NCBI GenBank assembly: GCA_947628135.1
Contig: CANQYT010000004.1
Coordinates: 28,566-92,565 of the forward strand
Source: an uncultured Clostridia bacterium
Lineage (GTDB): Bacteria > Bacillota > Clostridia > Christensenellales > CAG-314
Length of the DNA: 64,000 nt
Direction: 5' to 3'
Part shown: piece after piece, positions 1-64,000 of the stretch
Layout of the letters: each line of letters starts with the position of its first letter
How positions within the stretch are numbered: the stretch's first letter is position 1
The notes under the pieces: generated by a model
Databases searched by the model: none
Told to the model about the DNA's origin: nothing
What the model saw: only the letters and a program-made list of their open reading frames with translations
Position numbers and translations under genes: made by a program

Positions 1-2
1 TT

Positions 3-182
<180 letters not shown>

Positions 183-192
183 CGAGGGCACA

Positions 193-1395
193 ATGAAAAT
201 ACTTGTTATCAATTCGGGAAGTTCTTCCCTCAAATATCAGTTGATAGATATGCAAACGGAGAGCGTGCTTGCAAAAGGTCTTTGCGAGCGCATAGGTATA
301 GCCAATTCCAACTTCGTCTACAAAGCGCACGGACAAACGTTCGAACAGCAAATAGATATGCCCGATCATAAGGTAGCGGTAAAGTTGGTTCTGGACAAAC
401 TAACCGACAAAAAATACGGCGTGATTTCCTCGATGAAAGAGATCGACGGCGTTGGACACCGCGTCGTTGCCTCCGGCGAAGCCTTCAAAAAGCCCACGTT
501 GGTAACGCCCGAATCGATGAGACTTATGGAGGAAATAAAGGACCTCGCGCCTCTGCACAATCCCGCGGCGATAGTGGGCGTAAACGCGTGCCTTGCGCAA
601 ATGCCAAACACGCCGATGGTGTTGGTGTTCGACACGGGTTTTCACTTTACGATGCCCGACTATGCGTATATGTACGCAGTAGATTACGCTCACTACGAAA
701 AATACAAGATACGCCGCTACGGCGCTCACGGAACAAGCCACAAATACGTTGCGGAGGAGGCGGCAAAATTCCTCGGCAAGGATATAAAGGATCTCAAAAT
801 CATCACTTGCCATCTCGGAAACGGCTCGTCGATAACGGCGGTAAAAGGCGGCAAGTGCATAGATACGTCTATGGGCTTTACCCCGCTTGCGGGAGTACCT
901 ATGGGCACTCGAAGCGGCGACATAGATTACGCCGCGGCGGAATACATCGCGCGTAAAGAAGGTATGGACGTGTCGGAAACTCTTACATACCTCAACAAAA
1001 AATGCGGAATGTTGGGTGTGTCCGGTATATCCAGCGATTTCCGCGATCTGTCCGCTGCCGCCGAACAGGGCAACGACCGCGCGCGTCTTGCGTTGGATAT
1101 GTTTGCTTACGCTACAAAAAAATACATCGGAGCGTATGCCGCCGCCCTCAATGGCGTTGACGCGATAGTCTTTACCGCTGGCATAGGCGAAAACGACGAC
1201 AAAGTGCGCGCCGCCGCGCTGAAAGATATGGATTACCTCGGAATAAAATTGGACGCCGACAAAAACGCTCGCTGCCCGAGAGGCATAGCGGCGGAAATTT
1301 CGTCGAGCGACTCCAAGGTGAAGGTCCTCGTCATACCCACCAATGAGGAATTGGTCATCGCCCGCGAGACAATGGCGGAAGCAAAGTTGGCGTAA
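193..1395 (+). CDS. ackA: acetate kinase
   Basis: 400-aa ORF with the N-terminus MKILVINSGSSSLKYQLIDM and a full-length acetate kinase signature (HRVVASGE, GAHGTSH, TCHLGNGSS). Confidence 0.97.
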   Translation: MKILVINSGSSSLKYQLIDMQTESVLAKGLCERIGIANSNFVYKAHGQTFEQQIDMPDHKVAVKLVLDKLTDKKYGVISSMKEIDGVGHRVVASGEAFKKPTLVTPESMRLMEEIKDLAPLHNPAAIVGVNACLAQMPNTPMVLVFDTGFHFTMPDYAYMYAVDYAHYEKYKIRRYGAHGTSHKYVAEEAAKFLGKDIKDLKIITCHLGNGSSITAVKGGKCIDTSMGFTPLAGVPMGTRSGDIDYAAAEYIARKEGMDVSETLTYLNKKCGMLGVSGISSDFRDLSAAAEQGNDRARLALDMFAYATKKYIGAYAAALNGVDAIVFTAGIGENDDKVRAAALKDMDYLGIKLDADKNARCPRGIAAEISSSDSKVKVLVIPTNEELVIARETMAEAKLA

Positions 1396-1399
1396 ATCG

Positions 1400-1428
1400 T
1401 TGACAAGGCGATAGCTTTTTTGTATAAT
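1400..1428 (+). promoter_or_regulatory. sigma-A-type promoter (TTGACA-17-TATAAT)
   Basis: TTGACA at 1400-1405 and TATAAT at 1423-1428 with a 17-nt spacer. The -10 box ends 2 nt before the ATG of the DUF177 ORF (see findings). Confidence 0.4.
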
Positions 1429-1429
1429 A

Positions 1430-1933
1430 ATGATTGTGTCTGACAGGATCATAGTAGATTTGACGGATAATTTCGCGCGCGTAGGCGAGCCGACGGACTT
1501 TAAGTGCGAGTGCAAATTGGATGACGGATTGCTTCCCTACCCCAACGCGAAACTCGCAAAAGTGGAAGTGCGGCTCAAAATCACCTACTTAAAGCCGAAC
1601 GTGCTTGCGGAGGGAACGCTGCGTTGTCACGTCGAGGGTTTCTGCGACAGGTGTCTTACGCCTGTTTCCCGACAAATCGAATTGCCTTTTTGCCAGACGT
1701 TCTACAAAGACATTGCGGACGAGGACGACGGTTACGTTTATTCGGACAGTAAGATGGACGCAACCAAAGCTGTGTGCGACGAAATAGCGCTGTCTGTTCC
1801 GAGCGGATTGCTTTGCAAGGAGGATTGCAAGGGATTGTGTCCTAAATGCGGAGCAAATCTCAACGAAGAACAGTGCGACTGCGACACGTCTCGCGACAAT
1901 GCTTTCGCCGCACTCAAAAATCTAAAATTCTAA
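1430..1933 (+). CDS. DUF177 (YceD/YlbN) family protein
   Basis: 167-aa acidic protein with a C-terminal Cys cluster (CKEDCKGLCPKCGANLNEEQCDC). It sits immediately upstream of rpmF, the conserved YceD-L32 pairing. Confidence 0.85.
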   Translation: MIVSDRIIVDLTDNFARVGEPTDFKCECKLDDGLLPYPNAKLAKVEVRLKITYLKPNVLAEGTLRCHVEGFCDRCLTPVSRQIELPFCQTFYKDIADEDDGYVYSDSKMDATKAVCDEIALSVPSGLLCKEDCKGLCPKCGANLNEEQCDCDTSRDNAFAALKNLKF

Positions 1934-1948
1934 CGGAGGTGCATTACT

Positions 1949-2137
1949 ATGGCAGTACCCAAGAGAAAAACATCTAAACAAAGAAAGCACACGAGAGCCG
2001 CCAATTGGAAGGCTAACGCTGCTACTTTGGTGGAATGTCCTCAATGCCACGAGTTGAAAGCCGCGCACAAGGTTTGCGAAAACTGCGGTTACTACGACGG
2101 TAAACAAGTGGTGGAAGTTTCCGCTGACAAAAAGTAA
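1949..2137 (+). CDS. rpmF: 50S ribosomal protein L32
   Basis: MAVPKRKTSKQRKHTRAANWKA with CxxC...CxxC. A GGAGG RBS lies 9 nt upstream. Confidence 0.97.
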   Translation: MAVPKRKTSKQRKHTRAANWKANAATLVECPQCHELKAAHKVCENCGYYDGKQVVEVSADKK

Positions 2138-2160
2138 TTTTATCGGATCGACCGATACCA

Positions 2161-2188
2161 AAGCCATCGGCAGCAGTCGGTGGCTTTT
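2161..2188 (+). terminator. possible intrinsic terminator after rpmF
   Basis: Imperfect hairpin aagccatcgg...tcggtggctttt followed by a short T run. Confidence 0.3.
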
Positions 2189-2255
2189 GCAATGTGAAAC
2201 AATCGGATATTTTTGATATATTTTGTGAAACAACTCGGATTTTGAGCGTATATTA

Positions 2256-2284
2256 TTGCAAAAATATTATTTATGGTATATAAT
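2256..2284 (+). promoter_or_regulatory. sigma-A-type promoter upstream of rnc
   Basis: TTGCAA at 2256-2261, 17-nt spacer, TATAAT at 2279-2284. Confidence 0.4.
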
Positions 2285-2317
2285 AATCAATAACTGCACT
2301 TGCGACAGACGGACATT

Positions 2318-2995
2318 ATGGAAAAACGGATCATCGGCGAAATAGAAAAGAAATTGAATTACGTTTTCCGCGACAAGCGGTTGTTGGAACAGGCGTTTAC
2401 TCATTCTTCGTATGCCAACGCCGAAAACGTTGCCGACAACGAACGAATGGAATTTTTCGGGGACGCTATTCTGGAATATCTTTCGTCGGAATATCTTTAC
2501 GAGCGATTTGACGTTTGCCGCGAAGGCGAGTTGTCCGCAATGCGCGCAAAACTCGTATCGGCGGAGGGGTTGTTTCCCGTGGTGGACAAACTCGGGCTGA
2601 CCACATATTTGCGAGCGTTGAACGGCGTTCCGTCGCACAAGACGGAAGCCAACCTGTACGAAGCGGTGCTGTGCGCCGTCTATCTGGACGGCGGTATGCA
2701 ATGCGCAAGGGAATTTTTTCTGTATTCTATGAGATACAGTTTGCAAAACGCCTTGAAAGCGCTCAAAAAGGACGGTAAAACTCTCTTGCAAGAGTACTGT
2801 CAAAAGCGGAAACTTTCGGTGGAATACAAATTCGTCGGGCGCGAAGGACCGGACAACAAACCGTTGTTTCATTGCGAACTTATCGTAAACGGTAAAAAGG
2901 AAGCGGAAGGCAACGGATTAAGCAAAAAAGCGGCGGAGCAGGACGCCGCGAACAAATTAGTGGAAAATTGGAGAATAGACAAGTGCTATATCTGA
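2318..2995 (+). CDS. rnc: ribonuclease III
   Basis: The RNase III signature ERMEFFGDAILE and a C-terminal dsRBD (GEGNGLSKKAAEQDAA) are present. ATG at 2318 is preferred over the upstream TTG at 2300. Confidence 0.95.
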   Translation: MEKRIIGEIEKKLNYVFRDKRLLEQAFTHSSYANAENVADNERMEFFGDAILEYLSSEYLYERFDVCREGELSAMRAKLVSAEGLFPVVDKLGLTTYLRALNGVPSHKTEANLYEAVLCAVYLDGGMQCAREFFLYSMRYSLQNALKALKKDGKTLLQEYCQKRKLSVEYKFVGREGPDNKPLFHCELIVNGKKEAEGNGLSKKAAEQDAANKLVENWRIDKCYI

Positions 2996-5900
2996 AAAAA
3001 GTCGAAATGTACGGTTTCAAAAGTTTTGCCGACAAGGTCGAACTCAAATTCGACCAACCGATAACGGGCATAGTCGGACCTAACGGCTGCGGAAAGAGCA
3101 ACATTTCCGACGCCATACGTTGGGTGTTGGGCGAACAAAGCACAAAAAATCTGCGCGGCAAGCAGATGCAGGACTTGATATTCAACGGAACGGATACGCG
3201 CAAGTCTATGAGTTACTGCGAAGTGTCGTTGTTTTTCGACAACACCACGCGGCTGTTCAGCATACCGATGGACGAAATAATCATAAGCCGCAAATTGTAT
3301 CGCAACAACGAAAGCGAATACTTGCTCAATCGCAACGTGGTGCGTTTGAAGGACATTTTGCAATTGTTGCGCGGAGTGGGGCTTGGAAAAGACGGCTATT
3401 CCATCGTGGGACAAGGACGTATGGACGCGATACTCAACGCCCGTCCCGAGGACAGGCGCGCCATTTTCGAGGAAGCCCTCGGCATATCCTCTTTCCGCGT
3501 GCAAAAGGTGGACACGGAGCGCAGGTTGGAAAAGACTCGTACCAATATGCAGCAGATCGCCATTCTTATGGAGGAGATGAAGCGGCATTTGCCCGATTTG
3601 AAGCGGCAATCTACCATTGCAAAGAAATATATCGAAATTTACGACGAATTGCGTCTGTGCGAGATAAACGCTTACATCTACGGCTACGACAACGCCAGCA
3701 AAGAAAAGGAAGAGGGAAAGAAACTTCTCGAAGGTCTCAAAGAGGAGTACAATCTGCGCGAATCGCAATTTGCCGAGATCAACGAACGGCACGACGAGGC
3801 ATTCCACCGTCGCAACAACGTGGACGCCGAAATTGCCGCCCTGCGTGACAAACAAGTCAGTTTGGCTGTCGAAGTTCAGAGGAGCGTCGGCGAAAAGGAC
3901 TTGATCCGCGAACGTATCAACAATTGCGAACGCGACATTCAAGCCAATGAGGAGGCGATTGCCTCCGACACGCAGGAAATAGAACGTCTCATGCGCATAA
4001 ACGAGGAAACGAGCGCGCTGCTTGTGCGCCGCAATGAAGAAAAACAGTCCCTCGAAAAGGAGATCGGCTCTGCCAACGAACAGTTCGCCGACGTAAATAA
4101 ACGCGTTGAGGACGTAAACGAGCGCACCGAAACGCTCCGTAAAAAGTTGGACGAAGCCATTCGTGCCGTTGCCGAAGTACAAAACAAGGTCGTTGCCTTG
4201 CAGACGGAAAAAGAGACTTTGTGCGAACGGTTGGAACAGATAACCCGCAACGAGGAGGAACTCACTCAAAAACTCAAAGAAACCGCAGGCGAGGAGGGCG
4301 ACTTGCTCGGTCAGTACGACAAACTGCGTAAAGAAAAGGAAAGTTTGGAGGCTTCTCTGCGTAAAGCGACGCAGCAAATCAAAGAGGAGGAGTTCCGTCA
4401 ATTCAATCTCAACAAGGAACTCACCCGCAGACAGCAGGCGTATTCCGGCGAAAAGGGCGGTATCGATATGCTGCAAGACTTCGCCGCAAACTACCGCGGT
4501 TATCAGCCCACAATCCAATACCTAATGAACGACGCTAAGCGCGACAAGGCGCTTGCCTCGCACATCTGCGGCTCTGTCGGAGATTTGATAAAGGTCGAAC
4601 CTAAATTGCAGACCGCGATAGAGGCGGCTTTGGGCGGCAGGTTGCAAAACATCGTTACGGAAACGGAAGAAGACGTCAAGTATCTGATAAATTACCTCAA
4701 AATAAACGACTACGGCAAAGCGACGTTTTTACCCGTAAGTTCTATGAAACCGCACGGGATAGAGCGCGCGGAAGTACTCGACGAAAAGGGCGTGCTTGGG
4801 ATAGCGTCGGAACTTATCTCCTTTGACAAGCACTACGACAACGTTATGGAATCGCTTTTGGGCGGCGTCGTGGTGGTGGATACGTTCGACAACGCAATTT
4901 CCATAAGCCGCAAATACCGCTACGCGCACCGAATGGTCACGCTTACGGGCGAGCGCGTTTCCAACGACGGCTCGTTGGAGGGCGGTAGCAATCGCAAACA
5001 AAGCGGATCGGGAATACTTTCCTACGAAACGGAACTTGCCGAGCGCAAAGAGAAATTGGCTGTTTTGCTGAAAGAATTACAGCAGACGGAGGCGGAAAAG
5101 ACACAGTCCGACGCTCTTCTTGCGCAGTTGCGCGGCAACGCAAGCAAACTCAACGACAGACTTAACGCTCTCAAAGTGGATATCGCCACCGCAAAGGAGC
5201 GCATAGAAACGTCCAACACGCTGAGCAACAGCGACAAAAAGAACGTTTTGCAGTTGGCGGGCGAAAGGGAGAAAATTGCCGCACGCCTCACGCAAATAGA
5301 CGTTTCGCTCAAAAAAGTGGAAATCCGCGCAAAAGAGTTGGACGCCGCCGAAAAGCAGTTGCGTGAGAAATCCGACCACGTACGTGAAATCGTCCAGATG
5401 GAGATATCCGCAAAGGACGCTGTTTCCGCAAGTTTGTCCGACAAGCGTTACCGTCTTGCTGTGCTTACTGCAAACATCGAAGTGGCGGAAAAGGACATAA
5501 AAACCAATACCGACGCTGTCGCTTCCTTGCGCGACGGCATACGCAGCCGCGAAGCATACGTGTCTCAGGTGCGTTTGGCTATCGACGGGCTGTACGCCGC
5601 AATGAACGAAAACGTCACCGACAGCAACTTGCAGGAAGAAATGTCCGCGTTGTTGGAGCAAATCAAGCAATCCGACACCCTCAAAGCGCAGTTGGAGCAA
5701 GATTATCAATTCCTCACCGAAGAGAGAACGCGCCTCAGCAACGAGTTGGGCGAATTGCGCGGCACGATAGACAAACAAGACTACATAATAAACAAAATCG
5801 ACGACGACTTGCTTGCTTTGCAGCAGAGGGTGCAGGAAGAATACGGCATAACCTATTCCGCGGCGATGCAGTACAAGGACGAAAACTACGACAACGTGGC

Positions 5901-6564
5901 GGGCAAGGAACGCATTTCCGAACTGAAAGTGCAAATACAGTCTATGGGACACGTCAACGTTTCGGCAATTCAGGAGTTGGAAGTGGAACAGGGGCGTTAC
6001 GACGATCTCGTCGCGCAAATGGACGACCTGCAAAAAGCCGAATCCGACCTCAAAAACGCGCTCGGAGAGTTGGAAGGGGACATTCAAAGCCGTTTTACCG
6101 ACGGTATGGAGCAGATCAACGACAACTTCAAAGTTATTTTCCGCGAACTGTTCAACGGCGGCAACGCCCGTCTGTACATAGACCGCGATCTTACAAAACC
6201 CGCCCTCGACCAAGGCATAGAGATAGAGGCGCAGCCCCCGGGAAAGAAATTGCAGAACATTTCACTGCTTTCCGGCGGCGAGCGCACGATGACGGCGGCG
6301 GCGATACTTTTCGCCATACTCAAATTCAATCCTATGCCCTTCTGCGTGCTGGACGAAATCGAAGCGGCATTGGACGACGCAAACGCCGAGAGAATATCCA
6401 AATATCTGCGTAAATTTTCCGCGTCTACGCAATTTGTCGTCATCACCCACAAAAAGCCCACGATGGAACACTCCGACGTGCTTTACGGCGTGACAATGGA
6501 GGAAAAGGGCGTGTCCAAGATAGTCTCCGTCAAACTTACGGACGCTATCAAACAGGCTATGTAG
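2983..6564 (+). CDS. smc: chromosome segregation protein SMC
   Basis: About 1190 aa with an N-terminal Walker A (GPNGCGKSNISDA), long coiled coils, a hinge, and a C-terminal signature motif (LSGGERTMTAAAILFA...LDEIEAALD). GTG at 2983 gives the typical (M)LYLKKVEMYGFKSF N-terminus. The ORF is open from 2968. Confidence 0.97.
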   Translation: MLYLKKVEMYGFKSFADKVELKFDQPITGIVGPNGCGKSNISDAIRWVLGEQSTKNLRGKQMQDLIFNGTDTRKSMSYCEVSLFFDNTTRLFSIPMDEIIISRKLYRNNESEYLLNRNVVRLKDILQLLRGVGLGKDGYSIVGQGRMDAILNARPEDRRAIFEEALGISSFRVQKVDTERRLEKTRTNMQQIAILMEEMKRHLPDLKRQSTIAKKYIEIYDELRLCEINAYIYGYDNASKEKEEGKKLLEGLKEEYNLRESQFAEINERHDEAFHRRNNVDAEIAALRDKQVSLAVEVQRSVGEKDLIRERINNCERDIQANEEAIASDTQEIERLMRINEETSALLVRRNEEKQSLEKEIGSANEQFADVNKRVEDVNERTETLRKKLDEAIRAVAEVQNKVVALQTEKETLCERLEQITRNEEELTQKLKETAGEEGDLLGQYDKLRKEKESLEASLRKATQQIKEEEFRQFNLNKELTRRQQAYSGEKGGIDMLQDFAANYRGYQPTIQYLMNDAKRDKALASHICGSVGDLIKVEPKLQTAIEAALGGRLQNIVTETEEDVKYLINYLKINDYGKATFLPVSSMKPHGIERAEVLDEKGVLGIASELISFDKHYDNVMESLLGGVVVVDTFDNAISISRKYRYAHRMVTLTGERVSNDGSLEGGSNRKQSGSGILSYETELAERKEKLAVLLKELQQTEAEKTQSDALLAQLRGNASKLNDRLNALKVDIATAKERIETSNTLSNSDKKNVLQLAGEREKIAARLTQIDVSLKKVEIRAKELDAAEKQLREKSDHVREIVQMEISAKDAVSASLSDKRYRLAVLTANIEVAEKDIKTNTDAVASLRDGIRSREAYVSQVRLAIDGLYAAMNENVTDSNLQEEMSALLEQIKQSDTLKAQLEQDYQFLTEERTRLSNELGELRGTIDKQDYIINKIDDDLLALQQRVQEEYGITYSAAMQYKDENYDNVAGKERISELKVQIQSMGHVNVSAIQELEVEQGRYDDLVAQMDDLQKAESDLKNALGELEGDIQSRFTDGMEQINDNFKVIFRELFNGGNARLYIDRDLTKPALDQGIEIEAQPPGKKLQNISLLSGGERTMTAAAILFAILKFNPMPFCVLDEIEAALDDANAERISKYLRKFSASTQFVVITHKKPTMEHSDVLYGVTMEEKGVSKIVSVKLTDAIKQAM

Positions 6565-6576
6565 CAGAGGTGTCAA

Positions 6577-7470
6577 ATGGGATTTTTCAAAAAAATTATC
6601 GAAGGACTCAAAAAGACCAAGGAAAACATTGGTTTCAAACTTAACCGTTTGTTCAAACGCGGGATATTCGACGACGATTTCTACGATGAATTGGAGTTTA
6701 TCCTGCTTTCTGCGGACGTGGGAGAAGAAACGTCGGTCGCCGTGATAGAGGAACTGCGCGAGCGAATGGGTAAAGACAGAGTGTCCGACCCCGAAAAAGC
6801 CAATCAATATTTGCGCAACGTGCTGACGGACATTCTCGGCGACGAAAAGTTTACCGTTTCCACCCCCTGCGTAATACTTGTTTCGGGAGTAAACGGCGTG
6901 GGCAAAACCACGACGATAGGCAAACTCGCCAATATATTTGTCAAGCAGGGCAAATCGGTGGTGATTGCCGCAGCGGACACTTTCCGTGCGGCGGCAAGCG
7001 AACAGTTGGAAGTGTGGGCTAACCGCGCAAAGGTACGCGTCATTATGCACGAGGAGGGCAGCGACCCTGCGGCGGTAGTTTTCGACGCGCTTTCTTCCGC
7101 CAAGAGCCGCGGCACTGACGTGGTGCTGGTGGACACGGCGGGCAGACTGCACAACAAAAAGAATCTTATGGAAGAACTCAAAAAAATCGACCGTGTGATA
7201 GACCGCGAATTTCCCGAAGCCGACCGCAAAAATCTTATCGTGCTGGACGCGACCACGGGACAAAACGCCATTCAGCAGGTGGAGATATTCAACGAGGCTA
7301 TCGACGTGGACGGCATTGTGCTTACCAAGTTGGACGGCACTGCAAAGGGCGGCGTTGTGTTGGCTATCAAGCACGATATGGACGTGCCCGTGTATTTTGT
7401 CGGGGTTGGCGAAGGTATCGACGACCTGTTGGAATTTGACGCGGCAAGTTACGTCGAAGGAATAATCTAA
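6577..7470 (+). CDS. ftsY: signal recognition particle receptor FtsY
   Basis: SRP-GTPase NG domain (GVNGVGKTTTIGKLA, DTAGRL, TKLDGTAKGG). Confidence 0.97.
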   Translation: MGFFKKIIEGLKKTKENIGFKLNRLFKRGIFDDDFYDELEFILLSADVGEETSVAVIEELRERMGKDRVSDPEKANQYLRNVLTDILGDEKFTVSTPCVILVSGVNGVGKTTTIGKLANIFVKQGKSVVIAAADTFRAAASEQLEVWANRAKVRVIMHEEGSDPAAVVFDALSSAKSRGTDVVLVDTAGRLHNKKNLMEELKKIDRVIDREFPEADRKNLIVLDATTGQNAIQQVEIFNEAIDVDGIVLTKLDGTAKGGVVLAIKHDMDVPVYFVGVGEGIDDLLEFDAASYVEGII

Positions 7471-7520
7471 TTCAAAGCGTTTCGGAAACATTTCTTTCTA
7501 TTTGTATATTTAATGAAAAT

Positions 7521-7545
7521 TCGCACCCCGTGTGCGATTTTTTTG
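7521..7545 (+). terminator. intrinsic terminator after ftsY
   Basis: tcgcac-cccgt-gtgcga hairpin followed by TTTTTTT. Confidence 0.6.
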
Positions 7546-7628
7546 TGTTCGACGTTGTGGTTGAGGGCTATTTTGCGGTGCGTCGCGTTACACTGACAAA
7601 ATTGCGCTGCAATAATTGCGTCAAACGC

Positions 7629-7657
7629 TTGACAGCAGCGCTTCGTTACCGTAAAAT
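7629..7657 (+). promoter_or_regulatory. sigma-A-type promoter for ylxM-ffh
   Basis: TTGACA at 7629-7634, 17-nt spacer, TAAAAT at 7652-7657. A perfect 9-bp hairpin (tgtgtaaag/ctttacaca) follows in the leader. Confidence 0.5.
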
Positions 7658-7699
7658 ATATGTGTAAAGTAAAAATGCTTTACACATCGCGAGGTGAGT

Positions 7700-8005
7700 A
7701 TGGCGCTGACGAAGATACAACTTTCTCGGTTATTGGCTGTGTACGGCGAATTACTCACCGACAAGCAAAAGGAAACTTTGACAATGTACTGCGACTGCGA
7801 CTGTTCGCTTTCGGAAATTGCCGACGAAACAGGTATATCCCGTCAAGGCGTTCGCGACGCAATAGTGAAGGGCGAGGCGATCCTGACGCGATTCGAAGAG
7901 GCGCTTGCCCTTGCCGAACTGAAAAAGGAATTGGCGGTTGCGGTGGCGCGGCAGGACAAAGACAAAGTTTTCGAAGTGGCGAAACAATTTGTATCAAAGG
8001 AGTAG
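7700..8005 (+). CDS. ylxM: UPF0122 / YlxM helix-turn-helix protein
   Basis: Small HTH protein (SLSEIADETGISRQGVRDAI) immediately upstream of ffh, as in Bacillus ylxM-ffh. Confidence 0.85.
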   Translation: MALTKIQLSRLLAVYGELLTDKQKETLTMYCDCDCSLSEIADETGISRQGVRDAIVKGEAILTRFEEALALAELKKELAVAVARQDKDKVFEVAKQFVSKE

Positions 8006-8008
8006 AAA

Positions 8009-9319
8009 ATGGCTGCATTTTCAAACCTGACGGAAAGAATAAACCACGTGTTTGCCAAGTTGCGCAATCGCGGCGCGCTGACGGAGTTGGAGATAAAGCA
8101 GGCTATGCGCGAAGTACGCGTTGCCCTGTTGGAAGCGGACGTAAACTTTGCCGTCGCAAAAGACTTCATCAACAAAGTGTCCGAATTGGCTGTGGGAGAG
8201 GAAGTTTTGAAGAGCCTCACTCCCGGTCAGCAGGTGATAAAGATCGTCAACGAACAACTCGTCGAATTGCTCGGTTCTACGCAAAGTAAACTTGGCGTAA
8301 GCCCCAAATTGCCTACGGTGATTATGATGTGCGGACTTCAAGGCGCGGGCAAGACCACGATGTGCGGCAAACTTGCTCTGTATTTGCAAAAGCAGGGCAA
8401 GCGCGTGCTGTTGTGCGCCGACGACATTTACCGTCCCGCCGCTATCAAACAGTTGGAAATAGTCGCCTCCAAGGCGAAGGCGGGCTTCTTCGAGATGGGG
8501 CAAAGCAATCCCACAAAGATCGCGCAAAGTGCCGTCGCTTACGCCGAAAAGAACGGTTTCGACACGGTCATCGTAGACACGGCGGGACGGCTTCACATCA
8601 ACGAAGAGTTGATGAACGAACTCAAAGCCATCAAAAAAGCCGTAAACGTGTACGAAACGCTGTTGGTCGTGGACGCAATGACGGGACAGGACGCGGTGAA
8701 CGTTGCAAAAACTTTCGACGAGCAGTTGGACATTACGGGCGTGATAATCACCAAATTGGACGGCGACACGCGCGGCGGCGCAACCTTGTCGATAAAGGCT
8801 GTTACGGGCAAACCGATAAAGTTTGTCGGTACGGGCGAAAAGGCGGAAGACCTCGAACCTTTCCACCCGGACAGAATGGCGTCGCGTATACTCGGAATGG
8901 GTGACGTGCTTACCCTCATCGAAAAGGCGCAAACGGCGATCGACGAAGAACAGGCGGCTAAACTCGCGAAAAAACTCAAAGAATCCAACTTCGACCTCAA
9001 CGACTACTTGGAACAGTTCGAGCAGGTGGCGAATATGGGCGATCTCAACGATCTTGTCGGAATGATCCCCGGCGCAAGCAGACTGAAACTCAGCGACAAA
9101 AAGGTGGACGAGGCGCAGATAAAGCGCAACAAAGCGATAATTCAATCTATGACCAAAGAGGAGCGCGCCAACCCCAAGATACTCAATTACTCTCGCAGGA
9201 AACGTATCGCAAAGGGGTGCGGTTTGCAGGTGCAGGACGTAAATCGTCTGATAAAACAATTTGAGCAGACCTGCGATATGATGAAAAAAATGGCAAGATC
9301 CAAACGATTGCCGTTCTGA
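8009..9319 (+). CDS. ffh: signal recognition particle protein Ffh
   Basis: NG domain (GLQGAGKTTMCGKLA, DTAGRL, TKLDGDTRGG) plus a Met-rich M domain. Confidence 0.98.
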   Translation: MAAFSNLTERINHVFAKLRNRGALTELEIKQAMREVRVALLEADVNFAVAKDFINKVSELAVGEEVLKSLTPGQQVIKIVNEQLVELLGSTQSKLGVSPKLPTVIMMCGLQGAGKTTMCGKLALYLQKQGKRVLLCADDIYRPAAIKQLEIVASKAKAGFFEMGQSNPTKIAQSAVAYAEKNGFDTVIVDTAGRLHINEELMNELKAIKKAVNVYETLLVVDAMTGQDAVNVAKTFDEQLDITGVIITKLDGDTRGGATLSIKAVTGKPIKFVGTGEKAEDLEPFHPDRMASRILGMGDVLTLIEKAQTAIDEEQAAKLAKKLKESNFDLNDYLEQFEQVANMGDLNDLVGMIPGASRLKLSDKKVDEAQIKRNKAIIQSMTKEERANPKILNYSRRKRIAKGCGLQVQDVNRLIKQFEQTCDMMKKMARSKRLPF

Positions 9320-9377
9320 CGGAAAGACAGATAACAAACTATCTTTACAATAAAAAAACACAATGGAGGAACAAAAA

Positions 9378-9638
9378 ATGGCAGTAAAAATGAGATTGAC
9401 AAGAATGGGCGACAAGAAAAGTCCTTTCTACCGCGTGGTTGTCATCGACAGTCACAAGGCGCGCGACGGACAGTACGTTGACCTTGTGGGCACTTACGAC
9501 CCTCTCAACGAGAAGATAAACATCGACGTTGAAAAGGCGAAGAAGTGGGTGGCTTGCGGCGTTCAGCCCACCGAAACGGTGCGCGCGTTGCTCGTCCGCG
9601 AGAACGTTCTTCAACCGCGTAAGTCTCACAAAGCGTAG
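9378..9638 (+). CDS. rpsP: 30S ribosomal protein S16
   Basis: MAVKMRLTRMGDKKSPFYRVVV. ATG at 9378 lies inside the longer ORF that starts at 9363. Confidence 0.97.
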   Translation: MAVKMRLTRMGDKKSPFYRVVVIDSHKARDGQYVDLVGTYDPLNEKINIDVEKAKKWVACGVQPTETVRALLVRENVLQPRKSHKA

Positions 9639-9652
9639 TCGGGGTGAGCGTG

Positions 9653-9883
9653 ATGTTGGAACTTGTAACTTACATTGTCGAACAACTTGTAGACGACAAA
9701 AGCGCCGTCAACGTCACGTCCGAGGAAGCGGACGGCGTTACGACGTTGACCGTTCACGTCGCCGAAAACGACGTAGGCAAGGTTATCGGAAAACAGGGCA
9801 AGATCGCAATGTCCATTCGCGCTTTGGCTAAGGCTGTGGGCGCAAAAGAAGGCAAAAGATACAACGTCGAAATAGCCGACTGA
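9653..9883 (+). CDS. KH-domain RNA-binding protein (YlqC-like)
   Basis: GKVIGKQGKIAMSIRAL is a KH GXXG motif. The position between rpsP and rimM is conserved. Confidence 0.85.
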   Translation: MLELVTYIVEQLVDDKSAVNVTSEEADGVTTLTVHVAENDVGKVIGKQGKIAMSIRALAKAVGAKEGKRYNVEIAD

Positions 9884-9896
9884 CCGATTTGTCCGT

Positions 9897-9927
9897 TTGC
9901 CACAAGGTTTCTTGTGGCAAAATTTGT
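9897..9927 (+). terminator. perfect 10-bp hairpin between the KH gene and rimM (attenuator or processing site?)
   Basis: ttgccacaag-gttt-cttgtggcaa followed by aatttg. It sits inside an otherwise tightly packed operon. Confidence 0.35.
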
Positions 9928-9932
9928 ACGTT

Positions 9933-10430
9933 ATGAAACTGAAAGTAGGAAGCGTTCTGAAAGCGCAGGGAATAAAGGGCGAAATCAAACTGTCGTGCTT
10001 TTTGGATGACCCCGCAATGCTTTGCGGAATATCCGAACTGTACGTCGGCACAAATTCCTATTCCGTCGAACATATACGTCCCGACGGCGCTTTTTGCTAC
10101 GTAAAATTTGCGGAAATAGCCGACAGGAACGCTGCGGAGGCTTTGCGCGGTTGGACGGTTTACGCCGACAAAAACAGCGTTCCGCTACCCGACGGACGGT
10201 ATTTCGTAGAGGATCTCGTGGGGTGTAACGTGGTTGCGGACGGCGAGTACGTCGGCACTGTAAACAACGTTCTTCAATACGGCGCGGCAGACGTTTTCGA
10301 ATGCGGTGGCGGCAAAAAGAAGGTCTCCTTTCCCTTTCTCAAAGACGTTGTACTTTCCGTCAACGTCGAACGAAAAACTATTTCGGTAGACGGCAAGCGT
10401 TTCGCGGAGGTGGCTGTGTATGAGGATTGA
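9933..10430 (+). CDS. rimM: 16S rRNA processing protein RimM
   Basis: MKLKVGSVLKAQGIKGEIKL is a typical RimM N-terminus. A PRC barrel forms the C-terminal part. Confidence 0.93.
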   Translation: MKLKVGSVLKAQGIKGEIKLSCFLDDPAMLCGISELYVGTNSYSVEHIRPDGAFCYVKFAEIADRNAAEALRGWTVYADKNSVPLPDGRYFVEDLVGCNVVADGEYVGTVNNVLQYGAADVFECGGGKKKVSFPFLKDVVLSVNVERKTISVDGKRFAEVAVYED

Positions 10431-11091
10431 CGTTTTGACGTTGTTTCCCGAAATGTTTGACGCTCTCAATGCGTCGCTTACGGGAAAAGCCCGCGAAAAA
10501 GGCTTGTACGAACTGCATTGCCACAACATACGCGATTACTCCAAGGACAAACACAAAAAGTGCGACGACGCCCCTTTCGGCGGCGGAGCGGGTATGGTTA
10601 TGATGCCGCAGCCTATTCACGACTGCATAGCGGCGGTAGACCCTTGCCACGAGGCGAAACGAATCTATCTGTCTCCGCGCGGAAAGGTACTTACGCAAAG
10701 TTTTGTGAGGGAACTTTCAGCGTTGCCGAGGTTGTTGCTGTTGTGCGGACACTACGAGGGTGTGGACCAGCGCGTGCTGGATCTGGACATAGATATGGAA
10801 TTATCCGTAGGCGATTACATACTTTCGGGCGGCGAGATCCCCGCAATGACGGTGATAGACAGTGTGTTGCGCTACGTACCCGACGTGTTGGGTAACAGCG
10901 AATCTACTGTGGACGAATCCTTTTCTCAACCGTTGTTGGAGTATCCGCAATATACGCGCCCGCAGGAATTTTGCGGAATGTGCGTTCCCGAAGTGCTTGT
11001 CAGCGGCGATCACGCAAAGGTGGATGTGTGGCGGCGCGAGCAATCTCTTGCAATTACGCGGGCAAACCGTCCCGATCTGTTGAACAAATGA
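10420..11091 (+). CDS. trmD: tRNA (guanine37-N1)-methyltransferase
   Basis: MRIDVLTLFPEMF and GHYEGVDQRV are TrmD signatures. Confidence 0.97.
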   Translation: MRIDVLTLFPEMFDALNASLTGKAREKGLYELHCHNIRDYSKDKHKKCDDAPFGGGAGMVMMPQPIHDCIAAVDPCHEAKRIYLSPRGKVLTQSFVRELSALPRLLLLCGHYEGVDQRVLDLDIDMELSVGDYILSGGEIPAMTVIDSVLRYVPDVLGNSESTVDESFSQPLLEYPQYTRPQEFCGMCVPEVLVSGDHAKVDVWRREQSLAITRANRPDLLNK

Positions 11092-11939
11092 TTATTCAGT
11101 GGTTTCCGGGGCATATGACGAAAGCGCTCCGAATGATGCAGGAAAACGTAAAGATCGTAGACGCAATAGGGTACGTGTTGGATGCGCGCGCCCCTTTGTG
11201 CTGTTTCAACCCGCAATTCAAATCCGTTGTTGGCAACAAGCCTTGCGTTTTCGTTCTGAACAAGTGCGACCTCGCCGACCCCGCAAAAACGGAACTTTGG
11301 TGCGATTTTTTTAGAGAGACAAATTCGCCTTTTGTAAAGGTTTCTGCTACTGCGTCGGCGGAGGCGGGTAAAATTGCCGCTGCTTTTGAATCTGTGACAG
11401 CGCCTCTCCGTGAAAAATACAAGGCAAAGGGCGTGTATAAGCCTGTCAGGTTTATGATAGTGGGCGTACCGAATTGCGGCAAGTCCACGATAATAAACTG
11501 TCTCGGCGGCAGAAAAACCGTCGTGACGGGAGACAGACCGGGCGTTACGAAAGGCAAGCAGTGGGTGAGACTGTCCTCGGGATTGGATTTGTTGGACACT
11601 CCCGGCACGCTGTGGCCGAAATTCGACGACGAAAAAACGGCTGCGCGGCTGTGTTTTATCGGCAGTATAAAGGACGACGTTACGGACATATACGAAGTGG
11701 CTCTCGCGCTGATAGAGGAGTTGGCTCAAACGTATCCGAACAGTCTTGAAAAGCGTTACAACGTTGTTTGCGATGGTGACGCGTCGGAAATTTTCCGCCG
11801 AATAGCCGTAAAACGCGGTTTTTTGATACGCGGAGGCGAAACGGATACCGAACGGTGCGCGGGTGCGATTTTGGACGACTTCCGCAAGGGAAGATTGGGG
11901 CGTATCACGTTCGATTTGCCGCCGAGCCTATCGGAATGA
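11088..11939 (+). CDS. rbgA: ribosome biogenesis GTPase A (YlqF)
   Basis: IQWFPGHMTKA and the circularly permuted GTPase motifs (NKCDL ... GVPNCGKST ... DTPG). The ATG overlaps the trmD stop (ATGA). Confidence 0.93.
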   Translation: MIIQWFPGHMTKALRMMQENVKIVDAIGYVLDARAPLCCFNPQFKSVVGNKPCVFVLNKCDLADPAKTELWCDFFRETNSPFVKVSATASAEAGKIAAAFESVTAPLREKYKAKGVYKPVRFMIVGVPNCGKSTIINCLGGRKTVVTGDRPGVTKGKQWVRLSSGLDLLDTPGTLWPKFDDEKTAARLCFIGSIKDDVTDIYEVALALIEELAQTYPNSLEKRYNVVCDGDASEIFRRIAVKRGFLIRGGETDTERCAGAILDDFRKGRLGRITFDLPPSLSE

Positions 11940-11978
11940 TTTTTGAAAGAGCGTTGAGACATACGGGGGTTGACTTTT

Positions 11979-12578
11979 ATGACGGATATGTTTCTCTTTG
12001 AACGGGAACAGCAAGCGATCGGCAGACGTTACATAGCGGGAATCGACGAGGCGGGCAGAGGTCCGCTTGCGGGTCCTGTCGTGGTAGCGGGAGTAGTTAT
12101 GCCGCTCGATGACGTAGTGGAAGGCGTAAACGACAGCAAAAAGTTGTCCGCAAAAAAGCGAGACGAACTGTTTGACAAAATTACTGCAAAAGCGCTGGAC
12201 GTTCAGATAGCAATCATCGACAACGAAACTATCGACGAAGTGAATATACTCAACGCAACAAAGCGCGGAATGGAGCGTTGCATATACGGTTTCGAAAAAG
12301 TCGACGTGGTGCTGATCGACGCAGTAAAGTTGAACTTAACCGTCCCGACGCTTTCCATTGTACACGGCGACGCACTGAGTTACAGTATCGCTGCGGCAAG
12401 TATCGTAGCAAAAGTCACGCGGGACAGAATTATGATGGAGTATGATGCGCGTTATCCCGAATACGGATTTGCTCAACACAAAGGTTACGGCACAAAAGCG
12501 CATATTGAGGCGTTGAAAAAGTACGGTCCTTGTCCGATACATCGCAGAACGTTCATAGGACATTTCGTGCAGTTATGA
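11979..12578 (+). CDS. rnhB: ribonuclease HII
   Basis: IAGIDEAGRGPLAGPVV and DSKKLS motifs. ATG at 11979 follows a GGGGG RBS. The ORF is open from TTG at 11970. Confidence 0.95.
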   Translation: MTDMFLFEREQQAIGRRYIAGIDEAGRGPLAGPVVVAGVVMPLDDVVEGVNDSKKLSAKKRDELFDKITAKALDVQIAIIDNETIDEVNILNATKRGMERCIYGFEKVDVVLIDAVKLNLTVPTLSIVHGDALSYSIAAASIVAKVTRDRIMMEYDARYPEYGFAQHKGYGTKAHIEALKKYGPCPIHRRTFIGHFVQL

Positions 12579-12919
12579 ATACGCGTGCGGAAGGTAGGCG
12601 CGGAGAACAACTTGCCGCGCGTTTTCTTTCAAAAAAAGGTTACAAAGTGGTGGAACGCAACTTTGTTTGCCGTTTCGGTGAAATAGACATCGTTGCTCTT
12701 GACGGCGACACGGTAGTTTTTACCGAGGTAAAATACCGCAAAAACGACAAATTCGGTATGCCTCGCGAAGCGGTGGACCGTCGTAAACAAAAGACAATCG
12801 AGCAATGCGCCGCATATTGGTTGTACAAGAATTCGCTGACGGGCGTACCTGCGCGCTTTGACGTGGTGGAATTGATTGGTTCGGAAGTCAATCATCTTAT
12901 CGACGCATTTCGTCCTTGA
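12575..12919 (+). CDS. YraN family (UPF0102) endonuclease-like protein
   Basis: GEQLAARFLSKKGYKVVERNFVCRFGEIDIVA is the YraN signature. The ATG overlaps the rnhB stop. Confidence 0.85.
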   Translation: MNTRAEGRRGEQLAARFLSKKGYKVVERNFVCRFGEIDIVALDGDTVVFTEVKYRKNDKFGMPREAVDRRKQKTIEQCAAYWLYKNSLTGVPARFDVVELIGSEVNHLIDAFRP

Positions 12920-12966
12920 TAAACAAGTTTTTTTTGCACTGTACAATGACGAAAAACGCGAAAATA

Positions 12967-12992
12967 TAGAATACTATTTGTGACATAGTATT
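12967..12992 (+). repeat. dispersed promoter-like repeat, copy C (partial)
   Basis: tagaatactatttgtgacatagtatt shares the core agaatactattt-N2-gacata-N-tat with the copies at 28586-28635 and 56021-56072. Confidence 0.6.
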
Positions 12993-13094
12993 AAAAAATC
13001 ACTGATTTTTGCCCTTGGGAACGTTTGAACGGTTGTTTTTCTCTTTAATACGGGTAATTTGCAAAAATTCATTTTGCAAGATAGTTGAAAACAG

Positions 13095-13123
13095 TTGCTA
13101 AAAAAATCGGCTTATGTTACAAT
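13095..13123 (+). promoter_or_regulatory. sigma-A-type promoter for rplS
   Basis: TTGCTA at 13095-13100, 17-nt spacer, TGtTACAAT extended -10 (13118-13123). An 83-nt leader follows and may correspond to an L19 autoregulatory leader, which I could not verify. Confidence 0.5.
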
Positions 13124-13206
13124 ATATCAGTGACTTCGGGCGGTCCTCTGACTTTACGATAGTGTATGAACGCTTAGTTAACAAAATAATTTGGAGGAAA
13201 AGTCAA

Positions 13207-13545
13207 ATGGACATCATCAAACAAATCGAGTCGGAATCTTTGAGAGAAGTAGCCGAATTCAGCGTGGGCGACACCGTACGCGTCAACTTCAAAGTTATCG
13301 AAGGTAACAAAGAAAGAATTCAGGCATACGAGGGTATTGTCATCGCACGCAAGCACGGCGGTCTGCGCGAGACGTTTACCGTCAGACGTATTTCCAACGG
13401 TATCGGCGTTGAAAGAACGTTCCCCGTTCACAGCCCCAAGATCGAAAGCATCATCGTTGTCCGCAAGGGCGATGTGCGCCGCGCCAAGTTGTACTACCTG
13501 CGCGAACGTACAGGTAAAGCCGCCAAGGTTAAAACGCAAAGATAA
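13207..13545 (+). CDS. rplS: 50S ribosomal protein L19
   Basis: [58 protein letters not shown] precedes the start. Confidence 0.97.
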
Positions 13546-13561
13546 CTTCCGACAAATACAG

Positions 13562-13583
13562 GCGACCGTTCGGTCGCTTTTTT
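13562..13583 (+). terminator. intrinsic terminator after rplS
   Basis: gcgacc-gttc-ggtcgc hairpin followed by TTTTTT. Confidence 0.7.
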
Positions 13584-13613
13584 GTTGCCGCAAAAACTTT
13601 TGTGCGTTTAATT

Positions 13614-14200
13614 GTGACATTGTACGCAGAGCAAATAGTGTAGATTTAGTGAAGTGCTTATTTCCTACTTGCTTTTCTAATAGTTATTCCCGTTTCCGCA
13701 GCAAAGTTTTTTACTTTTACGAATTATACAGTCAAATATTTTGAAACAAGTTTTGGTTTATTTTCAAACATAGTCAAGTGTTCGGCTATTTTTTTTTCTG
13801 TTACACAAATTTAGTATTTTTTACAACAACTTTTTCCGTGTAAGTGACATTGAACGCAGAGTAAATAGTGTGGTTTTGGCGTAATTTGCTTTTTCCCCAC
13901 TTCTTTTTCCGATAGTGTTTCACGTATCCGCAGCAAAGATTTTTACCTTTTATGAATTTTACAGCCAAATATTTTGAAACACGCTTTTTTTTATTCTCAA
14001 ACATAGTCAAGTGTTCGGCTATTTTTTTTTCTGTTACACAAATTTAGTATTTTTTTACAACAACTTTTTCCGTGTAAGTGACATTGAACGCAGAGTAAAT
14101 AGTGTGGTTTTAGCGTAATAGTGCGTATTTCCGCTTACTGTTTTCAATAGCGTCTGCCTTTCTCGTGACAAGGTTTTTGCCGATTTTCATATATAAACGT
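13614..14200. repeat. tandem repeat, about 230-bp unit, 2 full copies plus a partial third
   Basis: Units begin with gtgacattg-acgcagag-aaatagtgt at 13614, 13844 and 14078 (periods 230 and 234). The unit ends and junctions are near-identical while the centres are diverged. Confidence 0.85.
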
Positions 14201-14322
14201 TACTTGAAAACTTTTTGTTCAGACTAAAACAATTTTTTGTCCTCAAACTTTGCTGCCGTCTGTTTGACAAAGTATTTTTTGACAATTGCCTGCCGTTGAT
14301 ATATTTCATCATAGTTTTCGGT

Positions 14323-14334
14323 GGGGGGGGGGGG
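14323..14334 (+). repeat. G12 homopolymer tract (intergenic)
   Basis: 12 consecutive G on the + strand, counted directly. Confidence 0.95.
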
Positions 14335-14543
14335 CGGCTTCGTCGGCGACTCGGAAATTTCTTGTGTGACGCGCGCAAGAATTTCGATGTGCGTGGGTGG
14401 CTGTTTGTATCTTGAAAAAAACGGTCTGTACGGCAAGCGCGGCAGGTTTGATTTCAATGTGGAATAAAGGCTCGCAAGATAAACTTATTCAACATTTAAT
14501 TTTGTTTAAGATTAAATTCATAAATAATTATTATCAAAAGTTC

Positions 14544-14572
14544 TTGCTAAATTTCTTTTTGCCGTTTATACT
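14544..14572 (+). promoter_or_regulatory. sigma-A-type promoter for comM-dprA-topA
   Basis: TTGCTA at 14544-14549, 17-nt spacer, TATACT at 14567-14572, 33 nt before the ATG at 14605. Confidence 0.45.
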
Positions 14573-14604
14573 TATAAACAGATATTTTTCCCGTGGAGAA
14601 TCTT

Positions 14605-16128
14605 ATGCTTGCAGTGATAAAAAGTTACGGGCTGAAAGGACTGGAAGGATTTCCCGTTTCGGCGGAGATTGATATGCATTCAGGGATACCGTCCTACGAC
14701 ATAGTCGGACTCGCCGATACGGCGGTAAAGGAATCGAAAGAGCGCGTTCGTTCGGCTATGAAAAACAGCGGTTACCAATATCCCGTTGCGGCGGTGGTAG
14801 TCAACCTTGCGCCTGCCGACATCAAAAAGGAAGGCAGTTTGTACGATCTGCCCATAGCGATAGGAATGCTCGCCGCAAGTAAGCAGATACCCTACGAAGC
14901 GCTGAAAAAAGCCGTTGTGTTGGGCGAACTTTCCCTCAACGGCAAGGTTCGTAAAGTAAACGGTTTGCTTCCGATGATTATCACTGCGGTGCAACAGGGA
15001 GAAAAAGTTTTCGTGATCCCCAAAGAAAACGTCGGAGAGGCGGTGTTTATCGAGGGCGCGACAATATACCCCGTTGAGACGCTTCGCGAAGCGGTGGAAT
15101 TACTTACGGGGCAGAAAGATATCCCGCCTTTGACTATCCGCAGTTGGAAAAACGATCTGGAATTCAATCACAGCGACAACGACTTCAAGTATATCAAAGG
15201 TCAGTATGCCGCAAAACGCGCTATGGAGATAGCCGTTGCGGGCGGACACAACATAATTATGATAGGACCTCCCGGCGCGGGCAAAACGATGCTGGCGCGC
15301 GCAGTGCCGTCGATTATGCCCAATCTCACCTTCGAAGAAGCGTTGGAAGTGGCTAAGATACACAGCGTGTCGGGTCAGTTGGACGGGTTTATCTACGAAA
15401 GACCTTTCCGCACTCCGCATCACTCGTCTACTATGGTGGCGTTGACGGGCGGCGGCAACAAAGCGCGCCCCGGTGAGATAAGTCTGGCGCACAACGGCGT
15501 TCTGTTTCTTGACGAACTGCCCGAATACAGCCGTCAGACCTTGGAAACGTTGCGGCAACCGTTGGAGGACGGGGTTATCACCGTGTCGCGTAACGCCGTT
15601 TCGGTGACGTATCCCGCCGATTTTATGCTTATCGCAAGTATGAACCCTTGCCCTTGCGGCAATTACGGAAGCGCAACGGCGGAGTGTACTTGTACAGCTT
15701 CGCAGATACATAGGTATCTGAACAAACTTTCAGGACCTTTGCTCGACCGAATAGACATTCACATCGAAGTGGACAACGTCGGTTTCGGCGAATTGCAGGA
15801 GGACGCTTTTGCCGAACCGTCTGCCGTTATACGGGAACGCGTCAACAAGGCGAGGGAAATTCAACTTGCCCGTCTGTCTCCCTATGGACGCCGTTGCAAC
15901 GCGCAAATGACTTCCGCGGACATAAAGCGGTTTTGCAAGACGGACAAACAGAGTGCGGAGTTGTTGGAAAATTCCTTCAAAAAACTCAATCTTACGGCGC
16001 GCGCGTACAATCGTATTCTGAAAGTGGCGCGTACGATCGCCGATCTGGACGGGGCGGAGAACATCGCCGTCAAGCACGTGGCGGAATCGTTGCAGTACCG
16101 TCAGTTGGACAGAAAATACAGGGTTTGA
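14605..16128 (+). CDS. comM: Mg-chelatase-like AAA+ protein ComM/YifB
   Basis: N-terminal Lon-like domain, Walker A GPPGAGKTMLA, Walker B LFLDELPE, C-terminal ChlI domain. Confidence 0.93.
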   Translation: MLAVIKSYGLKGLEGFPVSAEIDMHSGIPSYDIVGLADTAVKESKERVRSAMKNSGYQYPVAAVVVNLAPADIKKEGSLYDLPIAIGMLAASKQIPYEALKKAVVLGELSLNGKVRKVNGLLPMIITAVQQGEKVFVIPKENVGEAVFIEGATIYPVETLREAVELLTGQKDIPPLTIRSWKNDLEFNHSDNDFKYIKGQYAAKRAMEIAVAGGHNIIMIGPPGAGKTMLARAVPSIMPNLTFEEALEVAKIHSVSGQLDGFIYERPFRTPHHSSTMVALTGGGNKARPGEISLAHNGVLFLDELPEYSRQTLETLRQPLEDGVITVSRNAVSVTYPADFMLIASMNPCPCGNYGSATAECTCTASQIHRYLNKLSGPLLDRIDIHIEVDNVGFGELQEDAFAEPSAVIRERVNKAREIQLARLSPYGRRCNAQMTSADIKRFCKTDKQSAELLENSFKKLNLTARAYNRILKVARTIADLDGAENIAVKHVAESLQYRQLDRKYRV

Positions 16129-16129
16129 T

Positions 16130-17218
16130 ATGTACACGGCAGAGGAAAAAATTTGCATACTAATGGGCGAATCGGGCGTGTCCTCCTCCAAATTCTTTCA
16201 GGTTTGGAGTCTTTTCGACGGCGCGGAAGATTTGACGGCGAATTTCGACAAACGCGAGGAAGTAAAGACCATTCTTGGCGGCAGTTATTCGGCGGTTTCC
16301 GGTGCGTTGAAAAAGCGGCAGTTTGACAAAAGCGTCGAGCGTATGTACAAATATTCCGTCAGCGCGGTTACGTATTTTTCTTCGGACTACCCCGAAACGC
16401 TGAGAGAGATAGACGAGAGACCCTACGTTTTGTTTTGTAAAGGCAACGTCAAATTGCTTTCGTCTCAGTGCCTTGCCGTCGTCGGAACGCGCAAAGCGTC
16501 GTCGTACGGGCGGCGTGTAACCAAAGATTTTACCGCTGTTTTGAGCGATTACTTCACGATAGTCAGCGGATTGGCTTACGGAGTGGACAGCATAGCGCAC
16601 GAAACGACCCTGGAAGAGCGCGGCAACACGATAGCGGTGCTGGGCGGAGGCTTGATAAATGTCTACCCCGCCGCAAATCAGGGTTTGGCGGACAGAATAG
16701 TGCAGAACGGCGGTTTGCTCGTTTCGGAATACGGCGTGGAAGCACAACCGTTTGCGTACCGTTTTCCCCATCGCAACCGTATAGTGTCGGGATTGTCCAA
16801 GGGCGTTCTCGTGTGTCAAGCCCCGCTCAAAAGCGGCACAAATTCCACGGTGGAACTTGCGCTCAATCAGGGGCGGGACGTGTTCGTAGTACCGGGAGAA
16901 ATTTATGACGTAGGCTACGGCGGAAGCAACAGTCTGATAAAGTCCGTTCAGGGCGCGTGCGTCACAACGCCGAGAGATATTCTGGATTTTTACGGATTGG
17001 ACAGAGGCGAATCGGCAAAAGAAACTTATCAGATGAGTATCGAAGAACAGGCGATAGTCAACGCTTTGTCCGTTGGTCAGTTGTCTTTTGACGAACTTGT
17101 AATACAAACGGGAATATCTCCCGCCGAACTTAATTTTTTGTTGGCAAATTTGGAATTAAGGAGTATAATTGCTAAGTTGGCAGGCAACGCCTACCGACTT
17201 TATGGAGGAATTGAATGA
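16130..17218 (+). CDS. dprA: DNA processing protein DprA (Smf)
   Basis: Rossmann-like DprA core (VVGTRKASSYG ... SGLAYGVDSIAH ... NRIVSGLS). Confidence 0.93.
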   Translation: MYTAEEKICILMGESGVSSSKFFQVWSLFDGAEDLTANFDKREEVKTILGGSYSAVSGALKKRQFDKSVERMYKYSVSAVTYFSSDYPETLREIDERPYVLFCKGNVKLLSSQCLAVVGTRKASSYGRRVTKDFTAVLSDYFTIVSGLAYGVDSIAHETTLEERGNTIAVLGGGLINVYPAANQGLADRIVQNGGLLVSEYGVEAQPFAYRFPHRNRIVSGLSKGVLVCQAPLKSGTNSTVELALNQGRDVFVVPGEIYDVGYGGSNSLIKSVQGACVTTPRDILDFYGLDRGESAKETYQMSIEEQAIVNALSVGQLSFDELVIQTGISPAELNFLLANLELRSIIAKLAGNAYRLYGGIE

Positions 17219-19434
17219 AACTTGTTATTGTCGAGTCCCCTGCAAAGGCGAAAACAATAGGTAAATATCTCGGTCCTGATTACCGCGTGGACGCTTCGCG
17301 CGGACATATCTGGGATCTGCCCGACAAGGAAATGGGCATAGATTTCGATCACAACTACGAACCGTCGCTTGAAGCGCGCAAACCGGAACAGCGCGAGACG
17401 ATAGAACGCTTGAAAAAGGAAGTCGCCAAGGCGGAAACGGTTTATCTTGCAACCGACCCGGATCGCGAAGGCGAGGCTATATCCTATCACCTTCAATGCG
17501 CGCTCAATCTCGACCCCAACGCAAAAAACCGTATTATGTTCAACGAGATATCAAAAAAGGCGGTCAACCACGCTATCGAGCATCCCGACTACATAAACAA
17601 GGGTCTGGTGGAGGCGCAGCAGGCACGGCGCGTTTTGGACAGATTGGTCGGCTACACGCTTTCGCCTGTTCTGTGCAAAAAAATAACAAACAAACTGTCC
17701 GCGGGACGGGTGCAGTCGGCTGCGCTCAGAATAATAGTGGACCGCGAAAAAGAGATAAAGAAATTCAAACCGGAAGAATTCTGGCACGTATCCGCGCTGT
17801 TGGAAAAACCCAAAAGCAAACCGCAATTCAAAGCGGTATTGACGGAAATCGGCGGCAAAAAAGTCAAATTGAAAAACAAAGAGCAATGCGACGCGGCGCT
17901 CGCAACTCTCAACGGAAACGAGTACGTCGTTTCTTCCGTAAAAAAATCCGTTACGCAATCGCGCCCGCAACCGCCCTTTACCACAAGTACTATGCAACAG
18001 GACGCAGTCAACAAACTGCGTATGTCCAGCAGCGTCGCTATGTCTGTGGCGCAGCAGTTGTACGAGGGCATAGACATAGCGGGTCTGGGACACGTCGCAT
18101 TGGTCACTTACATTCGTACGGACTCCGTGCGCGTTTCCACGGACGCTGTTTTCGCCGCGCGTGAAAGAATTGCGGCGGTGTACGGTCCGAAATACGTCCC
18201 CGACAAACCCAACGTCTACGCCACGAAAAAACAAGCGCAGGACGCGCACGAGGCGATTCGTCCCATCAATTTGGAAATAACGCCCGAATCCGTCAGGGAC
18301 AAGGTACAACGCAATCAATATTTGCTTTACAAACTTATCTACGAGCGTTTTCTCGCAAGTCAAGCCGTTCCCGCCCTGTTCAACAGCGTGTCGGTGGCAA
18401 TCTCCTGCGGAAATTGCGGACTGACCGCGACGGGCAGGACTCCCGTTTTCGACGGTTATCTTGCCATCTACGGCGAAACGAAAACCAAGGACAAGGAAGA
18501 GGACGAAAACGCCGCGCTTCCCGTATTGGAAACGGGCGACAAACTTAAACTCGTCAAACTTACCGACGAACAGCGCTTCACCAAACCGCCCGCGCGTTAC
18601 ACCGAAGCGAGCATAATCAAAGCGATGGAAGAAAAGGGCATAGGTCGTCCCAGCACTTACGCGACGATTATGCAGACGCTCTACAAACGCGAATACGTAA
18701 CGAAAGACGGCAAATCGCTTGTGCCAAGCAATCTCGGTATTCAAGTCACAGACTATCTGCAAAAATACTTCGCGGAGGTGGTAGATGTGCAGTTTACCGC
18801 CGAAATGGAGGACAGATTGGACGCGATAGAGGACAACGGCGAACCTTGGTACAAGGTCGTGGACAGTTTTTACAAGCCGCTTATTCGGGAAGTGGACGTT
18901 GCTATGCATTCCCACAAAGTGGCTGTACAGGACGAAGTGTCCGACGTCGTGTGCGACAAATGTGGCGCGCCGATGGTGGTAAAGACGGGCAGATACGGAA
19001 AATATCTTGCGTGCAGCAACTATCCGAATTGCTCCAACATAAAGAGCCTCAAAGAAAAGACTCCCCCAAAACCAACGGACATCGTGTGCGAGATATGCGG
19101 CGCAAAGATGTTGGAACGGCAGGGAAAATACGGCAAGTACCTTTCTTGCAGCAATTATCCCGCTTGCCGAAACACAAAACCGATAACGGAAGTGGTCGCA
19201 AAGTGTCCGAAATGCGGCAAAGACGTGACTAAACGCGTGTCCAAACGCGGTATCGTTTTTTACGGGTGTACGGGCTATCCCAACTGCGATTTCGTTTCGT
19301 GGGACGTTCCTACGGGAAAGTTGTGCCCGAAGTGCGGAGCGCACCTTGTGTACAAAACGTTGCGCGGTAAAAAGTATATTCGCTGTTCCAACAAGGAGTG
19401 CGACTTCGACGGCGGTGAAGTAAGTGAAAGTTAA
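17215..19434 (+). CDS. topA: DNA topoisomerase I
   Basis: TOPRIM (KLVIVESPAKAKTIGKYLG, ATDPDREGEAI), the catalytic Tyr region (TYIRTDS) and three C-terminal CxxC zinc ribbons. Confidence 0.98.
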   Translation: MKLVIVESPAKAKTIGKYLGPDYRVDASRGHIWDLPDKEMGIDFDHNYEPSLEARKPEQRETIERLKKEVAKAETVYLATDPDREGEAISYHLQCALNLDPNAKNRIMFNEISKKAVNHAIEHPDYINKGLVEAQQARRVLDRLVGYTLSPVLCKKITNKLSAGRVQSAALRIIVDREKEIKKFKPEEFWHVSALLEKPKSKPQFKAVLTEIGGKKVKLKNKEQCDAALATLNGNEYVVSSVKKSVTQSRPQPPFTTSTMQQDAVNKLRMSSSVAMSVAQQLYEGIDIAGLGHVALVTYIRTDSVRVSTDAVFAARERIAAVYGPKYVPDKPNVYATKKQAQDAHEAIRPINLEITPESVRDKVQRNQYLLYKLIYERFLASQAVPALFNSVSVAISCGNCGLTATGRTPVFDGYLAIYGETKTKDKEEDENAALPVLETGDKLKLVKLTDEQRFTKPPARYTEASIIKAMEEKGIGRPSTYATIMQTLYKREYVTKDGKSLVPSNLGIQVTDYLQKYFAEVVDVQFTAEMEDRLDAIEDNGEPWYKVVDSFYKPLIREVDVAMHSHKVAVQDEVSDVVCDKCGAPMVVKTGRYGKYLACSNYPNCSNIKSLKEKTPPKPTDIVCEICGAKMLERQGKYGKYLSCSNYPACRNTKPITEVVAKCPKCGKDVTKRVSKRGIVFYGCTGYPNCDFVSWDVPTGKLCPKCGAHLVYKTLRGKKYIRCSNKECDFDGGEVSES

Positions 19435-20725
19435 GGTCATCGGCGGTGGTTTTGCCGGTTGCGAAGCGTGTTATCAACTGTTGAAGCGAGGCGTAGACGT
19501 TACCCTCGTGGAAATGAAACCGCTCAAACGCTCGCCCGCGCACGAACTCGACACTTTGTGCGAGGTGGTGTGTTCCAATTCTTTCAAAAGCGAAGATCTG
19601 ACTACCGCGTCGGGACTGCTCAAAGCGGAGATGAGGTTGTTGGACAGTCTTGTACTTGCTGTTGCCGACCAAACGAAAGTGCCGGCAGGCAACGCTTTGG
19701 CGGTGGACAGATACGCCTTTTCCGAAAAAATTACCGCGGTACTGCAATCTATGTCGGGGTTTCACCGAGAAACGGCGGTGGAAAGTTCTCTCGACGCGGA
19801 TGGTTACGATTTTGTAATTGTCGCAACAGGGCCGCTGACTGACGAAGCGCTTGTCGGCGCAATAGGGGAAACGGTTGGAAAAGATTTTCTGTACTTTTTC
19901 GACGCCGTAGCGCCGATAGTGTCGGCGGAAAGTATCGATTTCGACAGCGCGTTTGCGGCGAGCAGATACGGAAAGGGGGAGGCGGACTACCTCAATTGCC
20001 CGATGAACCGTCAGGAATATCTCGAATTTTACGAGAATCTCATATCCGCCGAAACGGTGGAGTTGAAACAATTCGAAAACAACGTATTCGAAGGTTGTAT
20101 GCCCATCGAGGTGATGGCGAAGCGCGGCGTGGATACAATGCGATTCGGACCGTTGAGACCTATCGGCTTGCGGGACGAGCGTAAATCGGAAAAGCCGTAC
20201 GCCGTTTTGCAATTGCGCAAGGAAAACGCCGAGGGAACGCGCTACAATCTCGTGGGATTTCAGACCAATCTCAAATACGGCGAGCAAAAACGCGTTTTCA
20301 GTATGATACCTGCGTTGCGCAATGCCGAATTTGTGCGTTACGGAGTGATGCATCGCAATACGTTCATCAACGCGCCGAGGGTGCTGAACGGCTGTTTTCA
20401 AGTAAAAAACCGTCCGAGACTGTTTTTCGCAGGGCAGTTGACGGGCGTGGAAGGATATATGGAGTCCGCAGTCAGCGGTTTGGTCGCCGCCTTGCAGGCG
20501 TACCGTATTTTCAGCGGAAAGCAGCCCGTGGAATTCGGAGAAGAAACGGTGACGGGCGCGCTGTGCAAACACGTTTCCGCAGAGTACGGAGAATATTCGC
20601 CTATGAACAGCAGTTTCGGTATACTTGCGCCGCTTGCGGACAAAATACGGGACAAGGAACAGCGCAAACTTGCCTATTCGCGCAGAGCGATAGAGGCAAT
20701 GACAAAAACAGTAAAACAATTGTAA
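19424..20725 (+). CDS. trmFO: methylenetetrahydrofolate--tRNA-(uracil54-C5)-methyltransferase
   Basis: GTG start. The FAD fold [11 protein letters not shown] is present. The position after topA matches the Bacillus gid locus. Confidence 0.96.
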
Positions 20726-20735
20726 GGAGAATAAT

Positions 20736-21287
20736 ATGTCAGAGGTTTTTGCCGATACGATCAAAGGAACAACTATTTGCGCCGTCAAACGCGACGGAAA
20801 AATCGCCGTGGCGGGCGACGGACAGGTCACTCAGGGACAGAACGTCATTATGAAGGGCAACGCCGTCAAAGTGCGCCGTATTTACGACGGAAAAATCGTG
20901 ACGGGTTTTGCGGGATCTGTTGCGGACGCGTTTACTCTTTCGGAGAAATTCGAAGAAATGCTGCAAAAGTTCAGCGGCAATTTGTTGCGTTCGGCGGTTG
21001 AAGTGGCGCAACTTTGGCGCAGAGACAACGTTATGCGCAAATTGGAGGCTATGATGATAGTCGCCGACAAGGAAAATATTTATTTACTTTCGGGATCGGG
21101 CGACGTTATCGAACCGGACGACGGAATTTGCGCGATAGGAAGCGGCGGCAATTACGCTCTTGCCGCGGCAAAGGCGTTGCTTCGCAATACCGACTTGCCC
21201 GCAAAGGATATCGCCGCGAAATCGTTGGAAATTGCAAGCGAAATTTGCGTGTTTACCAACGGACATATAACCGTAGAGGAGGCGTAA
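20736..21287 (+). CDS. hslV: ATP-dependent protease subunit HslV
   Basis: [22 protein letters not shown] is an N-terminal Thr protease signature. Confidence 0.97.
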
Positions 21288-21288
21288 T

Positions 21289-22575
21289 ATGACACCCAAA
21301 CAAATAGTCAATGAACTCGATCGTTACATCGTAGGACAATTCAACGCGAAAAAGGCTGTTGCCATCGCGTTGCGCAACAGATACCGCCGCAGTCAGCTTT
21401 CCCTTGCCGACCGCGAGGAGATAACTCCGAAAAACATCATTATGAAAGGACCGACGGGCGTAGGTAAAACCGAGATCGCCCGCAGGCTCGCAAAACTCGT
21501 CAAAGCGCCTTTCCTCAAAGTGGAGGCGACAAAATACACGGAAGTGGGCTACGTGGGACGCGACGTAGAAAGTATGATACGCGATCTCGTCGAAGTGTCG
21601 ATTCGTCTTGTAAAGGACGAGCGCTACAAAGAGGTGGAAGCGCGTGCGTTCGAACAGGCAGTGGAAAGAGTGGCGGATTTGTTGATGAAACAATCCAAGG
21701 AATTACTGCCCGAAGGGATAACGAAACTTGCCGTTCAAGACGAATTGTCCAAGCACAACCTCGATCAGATGCAGGTGGAAATAGCCGTTGCGGACATTCC
21801 CAAACCCGTAGAATTGCAGGCGGGGGGCGGCGAGATAAATATCGGAAACATTTTCGGCGACATTCTTCCCAAGAAAACGAAAAAACGTACCGTCACGGTG
21901 GAGGAAGCGCTACGCATTTACGCCGCGGAAGAAAGCGAAAAACTGATAGATTTGGACAGCGTGGAAAACGAGGCTTTGAGACGCGCCGAAAACGACGGTG
22001 TGATTTTCATCGACGAGATGGACAAAATCGCCGGCAAGGCTTCGCAAAACGGTCCTGACGTATCCCGCGAGGGCGTACAGCGCGACATTCTTCCCATTGT
22101 GGAGGGCTGCACGGTAAGCACCAAATACGGCAATATCAAGACGGACTACATTTTGTTCATCGCAAGCGGCGCTTTCCACGTGAGTAAAGTGTCCGATTTG
22201 ATACCCGAATTGCAGGGACGCTTCCCTGTGCTGGTGGAGTTGGACAGCCTCGGCGTAGACGATTTTGTAAAGATACTCACCGAACCGGAAAACGCCATTA
22301 CGCAACAGTACAAAAAATTGCTTGCCGTGGACAATATCGACCTAAGTTTCACGGAGGACGGCATCGCCGAGATCGCCAACGTCGCATACGACCAAAACAA
22401 TACGTTGGAAGATATAGGCGCGCGCAGATTGCAAAGCATAATGGAACACATCGTCGAGGACATTTCTTACGACATAAACGAAGAGGGCGAAACCAAAAAA
22501 GTGGTGATCGACAGACAGTACGTGCTTGACAATTTCCGTACCGAATCCCGCAACCTCAAAAAATACGTTTTGTAA
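21289..22575 (+). CDS. hslU: ATP-dependent protease ATPase subunit HslU
   Basis: MTPKQIVNELDRYIVGQ, Walker A GPTGVGKTEIARRLA, Walker B IFIDEMDKI. Confidence 0.98.
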   Translation: MTPKQIVNELDRYIVGQFNAKKAVAIALRNRYRRSQLSLADREEITPKNIIMKGPTGVGKTEIARRLAKLVKAPFLKVEATKYTEVGYVGRDVESMIRDLVEVSIRLVKDERYKEVEARAFEQAVERVADLLMKQSKELLPEGITKLAVQDELSKHNLDQMQVEIAVADIPKPVELQAGGGEINIGNIFGDILPKKTKKRTVTVEEALRIYAAEESEKLIDLDSVENEALRRAENDGVIFIDEMDKIAGKASQNGPDVSREGVQRDILPIVEGCTVSTKYGNIKTDYILFIASGAFHVSKVSDLIPELQGRFPVLVELDSLGVDDFVKILTEPENAITQQYKKLLAVDNIDLSFTEDGIAEIANVAYDQNNTLEDIGARRLQSIMEHIVEDISYDINEEGETKKVVIDRQYVLDNFRTESRNLKKYVL

Positions 22576-22588
22576 TTCAGGAGAAAAT

Positions 22589-24385
22589 ATGGCAGAACTA
22601 TTGAACGGACAGCGCCGCAGTCTGATGTGCGGCGAAGTCTCCGTAAAACACATAGGAACACGGCTCACACTTATGGGTTGGGTGCACAGACGGCGCGACC
22701 TCGGCGGATTGATTTTTTTGCAATTGCGCGACAGAAGCGGCATAATGCAAATTGTATTCGACTCCGACGTTTGCAACGAAGCGTTGCTTGACAAGGCCTC
22801 CGCTCTCAAATTGGAGTACGTAATCTCCGTGACGGGCAAGGTGCGCCGCCGCGTAGGCGACAACGTCAACCCGGATATGAAAACGGGCGAAGTGGAGTTG
22901 GCTGCGGAGGAGTTGAAAATATTGTCCGAAGCGGATACCACGCCTTTCTCCATCGGCGACGACGGCGCGAACGAAGCGCTGCGCCTCAAATACAGATATC
23001 TCGATCTCCGCAGAGACAAGTTGCAGAAAAATCTCGTCACGCGCAGCAAAATTTGCCGTATTACGCGCGACTATCTTGCCGACAACGGTTTCATCGAGAT
23101 AGAAACGCCTATGCTCGGCAAATCCACGCCCGAAGGCGCGCGCGATTACCTTGTGCCCAGCCGTATCCGCAGAGGAAGTTTCTACGCCTTGCCGCAGTCC
23201 CCGCAACTTTACAAACAGTTGCTGATGATCGGCGGAATGGACAGATATTTTCAGATAGCCAAGTGTTTCCGCGACGAAGATCTGCGCGCAAACCGTCAGC
23301 CGGAATTTACGCAGATAGACCTCGAAATGAGTTTCGTGGATCGCGAGGAAGAAGTGATGACGCTTACCGAAGGGCTATTGGTAAAGATGTTTGCGGAGAT
23401 ACGCGGCGTAAAACTGCCCGAACACTTCCTGCGTTTGCCTTGGAAAGAGTGTATGGACAGATTCGGCTCGGACAAGCCCGACTTGCGTTTCGGTATGGAA
23501 ATACAAAACTTGGACGAAACGGTGCGTAACAGCGCGTTTCCCGTGTTTGCAAGCGCGTTGGAACAGGGCGGAACGGTGCGCGCTATCGTTCTCGAACAGG
23601 GCGCGGACAATTTGTCCCGCAAGGAACTGGACAGACTTACGGAATTTGTAAAAACTTACAAAGCAAAAGGTCTCCTCTGGTACGGTCTCGGCAAAGACGG
23701 CGTGAAGTGCAGCTTTGCAAAGGCGGTTTCGGAAGAGGAATTGCGGGCGATAGGCGCAAAACTCGGCTTGAAGCAGGGTGATATTGCGCTGATAATCGCA
23801 GGCGCAGATTGGCAAACGGCGGCGGTGGCTTTGGGCGCGTTGCGCTGTCATCTTGCCGCAAAGTTCGAGATGTACAAAAAAGGCGATTTCGCCTCGCTGT
23901 GGGTGGTGGATTTTCCGTTGTTCGAATATTCGGAAGAGGAAGGCAGATTCGTCGCTATGCATCACCCGTTTACAAGTCCCAAAAACGAAGATCTGCAATA
24001 TATGAAAACCGACCCCGCGCGCGTTCGCGCAAAAGCGTACGACGTTGTGATAAACGGCGACGAAATGGGCGGCGGCTCGATGCGTATTTACAATCGCGAC
24101 GTTCAAAAACTGATGTTCGAAACGTTGGGATTCAGCGATGAGCAAATTGCCGACAGGTTCGGATTTTTCGTAGACGCATTCAGGTACGGTACGCCTCCTC
24201 ACGGCGGATTGGCTTTGGGGCTGGACCGTCTTGTGATGGTGCTTACCGACACCAACAACATAAAAGACGTCATTGCTTTCCCCAAGATGCAAAATGCCAG
24301 CGATATGATGAGCGACGCGCCTTCGGAAGTGGAGGACAAGCAGTTGAAAGAACTCGGCATCAAATGTGAGGTCACCGATGACTGA
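22589..24385 (+). CDS. aspS: aspartate--tRNA ligase
   Basis: OB anticodon-binding domain, class II motifs (FRDEDLRANRQPEFTQID, GGGSMRI, GLALGLDRLVM). The ATG at 22589 has a GGAG RBS. Confidence 0.98.
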   Translation: MAELLNGQRRSLMCGEVSVKHIGTRLTLMGWVHRRRDLGGLIFLQLRDRSGIMQIVFDSDVCNEALLDKASALKLEYVISVTGKVRRRVGDNVNPDMKTGEVELAAEELKILSEADTTPFSIGDDGANEALRLKYRYLDLRRDKLQKNLVTRSKICRITRDYLADNGFIEIETPMLGKSTPEGARDYLVPSRIRRGSFYALPQSPQLYKQLLMIGGMDRYFQIAKCFRDEDLRANRQPEFTQIDLEMSFVDREEEVMTLTEGLLVKMFAEIRGVKLPEHFLRLPWKECMDRFGSDKPDLRFGMEIQNLDETVRNSAFPVFASALEQGGTVRAIVLEQGADNLSRKELDRLTEFVKTYKAKGLLWYGLGKDGVKCSFAKAVSEEELRAIGAKLGLKQGDIALIIAGADWQTAAVALGALRCHLAAKFEMYKKGDFASLWVVDFPLFEYSEEEGRFVAMHHPFTSPKNEDLQYMKTDPARVRAKAYDVVINGDEMGGGSMRIYNRDVQKLMFETLGFSDEQIADRFGFFVDAFRYGTPPHGGLALGLDRLVMVLTDTNNIKDVIAFPKMQNASDMMSDAPSEVEDKQLKELGIKCEVTDD

Positions 24386-24917
24386 GCAAGGCGTGGTGTT
24401 GAGCGTAAAAAAGGACTTTGCAAAGGTACGCGTCGGACGTAACTCCGCTTGCGCTTCCTGCGGAAAGTGCGGAATGACGGAAAAGCAGAAACACGTAGAT
24501 TTTTTTGCGAGCAACACGGTAGGCGCAAAGGAAGGCGACACGGTAACGCTGAATATTCCCGAGGCTAACAGCGCAAAATTTGCATTGGTGGGATACTTTC
24601 TGCCCATTGTACCGGCGTTAGGCGCGATGTTCTTGGCGTTGGGACTGAAATGGGCGGAATGGATAGCCGCGTTGCTTTTCCTCGGCGGACTTGTCGTGGG
24701 GTTTGCCCTCGTCGCTTTGGCGGACAAGTTGCACCGCCACAAGTGGATGGAAACGCCGCAAATAGTGGAAGTGGTAAATTCGCCCGTATTGCCGCAAACC
24801 GTTTCGCAGTCGGACGTCAATACCGCCGACAACGCTGTTGAAACGCCTGCCGAAATGACGGACAGCGATCCCTCAAACAAACAAAACAACAATCAAGGAG
24901 ACAATAAAAATGAGTAA
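24378..24917 (+). CDS. RseC/MucC (SoxR-reducing system) family membrane protein
   Basis: N-terminal CxxCxxC (SACASCGKCG), two TM helices, and a low-complexity acidic/Asn-rich tail. Confidence 0.75.
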   Translation: MTEQGVVLSVKKDFAKVRVGRNSACASCGKCGMTEKQKHVDFFASNTVGAKEGDTVTLNIPEANSAKFALVGYFLPIVPALGAMFLALGLKWAEWIAALLFLGGLVVGFALVALADKLHRHKWMETPQIVEVVNSPVLPQTVSQSDVNTADNAVETPAEMTDSDPSNKQNNNQGDNKNE

Positions 24918-25221
24918 ATTACCAGACGTAAAAGACAATTTCGACGAATTTATCGGCAGCGGCACTGCGGTTGTTGACTTTTGGGCGACGTGGTGCGGTC
25001 CTTGCAAAATGCTTGCGCCTATTTTCGACGAGGTTGCGGACAAAATGCCCAACGTAAAGTTCGGAAAAGTGGACGTTGACAACGCGATGGAACTTGCAAA
25101 GCGTTACAAGATCGTTTCTATTCCCAACGTTTGTATTTTCAAAGACGGCGAATTGGTGGATCGCGTAATCGGCTTGTGCGACGAAAGCGAGTTGACCGAA
25201 ATCATAAGCAAGCACGTTTGA
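24910..25221 (+). CDS. trxA: thioredoxin
   Basis: WATWCGPCKMLAP active site, 103 aa. Confidence 0.95.
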   Translation: MSKLPDVKDNFDEFIGSGTAVVDFWATWCGPCKMLAPIFDEVADKMPNVKFGKVDVDNAMELAKRYKIVSIPNVCIFKDGELVDRVIGLCDESELTEIISKHV

Positions 25222-25240
25222 TTTTCTTTTGAAAGTCGCA

Positions 25241-25272
25241 AAGGCAATCGATTGACGTCGATTGCCTTTTTT
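25241..25272. terminator. bidirectional intrinsic terminator between convergent trxA and the HAD gene
   Basis: aaggcaatcga-loop-tcgattgcctt stem with a T run on the + side and an A run on the other. Confidence 0.7.
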
Positions 25273-25410
25273 GTGTTTTATGAATTTTTCAAAAATTCCC
25301 ACCCCATTAGTCGATTTTTCAGAATTGAAGTTCGGAAAACTGCCCGATAATGTTGGAAATTCTTTTGTGATTGGGTTTTCGAAAGGGGTCGATAAATACT
25401 TTCTTTTCCG

Positions 25411-26082
25411 TTAGTCGGCAAAAAGCCGCAAAAGTTCCGTCAGGTTGTTTACCTCGCAATCGGGACGTTCGCTTTCGTTACGTACAACGTTCAGACCGCC
25501 CAAACCTTGTTTTATCCAAACCGTTTTCATACCGACAAGTTTCGCGGGGACAACATCGTTGTCTATCCTGTCTCCTATCATCACCGCATCGGCGGCGGTG
25601 CAATTTGCTTTGCGCAATGCGATTTGAAATATACTCGGGTCGGGTTTGTTTACGCCGCAATCGGCGGAAGAAATGACGTAATCGAAAAAGCGCAAAATAC
25701 CGAAATGCGCTAGTCTGTCCCTCAACCCCTGCGATTGATTTGCGATAACGCCCAATTTGTAGTTGCGCGACAGTTGCGCGAGGACCGTTTCGGCGGCGGG
25801 GTAGAGTTTCTCGTATTTTTTGCGATAGGGCGCGATTTGCGTGAAGCCTAATTGCCGTGCGACGTTGCCGAAATTTTGCAGATTGCTGCGGCAGGCGTTT
25901 TGCAATACGTCGTAAACGTCAGCCGCGGTTATGTTTAACGCTCTTGCTTCGTCCGAATTTGCCTGTTCCGCGCAGCGCACCTGCCAACACTCCGTTTCGT
26001 CCACAAGCGTGAAACCGACGTCAAAAAATATCACTTTGCAAAGTCGTACGCAATTTTGCGCCTGTTTGTCAATGTCTCGCAT
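25411..26082 (-). CDS. HAD superfamily hydrolase (subfamily IA-like)
   Basis: Motif I FFDVGFTLVDE, motif III/IV ...MIGDRIDNDV. The ATG at 26082 is preceded by a GAGGG RBS. The longer GTG-started ORF reaching 26241 has no RBS. Confidence 0.8.
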   Translation of the reverse strand: MRDIDKQAQNCVRLCKVIFFDVGFTLVDETECWQVRCAEQANSDEARALNITAADVYDVLQNACRSNLQNFGNVARQLGFTQIAPYRKKYEKLYPAAETVLAQLSRNYKLGVIANQSQGLRDRLAHFGILRFFDYVISSADCGVNKPDPSIFQIALRKANCTAADAVMIGDRIDNDVVPAKLVGMKTVWIKQGLGGLNVVRNESERPDCEVNNLTELLRLFAD

Positions 26083-26292
26083 TTTTCCCTCGAAATATAC
26101 GGCAATTATACCTTTTGGCGATATTTTTGTCAAGATATTGCCTTTGTTCGCTTCTTGTTGTTGCGTTTGCGTCGATTTTGTCCGCTTGGCAGGTAATAAT
26201 TGACGATATATTTCGTTGCATTTGTCTAAAACGTTTGACACGCGACTACAATAGTAGTAAACTATTCATAGTAAATTGGTAGGAATTACTGT

Positions 26293-26697
26293 ATGAAGAT
26301 GTCGTCTAAGGCGCGATACGGTTTGTATGCGGCGGTTGAACTTGCGAAAAATTACGACAAGGAAGAGTATCTCAACGTTACGGCGCTGTCGCAGGCAACG
26401 GGGGTTACGGAAAAATACCTCGAACAAATAATCGCGCTTATGAAAAAAGCGAATATCGTTTCCGCTACGAGGGGCGCAACGGGAGGGTACAAACTTACGG
26501 ACAGCCCGAACAACATCTCGGTGGGACGCGTGTTGCGTGCCGTTGAGGACAACCTCGAAATAGTGGACTGTTTACATTCCGAGTGCGCGCAACGCGGCAA
26601 ATGTGCGGCGCGTAATCTGTGGGGAAAACTTTACGACAACATCAACGGCTATCTCGATACCGTATCTCTTACCCAACTTGCGGAGGACAATATATGA
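26293..26697 (+). CDS. Rrf2 family transcriptional regulator (IscR/CymR-like)
   Basis: Winged HTH (SKARYGLYAAVELA...) and three clustered Cys (CLHSECAQRGKC). It sits upstream of nifS-nifU. Confidence 0.9.
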   Translation: MKMSSKARYGLYAAVELAKNYDKEEYLNVTALSQATGVTEKYLEQIIALMKKANIVSATRGATGGYKLTDSPNNISVGRVLRAVEDNLEIVDCLHSECAQRGKCAARNLWGKLYDNINGYLDTVSLTQLAEDNI

Positions 26698-27875
26698 AAG
26701 TTTACGCCGATCACGCCGCAACTACGCCTTGCGACAAGCGTGTGGTGGAACAAATGCTGCCGTATTTTTCCGACGAGTTCGGCAACGCTGACAGTCAGCA
26801 TTTCTTCGGCAGAGACACTGCCAAGGCGGTTGCCGACGCGCGCGAAACGATTGCTCGCATAGTAAATTGCAAGCCCAACGAACTGTACTTTACGGGCAGT
26901 GGAACGGAGGCGGATAATTGGGCTGTAAAAGGCGTTGCGCTGCACCGAAAGGACAAGGGCGACCACGTAATAATATCCGCTATTGAACATCACGCCGTGT
27001 TGGGCGCGGCGGATTGGCTGGAAAACAACGGTTTCCGCGTGACGCGTTTGCCCGTAGACGAAACGGGACTTGTGCGCGTCGAAGATCTGGAAAAGGCAAT
27101 CGACGACAAAACGACGCTTGTGTCCGTAATGTACGTCAACAACGAGGTGGGTACTATCCAACCGATAAAGGAACTTGCGGAAGTTGCGCACAGGCACGGG
27201 GCGCTGTTCCACAGCGATTGCGTTCAGGCTATCCCATATATGAACGTTGACGTAAAGGAACTCGGTCTTGATTTGATGTCTTTGTCGGGGCACAAATTTT
27301 ACGGACCGAAAGGCGTTGGCGCGCTGTACGTTCGAAACGGCGTCAAGTTGGACAAACTTATCTGCGGCGGCGGACAGGAACGCGCTCAACGCGGAGGCAC
27401 GACCAACACTCCCGCGGTGGTGGGTATGGCGGCGGCGTTGAGCCTTTCGAGGGAAACTCTCCAAGCCGACAACGAATACGTCCGTTCACTGCGCGATCAT
27501 TTCGAAAAGCGCGTCGAGGCGGAAATACCCTTTATACGTCAAAACGGCAACAAGCAACACCGCGTACCGTCCGTATCCAATTACAGTTTCGAATACGTGG
27601 AGGGGGAAGGTATACTTATGCTGTTGGACTTCAACGGAATTGCTGTTTCCAGCGGTTCTGCTTGTAGCAGCGGCAGCCTCGACCCGTCGCACGTACTGCT
27701 TGCTATGGGCGTGCCCGTGGAAGTGTCGCACGGTTCAATCAGATTCAGCTTCGGCAAACACAACACGATGGAGGAAACCGACTACATCGCGGACAAACTA
27801 AAAGAAACCATTTCCAAACTGCGCGAAATGTCGCCGCTGTTTGACTTGAAAAAAGGAGGAACGTACAATGTATAA
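26694..27875 (+). CDS. cysteine desulfurase (NifS/IscS type)
   Basis: MKVYADHAATTP, PLP-Lys region SLSGHKFYGPKGVGALY, active-site loop SSGSACSSG. Confidence 0.95.
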   Translation: MKVYADHAATTPCDKRVVEQMLPYFSDEFGNADSQHFFGRDTAKAVADARETIARIVNCKPNELYFTGSGTEADNWAVKGVALHRKDKGDHVIISAIEHHAVLGAADWLENNGFRVTRLPVDETGLVRVEDLEKAIDDKTTLVSVMYVNNEVGTIQPIKELAEVAHRHGALFHSDCVQAIPYMNVDVKELGLDLMSLSGHKFYGPKGVGALYVRNGVKLDKLICGGGQERAQRGGTTNTPAVVGMAAALSLSRETLQADNEYVRSLRDHFEKRVEAEIPFIRQNGNKQHRVPSVSNYSFEYVEGEGILMLLDFNGIAVSSGSACSSGSLDPSHVLLAMGVPVEVSHGSIRFSFGKHNTMEETDYIADKLKETISKLREMSPLFDLKKGGTYNV

Positions 27876-28272
27876 TCAAAAAGTTCTGGAAGCGTTTGCT
27901 CACCCTCAAAACGTAGGCGAAATAGAAAACCCCGACGGTGAGGGAACGGTAGGCAACGCCACTTGCGGCGATATTATGCGCATTACGCTTCGCATAGAAA
28001 ACGACGTTATCACCGACGCGAAATTTCAGACGTTCGGCTGCGCCGCGGCAATTGCAACGAGTTCAACCGCAACGCAGATGGTCATAGGAATGACCGTTGA
28101 CGAGGCGTTGAAACTTACCAACGCGAGGGTGGTGGAGGAGTTGGAAGGACTTCCCCCGCAAAAGATACACTGTTCCGTCCTCGCCGAAGAAGCAATAAAG
28201 AAAGCAATCGAGGACTACCGCGCAAAGAAAGAGGGCAAAACCTTGGACAAATCCAAGGTCGATTACGTGTGA
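27868..28272 (+). CDS. Fe-S cluster assembly scaffold NifU/IscU
   Basis: GNATCGDIMRI ... FGCAAAIATSS ... KIHCS conserved Cys triad. Confidence 0.95.
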   Translation: MYNQKVLEAFAHPQNVGEIENPDGEGTVGNATCGDIMRITLRIENDVITDAKFQTFGCAAAIATSSTATQMVIGMTVDEALKLTNARVVEELEGLPPQKIHCSVLAEEAIKKAIEDYRAKKEGKTLDKSKVDYV

Positions 28273-28300
28273 GTTTCTCCGCAGTCTGTCACAAAACGGG

Positions 28301-28329
28301 CGAGCCGTAATTTACGGCTCGTTTTTTTT
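28301..28329 (+). terminator. intrinsic terminator after nifU
   Basis: cgagccgtaa-ttt-acggctcg stem followed by TTTTTTTT. Confidence 0.75.
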
Positions 28330-28585
28330 GAAATTATTTACCATTTTTTGGGGTTTTCTGCCGATATATGAGACTTGCGGCAAATCGGGAAAAATATGTT
28401 TGAGTTCACGTCACAGTAAAATTTGCGATTCGTTACGTAAGCGCGGCAGTGTGTTTTGTCCGAACGGTCGGCTTTGTCCGTAGGCGTGCGCGGTGGTGTT
28501 GTAAACGCAACGGAGTTTTCGGCGCAAGTTTCGTAGGCGGCAGTGCGCACACCGTCAAAGAAACTTTTGTTGTGAATTTTGCGCC

Positions 28586-28635
28586 AACTATGCCGAATTT
28601 TAGCAGTTTACAGAATACTATTTGTGACATAATAT
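28586..28635 (+). repeat. dispersed promoter-like repeat, copy A
   Basis: aactatgccgaattttagcagtttacagaatactatttgtgacataatat. It contains TTTACA (28607-28612), a 17-nt spacer and TAATAT (28630-28635), 75 nt upstream of the small ORF at 28710. Confidence 0.65.
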
Positions 28636-28709
28636 GCCAAAATGGCTATTTTTGCATATTTCGGGCGCGTTTCGTCACACTAAGTGCAGAAACATTTGTG
28701 GAGGAAGTT

Positions 28710-28832
28710 ATGAAAAAACTTTTGATAGGTATGGCTTTGGGAGCAGCCGCAGGAATGATCATAGGAGAAATTCCGCAGGTTCAGAAAATGATCAACAAAG
28801 GCAAAAAGAAAGTAAAAGAGATGACCAAGTAG
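28710..28832 (+). CDS. small (40 aa) membrane protein
   Basis: Strong RBS GGAGGAAG 6 nt before the ATG. The sequence is MKKLLIGMALGAAAGMIIGEIPQVQKMINKGKKKVKEMTK (one TM helix plus a basic tail). It has its own promoter-like element and terminator. Confidence 0.5.
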   Translation: MKKLLIGMALGAAAGMIIGEIPQVQKMINKGKKKVKEMTK

Positions 28833-28875
28833 AAGCGTTATCTCGCGCAAACCGACACAGTTGTTTTGCACAAAA

Positions 28876-28895
28876 GACCGCGACGCGGTCTTTTT
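28876..28895 (+). terminator. intrinsic terminator after the small ORF
   Basis: gaccg-cgacg-cggtc stem followed by TTTTT. Confidence 0.65.
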
Positions 28896-28972
28896 GCATA
28901 GAAAAATGTTTTGCGCAATCTGCCTCAATAGTATTGTCAAAGAGGTTGGTTTTGTGCTAAAATAAAATTGTT

Positions 28973-29386
28973 ATGGGACGTATTTTGGCTTTGGACGTAG
29001 GGGACGTTCGTATCGGCATTGCCGTTTCCGACCCGATGGGCGTAATTGCAAACCCGTTGGAAACATACACGCGCACAAACCTCGCGAAAGACGTGCGGCA
29101 CATTGCCGACCTTGCCGCGAGCAAAGAAGCGTCGTTGATCGTTTCCGGGTTGCCCCTCGACCTCAAAGGCAGAGAAACGGAGCAAGCGCGGAAAACGCGC
29201 GAATTTATCGACGCATTGCGCGCCGAGTGCGACATTCCTGTGGAATACCTTGACGAGCGCTTTACCACTTTGTCGGCGGAGTGGTTGCTCATTGAGGGCA
29301 ACGTTCGCCGCGAAAACCGCAAAAAGGTAATTGACAAGGTCGCCGCGACGATAATTTTGCAAAATTATTTGGATAAAAAAAGATAA
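28973..29386 (+). CDS. ruvX: Holliday junction resolvase-like / pre-16S rRNA nuclease RuvX (YqgF)
   Basis: MGRILALDVGDVRIGIAVSD is the YqgF signature. Confidence 0.93.
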   Translation: MGRILALDVGDVRIGIAVSDPMGVIANPLETYTRTNLAKDVRHIADLAASKEASLIVSGLPLDLKGRETEQARKTREFIDALRAECDIPVEYLDERFTTLSAEWLLIEGNVRRENRKKVIDKVAATIILQNYLDKKR

Positions 29387-29402
29387 TATTCGGAGGTAAA
29401 CA

Positions 29403-29798
29403 ATGGACGAGAAAGAAAAAAAGCAACACGACTGTGATTGCGAACACGAACACGACGAACACTGCGACTGCGGTTGTGAAGAAGTGGACGAGGACGTTGT
29501 GATGTTGGAGGACGAGGACGGCAATCAGATTCCCTTTTACCACATTGCAACTCTCGATCGCGACGGCAAGGAATACGCGTGCTTGCAACAAGCGGACGAC
29601 GAAGACCCGATAGTGGAAATTTTCGAGTTGCAGGAAGTGGAAGAGGGCGAAGAAGTTTACTACAATTTCCTTCCCATCGACGACGACTTGTACGAAGCGC
29701 TGTACAAACAGTTGGAAGAGGAAGTCGCGGAAGCGTCGGACGACGAATGTGACGACGACGATTGCGATTGCCATCATCATCACGACGGCGACGATTGA
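29403..29798 (+). CDS. DUF1292 family protein with Cys/His-rich termini
   Basis: Acidic core (VVMLEDEDGNQIPFYHIATLDRDGKEYACL...) typical of the DUF1292 gene that follows ruvX in Firmicutes. It also carries CDCEHEHDEHCDCGC and CDDDDCDCHHHH tails. Confidence 0.85.
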   Translation: MDEKEKKQHDCDCEHEHDEHCDCGCEEVDEDVVMLEDEDGNQIPFYHIATLDRDGKEYACLQQADDEDPIVEIFELQEVEEGEEVYYNFLPIDDDLYEALYKQLEEEVAEASDDECDDDDCDCHHHHDGDD

Positions 29799-29840
29799 CG
29801 GCGGCACAAACCGCCTTTCCATCAGGCTAAACGAAATTAT

Positions 29841-29873
29841 CCCCGTGGCGTTGTGCCGCGGGGAAATTTTTTT
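29841..29873 (+). terminator. intrinsic terminator after the DUF1292 gene
   Basis: ccccgtggc-gttgt-gccgcgggg stem followed by aaaTTTTTTT. Confidence 0.75.
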
Positions 29874-30596
29874 GTCAAAAACGTTTCATTTGTTGTGAGT
29901 GCGGATATTTCGGCAAACAACGAGAAAACAACAGTGCAACACCTAAAAATCGGCGCGAGTCATTTTGCGGAGTCGTTGAAAGGTTGAAACATTGGAATAT
30001 TATATTGAAATTTTGTAAAATTTCTTGTAATTCAGAAACAAAACAGCGGCATTGGTCGCAGGCGTTGTGTTGACCTGTCGGCACTTCATTTTGAAAAGCA
30101 GTGAAATAGTTATTGTAATTTTTCCATTTTCGATTTGTGTACTTAACCTTTTTGATAGCAGATATTTTATTGACTTGGTCGGCAGGAATACAAATTATTT
30201 TTTCAGTATTACGTTATGTTTCTTGCGGTCGGTCGCCGCTTCGGTAAATTTCGGTGTGTTTTTTCGGTAGGTGTCTCGTCAGACAAAGTTAGGTTTTCCT
30301 AGTGGCGTAATTGAAACGATGCGAAAAAACTATGTTCAATAAAAATAGGTTTTCCAAATTATCTTAAATATCTGAGAAAAACGGTCGGTTTGGGTTGTCT
30401 GCTGTGCCGAGACTTCATTCGAATTTGTTCGTTTGTTTGTTGTTTGGGTAAATTTCGGTTTACGTTTTGCGCGGGCGGTTACTGCTTTGCGGGCTTTTGG
30501 TGGCGGCTGCGGTCGGTTCGGCGGTTGTTTCGGGTGGGGGAAAAGCGGTTTTTCCTCCTTTTTGCAAAAAATTTACGTAAATATTCCTTTTCGTTG

Positions 30597-30628
30597 TTGA
30601 CAAAAACAGACGGGGGGGGGGGTATACT
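30597..30628 (+). promoter_or_regulatory. sigma-A-type promoter of lipoprotein paralog 1 with a poly-G spacer
   Basis: TTGACA at 30597-30602 and TATACT at 30623-30628. The 20-nt spacer ends in G11. A GGAG RBS and the ATG at 30661 lie downstream. Confidence 0.6.
30612..30622 (+). repeat. G11 homopolymer tract
   Basis: 11 consecutive G abutting the -10 box, counted directly. Confidence 0.95.
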
Positions 30629-30660
30629 GATTTTGATTATACATTCCAAGGAGAAATTCT

Positions 30661-30963
30661 ATGAAAAGCCGTAAAATACTTTTATTGTTTTTGTTGACTT
30701 TGGCGTTGGCGTTTGCGATGGTTGCGGGCGCGGGCTGCGCTCCGTCCGAAGCGCCCCAACACACGCACACTTTTGCGGAGGGTTGGACGTTCAACGACTC
30801 CGAACATTGGCACGCCGCCACCTGCGGACACTCCTCCGAGAGGGATTCCGTTGCTCCTCACGACATTGACGGCGACGGTAAATGCACCGTGTGCGACTAC
30901 GAAACCGCCCCCGCGCCCGAAAAAATGACGTTTGAGCAACTCGTTGCGGATCACAAAGAGTAA
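30661..30963 (+). CDS. lipoprotein paralog 1, N-terminal part ending at a premature in-frame TAA
   Basis: Signal peptide with lipobox (LALAFAMVAGAGC) and a Cys/His motif. It ends at TAA 30961-30963, where paralog 2 has GAA. Confidence 0.7.
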   Translation: MKSRKILLLFLLTLALAFAMVAGAGCAPSEAPQHTHTFAEGWTFNDSEHWHAATCGHSSERDSVAPHDIDGDGKCTVCDYETAPAPEKMTFEQLVADHKE

Positions 30964-32235
30964 TTGAACGAATTTGTGACAGAGGCAATTGCGCCGTCCG
31001 TCCTCGCAAACAAGGAAATTCTTTCCGAGAGCCGCTACGTTGCTTCCGCGGAGGACGGAAACTTGGGCACAGTGAGCCTACTTTACATATACAAGAACGA
31101 TGAGACTGTCCGTACAATGGAACTTGCCGAAGTTACGCTTACAAGCACGGTCACAAACGACGACATTGCAAACGGCACGTTTGCAACTCCTGCCGTGAGC
31201 GTGGAAAAGACTGAAGTTTTTCAATTCGACGCGAAAGAGAACTTTGAAAAGCAGGACGTTGCGGAACTTCTGTACAAAGCGGCAAAGTGCGAAAGCGCAG
31301 AGGTGAAATTGTTCCGCGAACTTGAATCCGATTCCGTCAGGATTCGTTCCTTTGCTATCCTCGTACAAAGCGACGGCTTTGTTCGAATCAAAAACATAAA
31401 CGTCGAAGTGACCGACGACACGGACGAGTCGCTGAAAACCAACCTTGCAGATCGCAACAAATACGACGCGTTTACCGTCTCGGAAGTGGAATTGAAGGGC
31501 ACGAATATACTTGCGGGCGATTACCAACTTGAAGAATTCGAAGTCACCCCCGACGACCCCGATACCCCAAGCGTCATTACCGACAAACAACTCATTGCCG
31601 CGCTTGAACAGTACTGCAAAGACGATTTTTTGAATAAATCCAATATAAAAAGTGTATTTGAAGATTTATATGTCACGTTTGATAAAAATAAAATGTCCGA
31701 TGAGAATTGGTATATAAATGAAGATGAAGAGGAAAAAATCACAGCGATAGAATACTCCTTTTTCTACAAGGCATATGCAACACAAAGTCATTTTGTTATT
31801 TTCTATATAACGTCTGATACGCCTTGCTCGAAAGAAAATCTTGTAAAGGGAAATTTGACTACGGCTACTTTCAAAATAGAGAAAGAGTATTCATTTGTTT
31901 ACAACCCATCAATTCAAACCGAGCGGAGTGCGCTTGCCAATGCGATATTGACCGCGTGCAAAGGCGCGCCCGCAGACAGCAACTCGACTGTAATTTTGGT
32001 AGATAATGGCACTATTGACGATTCACAATTTAGTATAGTATGCAAATTTAACATCGTTGAAATAAGCGAAAGCGGTGCGACGGAATATAAAGTAAAAATC
32101 AGAAATGCAAAGAGCCTTGACCCAAAAGAGGCTGACGCTGAATATATGCAATACATTGCCGACGGATATTGGGCTCAAACCGCAACCCCACGCGAGTACG
32201 AAATTACAGGACGCAGGTTGGTAGCGGAAGAATAG
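30964..32235 (+). CDS. lipoprotein paralog 1, C-terminal remainder (same frame as 30661-30963; the whole 30661-32235 is probably a disrupted gene)
   Basis: 423 codons directly in frame after the TAA. It is colinear and highly similar to residues 101 onward of the intact paralog at 62355. It has no RBS or start of its own other than TTG at 30964. Confidence 0.55.
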   Translation: MNEFVTEAIAPSVLANKEILSESRYVASAEDGNLGTVSLLYIYKNDETVRTMELAEVTLTSTVTNDDIANGTFATPAVSVEKTEVFQFDAKENFEKQDVAELLYKAAKCESAEVKLFRELESDSVRIRSFAILVQSDGFVRIKNINVEVTDDTDESLKTNLADRNKYDAFTVSEVELKGTNILAGDYQLEEFEVTPDDPDTPSVITDKQLIAALEQYCKDDFLNKSNIKSVFEDLYVTFDKNKMSDENWYINEDEEEKITAIEYSFFYKAYATQSHFVIFYITSDTPCSKENLVKGNLTTATFKIEKEYSFVYNPSIQTERSALANAILTACKGAPADSNSTVILVDNGTIDDSQFSIVCKFNIVEISESGATEYKVKIRNAKSLDPKEADAEYMQYIADGYWAQTATPREYEITGRRLVAEE

Positions 32236-32286
32236 GCAAAGCGGCTATTGGGGTAGGTAAACGGAGCAACTCGGTGCAAAGAGAAC

Positions 32287-32860
32287 ACGTGCGGCAGTTA
32301 AAAGTGCTCAATGTTGCAAAGTTCCGCGCGCAACGGAAAAGGAAGTAAACCAACGCAACGGACAAGGAACAGGTTTCACTTGTTGCCTACGGTTTTGTGA
32401 CTTTTACACCCAAAACCTGCACAGCGTTCCTCCTTGCAACGTCCGCAAACATATCCCGCGCGACGAAAAGCGTACTCAAAGCAAAGGCTGTCGGGCGTAT
32501 TGTTGCAAAGTGGACAGCAGTATAAAGGGCGCAATTCGTTTTCAATGTCAAACGTGCGGCAGTTAAAAGTGCTCAGTGTTGCAAATGTCTGCGTGCAACG
32601 GAAAAGAAAGTAATCAATGCAACGGACAAGGGCGAGGTTTCACTTGTTGCCGACGGTTTCAAGACTTTCGCACCAAAAACAATTGCACAGCGTTCCTCCT
32701 TGCAACGTCCGCAAACATATCCCGTGACGAAAAGCGCACTCAAAGCAAAATGCTGTCGAACGTATTGTTGCAAAGTGGACAGAGGCACAAAAGGGCGCAA
32801 TTCGTTTCCGACGCCAAACGTGCGGCAGTCGAAAGCGTTCCGCGCCGTTTGCGGAAAACA
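32287..32860. repeat. tandem repeat, about 265-bp unit, 2 full copies plus a partial third
   Basis: acgtgcggcagt starts at 32287, 32552 and 32818 (periods 265 and 266). The units are well conserved over their whole length by eye, with substitutions clustered in a few short patches, and carry no conserved ORF. Confidence 0.85.
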
Positions 32861-32897
32861 ACAATTAAATATATTAAATAAAGTGCCTGTTTTTTGA

Positions 32898-32926
32898 TTG
32901 CAAAAAATAGGCGCTTGTGCTATAAT
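32898..32926 (+). promoter_or_regulatory. sigma-A-type promoter for rpsB-tsf
   Basis: TTGCAA at 32898-32903, 17-nt spacer, TGcTATAAT extended -10 (32921-32926). A 120-nt GC-rich leader follows. Confidence 0.55.
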
Positions 32927-33047
32927 TTACAAGGTTTAATTCGCATTTGCGCAAGATCCGTGCGTTGTGCCGAGGTTTGCCTCTCGGTTGCGGGCGGAGT
33001 TGACGGCGCAAAGAGGTTAAAAACAACAAAAAAAGGAGAAAGAAAAA

Positions 33048-33815
33048 ATGGCAGTTGTATCAATGAAACAGCTTCTGGAAGCGGGCGTTCACTTCGGACA
33101 CCAAACCAGAAGATGGAATCCCAAGATGAAAAAGTATATCTACACCGAACGTAACGATATACACATCATCGACCTTCAACAAACGGTCGCTCAGGCGGAG
33201 ATCGCTTACAAATTTGTGCGCGACATCGCGGCGGAAGGTAAGCCCATACTGTTTGTGGGAACGAAAAAGCAAGCGCAGGACGCCATCAAGACGGAAGCGG
33301 AACGTTGCGGAATGTACTACGTAAACAACCGTTGGCTGGGCGGCACGCTTACCAACTACAAGACAATCAAGTCCCGCATAGAGAGACTTCACCAAATCAA
33401 CCAGATGGAAAAGTTGGGCGAGTTGGACGTTTTGCCCAAGAAAGAAGTGGCGAAACTGCTTGAAGAACGCGACAAGTTGGAAGCCAACCTCGGCGGTATC
33501 AAGAATATGAAAGGTATGCCCGGGTGTATCTTTATCGTAGACCCCAAGATGGAAGCGATAGCCGTTGCGGAAGCGCACGCGCTCAACATTCCCATCGTGG
33601 CGATAGTGGACACCAACTGCGACCCCGACCAGGTTGACGTGGTTATTCCCGCAAACGACGACGCTATCGGCGCAATCAAGATCATCGCATCGATAATCAG
33701 CGGCGCGGTCATCGAAGCCAAAGAGGGCATTGTGATGAGCGTTCCCGAGGACGATGACGCGACGACCCCCGTTGAAGAGGAAGAAAAAAAGGACGAGGAG
33801 ACGGACAATGGCTAA
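33048..33815 (+). CDS. rpsB: 30S ribosomal protein S2
   Basis: [27 protein letters not shown]. Confidence 0.98.
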
Positions 33816-34740
33816 TTTTACAAATCAGGACGTAATGAAACTGCGCGAACAAACGGGCGTAGGAATGATGGATTGCAAAAAGGCGCTTGTCGCTACCGAC
33901 GGCAACTTTGACGAGGCAGTGAAGTATCTTCGCGAAAAGGGTATGGCTTCCGCCGCCAAAAAGGCAAGCCGTATCGCCGCGGAAGGTATCGTGAAATGCC
34001 TTGTCGCCGCCGACAGAAAAAGCGCGGTCGCAGTGGAAGTAAACTGCGAAACGGACTTTGTGGCGCGCAGCGAGCAATTTGTGGAACTTGTGGACAAAAT
34101 TGCCGCTCACCTGCTGACCTCCGACGCGGCTACCGTGGAACAGGCTCTCGAAGAAATTTACTGCGCCGACTGCGGCAAGACGGTAAACGTGCTTATCGCC
34201 GAAGCCACCGCAGCAATCGGAGAGAAAATCTCTCTGCGCAGATTTACCAAATTCGCCCTTGACGGCAACGGAATAATTTCCAGCTACATTCATATGGGCG
34301 GAAAAATCGGCGTTCTCGCCGAACTGAAAAGCGACGCCGCGCAGGACGACCTTGCCGAACTCGCGTTCAACATCTGTATGCAAATTGCGGCAAGCAAGCC
34401 CCAAGTTGTGGGAATTGCCGACGTGGACGCTTCTCAATTGGAGGCGGAAAAGGAAATACTTACCGTTCAGGCGAGAAACGAAGGCAAGCCCGAAGCGATA
34501 ATCGGCAAGATGGTGGAGGGACGTATCCACAAGTACTACAAGGAAGTTTGCCTTGTGGAGCAGGAATACGTTCGCGATACGGCGTTGACGGTCAAGCAGG
34601 TAATTGCCGACGTCGCAAAGAAAACGGGCAAAGACATCACCGTTACGAGATTCGTTCGCTACGAATTGGGCGAAGGTATCGAAAAGCGCGTTGACAACTT
34701 TGTCGATGAAATTGCCGAGCAACTCAAAAACATAAAGTAA
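33808..34740 (+). CDS. tsf: elongation factor Ts
   Basis: [22 protein letters not shown]-like N-terminus. The ATG overlaps the end of rpsB. Confidence 0.98.
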
Positions 34741-34755
34741 TTTGTTTGTGGCAAA

Positions 34756-34786
34756 GGGAACAACGCTTGCGGTTTGTTCCCTTTTT
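34756..34786 (+). terminator. intrinsic terminator or attenuator after tsf
   Basis: gggaacaa-loop-ttgttccc stem followed by TTTTT. Confidence 0.65.
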
Positions 34787-34809
34787 GCACAACGCAAAGC
34801 GAGGTTTCA

Positions 34810-35508
34810 ATGGCTAAGTACAAACGTATTCTACTCAAAATAAGCGGCGAGGCGCTGTCCGACGGACGCACGAATATCTGCGGCGAAAGGGTTTCGGCGG
34901 TTGCCGCTCAGATAGGGAAGATAGTATCCGCAGGCGTGCAGTTGGGCGTAGTGGTCGGCGGCGGAAACATCTGGCGCGGACGTACGAGCGAGACGATGGA
35001 CAGGGCGGTCGCCGACGATATCGGTATGCTGGCGACGGTTATGAACGGACTTGCGTTGAGCGAGGCGCTGACGAGCGCGGGCGTGGACAACAGGGTCGTT
35101 TCCTCTTTTGCCATCGACAAGGTGGCGCAAACGTGCTGTCTGCCCGAGGTAAACGCTTGTCTGAACGAGGGCAAGGTGGTAATCTTTGTGGGAGGAACGG
35201 GCTCGCCCTATTTCTCCACGGATACCGCTGCGTCGTTGAGAGCGTGCGAGATACACGCGGACGCGCTTGTTTGTCTCAAAGCGGTGGACGGACTGTACGA
35301 CAGCGACCCCAACGTCAATCCCGCCGCGAAAAAGTACGACGTGATCTCCTACGACAAAGTTATCGCCGACAATCTCAAAGCCTTGGATATGACGGCAATT
35401 GCAATGTGCCGCGAATTCGGCGTGACCGTCATCGCCATAGGCAAGGACGAACCGGACGGCGTTGTTCGCGTGCTGAAAGGGGAAAAATTGGGCACAATAA
35501 TCAAATAA
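34810..35508 (+). CDS. pyrH: UMP kinase
   Basis: MAKYKRILLKISGEAL ... VVGGGNIWRG. Confidence 0.97.
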   Translation: MAKYKRILLKISGEALSDGRTNICGERVSAVAAQIGKIVSAGVQLGVVVGGGNIWRGRTSETMDRAVADDIGMLATVMNGLALSEALTSAGVDNRVVSSFAIDKVAQTCCLPEVNACLNEGKVVIFVGGTGSPYFSTDTAASLRACEIHADALVCLKAVDGLYDSDPNVNPAAKKYDVISYDKVIADNLKALDMTAIAMCREFGVTVIAIGKDEPDGVVRVLKGEKLGTIIK

Positions 35509-35568
35509 CTGTTGATATGCGACAATTCTTGTTGTACAATATATTCAGCAAGTATCTTGGAGGACAAT

Positions 35569-36144
35569 ATGAATTACGCTACACCGCAAATTGAAGAAAT
35601 CTTTTTGAATTTCGAATTGGATTGCGACAAAGCAATCGAATATATGAAAAACGAATACAATCTTATGCGTGCGGGACGCGCCAATCCCAAACTTGTGGAA
35701 GGTATCCGCGTGGAATACTACGGCACGCCCACTCCGATAAAGATGATGGGCAACATTTCCATACCCGAACCGAGATGTATCGTCATCACACCGTGGGACA
35801 AATCCGCGCTGAAAGAAATCGAAAAAGCCATTCTCGCCGCCAATATCGGAGTTACTCCGCAAAACGACGGCACGCTTATCCGTTTGACCTTTCCCGTGCT
35901 GACGGAGGAACGCCGCAGAGAACTCGTCAAGCAGGTGAAAAAACTTGCCGAGGACACGAAAGTGGTGCTTCGCAACGCGCGCAGAGACGCAATGGAAGGG
36001 CTGAAAAAGGAAAAGAACGCAAAGGCCGTTTCGGAGGACCTCATCGCCGATTACGAAAGCGAGGTGGACAAAGGTCTTTCCAAACAGGTGGAATTGGTGG
36101 ACAAACTTGCAAAGGAGAAGGAAGCGGACGTTATGTCTGTGTAG
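35569..36144 (+). CDS. frr: ribosome recycling factor
   Basis: RAGRANPKLVEGIRVEYYGTPTPI ... RNARRDA. Confidence 0.97.
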   Translation: MNYATPQIEEIFLNFELDCDKAIEYMKNEYNLMRAGRANPKLVEGIRVEYYGTPTPIKMMGNISIPEPRCIVITPWDKSALKEIEKAILAANIGVTPQNDGTLIRLTFPVLTEERRRELVKQVKKLAEDTKVVLRNARRDAMEGLKKEKNAKAVSEDLIADYESEVDKGLSKQVELVDKLAKEKEADVMSV

Positions 36145-36152
36145 CCTTGGCG

Positions 36153-36353
36153 ATGGACCTCAACGATTTGATCGGACTTGAAGCTTGTGAAGCCGAAGGC
36201 GTTTTGCGCAAATCAGGTATAACGGGCTTCAAGTTTGTTTATTATGTAGACAGAAAACAACAAGAATTCGACAAGGAGTTGGTAACGGCGGTGAGAGTTC
36301 GCGACGGACAGTTGGAACTCGTGGTTTGCCGTTACAAGTTTGAGGTTGTATGA
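36153..36353 (+). CDS. possible small protein (66 aa), PASTA-like sequence pattern
   Basis: ATG-to-stop ORF filling the frr-uppS gap. Its stop overlaps the uppS ATG (ATGA). There is no clear RBS. Confidence 0.35.
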   Translation: MDLNDLIGLEACEAEGVLRKSGITGFKFVYYVDRKQQEFDKELVTAVRVRDGQLELVVCRYKFEVV

Positions 36354-37033
36354 ACGTTCCCGCGCATATCGCTTTTATTATGGACGGAAACGGACGTTGG
36401 GCAAAAGCCCGCGGATTGGCGCGTATTCAGGGACACAGGCGCGGCTTGGAGGTGGCGGAGAGGGTTATTGACCACTCCGTTGCGGTGGGCGTGAAATACG
36501 TGTCGCTGTACGTCTTTTCCACGGAGAATTGGAAACGTCCGCGCGCCGAAGTGGACAATTTGTTCTCGTTGGCTGACAAATATCTCAGCCGATTGGAAAA
36601 GTTTTGCAAAGACCGCGTGCGCGTAGTCGTTTCGGGCGAAAGGGAAGGTCTGCCGACCGACCTCGTAAAGAAAATCGAGCGTATCGAGCAGGCGACCGCT
36701 CAATTTGACGCCGTGTGCGTAAATTTGTGCATAAATTACGGCGGACAAAGGGAAATAGTGGAGGCGGTGAAGAAACTCAACCGCCGCGGACGGGAAATAA
36801 CGGTGGAGTCCATTCGCGAAAATCTCTATCACCAACTTCCCGACCCCGACCTCATCGTGCGCACGGGCGGACAAAAAAGACTGTCCAACTACTTGCTGTT
36901 TCAAAGCGCCTATTCGGAACTGTTTTTTACGGATACGCTTTGGCCCGACTTTACCAATGAAGAATACGACGCTATACTGTCCGAATACGGAAAGCGTACT
37001 CGCAATTTTGGAGGAATAAATGGCTCTGAATAA
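36350..37033 (+). CDS. uppS: isoprenyl transferase (undecaprenyl diphosphate synthase)
   Basis: HIAFIMDGNGRWA ... FSTENWKRP ... RTGGQKRLSNYLLFQSAYSELFF. Confidence 0.97.
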   Translation: MNVPAHIAFIMDGNGRWAKARGLARIQGHRRGLEVAERVIDHSVAVGVKYVSLYVFSTENWKRPRAEVDNLFSLADKYLSRLEKFCKDRVRVVVSGEREGLPTDLVKKIERIEQATAQFDAVCVNLCINYGGQREIVEAVKKLNRRGREITVESIRENLYHQLPDPDLIVRTGGQKRLSNYLLFQSAYSELFFTDTLWPDFTNEEYDAILSEYGKRTRNFGGINGSE

Positions 37034-38054
37034 AAAATCTTTGTTGAACCGCGTTTTGGTGGGGATCGCTATCTTCATTGTGATGATAGGTATGATACTG
37101 CTGAACGTGTTCTTCGTGAATTACACCAACTCGCCGACCGACACCGTCGTGAGCGGGCGTGCGATAAATTCCGTGATAATAGCGGTACTCATTTTGCTGT
37201 CCGTGATAGAAATGCGCAGAGCATTGGGCAGGGAACGTATCCCCGACTGTTTCAGTTGGCTATTGTGGCTGTACGGATTCGGTCTTATGCCCGCGTATTT
37301 GCTGTTCGGCTTCGTCGGGATACTTTTCTTCTCGATGATAGTGTTTATCGCCTCCGTAATTACGGCGCTTTTGCGTAACCGCGTGGACAGTCTGATATAC
37401 ATAGCGTTTATACTTGTGTACCCTGGATTGTTTATGGCGACGTTGCTGTACCTCAACAGAAGCGCTACAACGCACGTGTACGACGCAACTTCGCCGATGA
37501 ACCAATATCTTGAAAACGATATTTGGGTGTACATAAACCGTATCCTCGGCGAACACGCCACCACGAGAGAAACTGCCCTGCTGCCGCTTAACGGTATTGC
37601 GCTGTCGCTTGTGTTTGCGGTGTCCACCTTTACGGATGTTTTCGCGTACTTTGTGGGCAGTATGTTCGGTAAGCACAAACTTTGCCCCGAAATTTCGCCC
37701 AACAAAACGGTGGAGGGCGCAATAGGCGGCATATTCGGCGGCGCGCTGGGCTCGTTCCTTGTGTTTGTCGTTTTCGATTGGACGAAGTTCTTCGGCTACG
37801 GAGCGCAGTTCGGGTTGACGTTTGATGGATTGGGTCTGTCTACGATCAATACGGTGCTTACTTACGTAGCGATCGGCTTGCTCGGCTCTGTCGCCACTCA
37901 AATGGGCGACCTGCTCGCAAGTATGGTGAAACGCTACTGCGGCATAAAAGATTACAGCAGACTGCTGGGGGAACACGGCGGAATTGTTGACCGTTTCGAC
38001 GGCATTATGTTCAACTCCGTATTCGTATCCTTTGTATTTATGTTCATACTGTAA
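37020..38054 (+). CDS. cdsA: phosphatidate cytidylyltransferase
   Basis: Polytopic membrane protein with the CTP-transferase-1 signature (SMVKRYCGIKDYSRLLGEHGGIVDRFDG). Confidence 0.9.
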   Translation: MALNKKSLLNRVLVGIAIFIVMIGMILLNVFFVNYTNSPTDTVVSGRAINSVIIAVLILLSVIEMRRALGRERIPDCFSWLLWLYGFGLMPAYLLFGFVGILFFSMIVFIASVITALLRNRVDSLIYIAFILVYPGLFMATLLYLNRSATTHVYDATSPMNQYLENDIWVYINRILGEHATTRETALLPLNGIALSLVFAVSTFTDVFAYFVGSMFGKHKLCPEISPNKTVEGAIGGIFGGALGSFLVFVVFDWTKFFGYGAQFGLTFDGLGLSTINTVLTYVAIGLLGSVATQMGDLLASMVKRYCGIKDYSRLLGEHGGIVDRFDGIMFNSVFVSFVFMFIL

Positions 38055-39139
38055 TGAAAAGGGTAGCCGTACTCGGAAGTACCGGTTCGATAGGTACGCA
38101 AACTTTGGACGTTGTGCGCCAAAACCGCGACAGTCTGAAAGTCGTCTCCCTCGTCGCTTACTCCAACGAGGAAAAGTTGACCGAACAGGCGAAGGAATTT
38201 GCGCCAGACTACGTTGCGCTTATTTCGCGTGACGGCAACGAGTGTCTGACGGAAGCGGTTCGTCACGCTGATGTGGCGGTCGTCGCGACAAAAGGCATTG
38301 CGGCTTTGCAAAGCATTTTGTACTGTCTTGACAACGGTATCGACGTTGCGCTTGCCAACAAAGAAGCGTTGGTGTGCGCCGGGGAATTGATAGTCACCCG
38401 CCGCGATGAGGCGCGTATATTGCCCGTAGACAGCGAACACTGCGCAATACGGCGTTGTTTGCTCGGACACAGCGTTCCCCCAAAGCAAATTCTGCTTACC
38501 GCAAGCGGAGGACCGTTTTGGAATACGCCGAAAGAGAAACTTTCTTCCGTCACCGCGAAAGAGGCTCTGAAACACCCAAATTGGCAGATGGGGTCGAAAA
38601 TTACCGTAGACAGCGCAACGATGATGAACAAATCGCTGGAAGTTATGGAAGCGAGTTTGCTGTTCGGTATGCCCGTGGAGCGAATAGAAATTGTCGTACA
38701 CAGGCAAAGCGTAGTTCACTCTATGGTGCGCTTTCAGAACGGTGAAGTGGCGGCGCAACTTGCTTCTCCCGATATGCGATTGCCTATTCAAATCGCGCTG
38801 TTGGGCGACGGCGGCAACTATGTGTGCCGCGATACGGACTTTTCCGCGCTCGATCTCACTTTCGAAGCGTGCGACTTCGACAGATTTCCGTGCGCACGGC
38901 TCGGCTACGAACTGATGAGTTTTCCGCCGCTGTGCCGTACGGTGATGAACGCGGCAAACGACGTGTGCGTAGACAGATTTCTGCAAGGCAGGTTTTGTTT
39001 TGCCGACTTCTACAATATAATAATGAATGCAGTGCGGCATTTCCGCGACGACGCCCGTAGGACGCAGTTGAGTTTGTCTAATATAATCAAATTCGACGCG
39101 GAAGCCAAACTGTACGTAAATAAACTGTTAGGCGAATGA
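38054..39139 (+). CDS. dxr: 1-deoxy-D-xylulose 5-phosphate reductoisomerase
   Basis: MKRVAVLGSTGSIGTQTLDV ... LANKEALV ... DSEHCAI. Confidence 0.97.
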   Translation: MKRVAVLGSTGSIGTQTLDVVRQNRDSLKVVSLVAYSNEEKLTEQAKEFAPDYVALISRDGNECLTEAVRHADVAVVATKGIAALQSILYCLDNGIDVALANKEALVCAGELIVTRRDEARILPVDSEHCAIRRCLLGHSVPPKQILLTASGGPFWNTPKEKLSSVTAKEALKHPNWQMGSKITVDSATMMNKSLEVMEASLLFGMPVERIEIVVHRQSVVHSMVRFQNGEVAAQLASPDMRLPIQIALLGDGGNYVCRDTDFSALDLTFEACDFDRFPCARLGYELMSFPPLCRTVMNAANDVCVDRFLQGRFCFADFYNIIMNAVRHFRDDARRTQLSLSNIIKFDAEAKLYVNKLLGE

Positions 39140-40440
39140 TATTGAATTTGTTGTGCGACTTTACGTCGGTTATGAGGACCGTCGGCTACGTGTTGCTTGC
39201 TTTCGTGGTGTTGATGATTATGGTGTTGATACACGAAACGGGACACTACACCGCGGGCAAAATATTGGGTTTCCAAATCAACGAATTTGCGGTTGGTATG
39301 GGACCGAAAATATTCTCCACAAAGAAAAAGAACGGCGAAATCTTTTCGCTTAGACTGCTTCCGCTTGGAGGATATTGCGCGTTCGAAGGGGAAGGGGAGG
39401 ACGGCAACGCCAATCCGAGGGCGTTCAACTCGCAAAAACCTTGGAAACGTCTCATCGTGCTTTTTTCCGGCGCGCTGTTCAATTTCATATCGGCAATTCT
39501 TATCGCGGTAATCGTCTTTGCGGCATACGGCGAAACGGTCGTTCAGATAAATAACGTGTATTCCTACGCGCCGTCCGCCAACAGACAACTGCAAAGCGAC
39601 GACATCATATACAAGGTGAACGGCAAAAGGGTGTATATGTTGGACAGTCTGGAAAGGTATCTGTCCGACGAGCCTATGAGCATTGTCGTGCTTCGTCCGC
39701 ACGAGGAAAACGGCAAGACCGTTTACTCGGAAGAAACGTTGGAAAACGTCGTGCGCAAAAAGTACTACGTCGTTGCGCTTACAAAGGTGGACAGTTCGCT
39801 GAATTTGGAATCGAACGGCAGACTGTTAAGCAAAAACGACTCTGTTTACGCGATAAACGGCGAAGTGCTGGACGAACAGGGCGAATTCGACAGACTGTTC
39901 CGCGAGTCCGTCGGTACTATGAATTTGACCGTCACCGACGGACAAAATTTCTACGAATACAGCGTGGACAAGAGCGCGTTCGAAACCGCCGCGCTGATAG
40001 CGAAAGAGCAAAGTTACACGGGCATCGGTATGTCGGTGCAGTACGTCAAATATAAGTTCGGTTTCGGCGAGGTGCTGTTACGCGTTGTGCCGTATTGCTT
40101 CGAAGTGGGTATGCTGGTGCTGCGTACTCTCGGAGGTTTGCTGACTGGCGTTGTGGGTGTAGAACAGATAGGCGGTCCTATCTCTACCATAGCGATGACG
40201 AGCGAAATTGTCTCTACGGGGTTCGGCAACGTTCTTATGCTGATGGTGTTGATCTCCGTCAATCTCGGAGTGTTCAACTTGCTTCCCGTACCCGCTTTGG
40301 ACGGGTGTCAGATGGTGTTTGTCATCATCGAGTGGATCGCGCGCCGTCCGATAAACAGAAAGGTGCAAGGGTGGATCAACGGAATAGGCTTTGTTGTGCT
40401 AATTGTGTTGATGCTTCTTGTGGATATACTTAAACTATGA
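39136..40440 (+). CDS. rseP: RIP metalloprotease RseP (site-2 protease)
   Basis: HETGHY zinc motif, PDZ region, C-terminal NLLPVPALDG motif. Confidence 0.93.
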   Translation: MILNLLCDFTSVMRTVGYVLLAFVVLMIMVLIHETGHYTAGKILGFQINEFAVGMGPKIFSTKKKNGEIFSLRLLPLGGYCAFEGEGEDGNANPRAFNSQKPWKRLIVLFSGALFNFISAILIAVIVFAAYGETVVQINNVYSYAPSANRQLQSDDIIYKVNGKRVYMLDSLERYLSDEPMSIVVLRPHEENGKTVYSEETLENVVRKKYYVVALTKVDSSLNLESNGRLLSKNDSVYAINGEVLDEQGEFDRLFRESVGTMNLTVTDGQNFYEYSVDKSAFETAALIAKEQSYTGIGMSVQYVKYKFGFGEVLLRVVPYCFEVGMLVLRTLGGLLTGVVGVEQIGGPISTIAMTSEIVSTGFGNVLMLMVLISVNLGVFNLLPVPALDGCQMVFVIIEWIARRPINRKVQGWINGIGFVVLIVLMLLVDILKL

Positions 40441-41480
40441 GAAATCCTACGAAAAAAATTTACGTTCGCAACGTCCCGATAGGCGGAGACAGTCCGATAG
40501 CGATACAGTCTATGACCAACGTTTCCGTCACGGACGTTGAGGCTACTCTCGCGCAGATAGAGCAGTGCGCGGCAAACGGCTGCGACATAATGCGTATCGC
40601 AGTGCCCAACGCAGAATGCGCAAAAGCGTTTGCCGAGGTGCGCCGTCGGACAAACGTCCCGCTTGTTGCGGATATTCACTTCGACTATCGGCTCGCTCTG
40701 GCGGCGATAGAGGCGGGTGCGGACAAAATTCGTATCAATCCCGGCAATATGCCCTTGCCTCAATTGGACAAAGTGACAGACTGCGCCAAAGCAAACGGTA
40801 TTCCCATACGAATTGGAGTAAACGCGGGTTCTGCCGACAGACGTGCTATGAGCGTGGAGGGCAGAGTAAAGGCTATGTGCGACAGCCTTGCCAAGTACGT
40901 CGAACGCTTTGAGGAAAGAGGTTTTTACGACATTGTGCTTTCGGTGAAAAGCACCGACGTGCGCGAGACGGTCGCGGCAAACAGACTTGCGGCAAAATTG
41001 GGTTATCCCATTCACATGGGTGTGACGGAAGCGGGGTTGCTGCGCCAAGGGCTGGTAAAAAACTCCATTGCGATAGGCAGTTTGCTTTTGGAAGGAATAG
41101 GCGACACCGTGCGCGTTTCGCTTACTTCCGACCCCGTTGACGAAGTGCGCGCCGCAAAGGATATGCTGGTTTCTCTCGGCTTGAAAAAGGGCGTAACTTT
41201 TGTGTCCTGTCCTAAGTGCGGACGTTGTTCCATCGACCTCGAAAACGTTGCCGCTCAAATATACGACTATGTAAAAGATATAGACAAAAACATCAAAATT
41301 GCGGTAATGGGGTGCGAAGTCAACGGACCGGGAGAGTGTAGCGACGCCGATTTGGGAATGGCGGGCGCAAACGGCAAATACGTTTTCTTCAAGCACGGAA
41401 AGCGTTACAAAACGGTAAGCGCGCAAGACGCCGCGGAACAATTCAAAAGGGAAATAGATTTGATTACAAATGTTGATTGA
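40437..41480 (+). CDS. ispG: 4-hydroxy-3-methylbut-2-enyl diphosphate synthase
   Basis: IAIQSMTNV ... RINPGN ... SCPKCGRC ... MGCEVNGPGE. Confidence 0.97.
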   Translation: MRNPTKKIYVRNVPIGGDSPIAIQSMTNVSVTDVEATLAQIEQCAANGCDIMRIAVPNAECAKAFAEVRRRTNVPLVADIHFDYRLALAAIEAGADKIRINPGNMPLPQLDKVTDCAKANGIPIRIGVNAGSADRRAMSVEGRVKAMCDSLAKYVERFEERGFYDIVLSVKSTDVRETVAANRLAAKLGYPIHMGVTEAGLLRQGLVKNSIAIGSLLLEGIGDTVRVSLTSDPVDEVRAAKDMLVSLGLKKGVTFVSCPKCGRCSIDLENVAAQIYDYVKDIDKNIKIAVMGCEVNGPGECSDADLGMAGANGKYVFFKHGKRYKTVSAQDAAEQFKREIDLITNVD

Positions 41481-43107
41481 ACGGTTACATCTTAATTTTC
41501 CGTCGCTGACGGATCTGCGTATGCGTGAAATTCGCGTTGACAAAAGACAACGCAAAGTTTTCTGTACGCTGTCTTACCCTCGCGACGGCTTGGACGGTTC
41601 TGCGAAAGCGCAGATAACCGACTTTATCCGCGCAAACGTGCCGAACGGTTACTTCTGTTCCGTTCGCTTTGTTGACGATTCCTTTACGGTAAATTCCTTT
41701 CAGCGCAATCTCGCCGACTTCATCAAGGAACGCTATCCGATTTATTCCGACGTGAGCAAGTCGGATATCGAAGTACATATCGGAGACAAAACCGTTTCCG
41801 CAGTGTTGTCTGTCAGCCCCGTAACGAAAAAAAATATGGAGTTGTCGAATTTCTGTCAGACTCTTGCCGAACGCTACGCCGACTACACAAGTTATTCCGT
41901 TTCTTTCTCTTTGCGCGTTGACGAAACTTCGCGCGCGTCGATCGTCGGCGAACAGGAAAAACTCGTTCACCTTGCGATAAACAGGGAATTGCTCAAACCC
42001 GAACGCCACTTCAACATCAGCGAACAACGGCGTATTTTCGGTAAAAACGTTACGTCGTTGCCGATGTACATTTCCGACATTCGCAAACCTATGGACAGTT
42101 GTATCGTTTGCGGAGTCGTTTCCTCAAAAAAATGCCGTCAGGCAAAAAGCAATCCGCTGTTGTACGTTTGTTCCTTCGATTTGACGGACGCGACGGATTC
42201 CGTACTGCCTTGCGTTTTGTTTACGCGCCTGCAAATTACCGACGTGGAAACCATCATCAGCGAAACGGGGAGAGGCGAGGCGGAAGCACGGACGCTTTCG
42301 GAAAAGCGCGCCTTTGCCAACGACAAATTGCTCAAAGAAATAATGTGGCTGTCCGACGGTATGTCCGTGGTGGCGCACGGCAAACTGACGTACGGGCAAA
42401 ACGGTCGTTTGGAATTGCACGTTTACGACCTGTGCGCTTGCCGAATTGCACCTATATCCCCGGATAAGGAATTTACCCGCGCCGTTGCGGAAGAATACGT
42501 TTTGGTCAAACCGCAGGAGTGTACGGAATACCGTCAGATAGATTTTGTCCAGAAAAGCGACGGTATATCTCTGCTTACGGGCAAAACGGACGTGGTGCTG
42601 CACGTCAACGCAACTTCGCTCGGCAACGTCATAGACGACAAACTGATAGCGCTTTGCGCCGTCAAACTTGTGGACGGTCACACGACGGAAAGATTTTTTA
42701 CGTATATCAATCCCGAAAAGGAAGTAACGGACGAGGGCTTGCTTACTAAGTGCGGTCTGTCTCAATCGAAACTTATTTTCTATCCGACGCTGACGGAAAT
42801 CATTTCCGATTTGTACAAGTTTACATACGGCTGTCGGCTTGTGGGAACGGATCTGCAACGTATCGTGCCGTTGCTTGATTACTACGCCGCCCCGATGAAT
42901 TACCGTTTCGGCAATGAAACGCTGTCGCAAACGGAACTTCTGTCCGAATTGTTGGAAAACAGTACTCTGGATTTGCACGCGAACGTCTCCGAAACGGAAG
43001 ATCTCATCAAAAAGTGCAAGATAAAATGTACAAATTACGCGTTTTGTTTCAATTCAGCTACGGCAGTGGCGCAGTGTATCAGCACTTTGGCGTTCAATTC
43101 CAAGTAA
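41470..43107 (+). CDS. PolC-derived protein: PolC N-terminal domain, OB fold and exonuclease-like domain with substituted catalytic residues; no PHP or polymerase
   Basis: 545 aa at the syntenic polC position (ispG - X - rimP-nusA). Residues 373-470 align by eye to the PolC/DnaQ exonuclease, but DxE is HVN and HNxxFD is GTDLQR. Confidence 0.7.
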   Translation: MLIERLHLNFPSLTDLRMREIRVDKRQRKVFCTLSYPRDGLDGSAKAQITDFIRANVPNGYFCSVRFVDDSFTVNSFQRNLADFIKERYPIYSDVSKSDIEVHIGDKTVSAVLSVSPVTKKNMELSNFCQTLAERYADYTSYSVSFSLRVDETSRASIVGEQEKLVHLAINRELLKPERHFNISEQRRIFGKNVTSLPMYISDIRKPMDSCIVCGVVSSKKCRQAKSNPLLYVCSFDLTDATDSVLPCVLFTRLQITDVETIISETGRGEAEARTLSEKRAFANDKLLKEIMWLSDGMSVVAHGKLTYGQNGRLELHVYDLCACRIAPISPDKEFTRAVAEEYVLVKPQECTEYRQIDFVQKSDGISLLTGKTDVVLHVNATSLGNVIDDKLIALCAVKLVDGHTTERFFTYINPEKEVTDEGLLTKCGLSQSKLIFYPTLTEIISDLYKFTYGCRLVGTDLQRIVPLLDYYAAPMNYRFGNETLSQTELLSELLENSTLDLHANVSETEDLIKKCKIKCTNYAFCFNSATAVAQCISTLAFNSK

Positions 43108-43132
43108 AATTTATATAATTTTATATAAACAG

Positions 43133-43161
43133 TTGTCAAAGAGGCGTTTGTGTGGTATAAT
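43133..43161 (+). promoter_or_regulatory. sigma-A-type promoter for rimP-nusA-infB
   Basis: TTGTCA at 43133-43138, 17-nt spacer, TGgTATAAT (43156-43161). The 140-nt leader contains a perfect 10-bp hairpin gagagtggag/ctccactctc. Confidence 0.55.
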
Positions 43162-43301
43162 CTATACGACAAATCGGGTAGGTTTGTCTGTCGTTTGCGC
43201 AAGTGAGTTGCACGGCGCAATCGAGACTTTTCGCCAAATAAGGGTTTACTTGGTGAGAGTGGAGGCTATTCTCCACTCTCAAATTGATGTAAGGAGGAAT
43301 T

Positions 43302-43757
43302 ATGGGCAAGATTTCCGACGAAGTATTTCGGTTGGTTGAGCCTATCGCCGAAAGTTTCGGTTTGGAGGTTGTGGAGGTACTCTACGAAAAAAAGTACGAC
43401 GGAATGAATCTCACCGTTGTGATAGACAAAGAGGGCGGAGTTACGATAGACGATTGCGAAAAATTGCATCGCGCCATAGACGCTCCGTTGGACGAACTCG
43501 ACCCCATTGACTGCGCGTACATACTCAACGTTTCGTCGCCGGGAATAGACCGCCCGCTCAAAACCGAACGCGACTACCGTCGCAATCTCGGCAAAAAAAT
43601 TTCCGTAAAACTTTACAAACCGCTCGACGGTAAAAAGAGTTACGAGGGCGTACTTGAAAACTACGACGAAACGTCATTTACCTTGCAAGTAAAAGGCGGC
43701 ACAATCAAATTTGAAAAAAAAGATACGGCAAAAGTTGAGCCGATAATCGAATTTTAG
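43302..43757 (+). CDS. rimP: ribosome maturation factor RimP
   Basis: RimP pattern (VEPIAESFGLEVVEV ... SSPGIDRPL). A GGAGG RBS precedes the start. Confidence 0.93.
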   Translation: MGKISDEVFRLVEPIAESFGLEVVEVLYEKKYDGMNLTVVIDKEGGVTIDDCEKLHRAIDAPLDELDPIDCAYILNVSSPGIDRPLKTERDYRRNLGKKISVKLYKPLDGKKSYEGVLENYDETSFTLQVKGGTIKFEKKDTAKVEPIIEF

Positions 43758-43768
43758 GAGGGACAGTA

Positions 43769-44854
43769 ATGATCAGCAAAGAATTTTTCCTGGCTCTGGA
43801 CGAGTTGGAAGAAACAAAGGGTATCAGCAAGGAAAAAGTTATCGAATCCTTGGAGACGGCACTGACTATCGCCTGTAAAAAACATTACGGCGAGGCGTCC
43901 AACACCGTTGTGAAAATCAATCCCGAAAAAAATACTATCAGAGTGTACACTTCCAAAACCGTTGTGGAAACGGTGGAAACTCCCGAAAAGGAAATCTCTT
44001 TGGAGGACGCTCAACTGATAAAGAAGAGTTACAAAGTCGGCGACGAGGTGCTGACGGAAATCAATCCGCGCGATTTCAGCCGTATCGCCACGCAAAACGC
44101 CGTTCAGGTAATAAAAAACAGTTTGCATCAAGCGGAAAAAGACGTTACGTTCAGTCAATTTTCCGATAAAGAAAACGAACTGCTTATCGGTATCGTCTCT
44201 CGCGTAAAGGACGACGGCACTATCTACGTCGAAATCGGCAAAAACCAGATGGAGGGCGTGCTTACCGTGCAGGAGCAGATCCCCGGAGAGAAATTCCACG
44301 CGGGCGATCGCATAAAAGTGCTTGTAAAGCGCGTGAGAGACAGCGTCGGCGGAACGCAAGTTATGCTGTCGCGCGCAAGTTATATGTTCATCAAGCGGCT
44401 GTTCGAAAACGAAGTGCCCGAAATACGCGCGGATATCGTTCAGATAAAGAGCATTGTGCGCGAGGCGGGTTTCCGTACCAAGATGGCGGTGTATTCCACC
44501 GACCCCGAAATAGACGCCGTCGGCGCTTGCGTGGGCAACAAGGGTATCCGCGTAAACGCAATCGTATCCGAAATAGGCGGAGAAAAAATCGACATCATTC
44601 CGTGGAGCAGCGATATTCTCGACTATATCGCGAGAGCGCTGTCCCCCGCAAAAGTGCTTATCGTGCAAGCCGATGAGGAAACGAAAGAGGCAAAAGTGGT
44701 CGTTCCCGATGAAAAACTGTCCCTTGCCATAGGCAGAGAAGGACAAAACGCACGGCTTGCGGCTCGTCTTACGGGTTGGAAGATAGACGTAAAATCTTAT
44801 TCGGCGGCTCTTGCAAGCGGAATGTTCGACGGCGACGACGCCGAAGGAGAATAA
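43769..44854 (+). CDS. nusA: transcription termination/antitermination factor NusA
   Basis: N-terminal domain, S1 domain and two KH domains ([37 protein letters not shown]). Confidence 0.98.
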
Positions 44855-44857
44855 ACG

Positions 44858-45118
44858 TTGCGCACGGAAAAAAAGACTCCGCTACGTATGTGCGTTGCTT
44901 GCCGTCAGATGAAACCGAAAACGGACTTGATAAGAATCGTCAACACGCCGAACGGCGTAGTGGCTGACTCGACTGGCAAATTGAACGGCAGAGGCGTGTA
45001 TCTTTGCAAATGCAAAGATTGTATTGACAAGGCGCTCAAAAACAAGGGTTTTGCTAAACAAAACGGCTTTTCGTTGCAAGAGATCGCAACGCAATTGGAG
45101 CAGTTCATTGAACGATAA
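44858..45118 (+). CDS. ylxR: YlxR (DUF448) RNA-binding protein
   Basis: PLRMCVACRQMKPKTDLIRIV ... GRGVYLC. TTG start. Confidence 0.85.
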   Translation: MRTEKKTPLRMCVACRQMKPKTDLIRIVNTPNGVVADSTGKLNGRGVYLCKCKDCIDKALKNKGFAKQNGFSLQEIATQLEQFIER

Positions 45119-45389
45119 AGTTTCGGCATATATCGGTTTCGCGATAAAAAAAGGTTCGGTCCTGTTCGGCTGCGACTGTATCGAGAGGACGAAAAGGAAA
45201 GTGTACGCTATTTTGTACACTCCGTCCATTTCGGAAAACTCGTTGTCCGTTTTGCGTAAAGTGGGCTCTCGCGTACATTGCGACCCTATGCAAATCGACG
45301 ATTACGAAGCGTTGCGAAAGAGAAATTGTAAAGCGTTGGCGGTGTGTGACAAATCGTTAGCCGACGCAATAAAGGAAAATTTGATGTAG
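45108..45389 (+). CDS. L7Ae-family ribosome-associated protein (YlxQ-like)
   Basis: The position between ylxR and infB is conserved. The pattern [17 protein letters not shown] resembles YlxQ. The start is uncertain; TTG at 45108 is proposed. Confidence 0.7.
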
Positions 45390-45409
45390 ATGCCTTGGGA
45401 GGAAAAATA

Positions 45410-47917
45410 ATGGCAAATACAACCAATACGCAAAAAACAAGAAGCATTGAAAATATCAAAACGGTCAAAACAGGCGTTTTGAGCGTTGCGAGAACGTTGC
45501 AACAGTCGTTGGCGGCATTGAAACAGCGTGCCAACGCCCTTTCCGACGCTATCCAGCAACGCAAGGCTGAATTTCGCAGGATAGAGGCGGAGGCTTTGGC
45601 TAAGGAGGCGGCGCAAGAAACGGCAACGTCAACTCCCGCGCCCGTTGAACAACCCGCGGAATCTGCCGCTCCCGAACCCGCGCAAACACAGCCCGCTGCG
45701 CCCGTTGAGACCGTTGAACAAACTCCGCCCAAACCTCAGACCAAGGTAGACACTATCATAGAAAACGGACGTGAGATCAAGCGCTACACCGACGAAAAGG
45801 GCAACGTAAAGATCAGAAAATTTATAGATATCTCCGCGGCGGGAACGGGTTCTTCATCCGCTCCGAAACGCACGGCGGGATCTAAACCGCAGGGCACGAA
45901 ACCCGCAAGAGACGACTCGCGCGCAACTCAACCGCGCGGCGGTCAGGGCAAACAGTATGTTGCCGCACCGGACGTTTTGCGCAGCGAACCGCAAAAGTCG
46001 CACGGCAACAAGAACAAAACGAAAGAACATCCCGACGAAAAACGCCAAAGCAATCTCAAAAAGTTGCTTACGCGCGACTATACGGCGGATTACGACGAGG
46101 ACAGAGTGGTGCGCAGAGCGCGTACGAAAAAGAGCGATTCGGGCAATACCTCCGTTGCGCCGAAAATCACTCACGCAGTCGTAAACGACAAGGAAGTGCC
46201 TATCAAACTGCTCAGCGAGCGTATCGGCGTGTCCGCTTCGGAAATAATCAAACAACTGTTCAAAGAAGGCATAATGAAAACGATAAACGATACCGTTGAC
46301 TTCGACTATGCCGAATATATCGCGGGTATGCACGGCGTAACGCTGGAACTCAAACAGGAACTTACCGCCGAAGAAATCATCGTGGACGCAGACGCGGACG
46401 ACGGATTGGAAAACAACGCGAAACGTCCGCCCATCGTTACCGTTATGGGACACGTCGACCACGGTAAAACTTCCTTGTTGGACGCTATCCGCAACACCAA
46501 CGTTACAAGCGGCGAGGCGGGAGGTATAACGCAGCACATCGGTGCGTACACAGTCACCGTAAACGGCGAGACTATCACCTTTATCGATACGCCGGGACAC
46601 GCCGCGTTTACTGCAATGCGCGCTCGCGGTGCAAAGATAACGGACGTCGCGATAATCGTCGTTGCGGCGGACGACGGAGTTATGCCGCAGACCGTCGAGG
46701 CGATAAACCACGCCAAGGCGGCGGGAGTGTCCATTGTTGTTGCCATCAACAAGATGGACAAACCGCACATCGACCCCGACAGAGTGAAACAGCAATTGAC
46801 GGAATACGAACTTGTTCCCGAAGAGTGGGGCGGCGACACGATAATGGTTCCCGTCTCCGCAAAAACGGGAATGGGGTTGGATAAATTGTTGGAAAGTTTA
46901 CTTTTGGTGACGGAAATAAAGGATCTGAAAGCCAACCCGGACAAACGCGCGACGGGTACGGTTATCGAAGCCAAGTTGGACAAGGGCAGAGGTCCTGTTG
47001 CGACCGTACTCATCAGCAACGGCACTTTGCACGTGGGCGACAGTCTTATCGCGGGTTATGCCACGGGTAAGATACGCGCTATGTTCGACGACAAGGGCAA
47101 AAAAGTCAAGAGCGCAGGTCCGTCGATGCCCGTTGAGGTGTTGGGTTTCTCCGAAGTGCCGCAAGCGGGCGACTATATGTACGTTGCCGACGAGAAACTC
47201 GTCAAGAAAGCCGCGGAAGAACGCAAAAACAAAATCAAGTTGGAAAACGCGCGTCAAACGCCTTCCATCACGCTGGGCGATCTGTTCGGACGTATTTCGG
47301 AGGGACAACTCAAAACTCTCAACCTCATTGTGAAAACGGACGTTCAAGGCAGTCTGGAAGCGTTGAAAGGCAGTCTGGAAAAGATATCCAACGACGAAGT
47401 GAAAGTGAGCGCGATCCACGGCGGAGTGGGCGCTATCACCGAAACGGACGTTATGCTTGCCAAGGCTTCGGAAGCGATCATCATCGGCTTCAACGTGCGC
47501 GCGGACAACAACGCCAAAGCGCTTGCCGAAAAAGAAGGCGTGGACATACGTTTGTACAACGTTATTTACGACGCGGTGGACGACGTTACCGCCGCTATGA
47601 AGGGTATGCTTGCGCCTAAATTCCGCGAGACAGTACTTGGAAGCGCCGAAGTGAGAGAAGTATTCAAAATTACCGGCGTCGGCTCGGTTGCGGGCTGTTA
47701 CGTTACGAGCGGCAAGATACTCAGAAGCGGCAAAGTGCGCATATTCCGCAACGACGTAAGCATTTACGACGGCAATATACTTGCGCTCAAACGTTTCAAA
47801 GACGACGTAAAGGAAGTTGCTTCCGGTTACGAGTGCGGTATTTCCGTGGAAAATTACAACGACATCAAGGTCGGAGACGTATTCGAAGTTTATCAAATGG
47901 AAGAGATAGAGCAATGA
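45410..47917 (+). CDS. infB: translation initiation factor IF-2
   Basis: GGGAGGA RBS, low-complexity N-terminus, and the G domain ([23 protein letters not shown]). Confidence 0.98.
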
Positions 47918-48273
47918 ACGACCGTACAAGCAAACTCAATTCCGAGTTCAAACGTTTGATTGCGGAATTGCTTACGAAAAAGGTGAAAGATCCGCGTATC
48001 ACGGAGATGTTTACCGTCACAGAAGTCGATTGCGACAGAGAACTTTCCACTGCGAAAGTGTACGTGAGTATTTTCTCGACCAACGCCGACAAAGCCGACG
48101 CTACGTTCTGCGCGATAAAGGAATCCGAACCCATCGTGCGCCGCGAGATTTCCAGAATTATGCATATTCGCAAAGTGCCGCAATTCATCTTTTTGAAGGA
48201 CGGCAGTCTCGAATACGGACAGAAAATCGACAAACTGCTTTATGAACTCAACAAAAAAGACGGCAACGATTGA
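47914..48273 (+). CDS. rbfA: ribosome-binding factor A
   Basis: [24 protein letters not shown]. The ATG overlaps the infB stop. Confidence 0.95.
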
Positions 48274-49207
48274 ACAAGTTGCGCAGTTGCTCAGGCGGTA
48301 CGACAGTTTCGCGTTGTTTGCGCATACCAATCCCGACGGCGACACGATAGGCGCGACGGTAGCGCTTGGGCTTGCGTTGCGAAAGATAGGTAAGCGAGTC
48401 GCTTTGTTTTGCGACAGTCCGATGGACGAAAAAATTCAAAGAGAATTTCCCGAAACGGCGGAATTTCGCAGAGAATTTTTCGGAAAATACGATATGTTTG
48501 TCGCTGTCGATTGCGGCGACCTCAACCGTTTGGGCGAATTTGCCGACCTTTACGGCAGATTCGGAGAAACGTTGACGTTAGATCATCACGGCGGCGAGTA
48601 CTATTCGCGCTACAATCTTGTGGCGAAGTACGCAAGCACTTGTCAGATCGTGTACGAAACGGTGCGGCAACTCGGCGTTGAGTGGGATAAGCGTATCGCA
48701 ACGTACCTATATATGGGTTTGTGTACGGATACGGGCAACTTTTCTCACAACAATACGGACAAAGAATGCTTTTTGACGGCTGCCGACCTGTGTGAAAAAC
48801 ACGCCGATATGGAAAGAGTGAACCGTGTGTTTTTCAAGGATACGACGCTTGCGGAGGTTAAACTTCTGGGGCGCGCCTTGAACAAAATGCGCGTTTACTT
48901 CGACGGGAAAATGGCGCTTATGTACCTCACGAAAAAGGACTTGGACGAGGTCGGCGCAGATCTTTCGGCAACTTCGGGAATCGTTCAGAACGCCGTAAAC
49001 GTAGATACGGCAAAGGTGGGCGTGATGCTTACCGAGTATGCCGACAACGTGTACAAAGTGAGTATGCGCGGCAAGGACTTCCCCGTGAGAGAGATCTGCC
49101 GCAAATTCGGCGGCGGCGGTCATCTGTACGCGTCGGGTTGTATGATAAGCGGCTTTCTTGAAGACGTGATAGAAAAAATTGTACGTGAAGTCGGGTTCGA
49201 TCTATGA
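48242..49207 (+). CDS. nrnA: DHH/DHHA1 phosphoesterase (NrnA-like oligoribonuclease / pAp phosphatase)
   Basis: HTNPDGDTIG, DCGD, DHH, and the GGGH motif near the C-terminus. Confidence 0.88.
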   Translation: MNSTKKTATIEQVAQLLRRYDSFALFAHTNPDGDTIGATVALGLALRKIGKRVALFCDSPMDEKIQREFPETAEFRREFFGKYDMFVAVDCGDLNRLGEFADLYGRFGETLTLDHHGGEYYSRYNLVAKYASTCQIVYETVRQLGVEWDKRIATYLYMGLCTDTGNFSHNNTDKECFLTAADLCEKHADMERVNRVFFKDTTLAEVKLLGRALNKMRVYFDGKMALMYLTKKDLDEVGADLSATSGIVQNAVNVDTAKVGVMLTEYADNVYKVSMRGKDFPVREICRKFGGGGHLYASGCMISGFLEDVIEKIVREVGFDL

Positions 49208-50058
49208 ACGGATTTATCAACGTTTTGAAACCCGTCGGCGCAACGGCAAGCGACGTTGTGGTGCGCATAAAACATATTCTGCACGAAAAAGCGGGACATC
49301 TCGGCACGCTCGACCCCGGGGCAAGCGGCGTTTTGCCTGTGGCTGTGGGGCTGGGTACGAGATTGTTCAATCTGCTTACGGACAAGGTGAAATACTATCG
49401 CGCGTTTTTCACTTTCGGAAAAACTACTGATACGCTGGACTCCTACGGGACAGTGACGGAAAAGCGCGACTTGCTGCCGTCCGAGGAAACGTTACGCAAA
49501 GTCTTGCGCGCTTTCGAGGGACAGTTGCAACAACTTCCGCCGACATACTCGGCTATATCGGTGGGCGGCGTTCGTTCCTACAAACTCGCCCGACAGGGCG
49601 AAGCGGTGCAACTCAGTGCGCGTTGCGTGACCGTATACGAAATCGGACTCGTTTCGCAGGTGAAAAAAGATACGTTCGTCGTGGATATAAAATGCAGCGC
49701 GGGAACGTATATTCGCTCGCTTGCTCGCGACGTTGCCGAGGCGTGCGGCACTGTGGGATATATGAGCGGACTTATACGCCTTGCAAGCGGCTGTTTCGAC
49801 ATTTCGGAAGCCTACACGTTGGACGAGATCTCGGAAAAACGGGAGAAATGTCTGTTGGAGTTGACTTATCCTCTCTATGACTTGTCGGAACTTTCGGTAG
49901 ATGACAAATTTTACGAAGATCTTCAACACGGCAGACCCGTCTTTGTGGAGAAGTTCGACGGATTGCGTAAGGTGTTTTGCAATGGAACGTTTTGGGGAGT
50001 AGGCAGCGCTGCAAACGGCAAACTGAAATTGGATTACTACTTGAAAAACGCAGATTAG
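49204..50058 (+). CDS. truB: tRNA pseudouridine55 synthase
   Basis: MNGFINVLKPVGATASDVV ... GHLGTLDPGASGVLPV. Confidence 0.96.
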   Translation: MNGFINVLKPVGATASDVVVRIKHILHEKAGHLGTLDPGASGVLPVAVGLGTRLFNLLTDKVKYYRAFFTFGKTTDTLDSYGTVTEKRDLLPSEETLRKVLRAFEGQLQQLPPTYSAISVGGVRSYKLARQGEAVQLSARCVTVYEIGLVSQVKKDTFVVDIKCSAGTYIRSLARDVAEACGTVGYMSGLIRLASGCFDISEAYTLDEISEKREKCLLELTYPLYDLSELSVDDKFYEDLQHGRPVFVEKFDGLRKVFCNGTFWGVGSAANGKLKLDYYLKNAD

Positions 50059-50065
50059 GAGAAAC

Positions 50066-50953
50066 GTGCGGCAAATCGAATTCGGAAAAAAAACAAATTG
50101 CCCGATCGTGGTATGCTTGGGTTATTTCGGGTGTATGCACCTCGGACACGTCGAACTTGTTCGGCGCGCGCGTACGCTTGCCGAGCAACTGTACGCGAAA
50201 ACGGCGTTATTCACCTTTTCCAACAACCACCTTGCGCTGCTCGGCAGGGAAAGCAAAGTTCTCTACACGTTTGACGAGCGTTTGTCACTGTACGAAAGCA
50301 TCGGAACAGACTACGTGCTGTCCGCACGGTTCGACGACAGTTTCCGCAGGACAACGGGAGAAGAATTTGTACGCAGACTGTGCGAATACCCTTTGCGCGG
50401 CGTAGTGTGCGGATTCGATTACAGTTGCGGAAGCGACAGATTGGACGGAGTGCGTTTGAAAGAGTTGCTTAAAGACATCTGCCCCGTTGAGATAGTAGAG
50501 CCGATATGCGTAAACGGCAGTAAAATCAGTACGACTCTCGTGCGGTCGCTTTTGGCTGACAACCGTATACGAGAGGCAAACGCGCTTTTGTGCGAGCCGT
50601 TTTTCGTGTCGGGCAAGGTCGTCCACGGCAGAAACGTGGGAAGCGCGTTGGGATTTCCTACGGCGAATATTGCGACGGAAGAGGAAAAATTTGTGCCTAC
50701 GGGCGTATACGGCGGTCGCGCTGAGGTGGACGGCAAAGGGTACAAAGCAATTGTGAATATCGGCGGGCAACCTACGTTCGGAGAGGAATCCGTCACGGTG
50801 GAGGCGCATTTGTCCGGTTTTCACGGAGATTTGTACGGGCGCAACGTTAAATTGTCTTTGACGGAGTTTCTTCGCCCGACTTGCAAGTTCGAAACCGCAG
50901 AACAACTTGCGGAACAATTGAAAAAGGATTTGGAAAGGGTATTTGATGATTAG
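50066..50953 (+). CDS. ribF: bifunctional riboflavin kinase / FMN adenylyltransferase
   Basis: GYFGCMHLGH ... GKVVHGRNVGSALGFPTAN. GTG start after an AGGAG RBS. Confidence 0.95.
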   Translation: MRQIEFGKKTNCPIVVCLGYFGCMHLGHVELVRRARTLAEQLYAKTALFTFSNNHLALLGRESKVLYTFDERLSLYESIGTDYVLSARFDDSFRRTTGEEFVRRLCEYPLRGVVCGFDYSCGSDRLDGVRLKELLKDICPVEIVEPICVNGSKISTTLVRSLLADNRIREANALLCEPFFVSGKVVHGRNVGSALGFPTANIATEEEKFVPTGVYGGRAEVDGKGYKAIVNIGGQPTFGEESVTVEAHLSGFHGDLYGRNVKLSLTEFLRPTCKFETAEQLAEQLKKDLERVFDD

Positions 50954-51791
50954 ATTCGGACCAAGCGGCAACAGCACAAGATTTTACGACGAGGGTCACG
51001 TATCCAGCGTTGACGCGCCCAAGTGGCTTGCGGAGCAGGGACTGAACGCCTACGAATATTCTTTCGGCAGAGGGATAAATATCAGCGACGAAAAGGCAAA
51101 CGCTATCGGCGAACTCGGAAAGACTTTCGACGTTGCAATATCCGTACACGCGCCGTACTACATAAATCTTGCCAATCCTTCCGGCGAGATGGCGAATAAG
51201 TCTTTCGGATACGTACTGCGCAGTTGCGAAAAGGTACGCGCTTTCTACGGAAACAGAGTAGTTTTTCACCCGTCTACCGTGGGCAAGATGACGCGCAAGG
51301 AAGCGGTGGAATTGACTCAAAAGCGTATGGCGGAGTTGGCTCGTCTTATTGTGGAAAACAAAATGGACGATTGCATATTCTGTCCCGAAACGATGGGTAA
51401 GATCAATCAGATAGGAGACGTTGAAGAAGTAACTTCGTTTTGCAAAACGGCGGATTTCTTCGTGCCTACGGTGGATTTCGGTCACATCAACGCGCGCACT
51501 TACGGCAGTTTGAAAACGGAAGAAGATTTCGAACATATAATAGTGCATATCATCAACGAGTTGGGCAGAGAGAGGGCGAGTTCGATGCATATACATTTTT
51601 CCAAAATAGAGTACTCTGCGGGAGGAGAGGTGCGGCATTTGACTTTTGCCGACGCGCTGTTCGGACCGGAATTCGAACCGCTGGCGCGCGTTCTCAAAAA
51701 ATACGCCCTTTCACCCGTGGTCATATGCGAATCGGACGGTACGCAAGCCGACGACGCTTTGCAAATGAAAAGAATATACGACAGCATTTGA
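50946..51791 (+). CDS. endonuclease IV-like / xylose isomerase-like TIM barrel protein
   Basis: AP endonuclease family 2 pattern (ISVHAPYYINLANP ... VVFHPS ... PETMGK ... DFGHINAR). Confidence 0.78.
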   Translation: MIRFGPSGNSTRFYDEGHVSSVDAPKWLAEQGLNAYEYSFGRGINISDEKANAIGELGKTFDVAISVHAPYYINLANPSGEMANKSFGYVLRSCEKVRAFYGNRVVFHPSTVGKMTRKEAVELTQKRMAELARLIVENKMDDCIFCPETMGKINQIGDVEEVTSFCKTADFFVPTVDFGHINARTYGSLKTEEDFEHIIVHIINELGRERASSMHIHFSKIEYSAGGEVRHLTFADALFGPEFEPLARVLKKYALSPVVICESDGTQADDALQMKRIYDSI

Positions 51792-51804
51792 ATCGGAGGC
51801 AAAT

Positions 51805-52872
51805 ATGAAAAACACCGACAAGTTGTTTGAATTGTCCAAAGCGGACGCCGTTTTGGTTATCAGCGAGAAAAACCGTATGTATTTTACGGGATTTGCGTCA
51901 ACGTTCGGGTATCTGGTGCTTATGCGCGGCAACAAAAGCGTGTTTATCACCGATCCGCGTTACTACGAGATGGCGCAGACCCTTGCTGACGACGGCGTAG
52001 AAGTCGTGCAGATCGCCAACGGAGCGAGCGCGGACGACACTCTCATCGAAATATTTACCGAGAACGGCGTAAAAACGGTGGGCATCGAAGATACGGAATT
52101 GACCGTGCGCGATTTTACCTCGCTCAAACACAAACTTGCGGGCTTCAAACTCATCGCCGCAGGCGAAGATATATGCCGCGTCAGAAGTTTCAAAACGGAT
52201 GAGGAGATTTCCTTTATCAAACGCGCGCAATCCATCACGGACGCGGCTTTCTCCGAGATATTGAGTTTCATAAAGCCCGGCGTAACGGAACGCGACATAC
52301 AAGTCGAGTTGGAATACCGTCTTGCGCGCAACGGAGCGGAGGGGCTGGCGTTTGACACGATTATCGCGTCGGGAGTAAACACCTCCAAGCCGCACGCGCA
52401 CCCCACGGACAAAATTATCGAAAACGGCGACCCCGTAACTATGGATTTCGGCGCGCGTTACCACGGGTATTGCTCAGATATGACGAGGACGGTTTTCGTG
52501 GGACAGCCCGGCGACGAACTGCACAAAATCTACAACGTGGTGCTTTTGGCGCAAAAAATGGCTATCAACAACGCCTATTGCGGTATGGGCGGAAGAGAGT
52601 TGGATTCTTTCTGCCGTGAGGTTATCAAATCCAACGGCTATGAAAAATACTTTGTGCATAGCACGGGGCACAGTCTCGGTATAGACATTCACGAAACGCC
52701 GAGCGCGTCCACCCGTTCGACGGATATACTTTCCGCGCGGCAATTCATCACCTGCGAACCCGGCGTTTACATACCCGGCGTTGGCGGAGTGCGAATAGAA
52801 GATTTGTTACTTATTGAGGAAGATGGTATAACCGACTTGACAACATCAGACAAAAATATTATAATTTTATAG
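51805..52872 (+). CDS. Xaa-Pro aminopeptidase (M24 family)
   Basis: Creatinase-like N-terminal domain plus the M24 metal ligands (DFGARYHGYCSDMTR, HSTGHSLGIDIHE, EPGVY, RIEDLL). Confidence 0.9.
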   Translation: MKNTDKLFELSKADAVLVISEKNRMYFTGFASTFGYLVLMRGNKSVFITDPRYYEMAQTLADDGVEVVQIANGASADDTLIEIFTENGVKTVGIEDTELTVRDFTSLKHKLAGFKLIAAGEDICRVRSFKTDEEISFIKRAQSITDAAFSEILSFIKPGVTERDIQVELEYRLARNGAEGLAFDTIIASGVNTSKPHAHPTDKIIENGDPVTMDFGARYHGYCSDMTRTVFVGQPGDELHKIYNVVLLAQKMAINNAYCGMGGRELDSFCREVIKSNGYEKYFVHSTGHSLGIDIHETPSASTRSTDILSARQFITCEPGVYIPGVGGVRIEDLLLIEEDGITDLTTSDKNIIIL

Positions 52873-52896
52873 GAAAACTTAGGGAGGCTGTATTTT

Positions 52897-53457
52897 ATGA
52901 TTTTAGCAGGCGATTTCAGAAAGGGCGTAACGTTCGTTTACAACAACGGAATTTACACGATAGTGGATTTTCAACACGTCAAGCCGGGTAAAGGCGCGGC
53001 GTTTGTCAGGACGAAAATCAAAAACGTCGTGACGGGCGCTGTTCGCGAGGAAACGTTCAACCCGTCCGAAAAGTTCGAACTTGCGCACATTGAAAACAAG
53101 GAAATGGAGTACCTGTACACAGACGGCGATCTGTACTACTTTATGGATGCGGAAACGTACGAACAAGTTCCCCTCAACAAGGGACAGGTGGAGGACGCGT
53201 TGCAATTCCTCAAAGAGAATATGTCCGCAACGATTAAATTTTACAAAGGCGAAGCGTTCTCTGTTGAACCTCCCAACTTTGTGGTGTTGCAGGTCGTAAG
53301 TTGCGAACCTGCCGTTGCAGGCAACACGGCGACAAACGCTACCAAACCCGCAACCGTAGAAACGGGTTACACGCTGATGGTCCCAATGTTCGTCAACGAA
53401 GGCGATATGATACGTATCGACACCAGATCGGGCGAATATATGGAACGCGCAAAGTAA
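52897..53457 (+). CDS. efp: elongation factor P
   Basis: [37 protein letters not shown]. Confidence 0.98.
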
Positions 53458-53471
53458 AAAACGATATCTTT

Positions 53472-53504
53472 AAGAACCTATCGGCAACGGTAGGTTCTTT
53501 TCTG
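53472..53504 (+). terminator. intrinsic terminator after efp
   Basis: aagaaccta-tcggcaacgg-taggttctt stem followed by a T-rich tail. Confidence 0.75.
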
Positions 53505-53959
53505 TTATAAACTGCACGGTTACTATTGACACTTGCAATGAAAGTCGTCATCGCTGTCGTTTCGCCAAGAAGTGAAAGTGCGTGTTGCTCATCTACTTCA
53601 TTTTATACTTGCCGAAAATGTCGCGATTGACTGAGTGTTTGGCGTGAGTTTACGTTGAATTAAAACACTTTCCTGACAAAACGAGATAGATTTAGACTAT
53701 TAAATGTGAAGTATCATTCTGTTTTGTAAAATGAGTTAAGTAGAAATGTGCTATATTGAATTGTAAGTATTGTATTTGCACTAAGTAAAGAATTTTTTTC
53801 AGAAAAAATATTCATCAAATTTATATAATTAACACTATTGGAATTTTTGTCCTGTTGCCGATGTCAAAAATATAAATCGATAATGCTGTTGTTTTATCGA
53901 GGTGGCGTGTGCTTGCGCAAAGACTTCTAAGTATATTTTCCAAAAATTCCGCGATTGTA

Positions 53960-53968
53960 GGGGGGGGG
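53960..53968 (+). repeat. G9 homopolymer tract (intergenic, AT-rich surroundings)
   Basis: 9 consecutive G, counted directly. Confidence 0.95.
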
Positions 53969-54176
53969 ATTACCATTGTACAAAAAAACTTTCTATACAC
54001 AATTTTTGACATATTGACCCCTTACTGCAATGTCGCTATGGTTTTTAATTATTGGACGAATTGTGAAGAAATAGATAGCGGAACACTTGGCGAAAACAGA
54101 GAAACGGCGTAATATATATAAAATAAATGCTCTGTTCTTAAAAAAAAGCCCTGTTTGCAAAGGGTAATTTGATTCG

Positions 54177-54214
54177 CAGTTGTTAGACAGTTGCAAAAAC
54201 AACTGAGGGTTTTT
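54177..54214 (+). terminator. terminator-like hairpin inside the efp-spoIVA gap
   Basis: cagttgtt-13 nt-aacaactg (8-bp perfect stem) followed by agggTTTTT. Confidence 0.35.
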
Positions 54215-54353
54215 AACTTGTAATTAAAAATATTGCATTTTTAATGTATACAATTTTTTAATAGAGACAACTTTGTCGGTGAGTATTTATTGTTGCAAAA
54301 TTATGCCGCGCGAAAGCGGTCGCGTTTTAGCGTTCTATCGTAGGTGCAAGTAT

Positions 54354-54361
54354 CATATACT
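54354..54361 (+). promoter_or_regulatory. possible sigma-E-type -10 element upstream of spoIVA
   Basis: CATATACT, 27 nt before the ATG, resembles the sigma-E -10 consensus CATACA-T. The -35 element is unconvincing. Confidence 0.25.
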
Positions 54362-54387
54362 TTACCAAACGTATTTTGGAGGCAGCA

Positions 54388-55848
54388 ATGAACAACATTT
54401 ATCAGGACATCGCGGAGCGCACCAACGGCGACGTATATATAGGCGTTGTCGGACCGGTGCGCAGCGGCAAATCGACGTTTGTTACAAACTTTATGACAAA
54501 ACTGATTTTGCCGAACATAGCGGATAAAAACGAGCGTAAGCGCGCCAAGGACGAACTTCCTCAATCCGCGGACGGCAAGATGATTATGACGACGCAACCC
54601 AAATTCGTTCCCAATGCCGCGGTGAAACTGTCGCTCGGCGACAAGGCTACGGCAAACGTGCGCTTGATAGATTGCGTGGGGTATCTCGTGGAGGGCGCGG
54701 AGGGGCATCTCGACGGCGAAAAAATGCGCCTCGTCAACACTCCGTGGTCTGCCGATCCCATTCCGTTTGAAAAGGCGGCGGAAATAGGCACGCAAAAAGT
54801 GGCAACGGAACACTCAACGATAGCGGTGGTCGTCACGACGGACGGCAGTATAGGGGAAATTCCCCGTCAAAACTACATCGGCGCGGAAGAAAGAGCCGTT
54901 CGGGAACTGAAACAGTCGGGCAAGCCCTTTGTCGTGGTACTCAATTGCACAGATCCTCGCAGCGACTCCGCCAAGGAACTTTCGCTTGCTCTGCGGGAAA
55001 AGTACGGAGTGGAAGTGATTCCTCTCAACGTTCTGTCCGCAAGCGGCGGCGAGTTGGAAGAAGTGTTGCAGTGTATTTTGAAAGAGTTCCCCGTAAGGCG
55101 CATAGCGTTGAATCTGCCTATGTGGATGCGCGCGCTGGAAAAGGACAACAAATTTATCGCGGAATTGTTGGACCGCGTAAAAAAGTGCTGCGACGATATC
55201 CGCAAGATGAAGGACTCGGACAAACTTATCGCCGCGTTCGACGGGTGCGATTTTGCCGAATCAATCGCCGCGACGGATCTAAATATGGGCAGCGGTGCGG
55301 CAAACTATTCTTTCACGCCCAAGTCCGACTTGTTTTTCCGCGTGCTTTCCGACGAGGCGCAGATGGAAATTACGGACGAATTTTCGCTGATGAGTTTCGT
55401 TACGGGCGCGGCATACGCCAAGCGACGCTTCGAAGCGATGAAAGACGCTCTGGAACAATCTGATACGAACGGCTATGGGATAGTGTACCCGAAAACGGAC
55501 AATATGACTCTCGACGAACCGCAAATGGTAAAGCAGGGCAACGTCTACGGTGTAAAACTCAAAGCGACTTGCCCGAGTTACCACATTATTCGCGTGGACG
55601 TCAACACGGAAGTGAGCCCGATGGTGGGAACGGAACAGCAAAGCCGTTACCTGCTTGACGAGTACAAACAAAACCCCGACGCTATCTGGAACACAAATAT
55701 GTTCGGAAAGACGATGGCGGACCTTGCCAAGGAGGGGCTCGAAGGCAAATGCAACGCTATGCCTGCCGAAATCAAGCAAAAACTGACCCGAACGGTAAGC
55801 AAGATCGTCAACGAAAATCGCGGCGGATTGTTCTGTCTGATTTTGTGA
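54388..55848 (+). CDS. spoIVA: stage IV sporulation protein A
   Basis: IYQDIAERTNGDVYIGVVGPVRSGKSTFV Walker A N-terminus and full-length (about 490 aa) SpoIVA colinearity. A GGAGG RBS precedes the start. Confidence 0.96.
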   Translation: MNNIYQDIAERTNGDVYIGVVGPVRSGKSTFVTNFMTKLILPNIADKNERKRAKDELPQSADGKMIMTTQPKFVPNAAVKLSLGDKATANVRLIDCVGYLVEGAEGHLDGEKMRLVNTPWSADPIPFEKAAEIGTQKVATEHSTIAVVVTTDGSIGEIPRQNYIGAEERAVRELKQSGKPFVVVLNCTDPRSDSAKELSLALREKYGVEVIPLNVLSASGGELEEVLQCILKEFPVRRIALNLPMWMRALEKDNKFIAELLDRVKKCCDDIRKMKDSDKLIAAFDGCDFAESIAATDLNMGSGAANYSFTPKSDLFFRVLSDEAQMEITDEFSLMSFVTGAAYAKRRFEAMKDALEQSDTNGYGIVYPKTDNMTLDEPQMVKQGNVYGVKLKATCPSYHIIRVDVNTEVSPMVGTEQQSRYLLDEYKQNPDAIWNTNMFGKTMADLAKEGLEGKCNAMPAEIKQKLTRTVSKIVNENRGGLFCLIL

Positions 55849-55914
55849 GGTCTTACGCAAAGATTTCTCTGTTTTCCTTTTGATGCAAAAGCAGCCTTCG
55901 AACGTTTTATTTTG

Positions 55915-55952
55915 AAAAGTCGCTTCGCTTCGGCGGAGCGACTTTTTATTTT
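55915..55952 (+). terminator. intrinsic terminator after spoIVA
   Basis: aaaagtcgcttcgc-ttcg-gcggagcgactttt stem followed by a T run. Confidence 0.75.
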
Positions 55953-56020
55953 GTGTGGTAATACCTCGCGTTCGCCGCAGCTGTGGCAGTGATGTTTGTC
56001 GGTAAGCGCAAAATTCGGCT

Positions 56021-56072
56021 AAACTATGCCGAATTTAGTTGATTTGTAGAATACTATTTCCGACATAATATT
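56021..56072 (+). repeat. dispersed promoter-like repeat, copy B
   Basis: aaactatgccgaatttagttgatttgtagaatactatttccgacataatatt. Its left end pairs with the upstream flank (aaattcggc/gccgaattt, 56011-56036). Confidence 0.65.
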
Positions 56073-56098
56073 AAAATTTATCCAAAAAAAGCGCTATT

Positions 56099-56824
56099 TT
56101 ACTGTTCCGTATACAATTCGCGCAATTTTTTGAGTATCTTGTTTTCCAGACGCGATATCTGCACCTGCGACACACCGAGTTTGTGTGCGATCTCTCCCTG
56201 CGTCATATCGCGGAAGTAGCGCAGTATAACTATCTTCTGTTCGCGGGGCGGCAATTTGCTCAGCATATCTTTCAATATCAATTTGTCCAGCATCTTCTTG
56301 TCCTCGTCGGTAGGCAGATGCTCTATCAGTTCCGTTTGTTTTCCGTCTTTGTCGCTGGCTTTTTCGTAGAGGGACACGGGCATTCGCGTTGCGTCCATTG
56401 CGAATATCGCTTCCGAAGGCTCTATTCCGAAGTGTTGGGCAATTTCCTCGACGGTGGGGTTTTCCTCGCCGTTTTTGATACGTTCGTCCACGTAGCGCGT
56501 AATTTTTGCCGAAAGGCTTTTGAGGGAGCGCGAAACTTTGAGATAACCGTCGTCGCGCATATAACGTTTGATTTCGCCCAGTATCATCGGCACGGCGTAG
56601 GTGGAGAAACGTACGTTGTGCTCGTAATTGAAATTTTTTATGCTTTTCAGCAGTCCGATACTTGCTATCTGGTACAAGTCGTCGTATTCGATGTGTTTGC
56701 CGAGATAGCGCTTGATTATGCTTTTCAGCAGGGGCGCGTTTTCCGTCAGAAGCACGGTTGACGCTTCTTCGTCGCCCTGTTGCGCGCGCGCAATGAGCGC
56801 CATTGTTTCTTCGTGGCTAAGCAT
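56099..56824 (-). CDS. sigF: RNA polymerase sporulation sigma factor SigF
   Basis: Sigma-70 regions 2-4 (DLYQIASIGLLKSIKNF, STYAVPMILGEIKRYMRD, C-terminal HTH). It is the third gene of the spoIIAA-spoIIAB-sigF operon. Confidence 0.93.
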   Translation of the reverse strand: MLSHEETMALIARAQQGDEEASTVLLTENAPLLKSIIKRYLGKHIEYDDLYQIASIGLLKSIKNFNYEHNVRFSTYAVPMILGEIKRYMRDDGYLKVSRSLKSLSAKITRYVDERIKNGEENPTVEEIAQHFGIEPSEAIFAMDATRMPVSLYEKASDKDGKQTELIEHLPTDEDKKMLDKLILKDMLSKLPPREQKIVILRYFRDMTQGEIAHKLGVSQVQISRLENKILKKLRELYTEQ

Positions 56825-56830
56825 AGGCAG

Positions 56831-57253
56831 TCACGCAACCTTTTTTACGAGTGTGACGGTGGTCAGTCCTTTTTCGGAGGTTACGCGTACGCTGTCGCAA
56901 AACGCCTGCATAACGGTAAATCCCATACCCGATCGTTCTCCCGTGGAAACGGTGGTAAAAAACGGTTTCATCGCCTGTTCGACGTTTGCAATGCCTTTGC
57001 CGAAATCGGCTATTTCAACGGTCATATCCTTTTCCGTCAGCGTGCAGGAAATTTCTATCGAGCCCGTTTGCGCGCCGTCGTAGGCGTGTACGATGCAGTT
57101 TGTCACCGCTTCGGATACGGCGGTTTTCACATCCTCAACCTGTTCGAGGGTGGGGTTTATCTGTATGAAAAAAGCCGCTACTACGCTGCGAGCGAAACTT
57201 TCGTTTTGAGATTTTGCTTCGATGGTGAGTTTCATTTTGTTGATTGTTGACAT
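56831..57253 (-). CDS. spoIIAB: anti-sigma F factor (serine kinase) SpoIIAB
   Basis: GHKL N box EAVTNCIVHAY, G boxes DFGKGI and GERSGMGF. The ATG at 57253 follows an AAGAGG RBS. Confidence 0.93.
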   Translation of the reverse strand: MSTINKMKLTIEAKSQNESFARSVVAAFFIQINPTLEQVEDVKTAVSEAVTNCIVHAYDGAQTGSIEISCTLTEKDMTVEIADFGKGIANVEQAMKPFFTTVSTGERSGMGFTVMQAFCDSVRVTSEKGLTTVTLVKKVA

Positions 57254-57291
57254 TATGTTTTGACCTCTTTCAGATTTTTTAAACTTTGCCG

Positions 57292-57597
57292 TTACGCGCG
57301 TGCGATAATTTCGTAAAGACCCGACATTCGGAAAATTTTGTCCACGGTAGGCGACGGATCGCGCACAAACAGTCGTTTGTTTTGTTTGCAAAGCAGTTTG
57401 TACCTGCCTATGACCACGCCTATGCCCGTAGAATCCATAAAAGACAGTCGGCTGAGATCGAGTACCGCGTTTTCGAAATTTTCCTCTTGCAGTTTTTCGT
57501 CCATTTTGCGCCGTACAAAGGCGGCGGAGTGTTCGTCCAACTCTCCAACCAGCCCGAATACGATGTTGTTCCCCTCAAAATTCGTATATACTTCCAT
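57292..57597 (-). CDS. spoIIAA: anti-sigma F factor antagonist SpoIIAA (STAS)
   Basis: 101-aa STAS domain with the phospho-Ser motif LSFMDSTGIGVVIG. A GGAGGAG RBS precedes the start. Confidence 0.92.
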   Translation of the reverse strand: MEVYTNFEGNNIVFGLVGELDEHSAAFVRRKMDEKLQEENFENAVLDLSRLSFMDSTGIGVVIGRYKLLCKQNKRLFVRDPSPTVDKIFRMSGLYEIIARA

Positions 57598-57824
57598 TTC
57601 GCTCCTCCGCAGATAATGGTAGTGTATTTTTGTCACGCGAATTTGTATTGTTTTGTAATTTCCCTTTGCAATATGTCGATATCGTAACAGCCCCTTGTCG
57701 CCGTTTTTGCTGACTGCGGCGTTGTTTTTCTCGTCGGATTTCGTCTTTTTCCGCCTGTTTGCCCTCATTTGAAGTAAAAACGCAACTGTATAGGGAAAAT
57801 TTGCCGCTAAAATGCTTTCGCATA

Positions 57825-57854
57825 TTGACGTATTTTTGCTGTTTATGTTATACT
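57825..57854 (+). promoter_or_regulatory. sigma-A-type promoter for the 534-aa orphan gene
   Basis: TTGACG at 57825-57830, 18-nt spacer, TGtTATACT (57849-57854). Confidence 0.5.
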
Positions 57855-57916
57855 GATAAAAGTAACCGAACCTACCAATCAAGAACGGCAGACGCCGTTT
57901 ACGTAAAAACGGAACT

Positions 57917-59521
57917 ATGAAAAAACTGTTGAAGTCTCTGTGCAAACTTTTAGGAAATTTTTGGGTCAGATTGTTGTTTCTTCTCGCCGTTATCGTAGGC
58001 ATATTCGCTTTGAGCGGTGCGTTCAACTCCGCGCAGGATATGGGCAAGCATATTCTCGAAGTGATAACAAGCGGCGACGTTTTGTCCGTTTTTCTGGTTG
58101 CGGCGGTGTCGCTGATAGTTGCCGACGTGGCTATCAGGGTGGGCAGAACGCTGGAAGAAACTCTCAAAATAGAGGACGACCACCACAAAATAGTGTGCAA
58201 GTACAGCAAGCACGAACGTCCCGTCATTGTAAACGGCGTCCCGGAAAAGGTCACGGACAACCTCTACAAGCCCAACGGCAGTTTTATGTATATTACGCAG
58301 GTGGCTGATACTTCCGCGCATATTCGCAATCCGGAAAAAAATCACACGGCGGAGTACCGCTTGCGCAATCAGGACATAAAGGCGTATCGCGGCGGCGTGC
58401 TGTATTTGCCCAGCGTCAACGTGTTCGCCAACGTTTGCGGCACGCAGGTAAAGTTTGACGACGTCAACGCGCGCGTCGAGCCGCCTCGTTTCGTAAGGGA
58501 AAATTCTCTCGCGCTGATGGAGGCGCACAAGGGCAGTTCCTACAAAAACAGCGTCACAATTCGTCTCAACGACGTTGACTACCGAAACGGCGTATTCACG
58601 TTGAAAACGGGGCGCAGTCAGTACTTCGATATGCTTATCACCAATCGCTGTATGGATTACAGACTGCACGATCTTACCACCGTCCGTCAGGTTTACGAAA
58701 GCGGCGACACCGTTCAGCCCTTGTCCAAAACCAAAATGGGCAATCAAATCGGTATCAACGGGTTGGTGTTCACCTGCGACGGATATTTGCTTGTGGAAAA
58801 ACGCGGTTACAGCAAAACCACTTGGAAGAATAAATTCGCTCAGCCCATTTCTCTTGCAATGAAGCGGGATAGCGTTCCTCTGCGCGAGGACGGCACGATA
58901 GACCCCGACGGCGCGCAAAGCGTATTCAAAAAGATAGTGATGGGGACGTTGAGCAACAACTTCGGTCTCACGGACAAAGAGGTGGAGTCGTTCGACGTCA
59001 CGAAAAACCTGTTCGGTCTGGCGCGCGACCTTTTGGAGGGCGGCAAGCCCAACTTGTATTTCTACGTCACGGTAAAAATGACCGCCAAGCAGTTTGACGA
59101 ATTTCTTCGGGAAAAATTCCGTTCCGCGTCCGAACGCGCGCAGCGTATGGACGAAATGAACCGCGAGCAGTACGAAAGCGCACTTGCCGAAGAAAAGCGC
59201 AATGGGGTTTGTTATCCCGAGATTTTCGGGCAAAAATTGGACAGCGATTACTATCTTATCAAGTACGACGATTTTCGCGTAAACTACAACTACGAACTCA
59301 GCGTAAAAGCGAGAAAGATACTTCGCATAAAACGCAAGTACTATCCGCGCGTAAGCAGAGCCGCTCAACACCGCGAGGGAGTCGATTTCAAGTTCCGCAA
59401 GGCATTCAACGCAAGTCTGAAACGCGAGTGCGGCGAAGCGCTGTTGGCGTGCCTGTACTATGCGGAGTTGTGCCGCGACCGTCTCAGCGCCGAACAAAAG
59501 AGAATAGCCGACAGTTTGTGA
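57917..59521 (+). CDS. hypothetical membrane-anchored protein (N-terminal 2-TM hairpin plus a roughly 440-aa soluble region)
   Basis: Long ORF with normal codon usage and two clear hydrophobic helices (residues about 15-35 and 55-75). I recognise no family signature. Confidence 0.8.
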   Translation: MKKLLKSLCKLLGNFWVRLLFLLAVIVGIFALSGAFNSAQDMGKHILEVITSGDVLSVFLVAAVSLIVADVAIRVGRTLEETLKIEDDHHKIVCKYSKHERPVIVNGVPEKVTDNLYKPNGSFMYITQVADTSAHIRNPEKNHTAEYRLRNQDIKAYRGGVLYLPSVNVFANVCGTQVKFDDVNARVEPPRFVRENSLALMEAHKGSSYKNSVTIRLNDVDYRNGVFTLKTGRSQYFDMLITNRCMDYRLHDLTTVRQVYESGDTVQPLSKTKMGNQIGINGLVFTCDGYLLVEKRGYSKTTWKNKFAQPISLAMKRDSVPLREDGTIDPDGAQSVFKKIVMGTLSNNFGLTDKEVESFDVTKNLFGLARDLLEGGKPNLYFYVTVKMTAKQFDEFLREKFRSASERAQRMDEMNREQYESALAEEKRNGVCYPEIFGQKLDSDYYLIKYDDFRVNYNYELSVKARKILRIKRKYYPRVSRAAQHREGVDFKFRKAFNASLKRECGEALLACLYYAELCRDRLSAEQKRIADSL

Positions 59522-59537
59522 TTTTCAAGGAGAAACA

Positions 59538-60494
59538 ATGTCAAAAATTCTTGCATACGGAGAAATAATGCTGCGCCTTTCCACGCAGTCCAACATCGCA
59601 GACAGCGACCGATTCGACGCTTGTTACGGCGGGACGGAAGCAAACGTTCTGGCGTGCCTTCACGCGTTGGGACATCAGGTAAAATACCTCAGCGCTTTGC
59701 CCGACACTCAATTGGGGCAAGCGGTACTCAACCATTTGCACGGTTACGGTGTGGAAACGACGGACGTTAAAGTCTGCGGCGACACGTTGGGTATTTACTT
59801 TGCGGAAAACGGCAACGCGTCGCGCGGGTCAAACGTGGAGTATCTGCGCCGTCATTCCGAGTTTACGCGCCTGTGTGCGGAGGACGTCGATTTCGATCGG
59901 CTGTTCGACGGCGTGGATATGTTCCACGTAAGCGGAATTTCTTTCGCGCTGTCCGACTGTTCGCGCGAGTTGGGTTTCCGCCTGCTTGACGAAGCGAGAA
60001 AACGCGGCGCGGCAATCAGTTTCGACTTTAACTATCGTTCCAAGTTGTGGAGCGTCGATGACGCGCGCAAACAGTTGGTAAAGGCGGCGGGCGCGGCGGA
60101 TATTTTGCTTGCAAGCACGTTGGATCTTGAAACGTTTTTGCGGCTTACGCCGCGCGAGGTGTTCGACAATTACCCCAATTGCCGCTATCTTGCGGTACGC
60201 GATCGCAAGGCGCTTACTTCCGACAAACATTCCGTTTCCGTCAGCCTCTACGCGAGAGACGGGCGAGCGTTTACCCTTGCGGAAACGCCGTTTGCCGTGT
60301 TGGAGAAAATAGGCGGCGGAGACGCTTTCAACGGCTGTCTGCTGCATAGTCTGTCGCAAGGTTGGGACATAAAGCGCGCGACTTTGTTTGCGAGCGCGGG
60401 ATTTATTTTGAAACATCAACAAAGGGGGGATACGTTTGCCGCAAACGCCGACGAGATCGCCGAGTTTGCCGCAACGCTCTATCAAACGAGATGA
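59538..60494 (+). CDS. kdgK: PfkB-family sugar kinase, 2-dehydro-3-deoxygluconokinase-like
   Basis: ILAYGEIMLRLS N-terminus and the C-terminal GGGDAFNG motif. An AAGGAG RBS precedes the start. Confidence 0.8.
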   Translation: MSKILAYGEIMLRLSTQSNIADSDRFDACYGGTEANVLACLHALGHQVKYLSALPDTQLGQAVLNHLHGYGVETTDVKVCGDTLGIYFAENGNASRGSNVEYLRRHSEFTRLCAEDVDFDRLFDGVDMFHVSGISFALSDCSRELGFRLLDEARKRGAAISFDFNYRSKLWSVDDARKQLVKAAGAADILLASTLDLETFLRLTPREVFDNYPNCRYLAVRDRKALTSDKHSVSVSLYARDGRAFTLAETPFAVLEKIGGGDAFNGCLLHSLSQGWDIKRATLFASAGFILKHQQRGDTFAANADEIAEFAATLYQTR

Positions 60495-61432
60495 CGAAAA
60501 CAAAGGTTTTGCTTAGTATAGACAAGATGGACGACGCCTATCGCGCGTTTTGCGACAAGGTGGGTGAGATAGCCTCGGTAGAGGTGGCAAACACGACCGA
60601 TTTCGACCTCGACGGTGTGGACATTTTTGTCGGGAAGCGACTTCCCGCAGACAAACTTACAAGAGCCGACCGTTTGAAAGCGGTGTTCACATACAAAACG
60701 GGAGTAGACGAAATCGCCCTCGACGAACTTTATCGCCGAGGAATTATCTTGTGTAATTCGCACGCAAATTCCGTGTATATTGCGCAGTACGCGTTTACTT
60801 TGGCGCTCGCGATCACCGCGCGCGTGGTGGAGTTCGACAAAAATCTTCGCAAAGGCGATTGGTCGGCGGAGCAAAGTTGGCGCAGTTTGTTCTCTATGAA
60901 GGTGGGACTTGTGGGTTACGGTTCTATCGGCAGAGAGATAGACAGGCTTTTGCGCGCCAACGGCATAGCTACCTGCACCCTCGATCGCGGACGCAACTAC
61001 GAAATCGAAACGGCAAGCACTCTCGCCGAACTGTGCGACAGGTGCGATCTGCTCATATTGTCGCTGCCCAAGACGGCGGAAACCAACGATATGTTCGACG
61101 CGGCGGTGTTTTCTCATTTGAAAGGCAAGTACATAGTAAACGTGGGCAGGGGCAACTGTATCGACGAGGAAGCGCTTTACCAATCGCTCAAAAATCACGA
61201 AGTTATGGGCGCGGCAATAGACACGTGGCGGCTCAAAAGCCGCGGGGAAGAAAAACTGTTCCCCTCAAAAAAGCACTTTGAGAAATTGTCCAACGTTTTG
61301 CTTTCTCCGCACAAGGCGATGCAGGTTGCAGACGGTCACGCAAAATACGTCGAGGACGTGGCGAACAACGTAACGGATTACATAAGCGGCAAGCCTCCGC
61401 GCAACGTCGTCGATCTCAAAAAGGGGTACTGA
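60491..61432 (+). CDS. D-isomer-specific 2-hydroxyacid dehydrogenase family protein
   Basis: NAD fold [13 protein letters not shown] and catalytic region [13 protein letters not shown] ... SPH. The ATG overlaps the kdgK stop. Confidence 0.88.
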
Positions 61433-61548
61433 CGTAAATTTTACGATATTTGAAAGCGTTTGCGCGGCAAAACCAACCTGCTAACGGTTTTTCGCAAGTA
61501 AACGCTTGCGGCGCACGATAAATTTTTTTGAAATTCTGTCTCAAAAAG

Positions 61549-61577
61549 TTGACAGCGCGCGCAAAATATTGTAATAT
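61549..61577 (+). promoter_or_regulatory. sigma-A-type promoter for the tRNA array
   Basis: TTGACA at 61549-61554, 17-nt spacer, TAATAT at 61572-61577, 22 nt before tRNA-Pro. Confidence 0.5.
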
Positions 61578-61599
61578 GAATAGGCTGATGTGCACACAT

Positions 61600-61676
61600 C
61601 GGGGTGTAGCGCAGTTTGGTAGCGCATATGGTTTGGGACCATAGGGTCGCAGGTTCGAATCCTGTCGCCCCGACCA
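61600..61676 (+). tRNA. tRNA-Pro (anticodon TGG)
   Basis: Acceptor cggggtg/cgccccg, anticodon arm tatgg-tttggga-ccata, T arm ggttcgaatcc, encoded CCA. Confidence 0.93.
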
Positions 61677-61696
61677 AACGATTGCTCGCTTAGTAA

Positions 61697-61773
61697 GGGC
61701 CTTTAGCTCAGTTGGTTAGAGCGGTCGGCTCATAACCGATTGGTCCGGGGTTCAAGTCCCTGAAGGCCCACCA
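61697..61773 (+). tRNA. tRNA with CAT anticodon, probably tRNA-Ile2 (lysidine) rather than elongator Met
   Basis: gggcctttagctcagttggttagagc...ctcataa loop. The body resembles Bacillus tRNA-Ile2. It is not initiator-like (no GGG/CCC anticodon stem). CCA is encoded. Confidence 0.85.
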
Positions 61774-61791
61774 AATGCAAAACATCAATCT

Positions 61792-61868
61792 GGCCCGGTA
61801 GTACAGATGGTTAGTACGCCAGCCTGTCACGCTGGAGGTCGAGGGTTCGAGCCCCTTCCGGGTCGCCA
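61792..61868 (+). tRNA. tRNA-Asp (anticodon GTC)
   Basis: ggcccggtag... with anticodon arm ccagc-ctgtcac-gctgg, encoded CCA. Confidence 0.93.
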
Positions 61869-61875
61869 ATGTTTT

Positions 61876-61951
61876 GCTTCGGTAGCTCAGTAGGTAGAGC
61901 AGGGGACTGAAAATCCCCGTGTCGGTGGTTCGATTCCGCCCCGAAGCACCA
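61876..61951 (+). tRNA. tRNA-Phe (anticodon GAA)
   Basis: gcttcggtagctcag... with anticodon arm gggga-ctgaaaa-tcccc, encoded CCA. Confidence 0.93.
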
Positions 61952-61972
61952 CATTGTTGGCAACAAAATAGT

Positions 61973-62049
61973 GCTGGTGTAGCTCAATCAGGCAGAGCAA
62001 TTGATTTGTAATCAATAGGTTGATGGTTCGATTCCGTTCACCAGCTCCA
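61973..62049 (+). tRNA. tRNA-Thr (anticodon TGT)
   Basis: Acceptor gctggtg/caccagc, anticodon arm attga-tttgtaa-tcaat, encoded CCA. Confidence 0.9.
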
Positions 62050-62070
62050 TTTTTTTATAAGATACATTTT

Positions 62071-62155
<85 letters not shown>

Positions 62156-62292
62156 AAGCCTCTCGATTACGCAATGTTGTGGTTGGGGGACTTTTTTTGT
62201 GCTTTTTTGTCGTCAACTTGCTTTTTTTTATTGAAAAACGTATTTTAGGATAGTTTGCGGATATTTATTGTTGTCAATTTTGCCTTTCACTG

Positions 62293-62323
62293 TTGACAAA
62301 TCGCCATGGGGGGGGGGTATACT
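62293..62323 (+). promoter_or_regulatory. sigma-A-type promoter of lipoprotein paralog 2 with a poly-G spacer
   Basis: TTGACA at 62293-62298 and TATACT at 62318-62323. The 19-nt spacer ends in G10. A GGAG RBS and the ATG at 62355 lie downstream. Confidence 0.6.
62308..62317 (+). repeat. G10 homopolymer tract
   Basis: 10 consecutive G abutting the -10 box, counted directly. Confidence 0.95.
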
Positions 62324-62354
62324 TATTTTATATATAAACTAATGGAGCAACTGT

Positions 62355-64000
62355 ATGAAAAAAAAGATTTTTTTATTTGCATTGTTGGTATATATCTTTG
62401 TTGCCGCGTTTGCGCTTGTTGCCTGTACGCCTACAGATCCGCCCGTTACGCACACGCACTCTTTTGCGGAAAGTTGGCAATACAATTCTACCGAACATTG
62501 GCACGCCGCCACCTGCGGGCACTCCTCCGAGAGGGATTCCGTTGCTCCGCACGATATTAACAGCGACGGCAAATGCACCGTGTGCGACTACGAAACCGCA
62601 CCCGCGCCCGAAAAAATGACGTTTGAGCAACTTGTTGCGGATCACAAAGAAGAATTGAACGAATTTGTGACGGAGGCAATTGCGCCGTCCGTCCTCGCAA
62701 ACAAGGAGATTCTTTCCGAGAGCCGCTACGTTGCTTCCGCAGAGGACGGAAACTTGGGCACAGTGAGCCTCCTCTACATCTACAAAAACGATGAGACTGT
62801 CCGTACAATGGAACTTGCCGAAGTTACGCTTACAAGCACGGTCACAAACGTCGACATTGCAAACGGCACGTTTGCAACTCCCGCCGTGAGCGTGGAAAAG
62901 ACGGAAGTTTTTCAATTCGACGCGAAAGAAAACTTTGAAAAGCAGGACGTTGCGGAACTTCTGTACAAAGCGGCTAAGTGCGAAAGCGCAGAGGTGAAAT
63001 TGTTCCGCGAACTTGAAGCCGATTCCGTCAGGATTCGTTCCTTTGCTATCCTCGTACAGAGCGACGGCTTTGTTCGAATCAAAAACGTGAACGTCGAAGT
63101 GACCGACGACACGGACGAAGCGCTGAAAACCAATCTTGCAGACAGCAACAAATACGACGCGCACGTCGCCGTCTCGGAAGTGGCATTGAAGGGCACAAAT
63201 ATACTTGCGGGCGATTACCGACTTGAAGAATTCGATGTCACCCCCGACGACCCCGATATCCCGAGCGCCATTACCGACAAACAACTCATTGCCGCGCTTG
63301 AACAGTACTGCAAAGACGATTTTTTGGATAAATCTGCAACAAAAGAAGTTATCGAAATGATATATGGTTCTTTTGATAAAAACAAGATGTCAGATGAAAA
63401 TTGGTATATAAATGAAGATGAAGAGGGGAAAATCACAGCGATAGAATACTCATTTTTCTTCAAGGCAAATGCAACACACGGTAATTTTGTTATTTGTTAT
63501 ATGACGTTTAATACCCCTTGCTCGCAAGAAAATCTTGTAAAGGGAAATTTGCCTACGGCTACTTACAAGATGAACGAAGAGTATTCACTTAGTTACAACC
63601 CCTCAATTCAAACCGAGCGGAGTGCGCTTGCCAATGCGATATTGACCGCGTGCAAAGGCGCGCCCGCCGACAACAACTCGACTGTAATTTTGGTGGATAA
63701 CGGTAGCACCGTAGATGGTTCTTTGGGCGGTGACGGACACGTCTGTCAATTCAACGTCGTGGAAATAAGCGAAAGCGGTGCGACGGAATATAAAGTAAAA
63801 ATCAGAAGCGCAAAGAGCCTTGACCAAAAAGAGGCTGACGCTGAATATATGCAATACATTGCCGACGGATATTGGGCTCAAACCGCAACCCCACGTGAGT
63901 ACAAAATTACGGGGCGCAGGTTGGTGGCGGAAGAAAGTGATACAAAAATTGACAAGCAGATTTTGGACGCGCTTGAAAGCAATTATATGCAAGGAATAAT
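62355..64000 (+). CDS. lipoprotein paralog 2 (intact; 3' end beyond the window)
   Basis: This ORF is not in the supplied track because it has no stop in the window. I translated it by hand from ATG 62355 (GGAG RBS) and it is open to 64000. It has a signal peptide with lipobox (FALVAC), the same Cys/His motif, and is colinear with 30661-32235. Confidence 0.85.
   Translation, partial: MKKKIFLFALLVYIFVAAFALVACTPTDPPVTHTHSFAESWQYNSTEHWHAATCGHSSERDSVAPHDINSDGKCTVCDYETAPAPEKMTFEQLVADHKEELNEFVTEAIAPSVLANKEILSESRYVASAEDGNLGTVSLLYIYKNDETVRTMELAEVTLTSTVTNVDIANGTFATPAVSVEKTEVFQFDAKENFEKQDVAELLYKAAKCESAEVKLFRELEADSVRIRSFAILVQSDGFVRIKNVNVEVTDDTDEALKTNLADSNKYDAHVAVSEVALKGTNILAGDYRLEEFDVTPDDPDIPSAITDKQLIAALEQYCKDDFLDKSATKEVIEMIYGSFDKNKMSDENWYINEDEEGKITAIEYSFFFKANATHGNFVICYMTFNTPCSQENLVKGNLPTATYKMNEEYSLSYNPSIQTERSALANAILTACKGAPADNNSTVILVDNGSTVDGSLGGDGHVCQFNVVEISESGATEYKVKIRSAKSLDQKEADAEYMQYIADGYWAQTATPREYKITGRRLVAEESDTKIDKQILDALESNYMQGI

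Follow-up and report, generated by a model that had tools for sequence, protein, structure and literature searches.

A G tract of variable length in the −35/−10 spacer probably acts as a slipped-strand, tract-length-dependent promoter switch or rheostat at both copies of a lipoprotein gene in the window, the term used here for the whole 64,000-nt stretch of DNA analyzed. In the proposed mechanism, a sigma-A-type TTGACA/TATACT promoter carries a spacer composed of 8–10 non-G bases and a pure G9–G11 run adjoining the −10 hexamer. Slipped-strand mispairing at replication would add a unit to the G run or remove one, and each such change would alter the −35/−10 distance and rotational phase, and with them the promoter strength. 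The outcome would be heritable, reversible, cell-to-cell variation in the expression of a modular, mosaic surface lipoprotein. In this strain, the gene behind the promoter at 30597 is broken by a stop codon; the copy at 62293 is the working example.

Promoter layout at the two lipoprotein loci

The two promoters share one layout on the plus strand. At paralog 1, the −35 hexamer TTGACA (30597–30602) is followed by the 9-nt non-G part of the spacer, AAAACAGAC (30603–30611), and by a pure G11 tract (30612–30622), the candidate slippage site, which is flush with the −10 hexamer TATACT (30623–30628). The resulting spacer is 20 nt long. A GGAG ribosome-binding site (30650–30653) lies 7 nt 5′ of the ATG at 30661. 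At paralog 2, TTGACA (62293–62298) is followed by the non-G part AATCGCCAT, a pure G10 tract flush with the −10 hexamer (62308–62317), and TATACT (62318–62323), with a spacer of 19 nt; GGAG lies at 62344–62347 and the ATG at 62355. Re-reading the sequence confirmed that the coordinates given for both layouts in the initial annotation are exact. Transcription would be expected to start approximately 7 nt after TATACT, and the tract length would be expected to alter it. At the sequence level, both promoters have features of a repeat-in-spacer contingency promoter. Each contains a pure homopolymer of at least about 8 units (G11 at 30612–30622 and G10 at 62308–62317), and the signal peptide, the lipobox, the mosaic body, and the enrichment of this protein class behind the same layout in other genomes all point to a surface product.

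A chance origin of the TTGACA/G-tract/TATACT layout is excluded. The window, with a G+C content of 49.6%, contains three TTGACA-N14–22-TATACT matches against 0.03 expected, and four tracts of at least nine Gs against 0.17 expected matches, with both expectations derived from dinucleotide-preserving shuffles. Its G runs comprise two of length 6, none of 7–8, and one each of 9, 10, 11, and 12, and no run of C is longer than 5. Five other sites in the window resemble promoters (TTGAC[AT] plus a −10 hexamer deviating at no more than one position), and all of them show 17-nt spacing, with two of the five allowing a second reading, at 20 and 14 nt. The 19- and 20-nt spacers of the two lipoprotein promoters therefore represent a true departure from the local norm.

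The window holds one further exact hexamer pair and two further long G tracts. The third TTGACA/TATACT pair, at 32519–32551 on the minus strand, has a 21-nt spacer without a G tract; it is located inside a 265-bp tandem repeat 3′ of paralog 1 and faces back to that gene. This non-coding repeat (32287–32829, 2.0 copies, 86% match) lies between paralog 1 and rpsB, and is also found in two other contigs (L007 and L008). The longest tract in the window, G12 at 14323–14334, occupies a non-coding gap of about 1 kb between rplS (13114–13545) and a comM-like Mg-chelatase gene (14605–16128), and no convincing ORF was found across it. A promoter-like TTGACA-N15-TATATT site is located at 14279, and because the G12 tract lies approximately 15–20 nt downstream of it, the tract would sit in a 5′ leader rather than in a spacer. 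The G12 tract was rejected as a promoter of the same layout, which is absent there. Just 5′ of this tract, another non-coding tandem duplication (13614–14129) comprises 2.2 copies of a 233-bp unit with 87% match. The G9 tract at 53960–53968 lies within the 930-bp intergenic region from efp to spoIVA. The minus strand here reads TTGTAC-N9-C9-TACAAT, with an 18-nt spacer and no clear gene after it; this tract was rejected as a weak fit, being on the opposite strand with a C tract, which is the rare orientation. Across 80 related genomes, the G9 tract upstream of spoIVA is absent, and the conserved part of the spoIVA upstream region is limited to the last ~55 bp before the start codon.

Common descent of the two promoters

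The recurrence of the layout at two loci reflects descent from a duplication, because the two copies align from just 5′ of the −35 hexamer through the ATG, and paralog 1 retains a tRNA-Tyr remnant. This remnant (30400–30425, plus strand) aligns to the 3′ part of the tRNA-Tyr gene at 62071–62155 on the plus strand, the last of a six-tRNA array, which the lipoprotein locus follows in all orthologous contigs. An Rfam search at gathering thresholds detected only these six tRNAs among the RNAs of the window. The order of tRNA-Tyr, a short intergenic stretch, the G-tract promoter, and the lipoprotein gene is kept in five contigs (L001, L002, L006, L011, and L212). The region 5′ of the paralog 1 promoter (30380–30545) is an odd G+T-rich stretch, with a terminator-like hairpin at 30536–30558, and resembles a decayed version of the tRNA-Tyr/lipoprotein junction (62071–62290). 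The initial annotation had described the upstream flanks as unrelated and had taken independent recurrence of the layout as an argument for function. The first statement is incorrect, and the argument built on it fails, since the promoters are paralogous. Conservation across diverged orthologs, as read from the sequence alignments described below, takes the place of that argument.

The lipoprotein genes and their products

Both genes encode predicted signal peptidase II lipoproteins according to sequence criteria. Their N-termini, MKSRKILLLFLLTLALAFAMVAGAGC and MKKKIFLFALLVYIFVAAFALVAC, each combine a basic region with a hydrophobic stretch and with a lipobox whose Cys falls among the first ~30 residues, and this pattern is kept in the related proteins P0003 and P0005–P0008. 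In both ORFs, the lipobox is followed by a Cys/His-rich motif, HTHTF..W....EHWHAATCGH....CTVCDY. Paralog 2 (P0001; 62355–64000, plus strand) comprises 755 aa, extends past the window end, and carries the lipobox ..LVAC, the Cys/His motif, and two modules of about 200 aa. The family alignment shows that the bodies consist of 1–3 copies of this ~200-aa module behind the Cys/His motif. Mosaic modular bodies behind a constant promoter and signal peptide fit a variable surface antigen, with surface exposure predicted from these features. The lipoprotein body matched no Pfam family, and the family profile matched no PDB sequence. An AlphaFold model (pLDDT 77.5, pTM 0.37) gave query-normalized TM scores of only 0.05–0.10 in Foldseek and was uninformative. 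A protein-pattern search of species-representative genomes returned no relatives of the family, and a family-specific DNA pattern gave 0 matches in JGI metagenomes; the family is known from two ENA/Logan sample series only. The host is a spore former, as indicated by spoIVA at 54388–55848 (Pfam). At the species level, it is closest to uncultured rabbit-gut ("Lapin") Clostridia and to MAGs labelled Christensenellaceae, whose SpoIVA proteins are at most 83% identical to its own.

Paralog 1 is split on the plus strand by an in-frame TAA at 30961–30963, which is codon 101. The first piece (30661–30963) encodes the signal peptide, the lipobox (..VAGAGC), and the Cys/His-rich N-terminal motif, while the remainder (P0002; 30964–32235, 423 codons) continues in the same frame without its own signal peptide. 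At the position of this stop, paralog 2 and the paralog 1 ortholog P0003 have Glu, and the codon in the relatives is GAA. The same TAA is present in contigs L007, L008, L237, and L239, and thus in at least five assemblies in all, indicating that the stop is real and fixed in the strain. The promoter at 30597 consequently controls at most a 100-aa fragment. It had been proposed to drive lipoprotein paralog 1; a lipoprotein N-terminus does follow it, but an intact gene does not.

It is a real possibility, although not one that we favor, that the 30597 locus is a decaying duplicate whose G11 run is free-running and without present function, so that only the paralog 2 copy matters. The fixed stop codon is in line with such decay, as are the degraded tRNA-Tyr junction upstream, the intact state of P0003 in another strain, and the 20-nt spacer, in which G11 is the allele furthest from 17 nt. 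On the other hand, paralog 1 retains intact hexamers, a pure G tract, and an intact ribosome-binding site and signal peptide, and its predicted 100-aa product would still be a lipoprotein that includes the conserved Cys/His motif. Past the stop codon, the ORF shares 84% identity with paralog 2 and is not interrupted again, so the inactivation is recent. Loss of function at 30597 would be compatible with the proposed switch at the level of the family. A separate GAA-to-TAA change was observed in another sample, where a paralog-2-type gene (L212) is cut at codon 122 (at about 552–554; ..EVLN*SYFVS.. versus ..EVLNESYFVS.. in P0005). Two independent nonsense knock-outs in such a small family suggest either recurrent selection against expression or relaxed constraint.

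Family conservation and tract-length alleles

A G9–G11 promoter stands in front of every recoverable member of the lipoprotein family. The family set comprised 16 contigs reaching the promoter, with 11 complete promoters, seven of which were aligned; the contigs are Illumina assemblies at low coverage (2.7–5.3×). TATACT is identical in 7/7 aligned promoters, and L001 (TTAACA) shows the sole departure from TTGACA. Likewise, the G run is pure in 7/7, and flush with the −10 hexamer except in L010. The non-G spacer bases (8–10 nt) and the upstream DNA diverge among these promoters.

The alleles differ in length both between and within loci. Promoters of the paralog 2 type, with identical non-G spacer bases, carry G10 in the window (19 nt), G9 in L240 (18 nt), G10 in L212 (19 nt), and G11 in L006 (20 nt), the last two representing other strains; no contig of this type breaks in the tract. 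At the P0006 locus, L001 has G10 (20 nt), L002 and L003 have G9 (19 nt), and L004 breaks in the tract. The P0008 promoter (L011) has G9 (19 nt) and the P0007 promoter (L010) has G9 plus a C (18 nt), neither with breaks. For the paralog 1 type, the tract is G11 (20 nt) in both assemblies that span it, namely the window and the independent L237, while L007/L238, L008, and L239, from the strain of the window, and L005, from another strain, break within it. In total, 5/16 family contigs end inside the tract, which fits length heterogeneity but also an Illumina artefact at G tracts.

The clearest length change is seen within one strain. The paralog 2 tract is G10 in the window and G9 in L240, which represents the same strain in another sample, and this unit is the sole difference between them, with 0 mismatches in 2138 bp. 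Similarly, L001 and L002, from one strain, differ over 7190 bp by one tract unit and seven substitutions, all within 120 bp upstream of the tract. Six of these are X-to-T changes clustered 55–85 nt 5′ of the tract (4840–4880 in L001), and one more lies in the −35 hexamer (TTAACA). The cluster may reflect poor read quality after the homopolymer, or else a patch of local recombination; the six X-to-T changes look technical. The other same-strain overlaps with the window amount to ~12.7 kb with a single substitution, which makes the G tract by far the most changeable site. These comparisons show that the tract is hypervariable between same-strain assemblies. The comparison across related genomes that the initial annotation had called for has thus revealed tract-length differences between unchanged flanks (window versus L240), in Illumina assemblies of ~5× coverage. 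Illumina reads degrade at G tracts (PMC9187656), and the contig breaks, and possibly the single-unit length calls, could therefore be technical.

The complete family spacers measure 18 nt in two cases, 19 nt in five, and 20 nt in four (n = 11), and none of the 11 is a 17-nt allele. The G8 allele predicted to restore an optimal 17-nt spacer was accordingly not seen, the family ranging over 18–20 nt and the listed members of the wider class described below peaking at 18–19 nt. The 18–20-nt alleles are probably weak or off states, or form a graded series, with G7–G9 being stronger. Either the assemblies mostly catch low or off states, or a simple rule that 17 nt means on fails.

G tracts flush with the −10 hexamer in other genomes

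The same layout is widespread among bacterial genomes. An exact scan for TTGACA-N6–16-G8-TATACT, which allows total spacers of up to 24 nt, was run on one genome per species for 185,579 species, and yielded at least 120 loci and at least 126 sites, those listed lying mainly in gut Firmicutes, against ~12 expected in random sequence. Of two controls, both listed in full, the one in which C8 replaced G8 yielded 24 loci, chiefly in high-G+C environmental taxa, and the one with G8 adjoining the −35 hexamer gave 52. By taxon label, 89 of the at least 120 loci listed belong to Bacillota, including 41 Clostridia-class loci, 34 from RF39-like Bacilli or "Tenericutes", and seven from streptococci; the listed Clostridia-class loci include Christensenellaceae and rabbit-gut relatives of the host. 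Spirochaetes account for seven loci among the matches listed. In the initial annotation, the layout was not known as a described theme in spore-forming Clostridia-like Firmicutes. This agrees with our literature search, incomplete in coverage and weak as evidence, which found no description of a G-tract spacer promoter in this class, but not with the genomes themselves, in which at least 41 of at least 120 listed loci are Clostridia-class.

The listed spacers cluster at 18 nt (37 sites) and 19 nt (42 sites), with 13 sites each at 17 and 20 nt and two at 21 nt; no spacer of 22–24 nt occurs among the matches listed, although such lengths were allowed. G9 (54 sites) and G10 (31 sites) are more frequent among the listed matches than the minimum of G8 (19 sites), whereas in either control layout the most frequent spacer is 17 nt and the most frequent tract is the shortest allowed. 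Shorter non-G parts pair with longer G runs, indicating that the total spacing is the quantity being held. An A-like geometry of the G tract found no support as the basis of the 18–19-nt mode, because the physically equivalent C-tract control, a small sample, peaks at 17 nt.

In more than 100 species, the genes behind these promoters predominantly encode predicted surface proteins. According to a crude N-terminus classifier for secreted proteins, lipoproteins, and pilins, the first downstream ORF has a signal peptide, lipobox, or prepilin N-terminus in 71/102 cases (70%) among the matches listed, compared with 111/589 (19%) of the other ORFs of the same listed loci (odds ratio 9.9, p = 1e-23). 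Three downstream proteins were analyzed with Pfam and gave surface types in 3/3 cases: a choline-binding, PspA-like protein of a mitis-group streptococcus (L096), an N-methyl prepilin, and a CWB2 wall protein from a Clostridia MAG that encodes three such paralogs in tandem. The three CWB2 promoters (L186) have identical flanks and tracts of G9/G8/G9, and streptococcal pspA-like promoters likewise combine identical flanks with G9/G9/G11. A relative of the host (L135, Lapin-004 bin7) carries the same layout before a lipoprotein with repeats of the same Cys/His motif.

Several genomes in the scan merit separate description. Six mitis-group pspA-like loci (L096, L124, L136, L147, L152, and L161) carry a TTGACA-N9-G8..G11-TATACT promoter with 17–20-nt spacers and identical flanks, the G count varying between species. 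Our search of the literature, again of incomplete coverage and weak as evidence, found no description of a G tract in pspA promoters. The "Tenericutes" MAG UMGS855 has six G-tract promoters (L095, L117, L141, L142, L159, and L190), several of them before type IV prepilin-like genes, and a Bacilli MAG (L188) has three tandem copies. Such multi-copy genomes suggest that whole repertoires may be under G-tract promoter control.

We propose only tentatively, and with considerable doubt, that these loci constitute a widespread promoter class, as yet undescribed, that occurs in gut Firmicutes and in some other bacteria associated with hosts and is characterized by sense-strand G flush with the −10 hexamer, a preference for 18–19 nt, and rheostat behavior with a non-zero floor. 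The extended −10 contact is TGn. Under such a scheme, the tract would always offer G at −13 to −15, so that an extended −10-like contact would be partly kept at every length, and slippage would shift only the −35 hexamer, resulting in a rheostat whose output never falls to zero instead of an all-or-none switch. The constant G at −13 to −15 would also explain the strand and position bias. In Christensenellales-like Clostridia, RF39-like Bacilli, and mitis-group streptococci, the class would govern a large share of the variable proteins at the cell surface, namely lipoproteins, CWB2 wall proteins, type IV pilins, and PspA-like choline-binding proteins.

Other possible roles of the tract

The G block might instead be a static promoter feature, fixed by selection for an extended −10-like contact at −14/−15 or for spacer stiffness, with the length differences arising from neutral drift or homopolymer miscalls and having no switching role. 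The strong strand and position preference, with G over C and flush with the −10 hexamer, and a total spacer held tightly at 18–20 nt would be expected of such a feature, and the G11 shared by both spanning assemblies of paralog 1 and the trouble of Illumina reads at G tracts (PMC9187656) are also in keeping with it. However, a contact of this kind needs two or three Gs, not 9–14 unbroken ones, and the purity of the tract is kept across diverged species while its length varies between identical flanks. The downstream genes are overwhelmingly surface proteins, as contingency loci, but not a generic promoter element, would predict, and a consensus miscall at ~5× would require most reads to be wrong. 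We therefore regard a static role as unlikely.

Still less probable is an action of the tract other than through the −35/−10 spacing, whether as a regulator site, as the target of an alternative (e.g., sporulation) sigma factor reading GG..A.A.T, or as non-B DNA. The host is a spore former, the modal 18–19 nt of the listed sites is atypical for sigma-A, and GGGTATACT presumably bears a loose resemblance to forespore-type −10 motifs. The reading of GGGTATACT by a sporulation sigma factor was nevertheless rejected, since almost all family members keep a perfect TTGACA, and lineages that do not sporulate (Streptococcus, Treponema, and RF39-like Bacilli) carry the layout as well. Furthermore, an intramolecular quadruplex cannot arise from one G run alone, and the length compensation between the non-G and G parts marks total spacing as the constrained quantity. 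Finally, although two-colour Illumina chemistry yields poly-G and contigs break at the tract, an assembly or sequencing artefact in which the G run is not in the genome is effectively refuted, because the tract is internal with matching unique flanks, turned up independently in ENA and Logan assemblies of at least ten samples from two studies, and shares its layout with isolate genomes of other species.

Taken together, the reading of the tract as a phase switch retains the support of the conserved hexamers, the same-strain length change, and the link to surface genes, whereas the independent recurrence and the 17-nt allele have fallen away.

Implications of a probable G-tract switch

Phase variation in gut commensals has been charted mostly through invertible promoters and methylation, and most known promoter switches based on repeat tracts come from pathogens. 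Should the tract be a working switch, stochastic variation of a family of mosaic surface lipoproteins would occur in an uncultured spore-forming Clostridia lineage, which would bear on escape from IgA or phages and on strain persistence in the gut. The sequence signature would then flag hundreds of candidate variable surface genes in gut Firmicutes. Carriers of the layout that are available in culture include Anaerovorax odorimutans, Pumilibacter intestinalis, Mediterraneibacter massiliensis, and mitis-group streptococci. As a practical warning, G tracts break short-read assemblies, and a tract length read from a MAG is a majority call only.

Comparison with known systems

Repeats in or near the promoter spacer set the graded or on/off expression of surface proteins in Neisseria meningitidis (porA, opc, and fetA), Haemophilus influenzae (hifA-hifB), and Bordetella pertussis (fim). 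The lipoprotein promoters resemble these systems in that surface protein expression would be set by repeat-driven changes in spacing. The hosts of these systems, in contrast, are Proteobacteria, the tract is G, C, or TA and not necessarily flush with the −10 hexamer, and some of the promoters depend on an activator (BvgA). A closer parallel in gene organization is the Vlp system of Mycoplasma hyorhinis, in which a poly-A tract occupies the −35/−10 spacer of paralogous lipoprotein genes with a conserved promoter and signal peptide and variable bodies. Both systems thus combine a homopolymer spacer with several paralogous lipoprotein genes whose variable bodies stand behind a constant promoter and signal peptide. 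They differ in the tract, which is A rather than G in Vlp, and in the host, a wall-less Mollicute versus a spore-forming member of the class Clostridia. In addition, Vlp size variation involves short in-frame repeats, unlike the 1–3 copies of a ~200-aa module found here.

Among gut commensals, Bifidobacterium breve carries G10–G12 tracts in sortase-pilus genes, whose length distribution shifts in vivo, and the authors of that study mention unpublished G tracts in promoter spacers (PMC9187656). The likeness lies in a gut commensal with G tracts of varying length; the characterized tracts of this actinobacterium, however, are located in coding sequence, where they act as frameshift switches. In Treponema pallidum, the poly-G of tp0126 lies between the −35 and −10 elements and gives the best activity at a total of 17 nt, and tprL is active with G8 and near background with G10, most cells having G9 (PMC7864442). 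The promoters of tp0126, tprE/G/J, and tprL are similar to those described here, with a G tract of ~7–12 inside the sigma-70-type promoter that drives a surface or outer-membrane protein gene. As in tprL, where the commonest allele is longer than the optimum, the common alleles here lie 1–3 units above 17 nt. T. pallidum is a spirochaete pathogen with unrelated proteins, and the effect of its tracts has been proven by reporter assays and fragment-length analysis, while that of the present tracts is predicted from sequence. The proposed mechanism is a known one, placed here in a new lineage and a new gene family.

Follow-up and report, generated by a model that had tools for sequence, protein, structure and literature searches.

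In PolC-type DNA polymerase III, represented by the E. faecium (9qpc) and G. kaustophilus (3f2b) enzymes, an N-terminal region and an OB fold are followed by a DnaQ-type exonuclease fold, and the gene occupies a slot upstream of rimP-nusA-infB. E. coli epsilon (DnaQ) is a stand-alone replisome protein of the DEDDh fold, and has its own beta-clamp-binding motif adjoining the nuclease domain. PolC itself varies: forms that have lost the exonuclease (Exo-less PolCs) occur in Clostridia and Negativicutes (Timinskas et al. 2014, PMC3919608), PolC is seldom duplicated (in about 3 of 945 genomes; PMC3919608), and some Clostridia are known to have DnaE1 only. In most Clostridia, PolC and DnaE1 each contain a PHP domain that is an active proofreader (PMC12926913), and in B. 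subtilis the PolC exonuclease proofreads in trans for DnaE, as cited in a passage of the same paper. Moreover, inactive 3′-5′ exonuclease domains are retained inside many Pol I orthologues and PolA2 (PMC12926913).

Here we analyse a window, that is, the whole stretch of 64,000 nt at positions 28,566-92,565 of contig CANQYT010000004.1 (assembly GCA_947628135.1), from an uncultured gut Clostridia bacterium (CAG-314). Within this window, the polC slot is occupied by a free-standing protein that corresponds to the N-terminal half of PolC. The window protein shares with PolC the slot and the domain order, and the OB and exonuclease (Exo) domains of PolC are the closest solved relatives of its own. 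In contrast to PolC, it has no PHP domain, polymerase core, HhH or C-terminal QLSLF clamp motif, its catalytic residues are dead, and its Exo domain lies outside any PHP, the N-terminal PHP segment being replaced by a 52-residue linker with a clamp-like motif of its own. It is also the complement of the Exo-less PolCs (PMC3919608; loci L069, L072 and L085 in this study), which occupy this slot in related organisms and are dissected at identical domain boundaries: these keep NTD-OB-PHP-Pol3 and delete Exo (HMM positions 401-595), whereas the window protein keeps NTD-OB-Exo and lacks PHP-Pol3. With Pol I and PolA2 it has in common a DnaQ-like fold kept under selection after the acidic active-site residues were lost, but their dead domains are still part of an active polymerase and the window protein has none. 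Catalytically active relatives of the window protein look, by analogy, like a functional counterpart of epsilon. Epsilon, however, lacks the OB fold and N-terminal domains, carries its clamp motif after the nuclease domain and not before it, is active where the window protein is predicted not to be, and scores 107 bits with the profile of the active relatives, compared with 205 bits for a PolC exonuclease. A literature search on stand-alone PolC fragments, and on the PolC status of Christensenellales-like MAGs, found nothing relevant.

Locus and gene boundaries

The gene (41470..43107, + strand) is an intact ORF with an ATG start that encodes 545 aa, comprising the N-terminal domain (NTD), OB fold, linker motif and pseudo-exonuclease. 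It is the sole gene between ispG and rimP in the order frr-uppS-cdsA-dxr-rseP-ispG-[ORF]-rimP-nusA-ylxR-L7Ae-infB-rbfA-nrnA-truB, and closes the uppS-cdsA-dxr-rseP-ispG operon as its last gene. The ATG overlaps the end of ispG (40437..41480, + strand) by 11 nt (41470..41480), an arrangement of translational coupling; there is no strong Shine-Dalgarno sequence near this ATG, and overlap with or abutment to ispG is also found in most of 47 orthologous loci. Because the N-terminal 17 residues are conserved, the ATG at 41470 is the true start. Downstream, rimP starts at 43302, 194 nt from the ORF stop, and the gap contains a promoter-like site (TTGTCA-17-TATAAT with an extended-10 TG; 43133..43161, + strand) that matches the consensus at 11 of 12 hexamer positions and, as a consensus match only, probably marks the border between the operon of the ORF and the rimP-nusA-infB operon. 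Of these features, the initial annotation had read the intact 545-aa ORF, the ATG inside the end of ispG and the 194 bp to rimP, and each of the three was confirmed.

Two long minus-strand ORFs over the gene (41485-42027 and 42124-42978) were rejected as by-products of composition; the homology and selection signals are all in the plus frame. A deletion or misjoin at 43107, which had been named as a possible refutation, is excluded, because the junction is spanned by independent assemblies: unitigs from four runs, comprising at least three samples, extend from the end of the ORF across the intergenic gap and rimP, and one of them has 0 differences over 40400-44400. None of the runs that contain the ORF sequence is an RNA run.

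Domain architecture and PolC descent

The window protein's own domain matches are consistent and weak. Pfam reported RNase_T at residues 382-474 (E 0.003; 18.7 bits against a threshold of 24) and an OB fold at residues 213-320 (E 0.0085), and positions 420-508 of the NCBIfam PolC model PRK00448 matched residues 369-459 (E 7e-7). Profiles of the family are decisive for the domain assignment. We built one profile from 40 sequences of the clade with a dead site, to which the window protein belongs (A1), and another from 32 relatives with an active site (A2). These two align with a probability of 100% (hhalign, E 4.8e-84, 510 columns), which indicates end-to-end homology of the clades. Against the PDB, A2 scored 205 bits with the T. 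maritima PolC exonuclease (2p1j) and 191 bits with E. faecium PolC (9qpc), in which both OB and Exo were matched, compared with at most 130 bits for DinG, DnaQ or epsilon. The claim of PolC descent was thus borne out by profile scores that are specifically PolC-like for OB and Exo, and by a collinear alignment to the PolC HMM.

An AF2 model of the 545-aa protein has a mean pLDDT of 84. Residues 1-155 (41470..41934, + strand) are predicted to form two tandem alpha/beta subdomains (pLDDT 91.6 when this region is modelled alone). They align collinearly but weakly (15-26 bits) to the N-terminus of the PolC HMM; Pfam DNA_pol3_a_NII (PF11490) was matched in 1 of 32 active relatives, at E 4.7e-4 and below threshold; and when the family profile was compared by hhalign with a single PolC N-terminus, and with five of them, the OB region was the only part that aligned. 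Foldseek of the NTD-only model against the PDB returned tandem alpha/beta folds like the PrgH ring-building motif (TM about 0.5), as well as KH/NusA-like folds, and we read these matches as the resemblance of common folds in general. For the first ~155 residues, homology to the PolC N-terminal domains is at most weakly suggested. The PolC-type OB fold (residues ~196-326; 42055..42447, + strand; Pfam and hhalign), including the preceding G-K-x-I / P-M-Y-I-x-D motif, aligns to PolC N-termini with a probability of 97.4% (hhalign of the family profile, E 1e-11), and the same profile matches the OB of 9qpc (199-346) and of 3f2b. Of the initial proposal that the first ~330 residues are PolC N-terminal and OB domains, the OB part stands, and residues 1-155 have the weak HMM alignment and the one sub-threshold Pfam match.

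Within the OB fold, residues ~255-292 (42232..42345, + strand) form a helical hairpin insertion, with AF2 helices at 259-266 and 270-292. The insertion is exclusive to the dead-site clade, where it is highly conserved (invariant D258, N284, D285 and others), and has no counterpart in the profile of the active clade when the two profiles are aligned by hhalign. The OB fold is followed by the 52-residue linker (42448..42585, + strand; PolC HMM and AF2), which stands in place of 77 HMM positions of the N-terminal PHP segment of PolC: PolC HMM matches stop at position 336 (residue 321) and restart at position 414 (residue 374). The linker is predicted as coil, with a pLDDT of about 63-86 by 10-residue blocks. 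Residues 373-545 (42586..43104, + strand) form the domain with the DnaQ/DEDDh fold, assigned by Foldseek, the motif table and the counts of catalytic columns. Foldseek matched this domain to PolC 9qpc (E 6.5e-13), and to DnaQ, epsilon and PolC exonuclease domains at a target-normalised TM of about 0.64-0.75 (E 1e-5 to 1e-8).

As had been claimed, the PHP and polymerase parts are absent, neither being found in the ORF by the PolC HMM or Pfam. The 1428-position HMM matches the ORF at HMM positions 81-336 and 414-571 only; no PHP domain surrounds Exo, positions 337-413 and those beyond about 571-575 being unmatched in the ORF, and Pfam gave no polymerase match there. HMM positions 595-1428 (Pol3 palm, thumb, fingers and HhH) are unmatched in the ORF, in the whole window and in the orthologous loci (~1.1 Mb in all), and the HMM gave no further match in the rest of this sequence.

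At the five catalytic positions of the DEDDh site, the window protein has replacements throughout (H378, N380, I465, A524 and S529), compared with D/E/D/H/D in 116-118 of 118 active relatives. The Asp and Glu of Exo I are kept together in 0 of 116 dead-clade sequences in the tree. The reading of Exo I as H-V-N had been exact, and that of Exo II was right in substance, the column of the catalytic Asp being I465. Replacement of the five positions throughout the clade supports the view that the window protein is catalytically dead as an exonuclease, as judged from its residues.

An old family in the polC slot

The window protein has 105 close homologues of constant length (about 545 aa). Orthologues that are 39-64% identical occupy the same slot between rseP/ispG and rimP in 47 species genomes, so that the survey of relatives proposed in the initial annotation did find the same truncated gene there. 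The wider family, of about 510-560 residues, occurs in uncultured Clostridia and comprises at least 213 clusters at 50% identity (E<=1e-30; the best 150 matches are all <600 aa). Most members have an intact DEDDh site, and Pfam RNase_T matches the active relatives with E values of 1e-29 to 1e-42. The gene follows rseP or ispG in 4 of the 4 neighbourhoods of active members that were read: in three (L049-L051) it lies between rseP and rimP, and in the fourth (L048) it follows ispG, has nrdD downstream, and the contig ends there. In another family member (L062), nusA lies about 180 bp downstream, and no separate rimP ORF is listed. Relatives carry a full-length or Exo-less PolC at the exact position upstream of rimP, in keeping with the earlier description of the slot as the ancestral polC slot.

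In the tree, the dead-site clade is monophyletic and derived, and its sisters are partly degenerate. The history differs from the one that the initial annotation suggests: stand-alone proteins of this design are ancient and occur widely, with their exonuclease active, and the catalytic residues were lost afterwards, in a single subclade. Members are currently annotated as 'exonuclease domain-containing protein' or 'hypothetical protein' and have no family model; the family of stand-alone NTD-OB-Exo proteins is undescribed, and surveys built on complete genomes missed it.

The window protein is under strong purifying selection. Between species, pN is 0.26 and pS is 0.75, similar to the neighbours dxr and ispG; because dN/dS is saturated at this distance (pS about 0.75), pN and pS are given together with a strain comparison, in which 20 of the 21 differences listed from a close strain (98% identical) are synonymous. 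The earlier argument against fresh decay is well founded, given that 47 species keep the gene in the slot, that pN is far below pS and that strain differences are nearly all synonymous. A decaying polC remnant or an assembly artefact, which the truncated architecture and lost catalytic residues might bring to mind, is refuted by the intact ORF of constant length in 47 species and >100 protein clusters, by this selection, by the confident AF2 fold and by the independent assemblies across the junction.

A conserved linker motif

The linker contains the stretch Y343-x-x-V-x-P348 ... Q356-I-D-F-V360 (42496..42549, + strand; from conservation in alignments), which ends in a pentapeptide resembling a beta-clamp-binding motif. 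All 113 dead-clade sequences have Y343, P348 and Q356 without exception, and in the active clade these three positions reach a conservation of 0.92-0.99. The pentapeptide is Q-x-[NDS]-[LMFI]-F in the active clade, Q-x-[NS]-F-[VT] in the dead clade and QIDFV in the window protein. Set against the clamp consensus (QL[SD]LF / Q-x-x-[LM]-x-F), the active relatives have Q in 114 of 123, L/M/F/I at position 4, and F at position 5 in 92 of 123, and the clade of the window deviates at position 5. Canonical PolCs carry NQLSLF at the C-terminus, and all nine PolCs from the metagenome loci have a QLSLF-type motif at the C-terminus or within 3 residues of it; the window protein ends in ...LAFNSK without one, the similar motif being in its internal linker. 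An invariant linker motif of this kind would fit the earlier guess of a clamp- or replisome-binding module. Because QIDFV deviates from the consensus at the last position, proteins of the window's clade may bind the clamp less well or not at all, and the pentapeptide, lying within a longer conserved Y..V.P... stretch, might instead pack on another domain or partner.

Proposed function and alternatives

To the reading that the window protein is a non-catalytic replisome accessory that binds the clamp and ssDNA, we assign a probability of about 0.5. The ancestral stand-alone protein would have been a trans-acting 3′-5′ proofreader analogous to E. coli epsilon, tethered to the replication fork by the clamp-binding pentapeptide of the linker and by an ssDNA-binding OB fold. 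The clade of the window would then have given up nuclease chemistry, a plausible reason being that the C-family polymerases of Clostridia have an active PHP domain for proofreading. The protein would have been kept for its binding functions, linking the replicative polymerase to the beta clamp and to template ssDNA. Two features, the altered motif Q-x-x-F-V and the helical insertion that this clade has in its OB fold, may be adaptations to this structural role. How the polymerase complement changed is a more tentative matter, and we give a little less than even odds to the scenario in which an ancestor cut polC in situ to NTD-OB-Exo, retained no PolC, and used the product as an epsilon-like, clamp-tethered proofreader for DnaE1, which would replicate both strands, before the protein became purely structural in the clade of the window.

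No polC or dnaE was found in the window or within +/-10 kb of the 47 orthologues, and the next gene downstream was rejected as the missing polymerase half, being nrdD downstream of an active member. The initial expectation was that a full-length polC must exist elsewhere if the organism is a normal Firmicute; this is not obligatory, because DnaE1-only Clostridia are known. A split PolC is somewhat less likely than not: a PolC polymerase would be encoded elsewhere, most likely as an Exo-less NTD-OB-PHP-Pol3, and the window protein would be the other half or a partial paralogue serving as the exonuclease-fold subunit. Exo-less PolCs that lack exactly the region kept here exist in Clostridia and Negativicutes (PMC3919608), and are found by the PolC HMM in the slot of relatives (L069, L072, L085 and L095); however, they retain their own NTD and OB and occupy the slot themselves, without a stand-alone gene alongside. 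The full-length PolCs of two relatives (L053 and L065) have degenerate Exo motifs. In many relatives polC is not adjacent to rimP, and can sit elsewhere, but the rarity of PolC duplications (PMC3919608) and the absence of a long paralogue from the best 150 and best 120 matches of two profile searches argue against this reading. The leading strand of the window is purine-rich (G>C in 32 of 32 and A>T in 26 of 32 2-kb windows), a property confined in one survey to PolC-bearing genomes (PMC4070872), a rule that was derived from just two PolC-less Firmicutes. Each PolC available for comparison is as distant from the clade of the window as it is from the other PolCs (NusA 45-57%).

It is unlikely that the role of the protein lies outside replication, with the OB and dead nuclease folds acting as a nucleic-acid-binding module (for example in ssDNA or RNA binding, repair or as a regulatory factor), and the linker motif as an intramolecular contact or a contact with some other partner. 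Nuclease folds that have lost their activity often find a new use as binding modules, the pentapeptide of the window protein is non-canonical, and the operon mates are lipid and isoprenoid genes and not replication genes; yet the operon position is simply inherited from polC, the clamp motif of the active relatives (Q-x-[NDS]-L-F) is a textbook one, and OB and Exo are both of replicase descent. Less probable still is that the protein remains a nuclease or phosphoesterase by way of other residues. H378 and N380 are themselves conserved in the dead clade (91/113 and 106/113 sequences), and His and Asn can ligate metals, so the two could hold one; but 12 sequences have F or Y at position 378, no His is left to act as the general base, and the remaining three catalytic positions carry aliphatic or small residues that differ between members of the clade (I/L/V, V/A/T and T/S).

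Implications

The family is a natural dissection of PolC that has long been kept in a large group of gut bacteria, and it places several fates of PolC side by side: an active exonuclease half, a sub-lineage with a dead fold and, in relatives, Exo-less PolC or full PolC with a dead exonuclease. Selection must act on a function that the N-terminal region, OB and Exo fold of PolC have by themselves, and that requires neither polymerisation nor even nuclease chemistry. If the clade is DnaE1-only, a replicase would have been converted to an accessory subunit, and antibiotics directed at PolC, such as ibezapolstat, would have no target in these gut Firmicutes.

Genomic setting and assembly support

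The ORF at 41470-43107 (+) encodes 545 residues, and its ATG is located 11 nt within the 3' end of ispG, in the gene order frr-uppS-cdsA-dxr-rseP-ispG-[ORF]-rimP-nusA-ylxR-L7Ae-infB-rbfA-nrnA-truB. Because a near-consensus extended-10 promoter-like site (43133-43161) is present ahead of rimP in the 194-nt gap between the two genes, the ORF appears to be the last gene of the upstream operon, and rimP opens a new one. The site is followed by a leader of ∼140 nt with hairpins before rimP (43133-43301 in all; for example a hairpin at 43168-43188), which could serve to regulate the rimP-nusA-infB operon; this region matched no Rfam family at gathering score. A misjoin or deletion at 43107 had been considered by the initial annotation, but the end of the ORF, the gap and rimP are crossed by unitigs from four runs and at least three samples, and one unitig spans 40400-44400 with zero differences, thus the truncated state is not a misassembly. 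Among the Firmicute genes of the window, which is from a rabbit-gut organism, are spoIVA, smc and topA; neither polC nor dnaE was found within its 64 kb. A 534-aa ORF at 57917-59521 (+), a few kb downstream of spoIVA (54376-55848), has no Pfam match at E≤1e-5, and a six-tRNA cluster (Pro-TGG, Met-CAT, Asp-GTC, Phe-GAA, Thr-TGT and Tyr-GTA) is present at 61600-62155 (+).

Descent from PolC

Taken alone, the protein gave weak Pfam matches to RNase_T (E 0.003) and an OB fold (E 0.0085), a match to the exonuclease positions of the PolC model PRK00448 (E 7e-7), and a best E of 0.19 against PDB chains by sequence. The AlphaFold2 model from 40 homologues is confident (mean pLDDT 84) and shows two tandem alpha/beta subdomains (residues 1-155), a helix, an OB barrel with an inserted helical hairpin (∼196-326), a coil of 45-50 residues, and a DnaQ-type alpha/beta domain (Exo, 373-545). 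Its top Foldseek match in the PDB was E. faecium PolC 9qpc (E 6.5e-13, 420 aligned columns), and next came lone DnaQ, epsilon and PolC exonuclease domains with target-normalised TM of ∼0.64-0.75. Against PolC, a profile of 32 active-site relatives (A2) reached 205 bits with the exonuclease domain of T. maritima (2p1j) and 191 bits with the E. faecium protein, the latter in two collinear stretches (OB, profile 154-295 with PolC 199-346; Exo, 337-500 with 439-603), compared with 130 bits for DinG, 118 for Cas-associated DnaQ and 107 for epsilon. Moreover, hhalign of the family profile with PolC N-termini (PMC3919608 supplement) aligned the OB fold and the preceding G-K-x-I motif at a probability of 97.4%.

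Among 80 metagenome loci of relatives retrieved with NusA as anchor, the slot upstream of rimP holds full PolC of 1405-1518 residues (L053, L060, L064, L065, L066, L087, L092, L107, L111), Exo-less PolC of 1233-1257 residues (L069:3798-7568, L072:3823-7593, L085:5665-9363 and the fragmented L095:5938-9399), a stand-alone family member (L062), or, in the others, unrelated genes. The Exo-less PolCs have a clean gap at positions ∼401-595 of a 1428-position PolC HMM made from nine slot PolCs; that of L095 is spread over several ORFs, perhaps through sequencing errors of a long-read assembly. On the window ORF, and on each orthologue, the matches of this HMM are confined to ∼20-336 and 410-575; the rest of the window and of the ∼1.1 Mb of loci that carry the family gave none, hence the window protein is PolC without PHP and polymerase; a 52-residue linker replaces 77 PolC positions of the N-terminal PHP. 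The derivation from PolC, the ancestral slot and the missing PHP and polymerase parts, all proposed by the initial annotation, are thereby borne out, except that a PolC origin of the first ∼155 residues is putative. For this N-terminal domain the position in the protein and the two-subdomain build fit PolC and the HMM alignment is collinear but low-scoring; a domain-only model (pLDDT 91.6) had no PDB matches other than generic folds of the tandem alpha/beta type, and PF11490 was detected, below threshold, in 1 of 32 relatives. It is the weakest link of the PolC ancestry. The stand-alone protein is best explained by in-place truncation of polC.

An active-site family with one dead clade

A word-indexed protein search returned 105 homologues at 39-64% identity, nearly all of 543-550 residues, all from metagenomes or MAGs and 'hypothetical' where named. 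A profile of 40 sequences of the window's clade (A1), searched against 1.84 billion representatives, found at least 213 clusters at E≤1e-30, the best 150 all shorter than 600 residues; its distant matches carry a strong RNase_T (1e-29 to 1e-42) and an OB fold, and where named they appear under 'Clostridia bacterium' as an 'exonuclease domain-containing protein' or a 'ribonuclease H-like domain-containing protein'. A2, made from 32 of these distant members, aligned with A1 over 510 columns (probability 100%, E 4.8e-84), and thus the dead and active groups are one family of one architecture, which no Pfam or NCBIfam model covers whole. The window protein belongs neither to PolC, having no polymerase or PHP, nor to catalytic DEDDh exonucleases, whose catalytic residues are absent; it descends from both. 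Two systematic C-family polymerase surveys rest on complete genomes, and stand-alone PolC-derived proteins are not mentioned in the passages searched (PMC3919608, PMC12926913).

In the 249-sequence family alignment, the active group has the motifs FDxETTG, HNxxFD and HRAxxDA, and the window's group has LHVNATG, GxNLxQ[ILV] and FCxDTAxxVARC. All five DEDDh positions are substituted in the window, as the initial annotation had proposed. The Exo I Asp is H378 (H in 91 of 113 dead-clade members; D in 118/118 active ones) and the Glu is N380 (N in 106/113; E in 118/118); the Exo II Asp is I465 (I/L/V in 95/113; D in 118/118); the Exo III His is A524 (V/A/T in 76/113; H in 116/118) and the Asp is S529 (T/S in 90/113; D in 116/118). 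By neighbour joining, 116 dead-site sequences form a single clade, none retaining the Exo I Asp-Glu pair, and the sister group (P0121, P0123, P0124) has a partly degenerate site. On this tree the stand-alone architecture is the older state and catalytic loss came later, once and possibly stepwise. The picture of a stand-alone, catalytically dead protein is right for the window, but death is secondary; most family members retain the DEDDh site. Four OB-fold cysteines (C211, C214, C234, C248; 42100-42215) are invariant or nearly so in the dead clade, one alone being conserved in the active clade; they could be a clade-specific metal site.

Some loci carry discordant labels: L021, L023 and L034 (Candidatus Fimimonas) are filed under Myxococcaceae in NCBI taxonomy, and L015 and L024, MAGs of the window's clade, are labelled 'Corallococcus sp.'. 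These loci have the Firmicute order frr...rseP-ispG-X-rimP-nusA, and spoIVA is present in the window, which belongs to their clade; the labels look wrong. L040 and L044 (CAZHUH010000002.1, CAZHUH010000023.1) are two contigs of one MAG with the same locus, tblastn identity and gene spacing, which suggests strain duplication within the bin.

Selection on the gene

In each of the 47 species genomes found, the gene keeps its ispG-rimP placement; in three, extra genes are inserted downstream. Between species, pN was 0.26 against a saturated pS of 0.75, in the range of the neighbours dxr (0.22) and ispG (0.18), and 20 of the 21 listed ORF differences from a ∼98%-identical strain in another study's run are synonymous, the two changes in codon 268 being taken jointly. 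These values favour selection over decay, as had been suggested. The dead domain also has its own set of invariant residues (PTLTEIISDLYKF, LLNYYAAP.GY.F.N), partly common to the active clade (DFYKF, GY.FDN). In three species (L028, at 11640-20400, L035 and L038), ∼8-9 kb of other genes separate the orthologue from rimP, or no rimP was found on the contig, thus the slot is not absolutely fixed; the insertions include no PolC-like ORF.

A clamp-like motif in the linker

Of the linear motifs in the family, the best conserved is in the coil between OB and Exo; its Y343, P348 and Q356 do not vary in the dead clade, and their conservation in the active clade is 0.92-0.99. From Q356, active members read Q-x-[NDS]-[LMFI]-F (QTNLF, QMDLF, QLSLF), which we take to be the bacterial beta-clamp-binding motif (Dalrymple-type consensus QL[SD]LF), and the dead clade reads Q-x-[NS]-F-[VT], with QIDFV in the window. 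The nine canonical PolCs carry an NQLSLF-type motif at the C-terminus or at most three residues from it, a part that the window protein lacks. E. coli epsilon has its own clamp motif next to the nuclease domain, an arrangement like that of the stand-alone family. We infer that the family may bind the clamp.

Replicative polymerase and proposed role

The window clade's genomes might have no PolC polymerase at all, a reading that we consider a serious if somewhat doubtful one. It would agree with the in-place truncation of the sole copy in the slot, with the existence of DnaE1-only Clostridia, with the rarity of PolC duplications (∼3/945 genomes; PMC3919608), and with the lack of long paralogues among the best-listed profile matches (the best 150 of at least 213 clusters and the best 120 of a second search). 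However, relatives have Exo-less PolCs, polC is frequently away from rimP in them, and the window shows a leading-strand purine excess, which a survey with two PolC-less Firmicutes found restricted to PolC-bearing genomes (PMC4070872).

Two full-length PolCs in the canonical slot, L053:1403-5617 (1405 aa) and L065:4595-9148 (1518 aa), have degenerate Exo motifs (VAIGVVAYP instead of VVFDVETTG, VIHDP-LEL instead of VAHNASFD) and a polymerase part that scores normally, thus a dead DnaQ-type proofreader is also found within intact PolC.

Our comparisons show a PolC-derived stand-alone NTD-OB-linker-Exo family that is ancient and widespread in uncultured Clostridia, with the DEDDh site intact in most lineages. 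The active form would be a trans-acting proofreader held to the clamp and template ssDNA. In the window's clade, nuclease chemistry may have become dispensable, a reading that draws on the mostly intact PHP proofreaders of clostridial PolC and DnaE1 (PMC12926913) and on relatives in which the PolC Exo is deleted or decays inside full-length PolC. The OB insertion and altered linker motif of the dead clade would fit a changed partner interface, and the protein would stay as a structural replisome subunit.

Follow-up and report, generated by a model that had tools for sequence, protein, structure and literature searches.

The lipoprotein gene that we call copy 2 probably has a promoter-spacer contingency locus of the porA, tp0126 and Vlp type, in which slippage of a poly-G tract switches or tunes transcription. 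We suggest that this tract, which is ten G's long, forms the variable portion of the spacer in a sigma-A (sigma-70 type) promoter driving a surface-lipoprotein gene. Slipped-strand mispairing at replication would lead to the gain or loss of G's, and the number of G's would determine both the distance and the rotational phase between TTGACA and TATACT. The altered geometry of the hexamers would then shift the strength of the promoter in a way that is heritable yet reversible, which amounts to transcriptional phase variation. A paralog of the gene, copy 1, has a tract of its own, so that the two copies could switch independently, and copy 1 is in this genome additionally disabled by a nonsense codon. 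The features are listed in Table 1, with coordinates that refer to the window, meaning the whole 64-kb stretch of DNA that was analysed.

Table 1. Features of the two lipoprotein loci in the window
Feature	Position	Strand	Remarks
Copy 1 promoter	30597-30628	+	TTGACA 30597-30602, 20-nt spacer, G11 30612-30622, TATACT 30623-30628
Copy 1 paralog	30661-32235	+	ATG 30661; pseudogene or truncated allele; in-frame TAA 30961-30963 (GAA in copy 2)
Promoter-like site of tRNA array	61549-61577	+	TTGACA, 17 nt, TAATAT; context, outside the switch
Six tRNA genes	61600-62155	+	Pro-TGG, Met-CAT, Asp-GTC, Phe-GAA, Thr-TGT, Tyr-GTA; ARAGORN, Rfam
Terminator-like hairpin (62160-62189), then T-run	62160-62198	+	Between tRNA-Tyr and the lipoprotein promoter
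Copy 2 -35 hexamer TTGACA	62293-62298	+	From the window sequence; kept in 10 of 11 homologous promoters
Copy 2 spacer	62299-62317	+	19 nt, AATCGCCAT + G10
Copy 2 G10 homopolymer	62308-62317	+	Abuts -10; proposed slippage-prone element
Copy 2 -10 hexamer TATACT	62318-62323	+	Invariant across all homologous promoters
Copy 2 RBS GGAG	62344-62347	+	7 nt 5' of ATG (62355-62357); kept in all homologs
Copy 2 lipoprotein gene	62355-64000	+	5' 1,646 nt, open to window end

The promoter of copy 2 and its upstream region

The poly-G layout at copy 2 is a real feature and not a product of chance. The G10 tract lies between recognisable -35 and -10 hexamers, which agree with the consensus at 11 of 12 positions. 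The pattern TTGACA-N7-12-G8-TATAMT has two matches in the window, compared with 0.00 expected from 100 dinucleotide-preserving shuffles, and G or C runs of at least 9 occur four times, compared with 0.10 expected under a first-order Markov model. All four of these long runs consist of G on the + strand and lie between genes. The original prediction had placed each element of the copy 2 promoter, from the -35 hexamer through the 19-nt spacer, G10, the -10 hexamer and GGAG to the ATG at 62355, and the positions are exact to the base; the layout described for copy 1 at 30597-30628 also agrees with the window sequence (G11, 20-nt spacer). The second layout had further been called an independent repeat of the first. 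The layout is indeed the same, with the elements kept at 58% identity in the promoter-proximal and signal-peptide region (the gene bodies are about 90% identical). The copies are however paralogs, and therefore the second copy does not represent an independent origin of the layout.

Two other assignments were considered for this region and rejected. A minus-strand promoter that uses the inverted TTGTCAA at 62271-62277 would lack a usable -10. A promoter for a sporulation sigma factor (sigma E/K, with a -10 of the type CATA) was rejected by eye, the hexamers being near-perfect sigma-A consensus.

The TTGTCAA sequence forms one arm of a perfect 7-nt inverted repeat with TTGACAA (62271-62277 and 62293-62299, with 15 nt between the arms), the second arm of which overlaps the -35 hexamer. 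The repeat is kept in the copy 2 orthologs L001-L004, L009, L011 and L012, and is absent in copy 1 and L010. Its origin may be chance, or it may act as an operator.

Directly upstream of copy 2 is the array of six tRNA genes that had been expected there, which were the only matches at gathering score when Rfam was run over the whole window. The gene is 200 nt downstream of tRNA-Tyr and on the same strand, which suggests a different explanation, namely that read-through from the strong promoter of the tRNA array dominates and the poly-G promoter matters little. This had already been recognised in the original prediction as a threat to its interpretation of copy 2, which nevertheless stands, because a terminator-like hairpin with a T-run lies in between. 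The hairpin has a minimum free energy of -14.7 kcal/mol (z = -2.28), and its sequence is also found in L009 and L011. A hairpin followed by a U-run after a tRNA operon is what is looked for in a Rho-independent terminator, and this is the predicted function, although the stem is GC-poor, with only 4 of its 12 pairs being G-C, which would favour some read-through. The same promoter occurs with no tRNA array upstream at copy 1, which follows a terminator-like site at 30536-30558, and at the L010 homolog, and a promoter matching 11 of 12 consensus positions, kept in all homologs, would be unnecessary if read-through were dominant. We consider it very unlikely that read-through is the main source of transcription.

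Many contigs, from many samples, end in or just before the tRNA array (L002-L006, L009, L011, L200-L203). Copy 2 is consequently rarely assembled together with its upstream genes, which limits the comparative sampling of its promoter. A search for extra alleles of the copy 2 promoter by way of the neighbouring PfkB gene yielded none, the contigs stopping before or within the array.

The lipoprotein genes and tract length among their homologs

The complete product of copy 2 has 755 residues (P0001), as seen from an identical gene on contig L006, which comes from another sample. Its N-terminus, MKKKIFLFALLVYIFVAAFALVAC, is a signal peptide with the lipobox LVAC, in which the Cys is residue 24 and is kept in all full-length homologs. 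We took as a lipoprotein any product with a basic N-terminus, a hydrophobic core and, in the first 35 residues or so, a lipobox [LVI][ASTVI][GAS]C, and copy 2 has all of these. The description of copy 2 as the intact lipoprotein paralog is thus borne out by its lipobox and by the full 755-residue reading frame on L006. The product is predicted to be a membrane-anchored extracytoplasmic lipoprotein, and is putatively exposed on the surface.

The family is tiny, with about 9 relatives among 5.8 billion clustered proteins. No match was found in Pfam, in NCBIfam or, using a sequence profile search, in the PDB. An AlphaFold2 model has a mean pLDDT of 77.5 and consists of repeated alpha/beta modules; comparison of this model with the PDB using Foldseek gave only meaningless matches, with TM below 0.1. 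The lipobox is followed by a Cys/His-rich N-terminal motif, HTHxFxxxW...EHWHxATCxH...GKCTVC (window 62445-62590), where the confidence of AlphaFold2 is low. The same motif heads an LRR_5 protein located near the homolog in L001 (1940-3862). Stretches that are loosely similar by eye, unaligned, also follow the lipobox in lipoproteins of other Clostridia (L045, L079, L080, L090), which are downstream of the same promoter design.

The alleles have a mosaic structure. In its central region, the copy 2 protein shares 95% identity with copy 1 from the same genome (30760-32232 compared with 62451-63935) but just 43% with the allele at its own locus in a close relative, L009 (P0005), where the DNA upstream is 93% identical to the window. 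Depending on the allele, a C-terminal module of about 230 residues is present in one to three copies. These observations are consistent with gene conversion between paralogs and with size variation. The nonsense allele of copy 1 is shared with L191 and L192, from two other samples, and the ortholog on L007, from a third sample, is intact with 575 residues. A second and independent GAA-to-TAA nonsense allele occurs in the copy 2 locus allele on L012 (at about 552-554), the allele on L009 being intact. The two independent nonsense alleles suggest recurrent loss of function in the family. Mosaic alleles, apparent gene conversion, variable module number and nonsense alleles would together be typical of variable surface antigens.

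Both loci are in core regions of the chromosome, copy 1 being flanked by ruvX/DUF1292 and rpsB-tsf, and copy 2 by the tRNA array and a phosphodiesterase gene. Markers of endospore-forming Bacillota are found nearby, namely SpoIVA, Spore_YtfJ, and a cluster of STAS, anti-sigma kinase and sigma-factor genes resembling the sigma-F operon. The non-coding interval from copy 1 to rpsB contains a tandem duplication of a 265-nt unit (window 32287-32829, 2.0 copies, 86% identical), for which Rfam gave matches at chance level only. The tail of L010, downstream of another homolog, matches window 32866-32938, which adjoins this duplication, at 93%.

The DNA around every homolog of the lipoprotein was compared, which gave 11 promoters with readable upstream sequence (Table 2).

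Table 2. Spacers of the homologous promoters
Promoter	Sequence before the G run	G run	Spacer (nt)	Remarks
Window copy 2	AATCGCCAT	G10	19	
L006	AATCGCCAT	G9	18	Identical protein, another sample
L009	AATCGCCAT	G11	20	
L012	AATCGCCAT	G10	19	
L002-L004	AATTATCGTC	G9	19	Sister species
L001	AATTATCGTC	G10	20	Sister species; -35 is TTAACA
L010	ATCGGCGA	G9 + C	18	
L011	AATTGCCGTA	G9	19	
Window copy 1	AAAACAGAC	G11	20	

The -35 region, the G run and the -10 region are present in every homolog for which upstream DNA can be read, down to about 50% protein identity. In all 11 promoters the run of 9 to 11 G's is uninterrupted, within surrounding DNA that is 58-86% identical; the intergenic DNA of the homologs around the promoter is 77-86% identical to the window. 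Because these elements are kept in diverged DNA (58% between the paralogs), the -35, G run and -10 together form a conserved island. The lack of interruptions across orthologs implies that there may be selection for mutability.

The tract varies in length, as the original prediction had proposed in treating invariance as evidence to the contrary: at the same locus in different samples it is G9 (L006), G10 (window, L012) or G11 (L009), and in related species G9 or G10, these lengths being read from the consensus of low-coverage assemblies (cov 2.5-5.3 in the contig names), in which homopolymer errors are possible. An indel of one G is the sole difference between L006 and the window over 2,138 nt. 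In addition, four contigs begin inside a promoter tract: L005 starts with GGGTATACT, L007 with G10, and L191 and L192 with G8. The last three, from three other samples, begin inside the copy 1 tract. Contigs that begin in this way are suggestive of heterogeneity in length within the population.

The low coverage, and the fact that homopolymers are error-prone, leave room for a reading in which the G run, as an element of the promoter or its spacer, is static and kept by descent. There would be no switching, the differences in length would be assembly or sequencing errors or neutral polymorphism, and the contig breaks at poly-G could be technical. The other two long G runs in the window serve as controls here. 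The G9 at 53960-53968 has the same length in three other samples (L193, L194 and L196, contigs with 99.97-100% identity over 3.6-6 kb), as does the G12 at 14323-14334 in one other sample (L204). L196 is from the same sample as L006, and L204 from the same sample as L192. Contigs assemble straight through both runs, which are identical in all four of these extra observations, and it follows that length alone does not guarantee visible variation. Although the numbers compared are small, they speak for greater heterogeneity in the promoter tracts than in other G runs of similar length, and for differences that go beyond generic homopolymer error. Furthermore, a pure run of at least 9 G's has been kept where neighbouring bases have diverged, where point mutations would interrupt it if there were no selection, and genes for secreted proteins in unrelated taxa have the same design upstream, as described below. 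We regard a static element as quite unlikely, and a slippage-prone tract as the better reading.

The two control runs were rejected as further copies of the layout, having no -35/-10 context. They lie in unusually long non-coding stretches (about 13745-14592 for G12 and 53458-54388 for G9), and no convincing open reading frame and no Rfam match was found in either region. A strain about 96% identical to the window (L198) is without a 248-nt segment, 53958-54205, which starts exactly at the G9 run.

Spacer length and the same design in other genomes

The window contains five other near-consensus promoter matches on the + strand (at least 11 of 12 hexamer positions), all with a spacer of 17 nt, and four of them closely precede a gene (starts at 1400, 7629, 43133 and 52837). 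Among the promoters of the window, the two with poly-G, at 19 and 20 nt, are outliers. An optimum of 17 nt applies to sigma-70-type promoters and also to the poly-G promoters of tp0126 and porA, and in tprL a G8 promoter is active while G10 is near background (PMC7864442). Because the other promoters in the window use 17 nt, and the poly-G promoters that have been tested peak there, both copies are predicted from spacer length alone to be in low or OFF states, copy 2 at 19 nt and copy 1 at 20 nt, which agrees with the original prediction. Judging from these 17-nt promoters and from the reporter work on tp0126, tprL and porA, a change in tract length would be expected to alter transcription. 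We also infer that switching is frequent and reversible within a population.

None of the approximately 9 independent alleles of the family has a 17-nt spacer, the range being 18-20. The candidates for the ON length are therefore G8 (17 nt), G9 (18 nt), or an optimum that is shifted for a G-rich spacer; we infer that G8, and perhaps G9, is ON. This leaves two possibilities: most natural states are OFF, or a spacer containing a G run has an optimum other than 17.

Species-representative genomes were scanned with the pattern TTGACA-N7-13-G8-TATAMT, which gave at least 120 loci compared with about 15 expected for uniform base composition. A narrower pattern gave 58 loci in metagenomes, where about 1 would be expected by rough arithmetic, the size of the database not being given. 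Among the matches listed, the hosts are mostly gut- or host-associated, and include uncultured Clostridia, Christensenellaceae, Borkfalkia, Bacilli, Saccharibacteria, Treponema and Streptococcus. The first downstream reading frame has a hydrophobic, signal-like N-terminus at 77 of 98 genome loci (among the matches listed) and at 32 of 49 metagenome loci, compared with 274 of 957 control reading frames from the same loci (Fisher P = 4e-22 and 3e-7 respectively). Lipoproteins, type IV pilin-like proteins and PspA-like proteins are found among the downstream products of the matches listed. A tblastn search with the lipoprotein found no homolog encoded at the scan loci (L013-L190), and the scans are thus informative on the design of the promoter and not on the lipoprotein family.

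Six of the loci (L146, L151, L164, L170, L172, L189) belong to a human-gut lipoprotein family, beginning MKFVKKMLATLVACAMAMTLLTACGG, in which the promoter flanks are identical and the tract is G7, G8, G9 or G10, with spacers of 15-17 nt. This is a clear second example of polymorphism in tract length. A PspA-like gene, whose product begins MNKKKMILTSLASVAILGAGFV, is found behind TTGACA, 9 nt, G9 and TATACT in L022, which is titled Streptococcus pneumoniae, and in L158, an untitled metagenome contig.

The spacers in the genome scan are less variable than on permutation (variance 2.4 compared with 4.2), with a mean of 18.0, among the matches listed. The histogram of the same listed matches (15 nt, 11; 16, 17; 17, 12; 18, 26; 19, 39; 20, 17) is highest at 19 and dips at 17. 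Such a constrained spacer would fit a rheostat with a shifted optimum, in which the G run tunes the promoter, the best spacing is 18-19 nt, and the gene in the window is expressed. The family alleles, all at 18-20 nt with none at 17, point in the same direction, as do the PspA-like genes of L022 and L158, where G9 gives an 18-nt spacer. The histogram is however bimodal around 17, with peaks at 15-16 and 18-19, as would better fit OFF states flanking an optimum, and both the other strong promoters of the window and the tested poly-G promoters of tp0126 and porA (PMC7864442) favour 17 nt. On balance a shifted optimum is unlikely, and we retain the reading in which the tract switches or tunes transcription, with 17 nt as a candidate optimum.

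We suggest only tentatively, as something that may or may not hold, that a convergent design (TTGACA, 6-10 nt, a G run abutting the -10, and TATAMT) phase-varies secreted proteins broadly, and that the consensus state is mostly OFF. The taxa concerned would be uncultured gut-associated Clostridia (including Christensenellaceae and Borkfalkia), Bacilli, Saccharibacteria, Treponema and streptococci, with lipoproteins, pilins and other secreted proteins as the products. The suggestion that they are mostly OFF is based on the clustering of natural consensus states at one to three steps from the 17-nt optimum.

Comparison with known systems

Switches based on a homopolymer in the promoter spacer are textbook examples in Neisseria, Treponema, Mycoplasma and Bordetella. 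Viewed as a family of lipoprotein genes, the present case comes closest to the variable-lipoprotein system Vlp of Mycoplasma hyorhinis, reportedly described by Rosengarten and Wise in 1991. The Vlp switch is a poly-A tract in the promoter spacer. In both systems there are paralogous lipoproteins of variable size, each with its own promoter homopolymer, and in Vlp these go ON and OFF independently. Variation in size arises in Vlp from repeated C-terminal units, and here from the module of about 230 residues, which occurs one to three times. In contrast to Vlp, with its poly-A, its short C-terminal repeats and its wall-less pathogenic host, the system described here has poly-G, large folded modules, and two paralogs in the window, one of which is a pseudogene.

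The tract of the sortase pilus locus in Bifidobacterium breve is probably intragenic, acting by frameshift, whereas here the tract is in the promoter spacer. The report on that locus describes an ON/OFF switch based on replication slippage in poly-G (PMC9187656), and to that extent the two share slippage at poly-G and a gut commensal as host, the product being a surface structure in B. breve.

In porA of N. meningitidis, a poly-G tract between -35 and -10 controls expression (van der Ende et al., 1995, as related in PMC7864442 and cited in PMC5084427). As in porA, where expression of a surface protein depends on tract length through the -35/-10 spacing, the homopolymer is part of the spacer in a sigma-70-type promoter. 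The differences are that porA encodes a porin of a Gram-negative pathogen, while here the G run abuts the -10, the host is an uncultured, spore-forming commensal of the Bacillota, the gene encodes an orphan lipoprotein, and expression is predicted to be affected. In T. pallidum, tp0126 has poly-G between -35 and -10 with an optimum of 17 nt, and tp0126 and tprL have promoter tracts of 7-11 G's whose length varies in vivo, most copies having 9 G's (PMC7864442). These resemble the present case in having poly-G in the promoter of a gene for a protein with a signal peptide. They differ in being outer-membrane proteins of a spirochaete, and in that they have been proven by fragment-length analysis and GFP reporters, whereas the present case is known from sequence.

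We found no description in the open-access literature of a poly-G promoter device in gut Clostridia, of this lipoprotein family, or of the broad promoter design. A review from 2025, which also lists the Vlp work, notes that multi-locus phase variation appears to be restricted to pathogens, and asks whether this reflects a bias in the databases (PMC11868660). The interest of the present locus is that the same design is apparently common across gut-associated taxa and enriched upstream of secreted proteins; if the broad design is true, multi-locus phase variation by simple sequence repeats would not be confined to pathogens. If the variation is confirmed at read level, it would provide a cheap sequence signature in metagenomes for variable surface antigens, which are targets of IgA or phage, would warn that the consensus genome often shows these genes in the OFF state, and would explain the recurrent contig breaks at poly-G promoter sites. 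This kind of switch is well known in pathogens and hardly documented in gut commensals, and a slippage-driven switch of expression is the most likely explanation here. The mechanism itself is known. What is new is its probable occurrence in a gut commensal that is uncultured and spore-forming, where it would act on a fast-evolving family of orphan lipoproteins.
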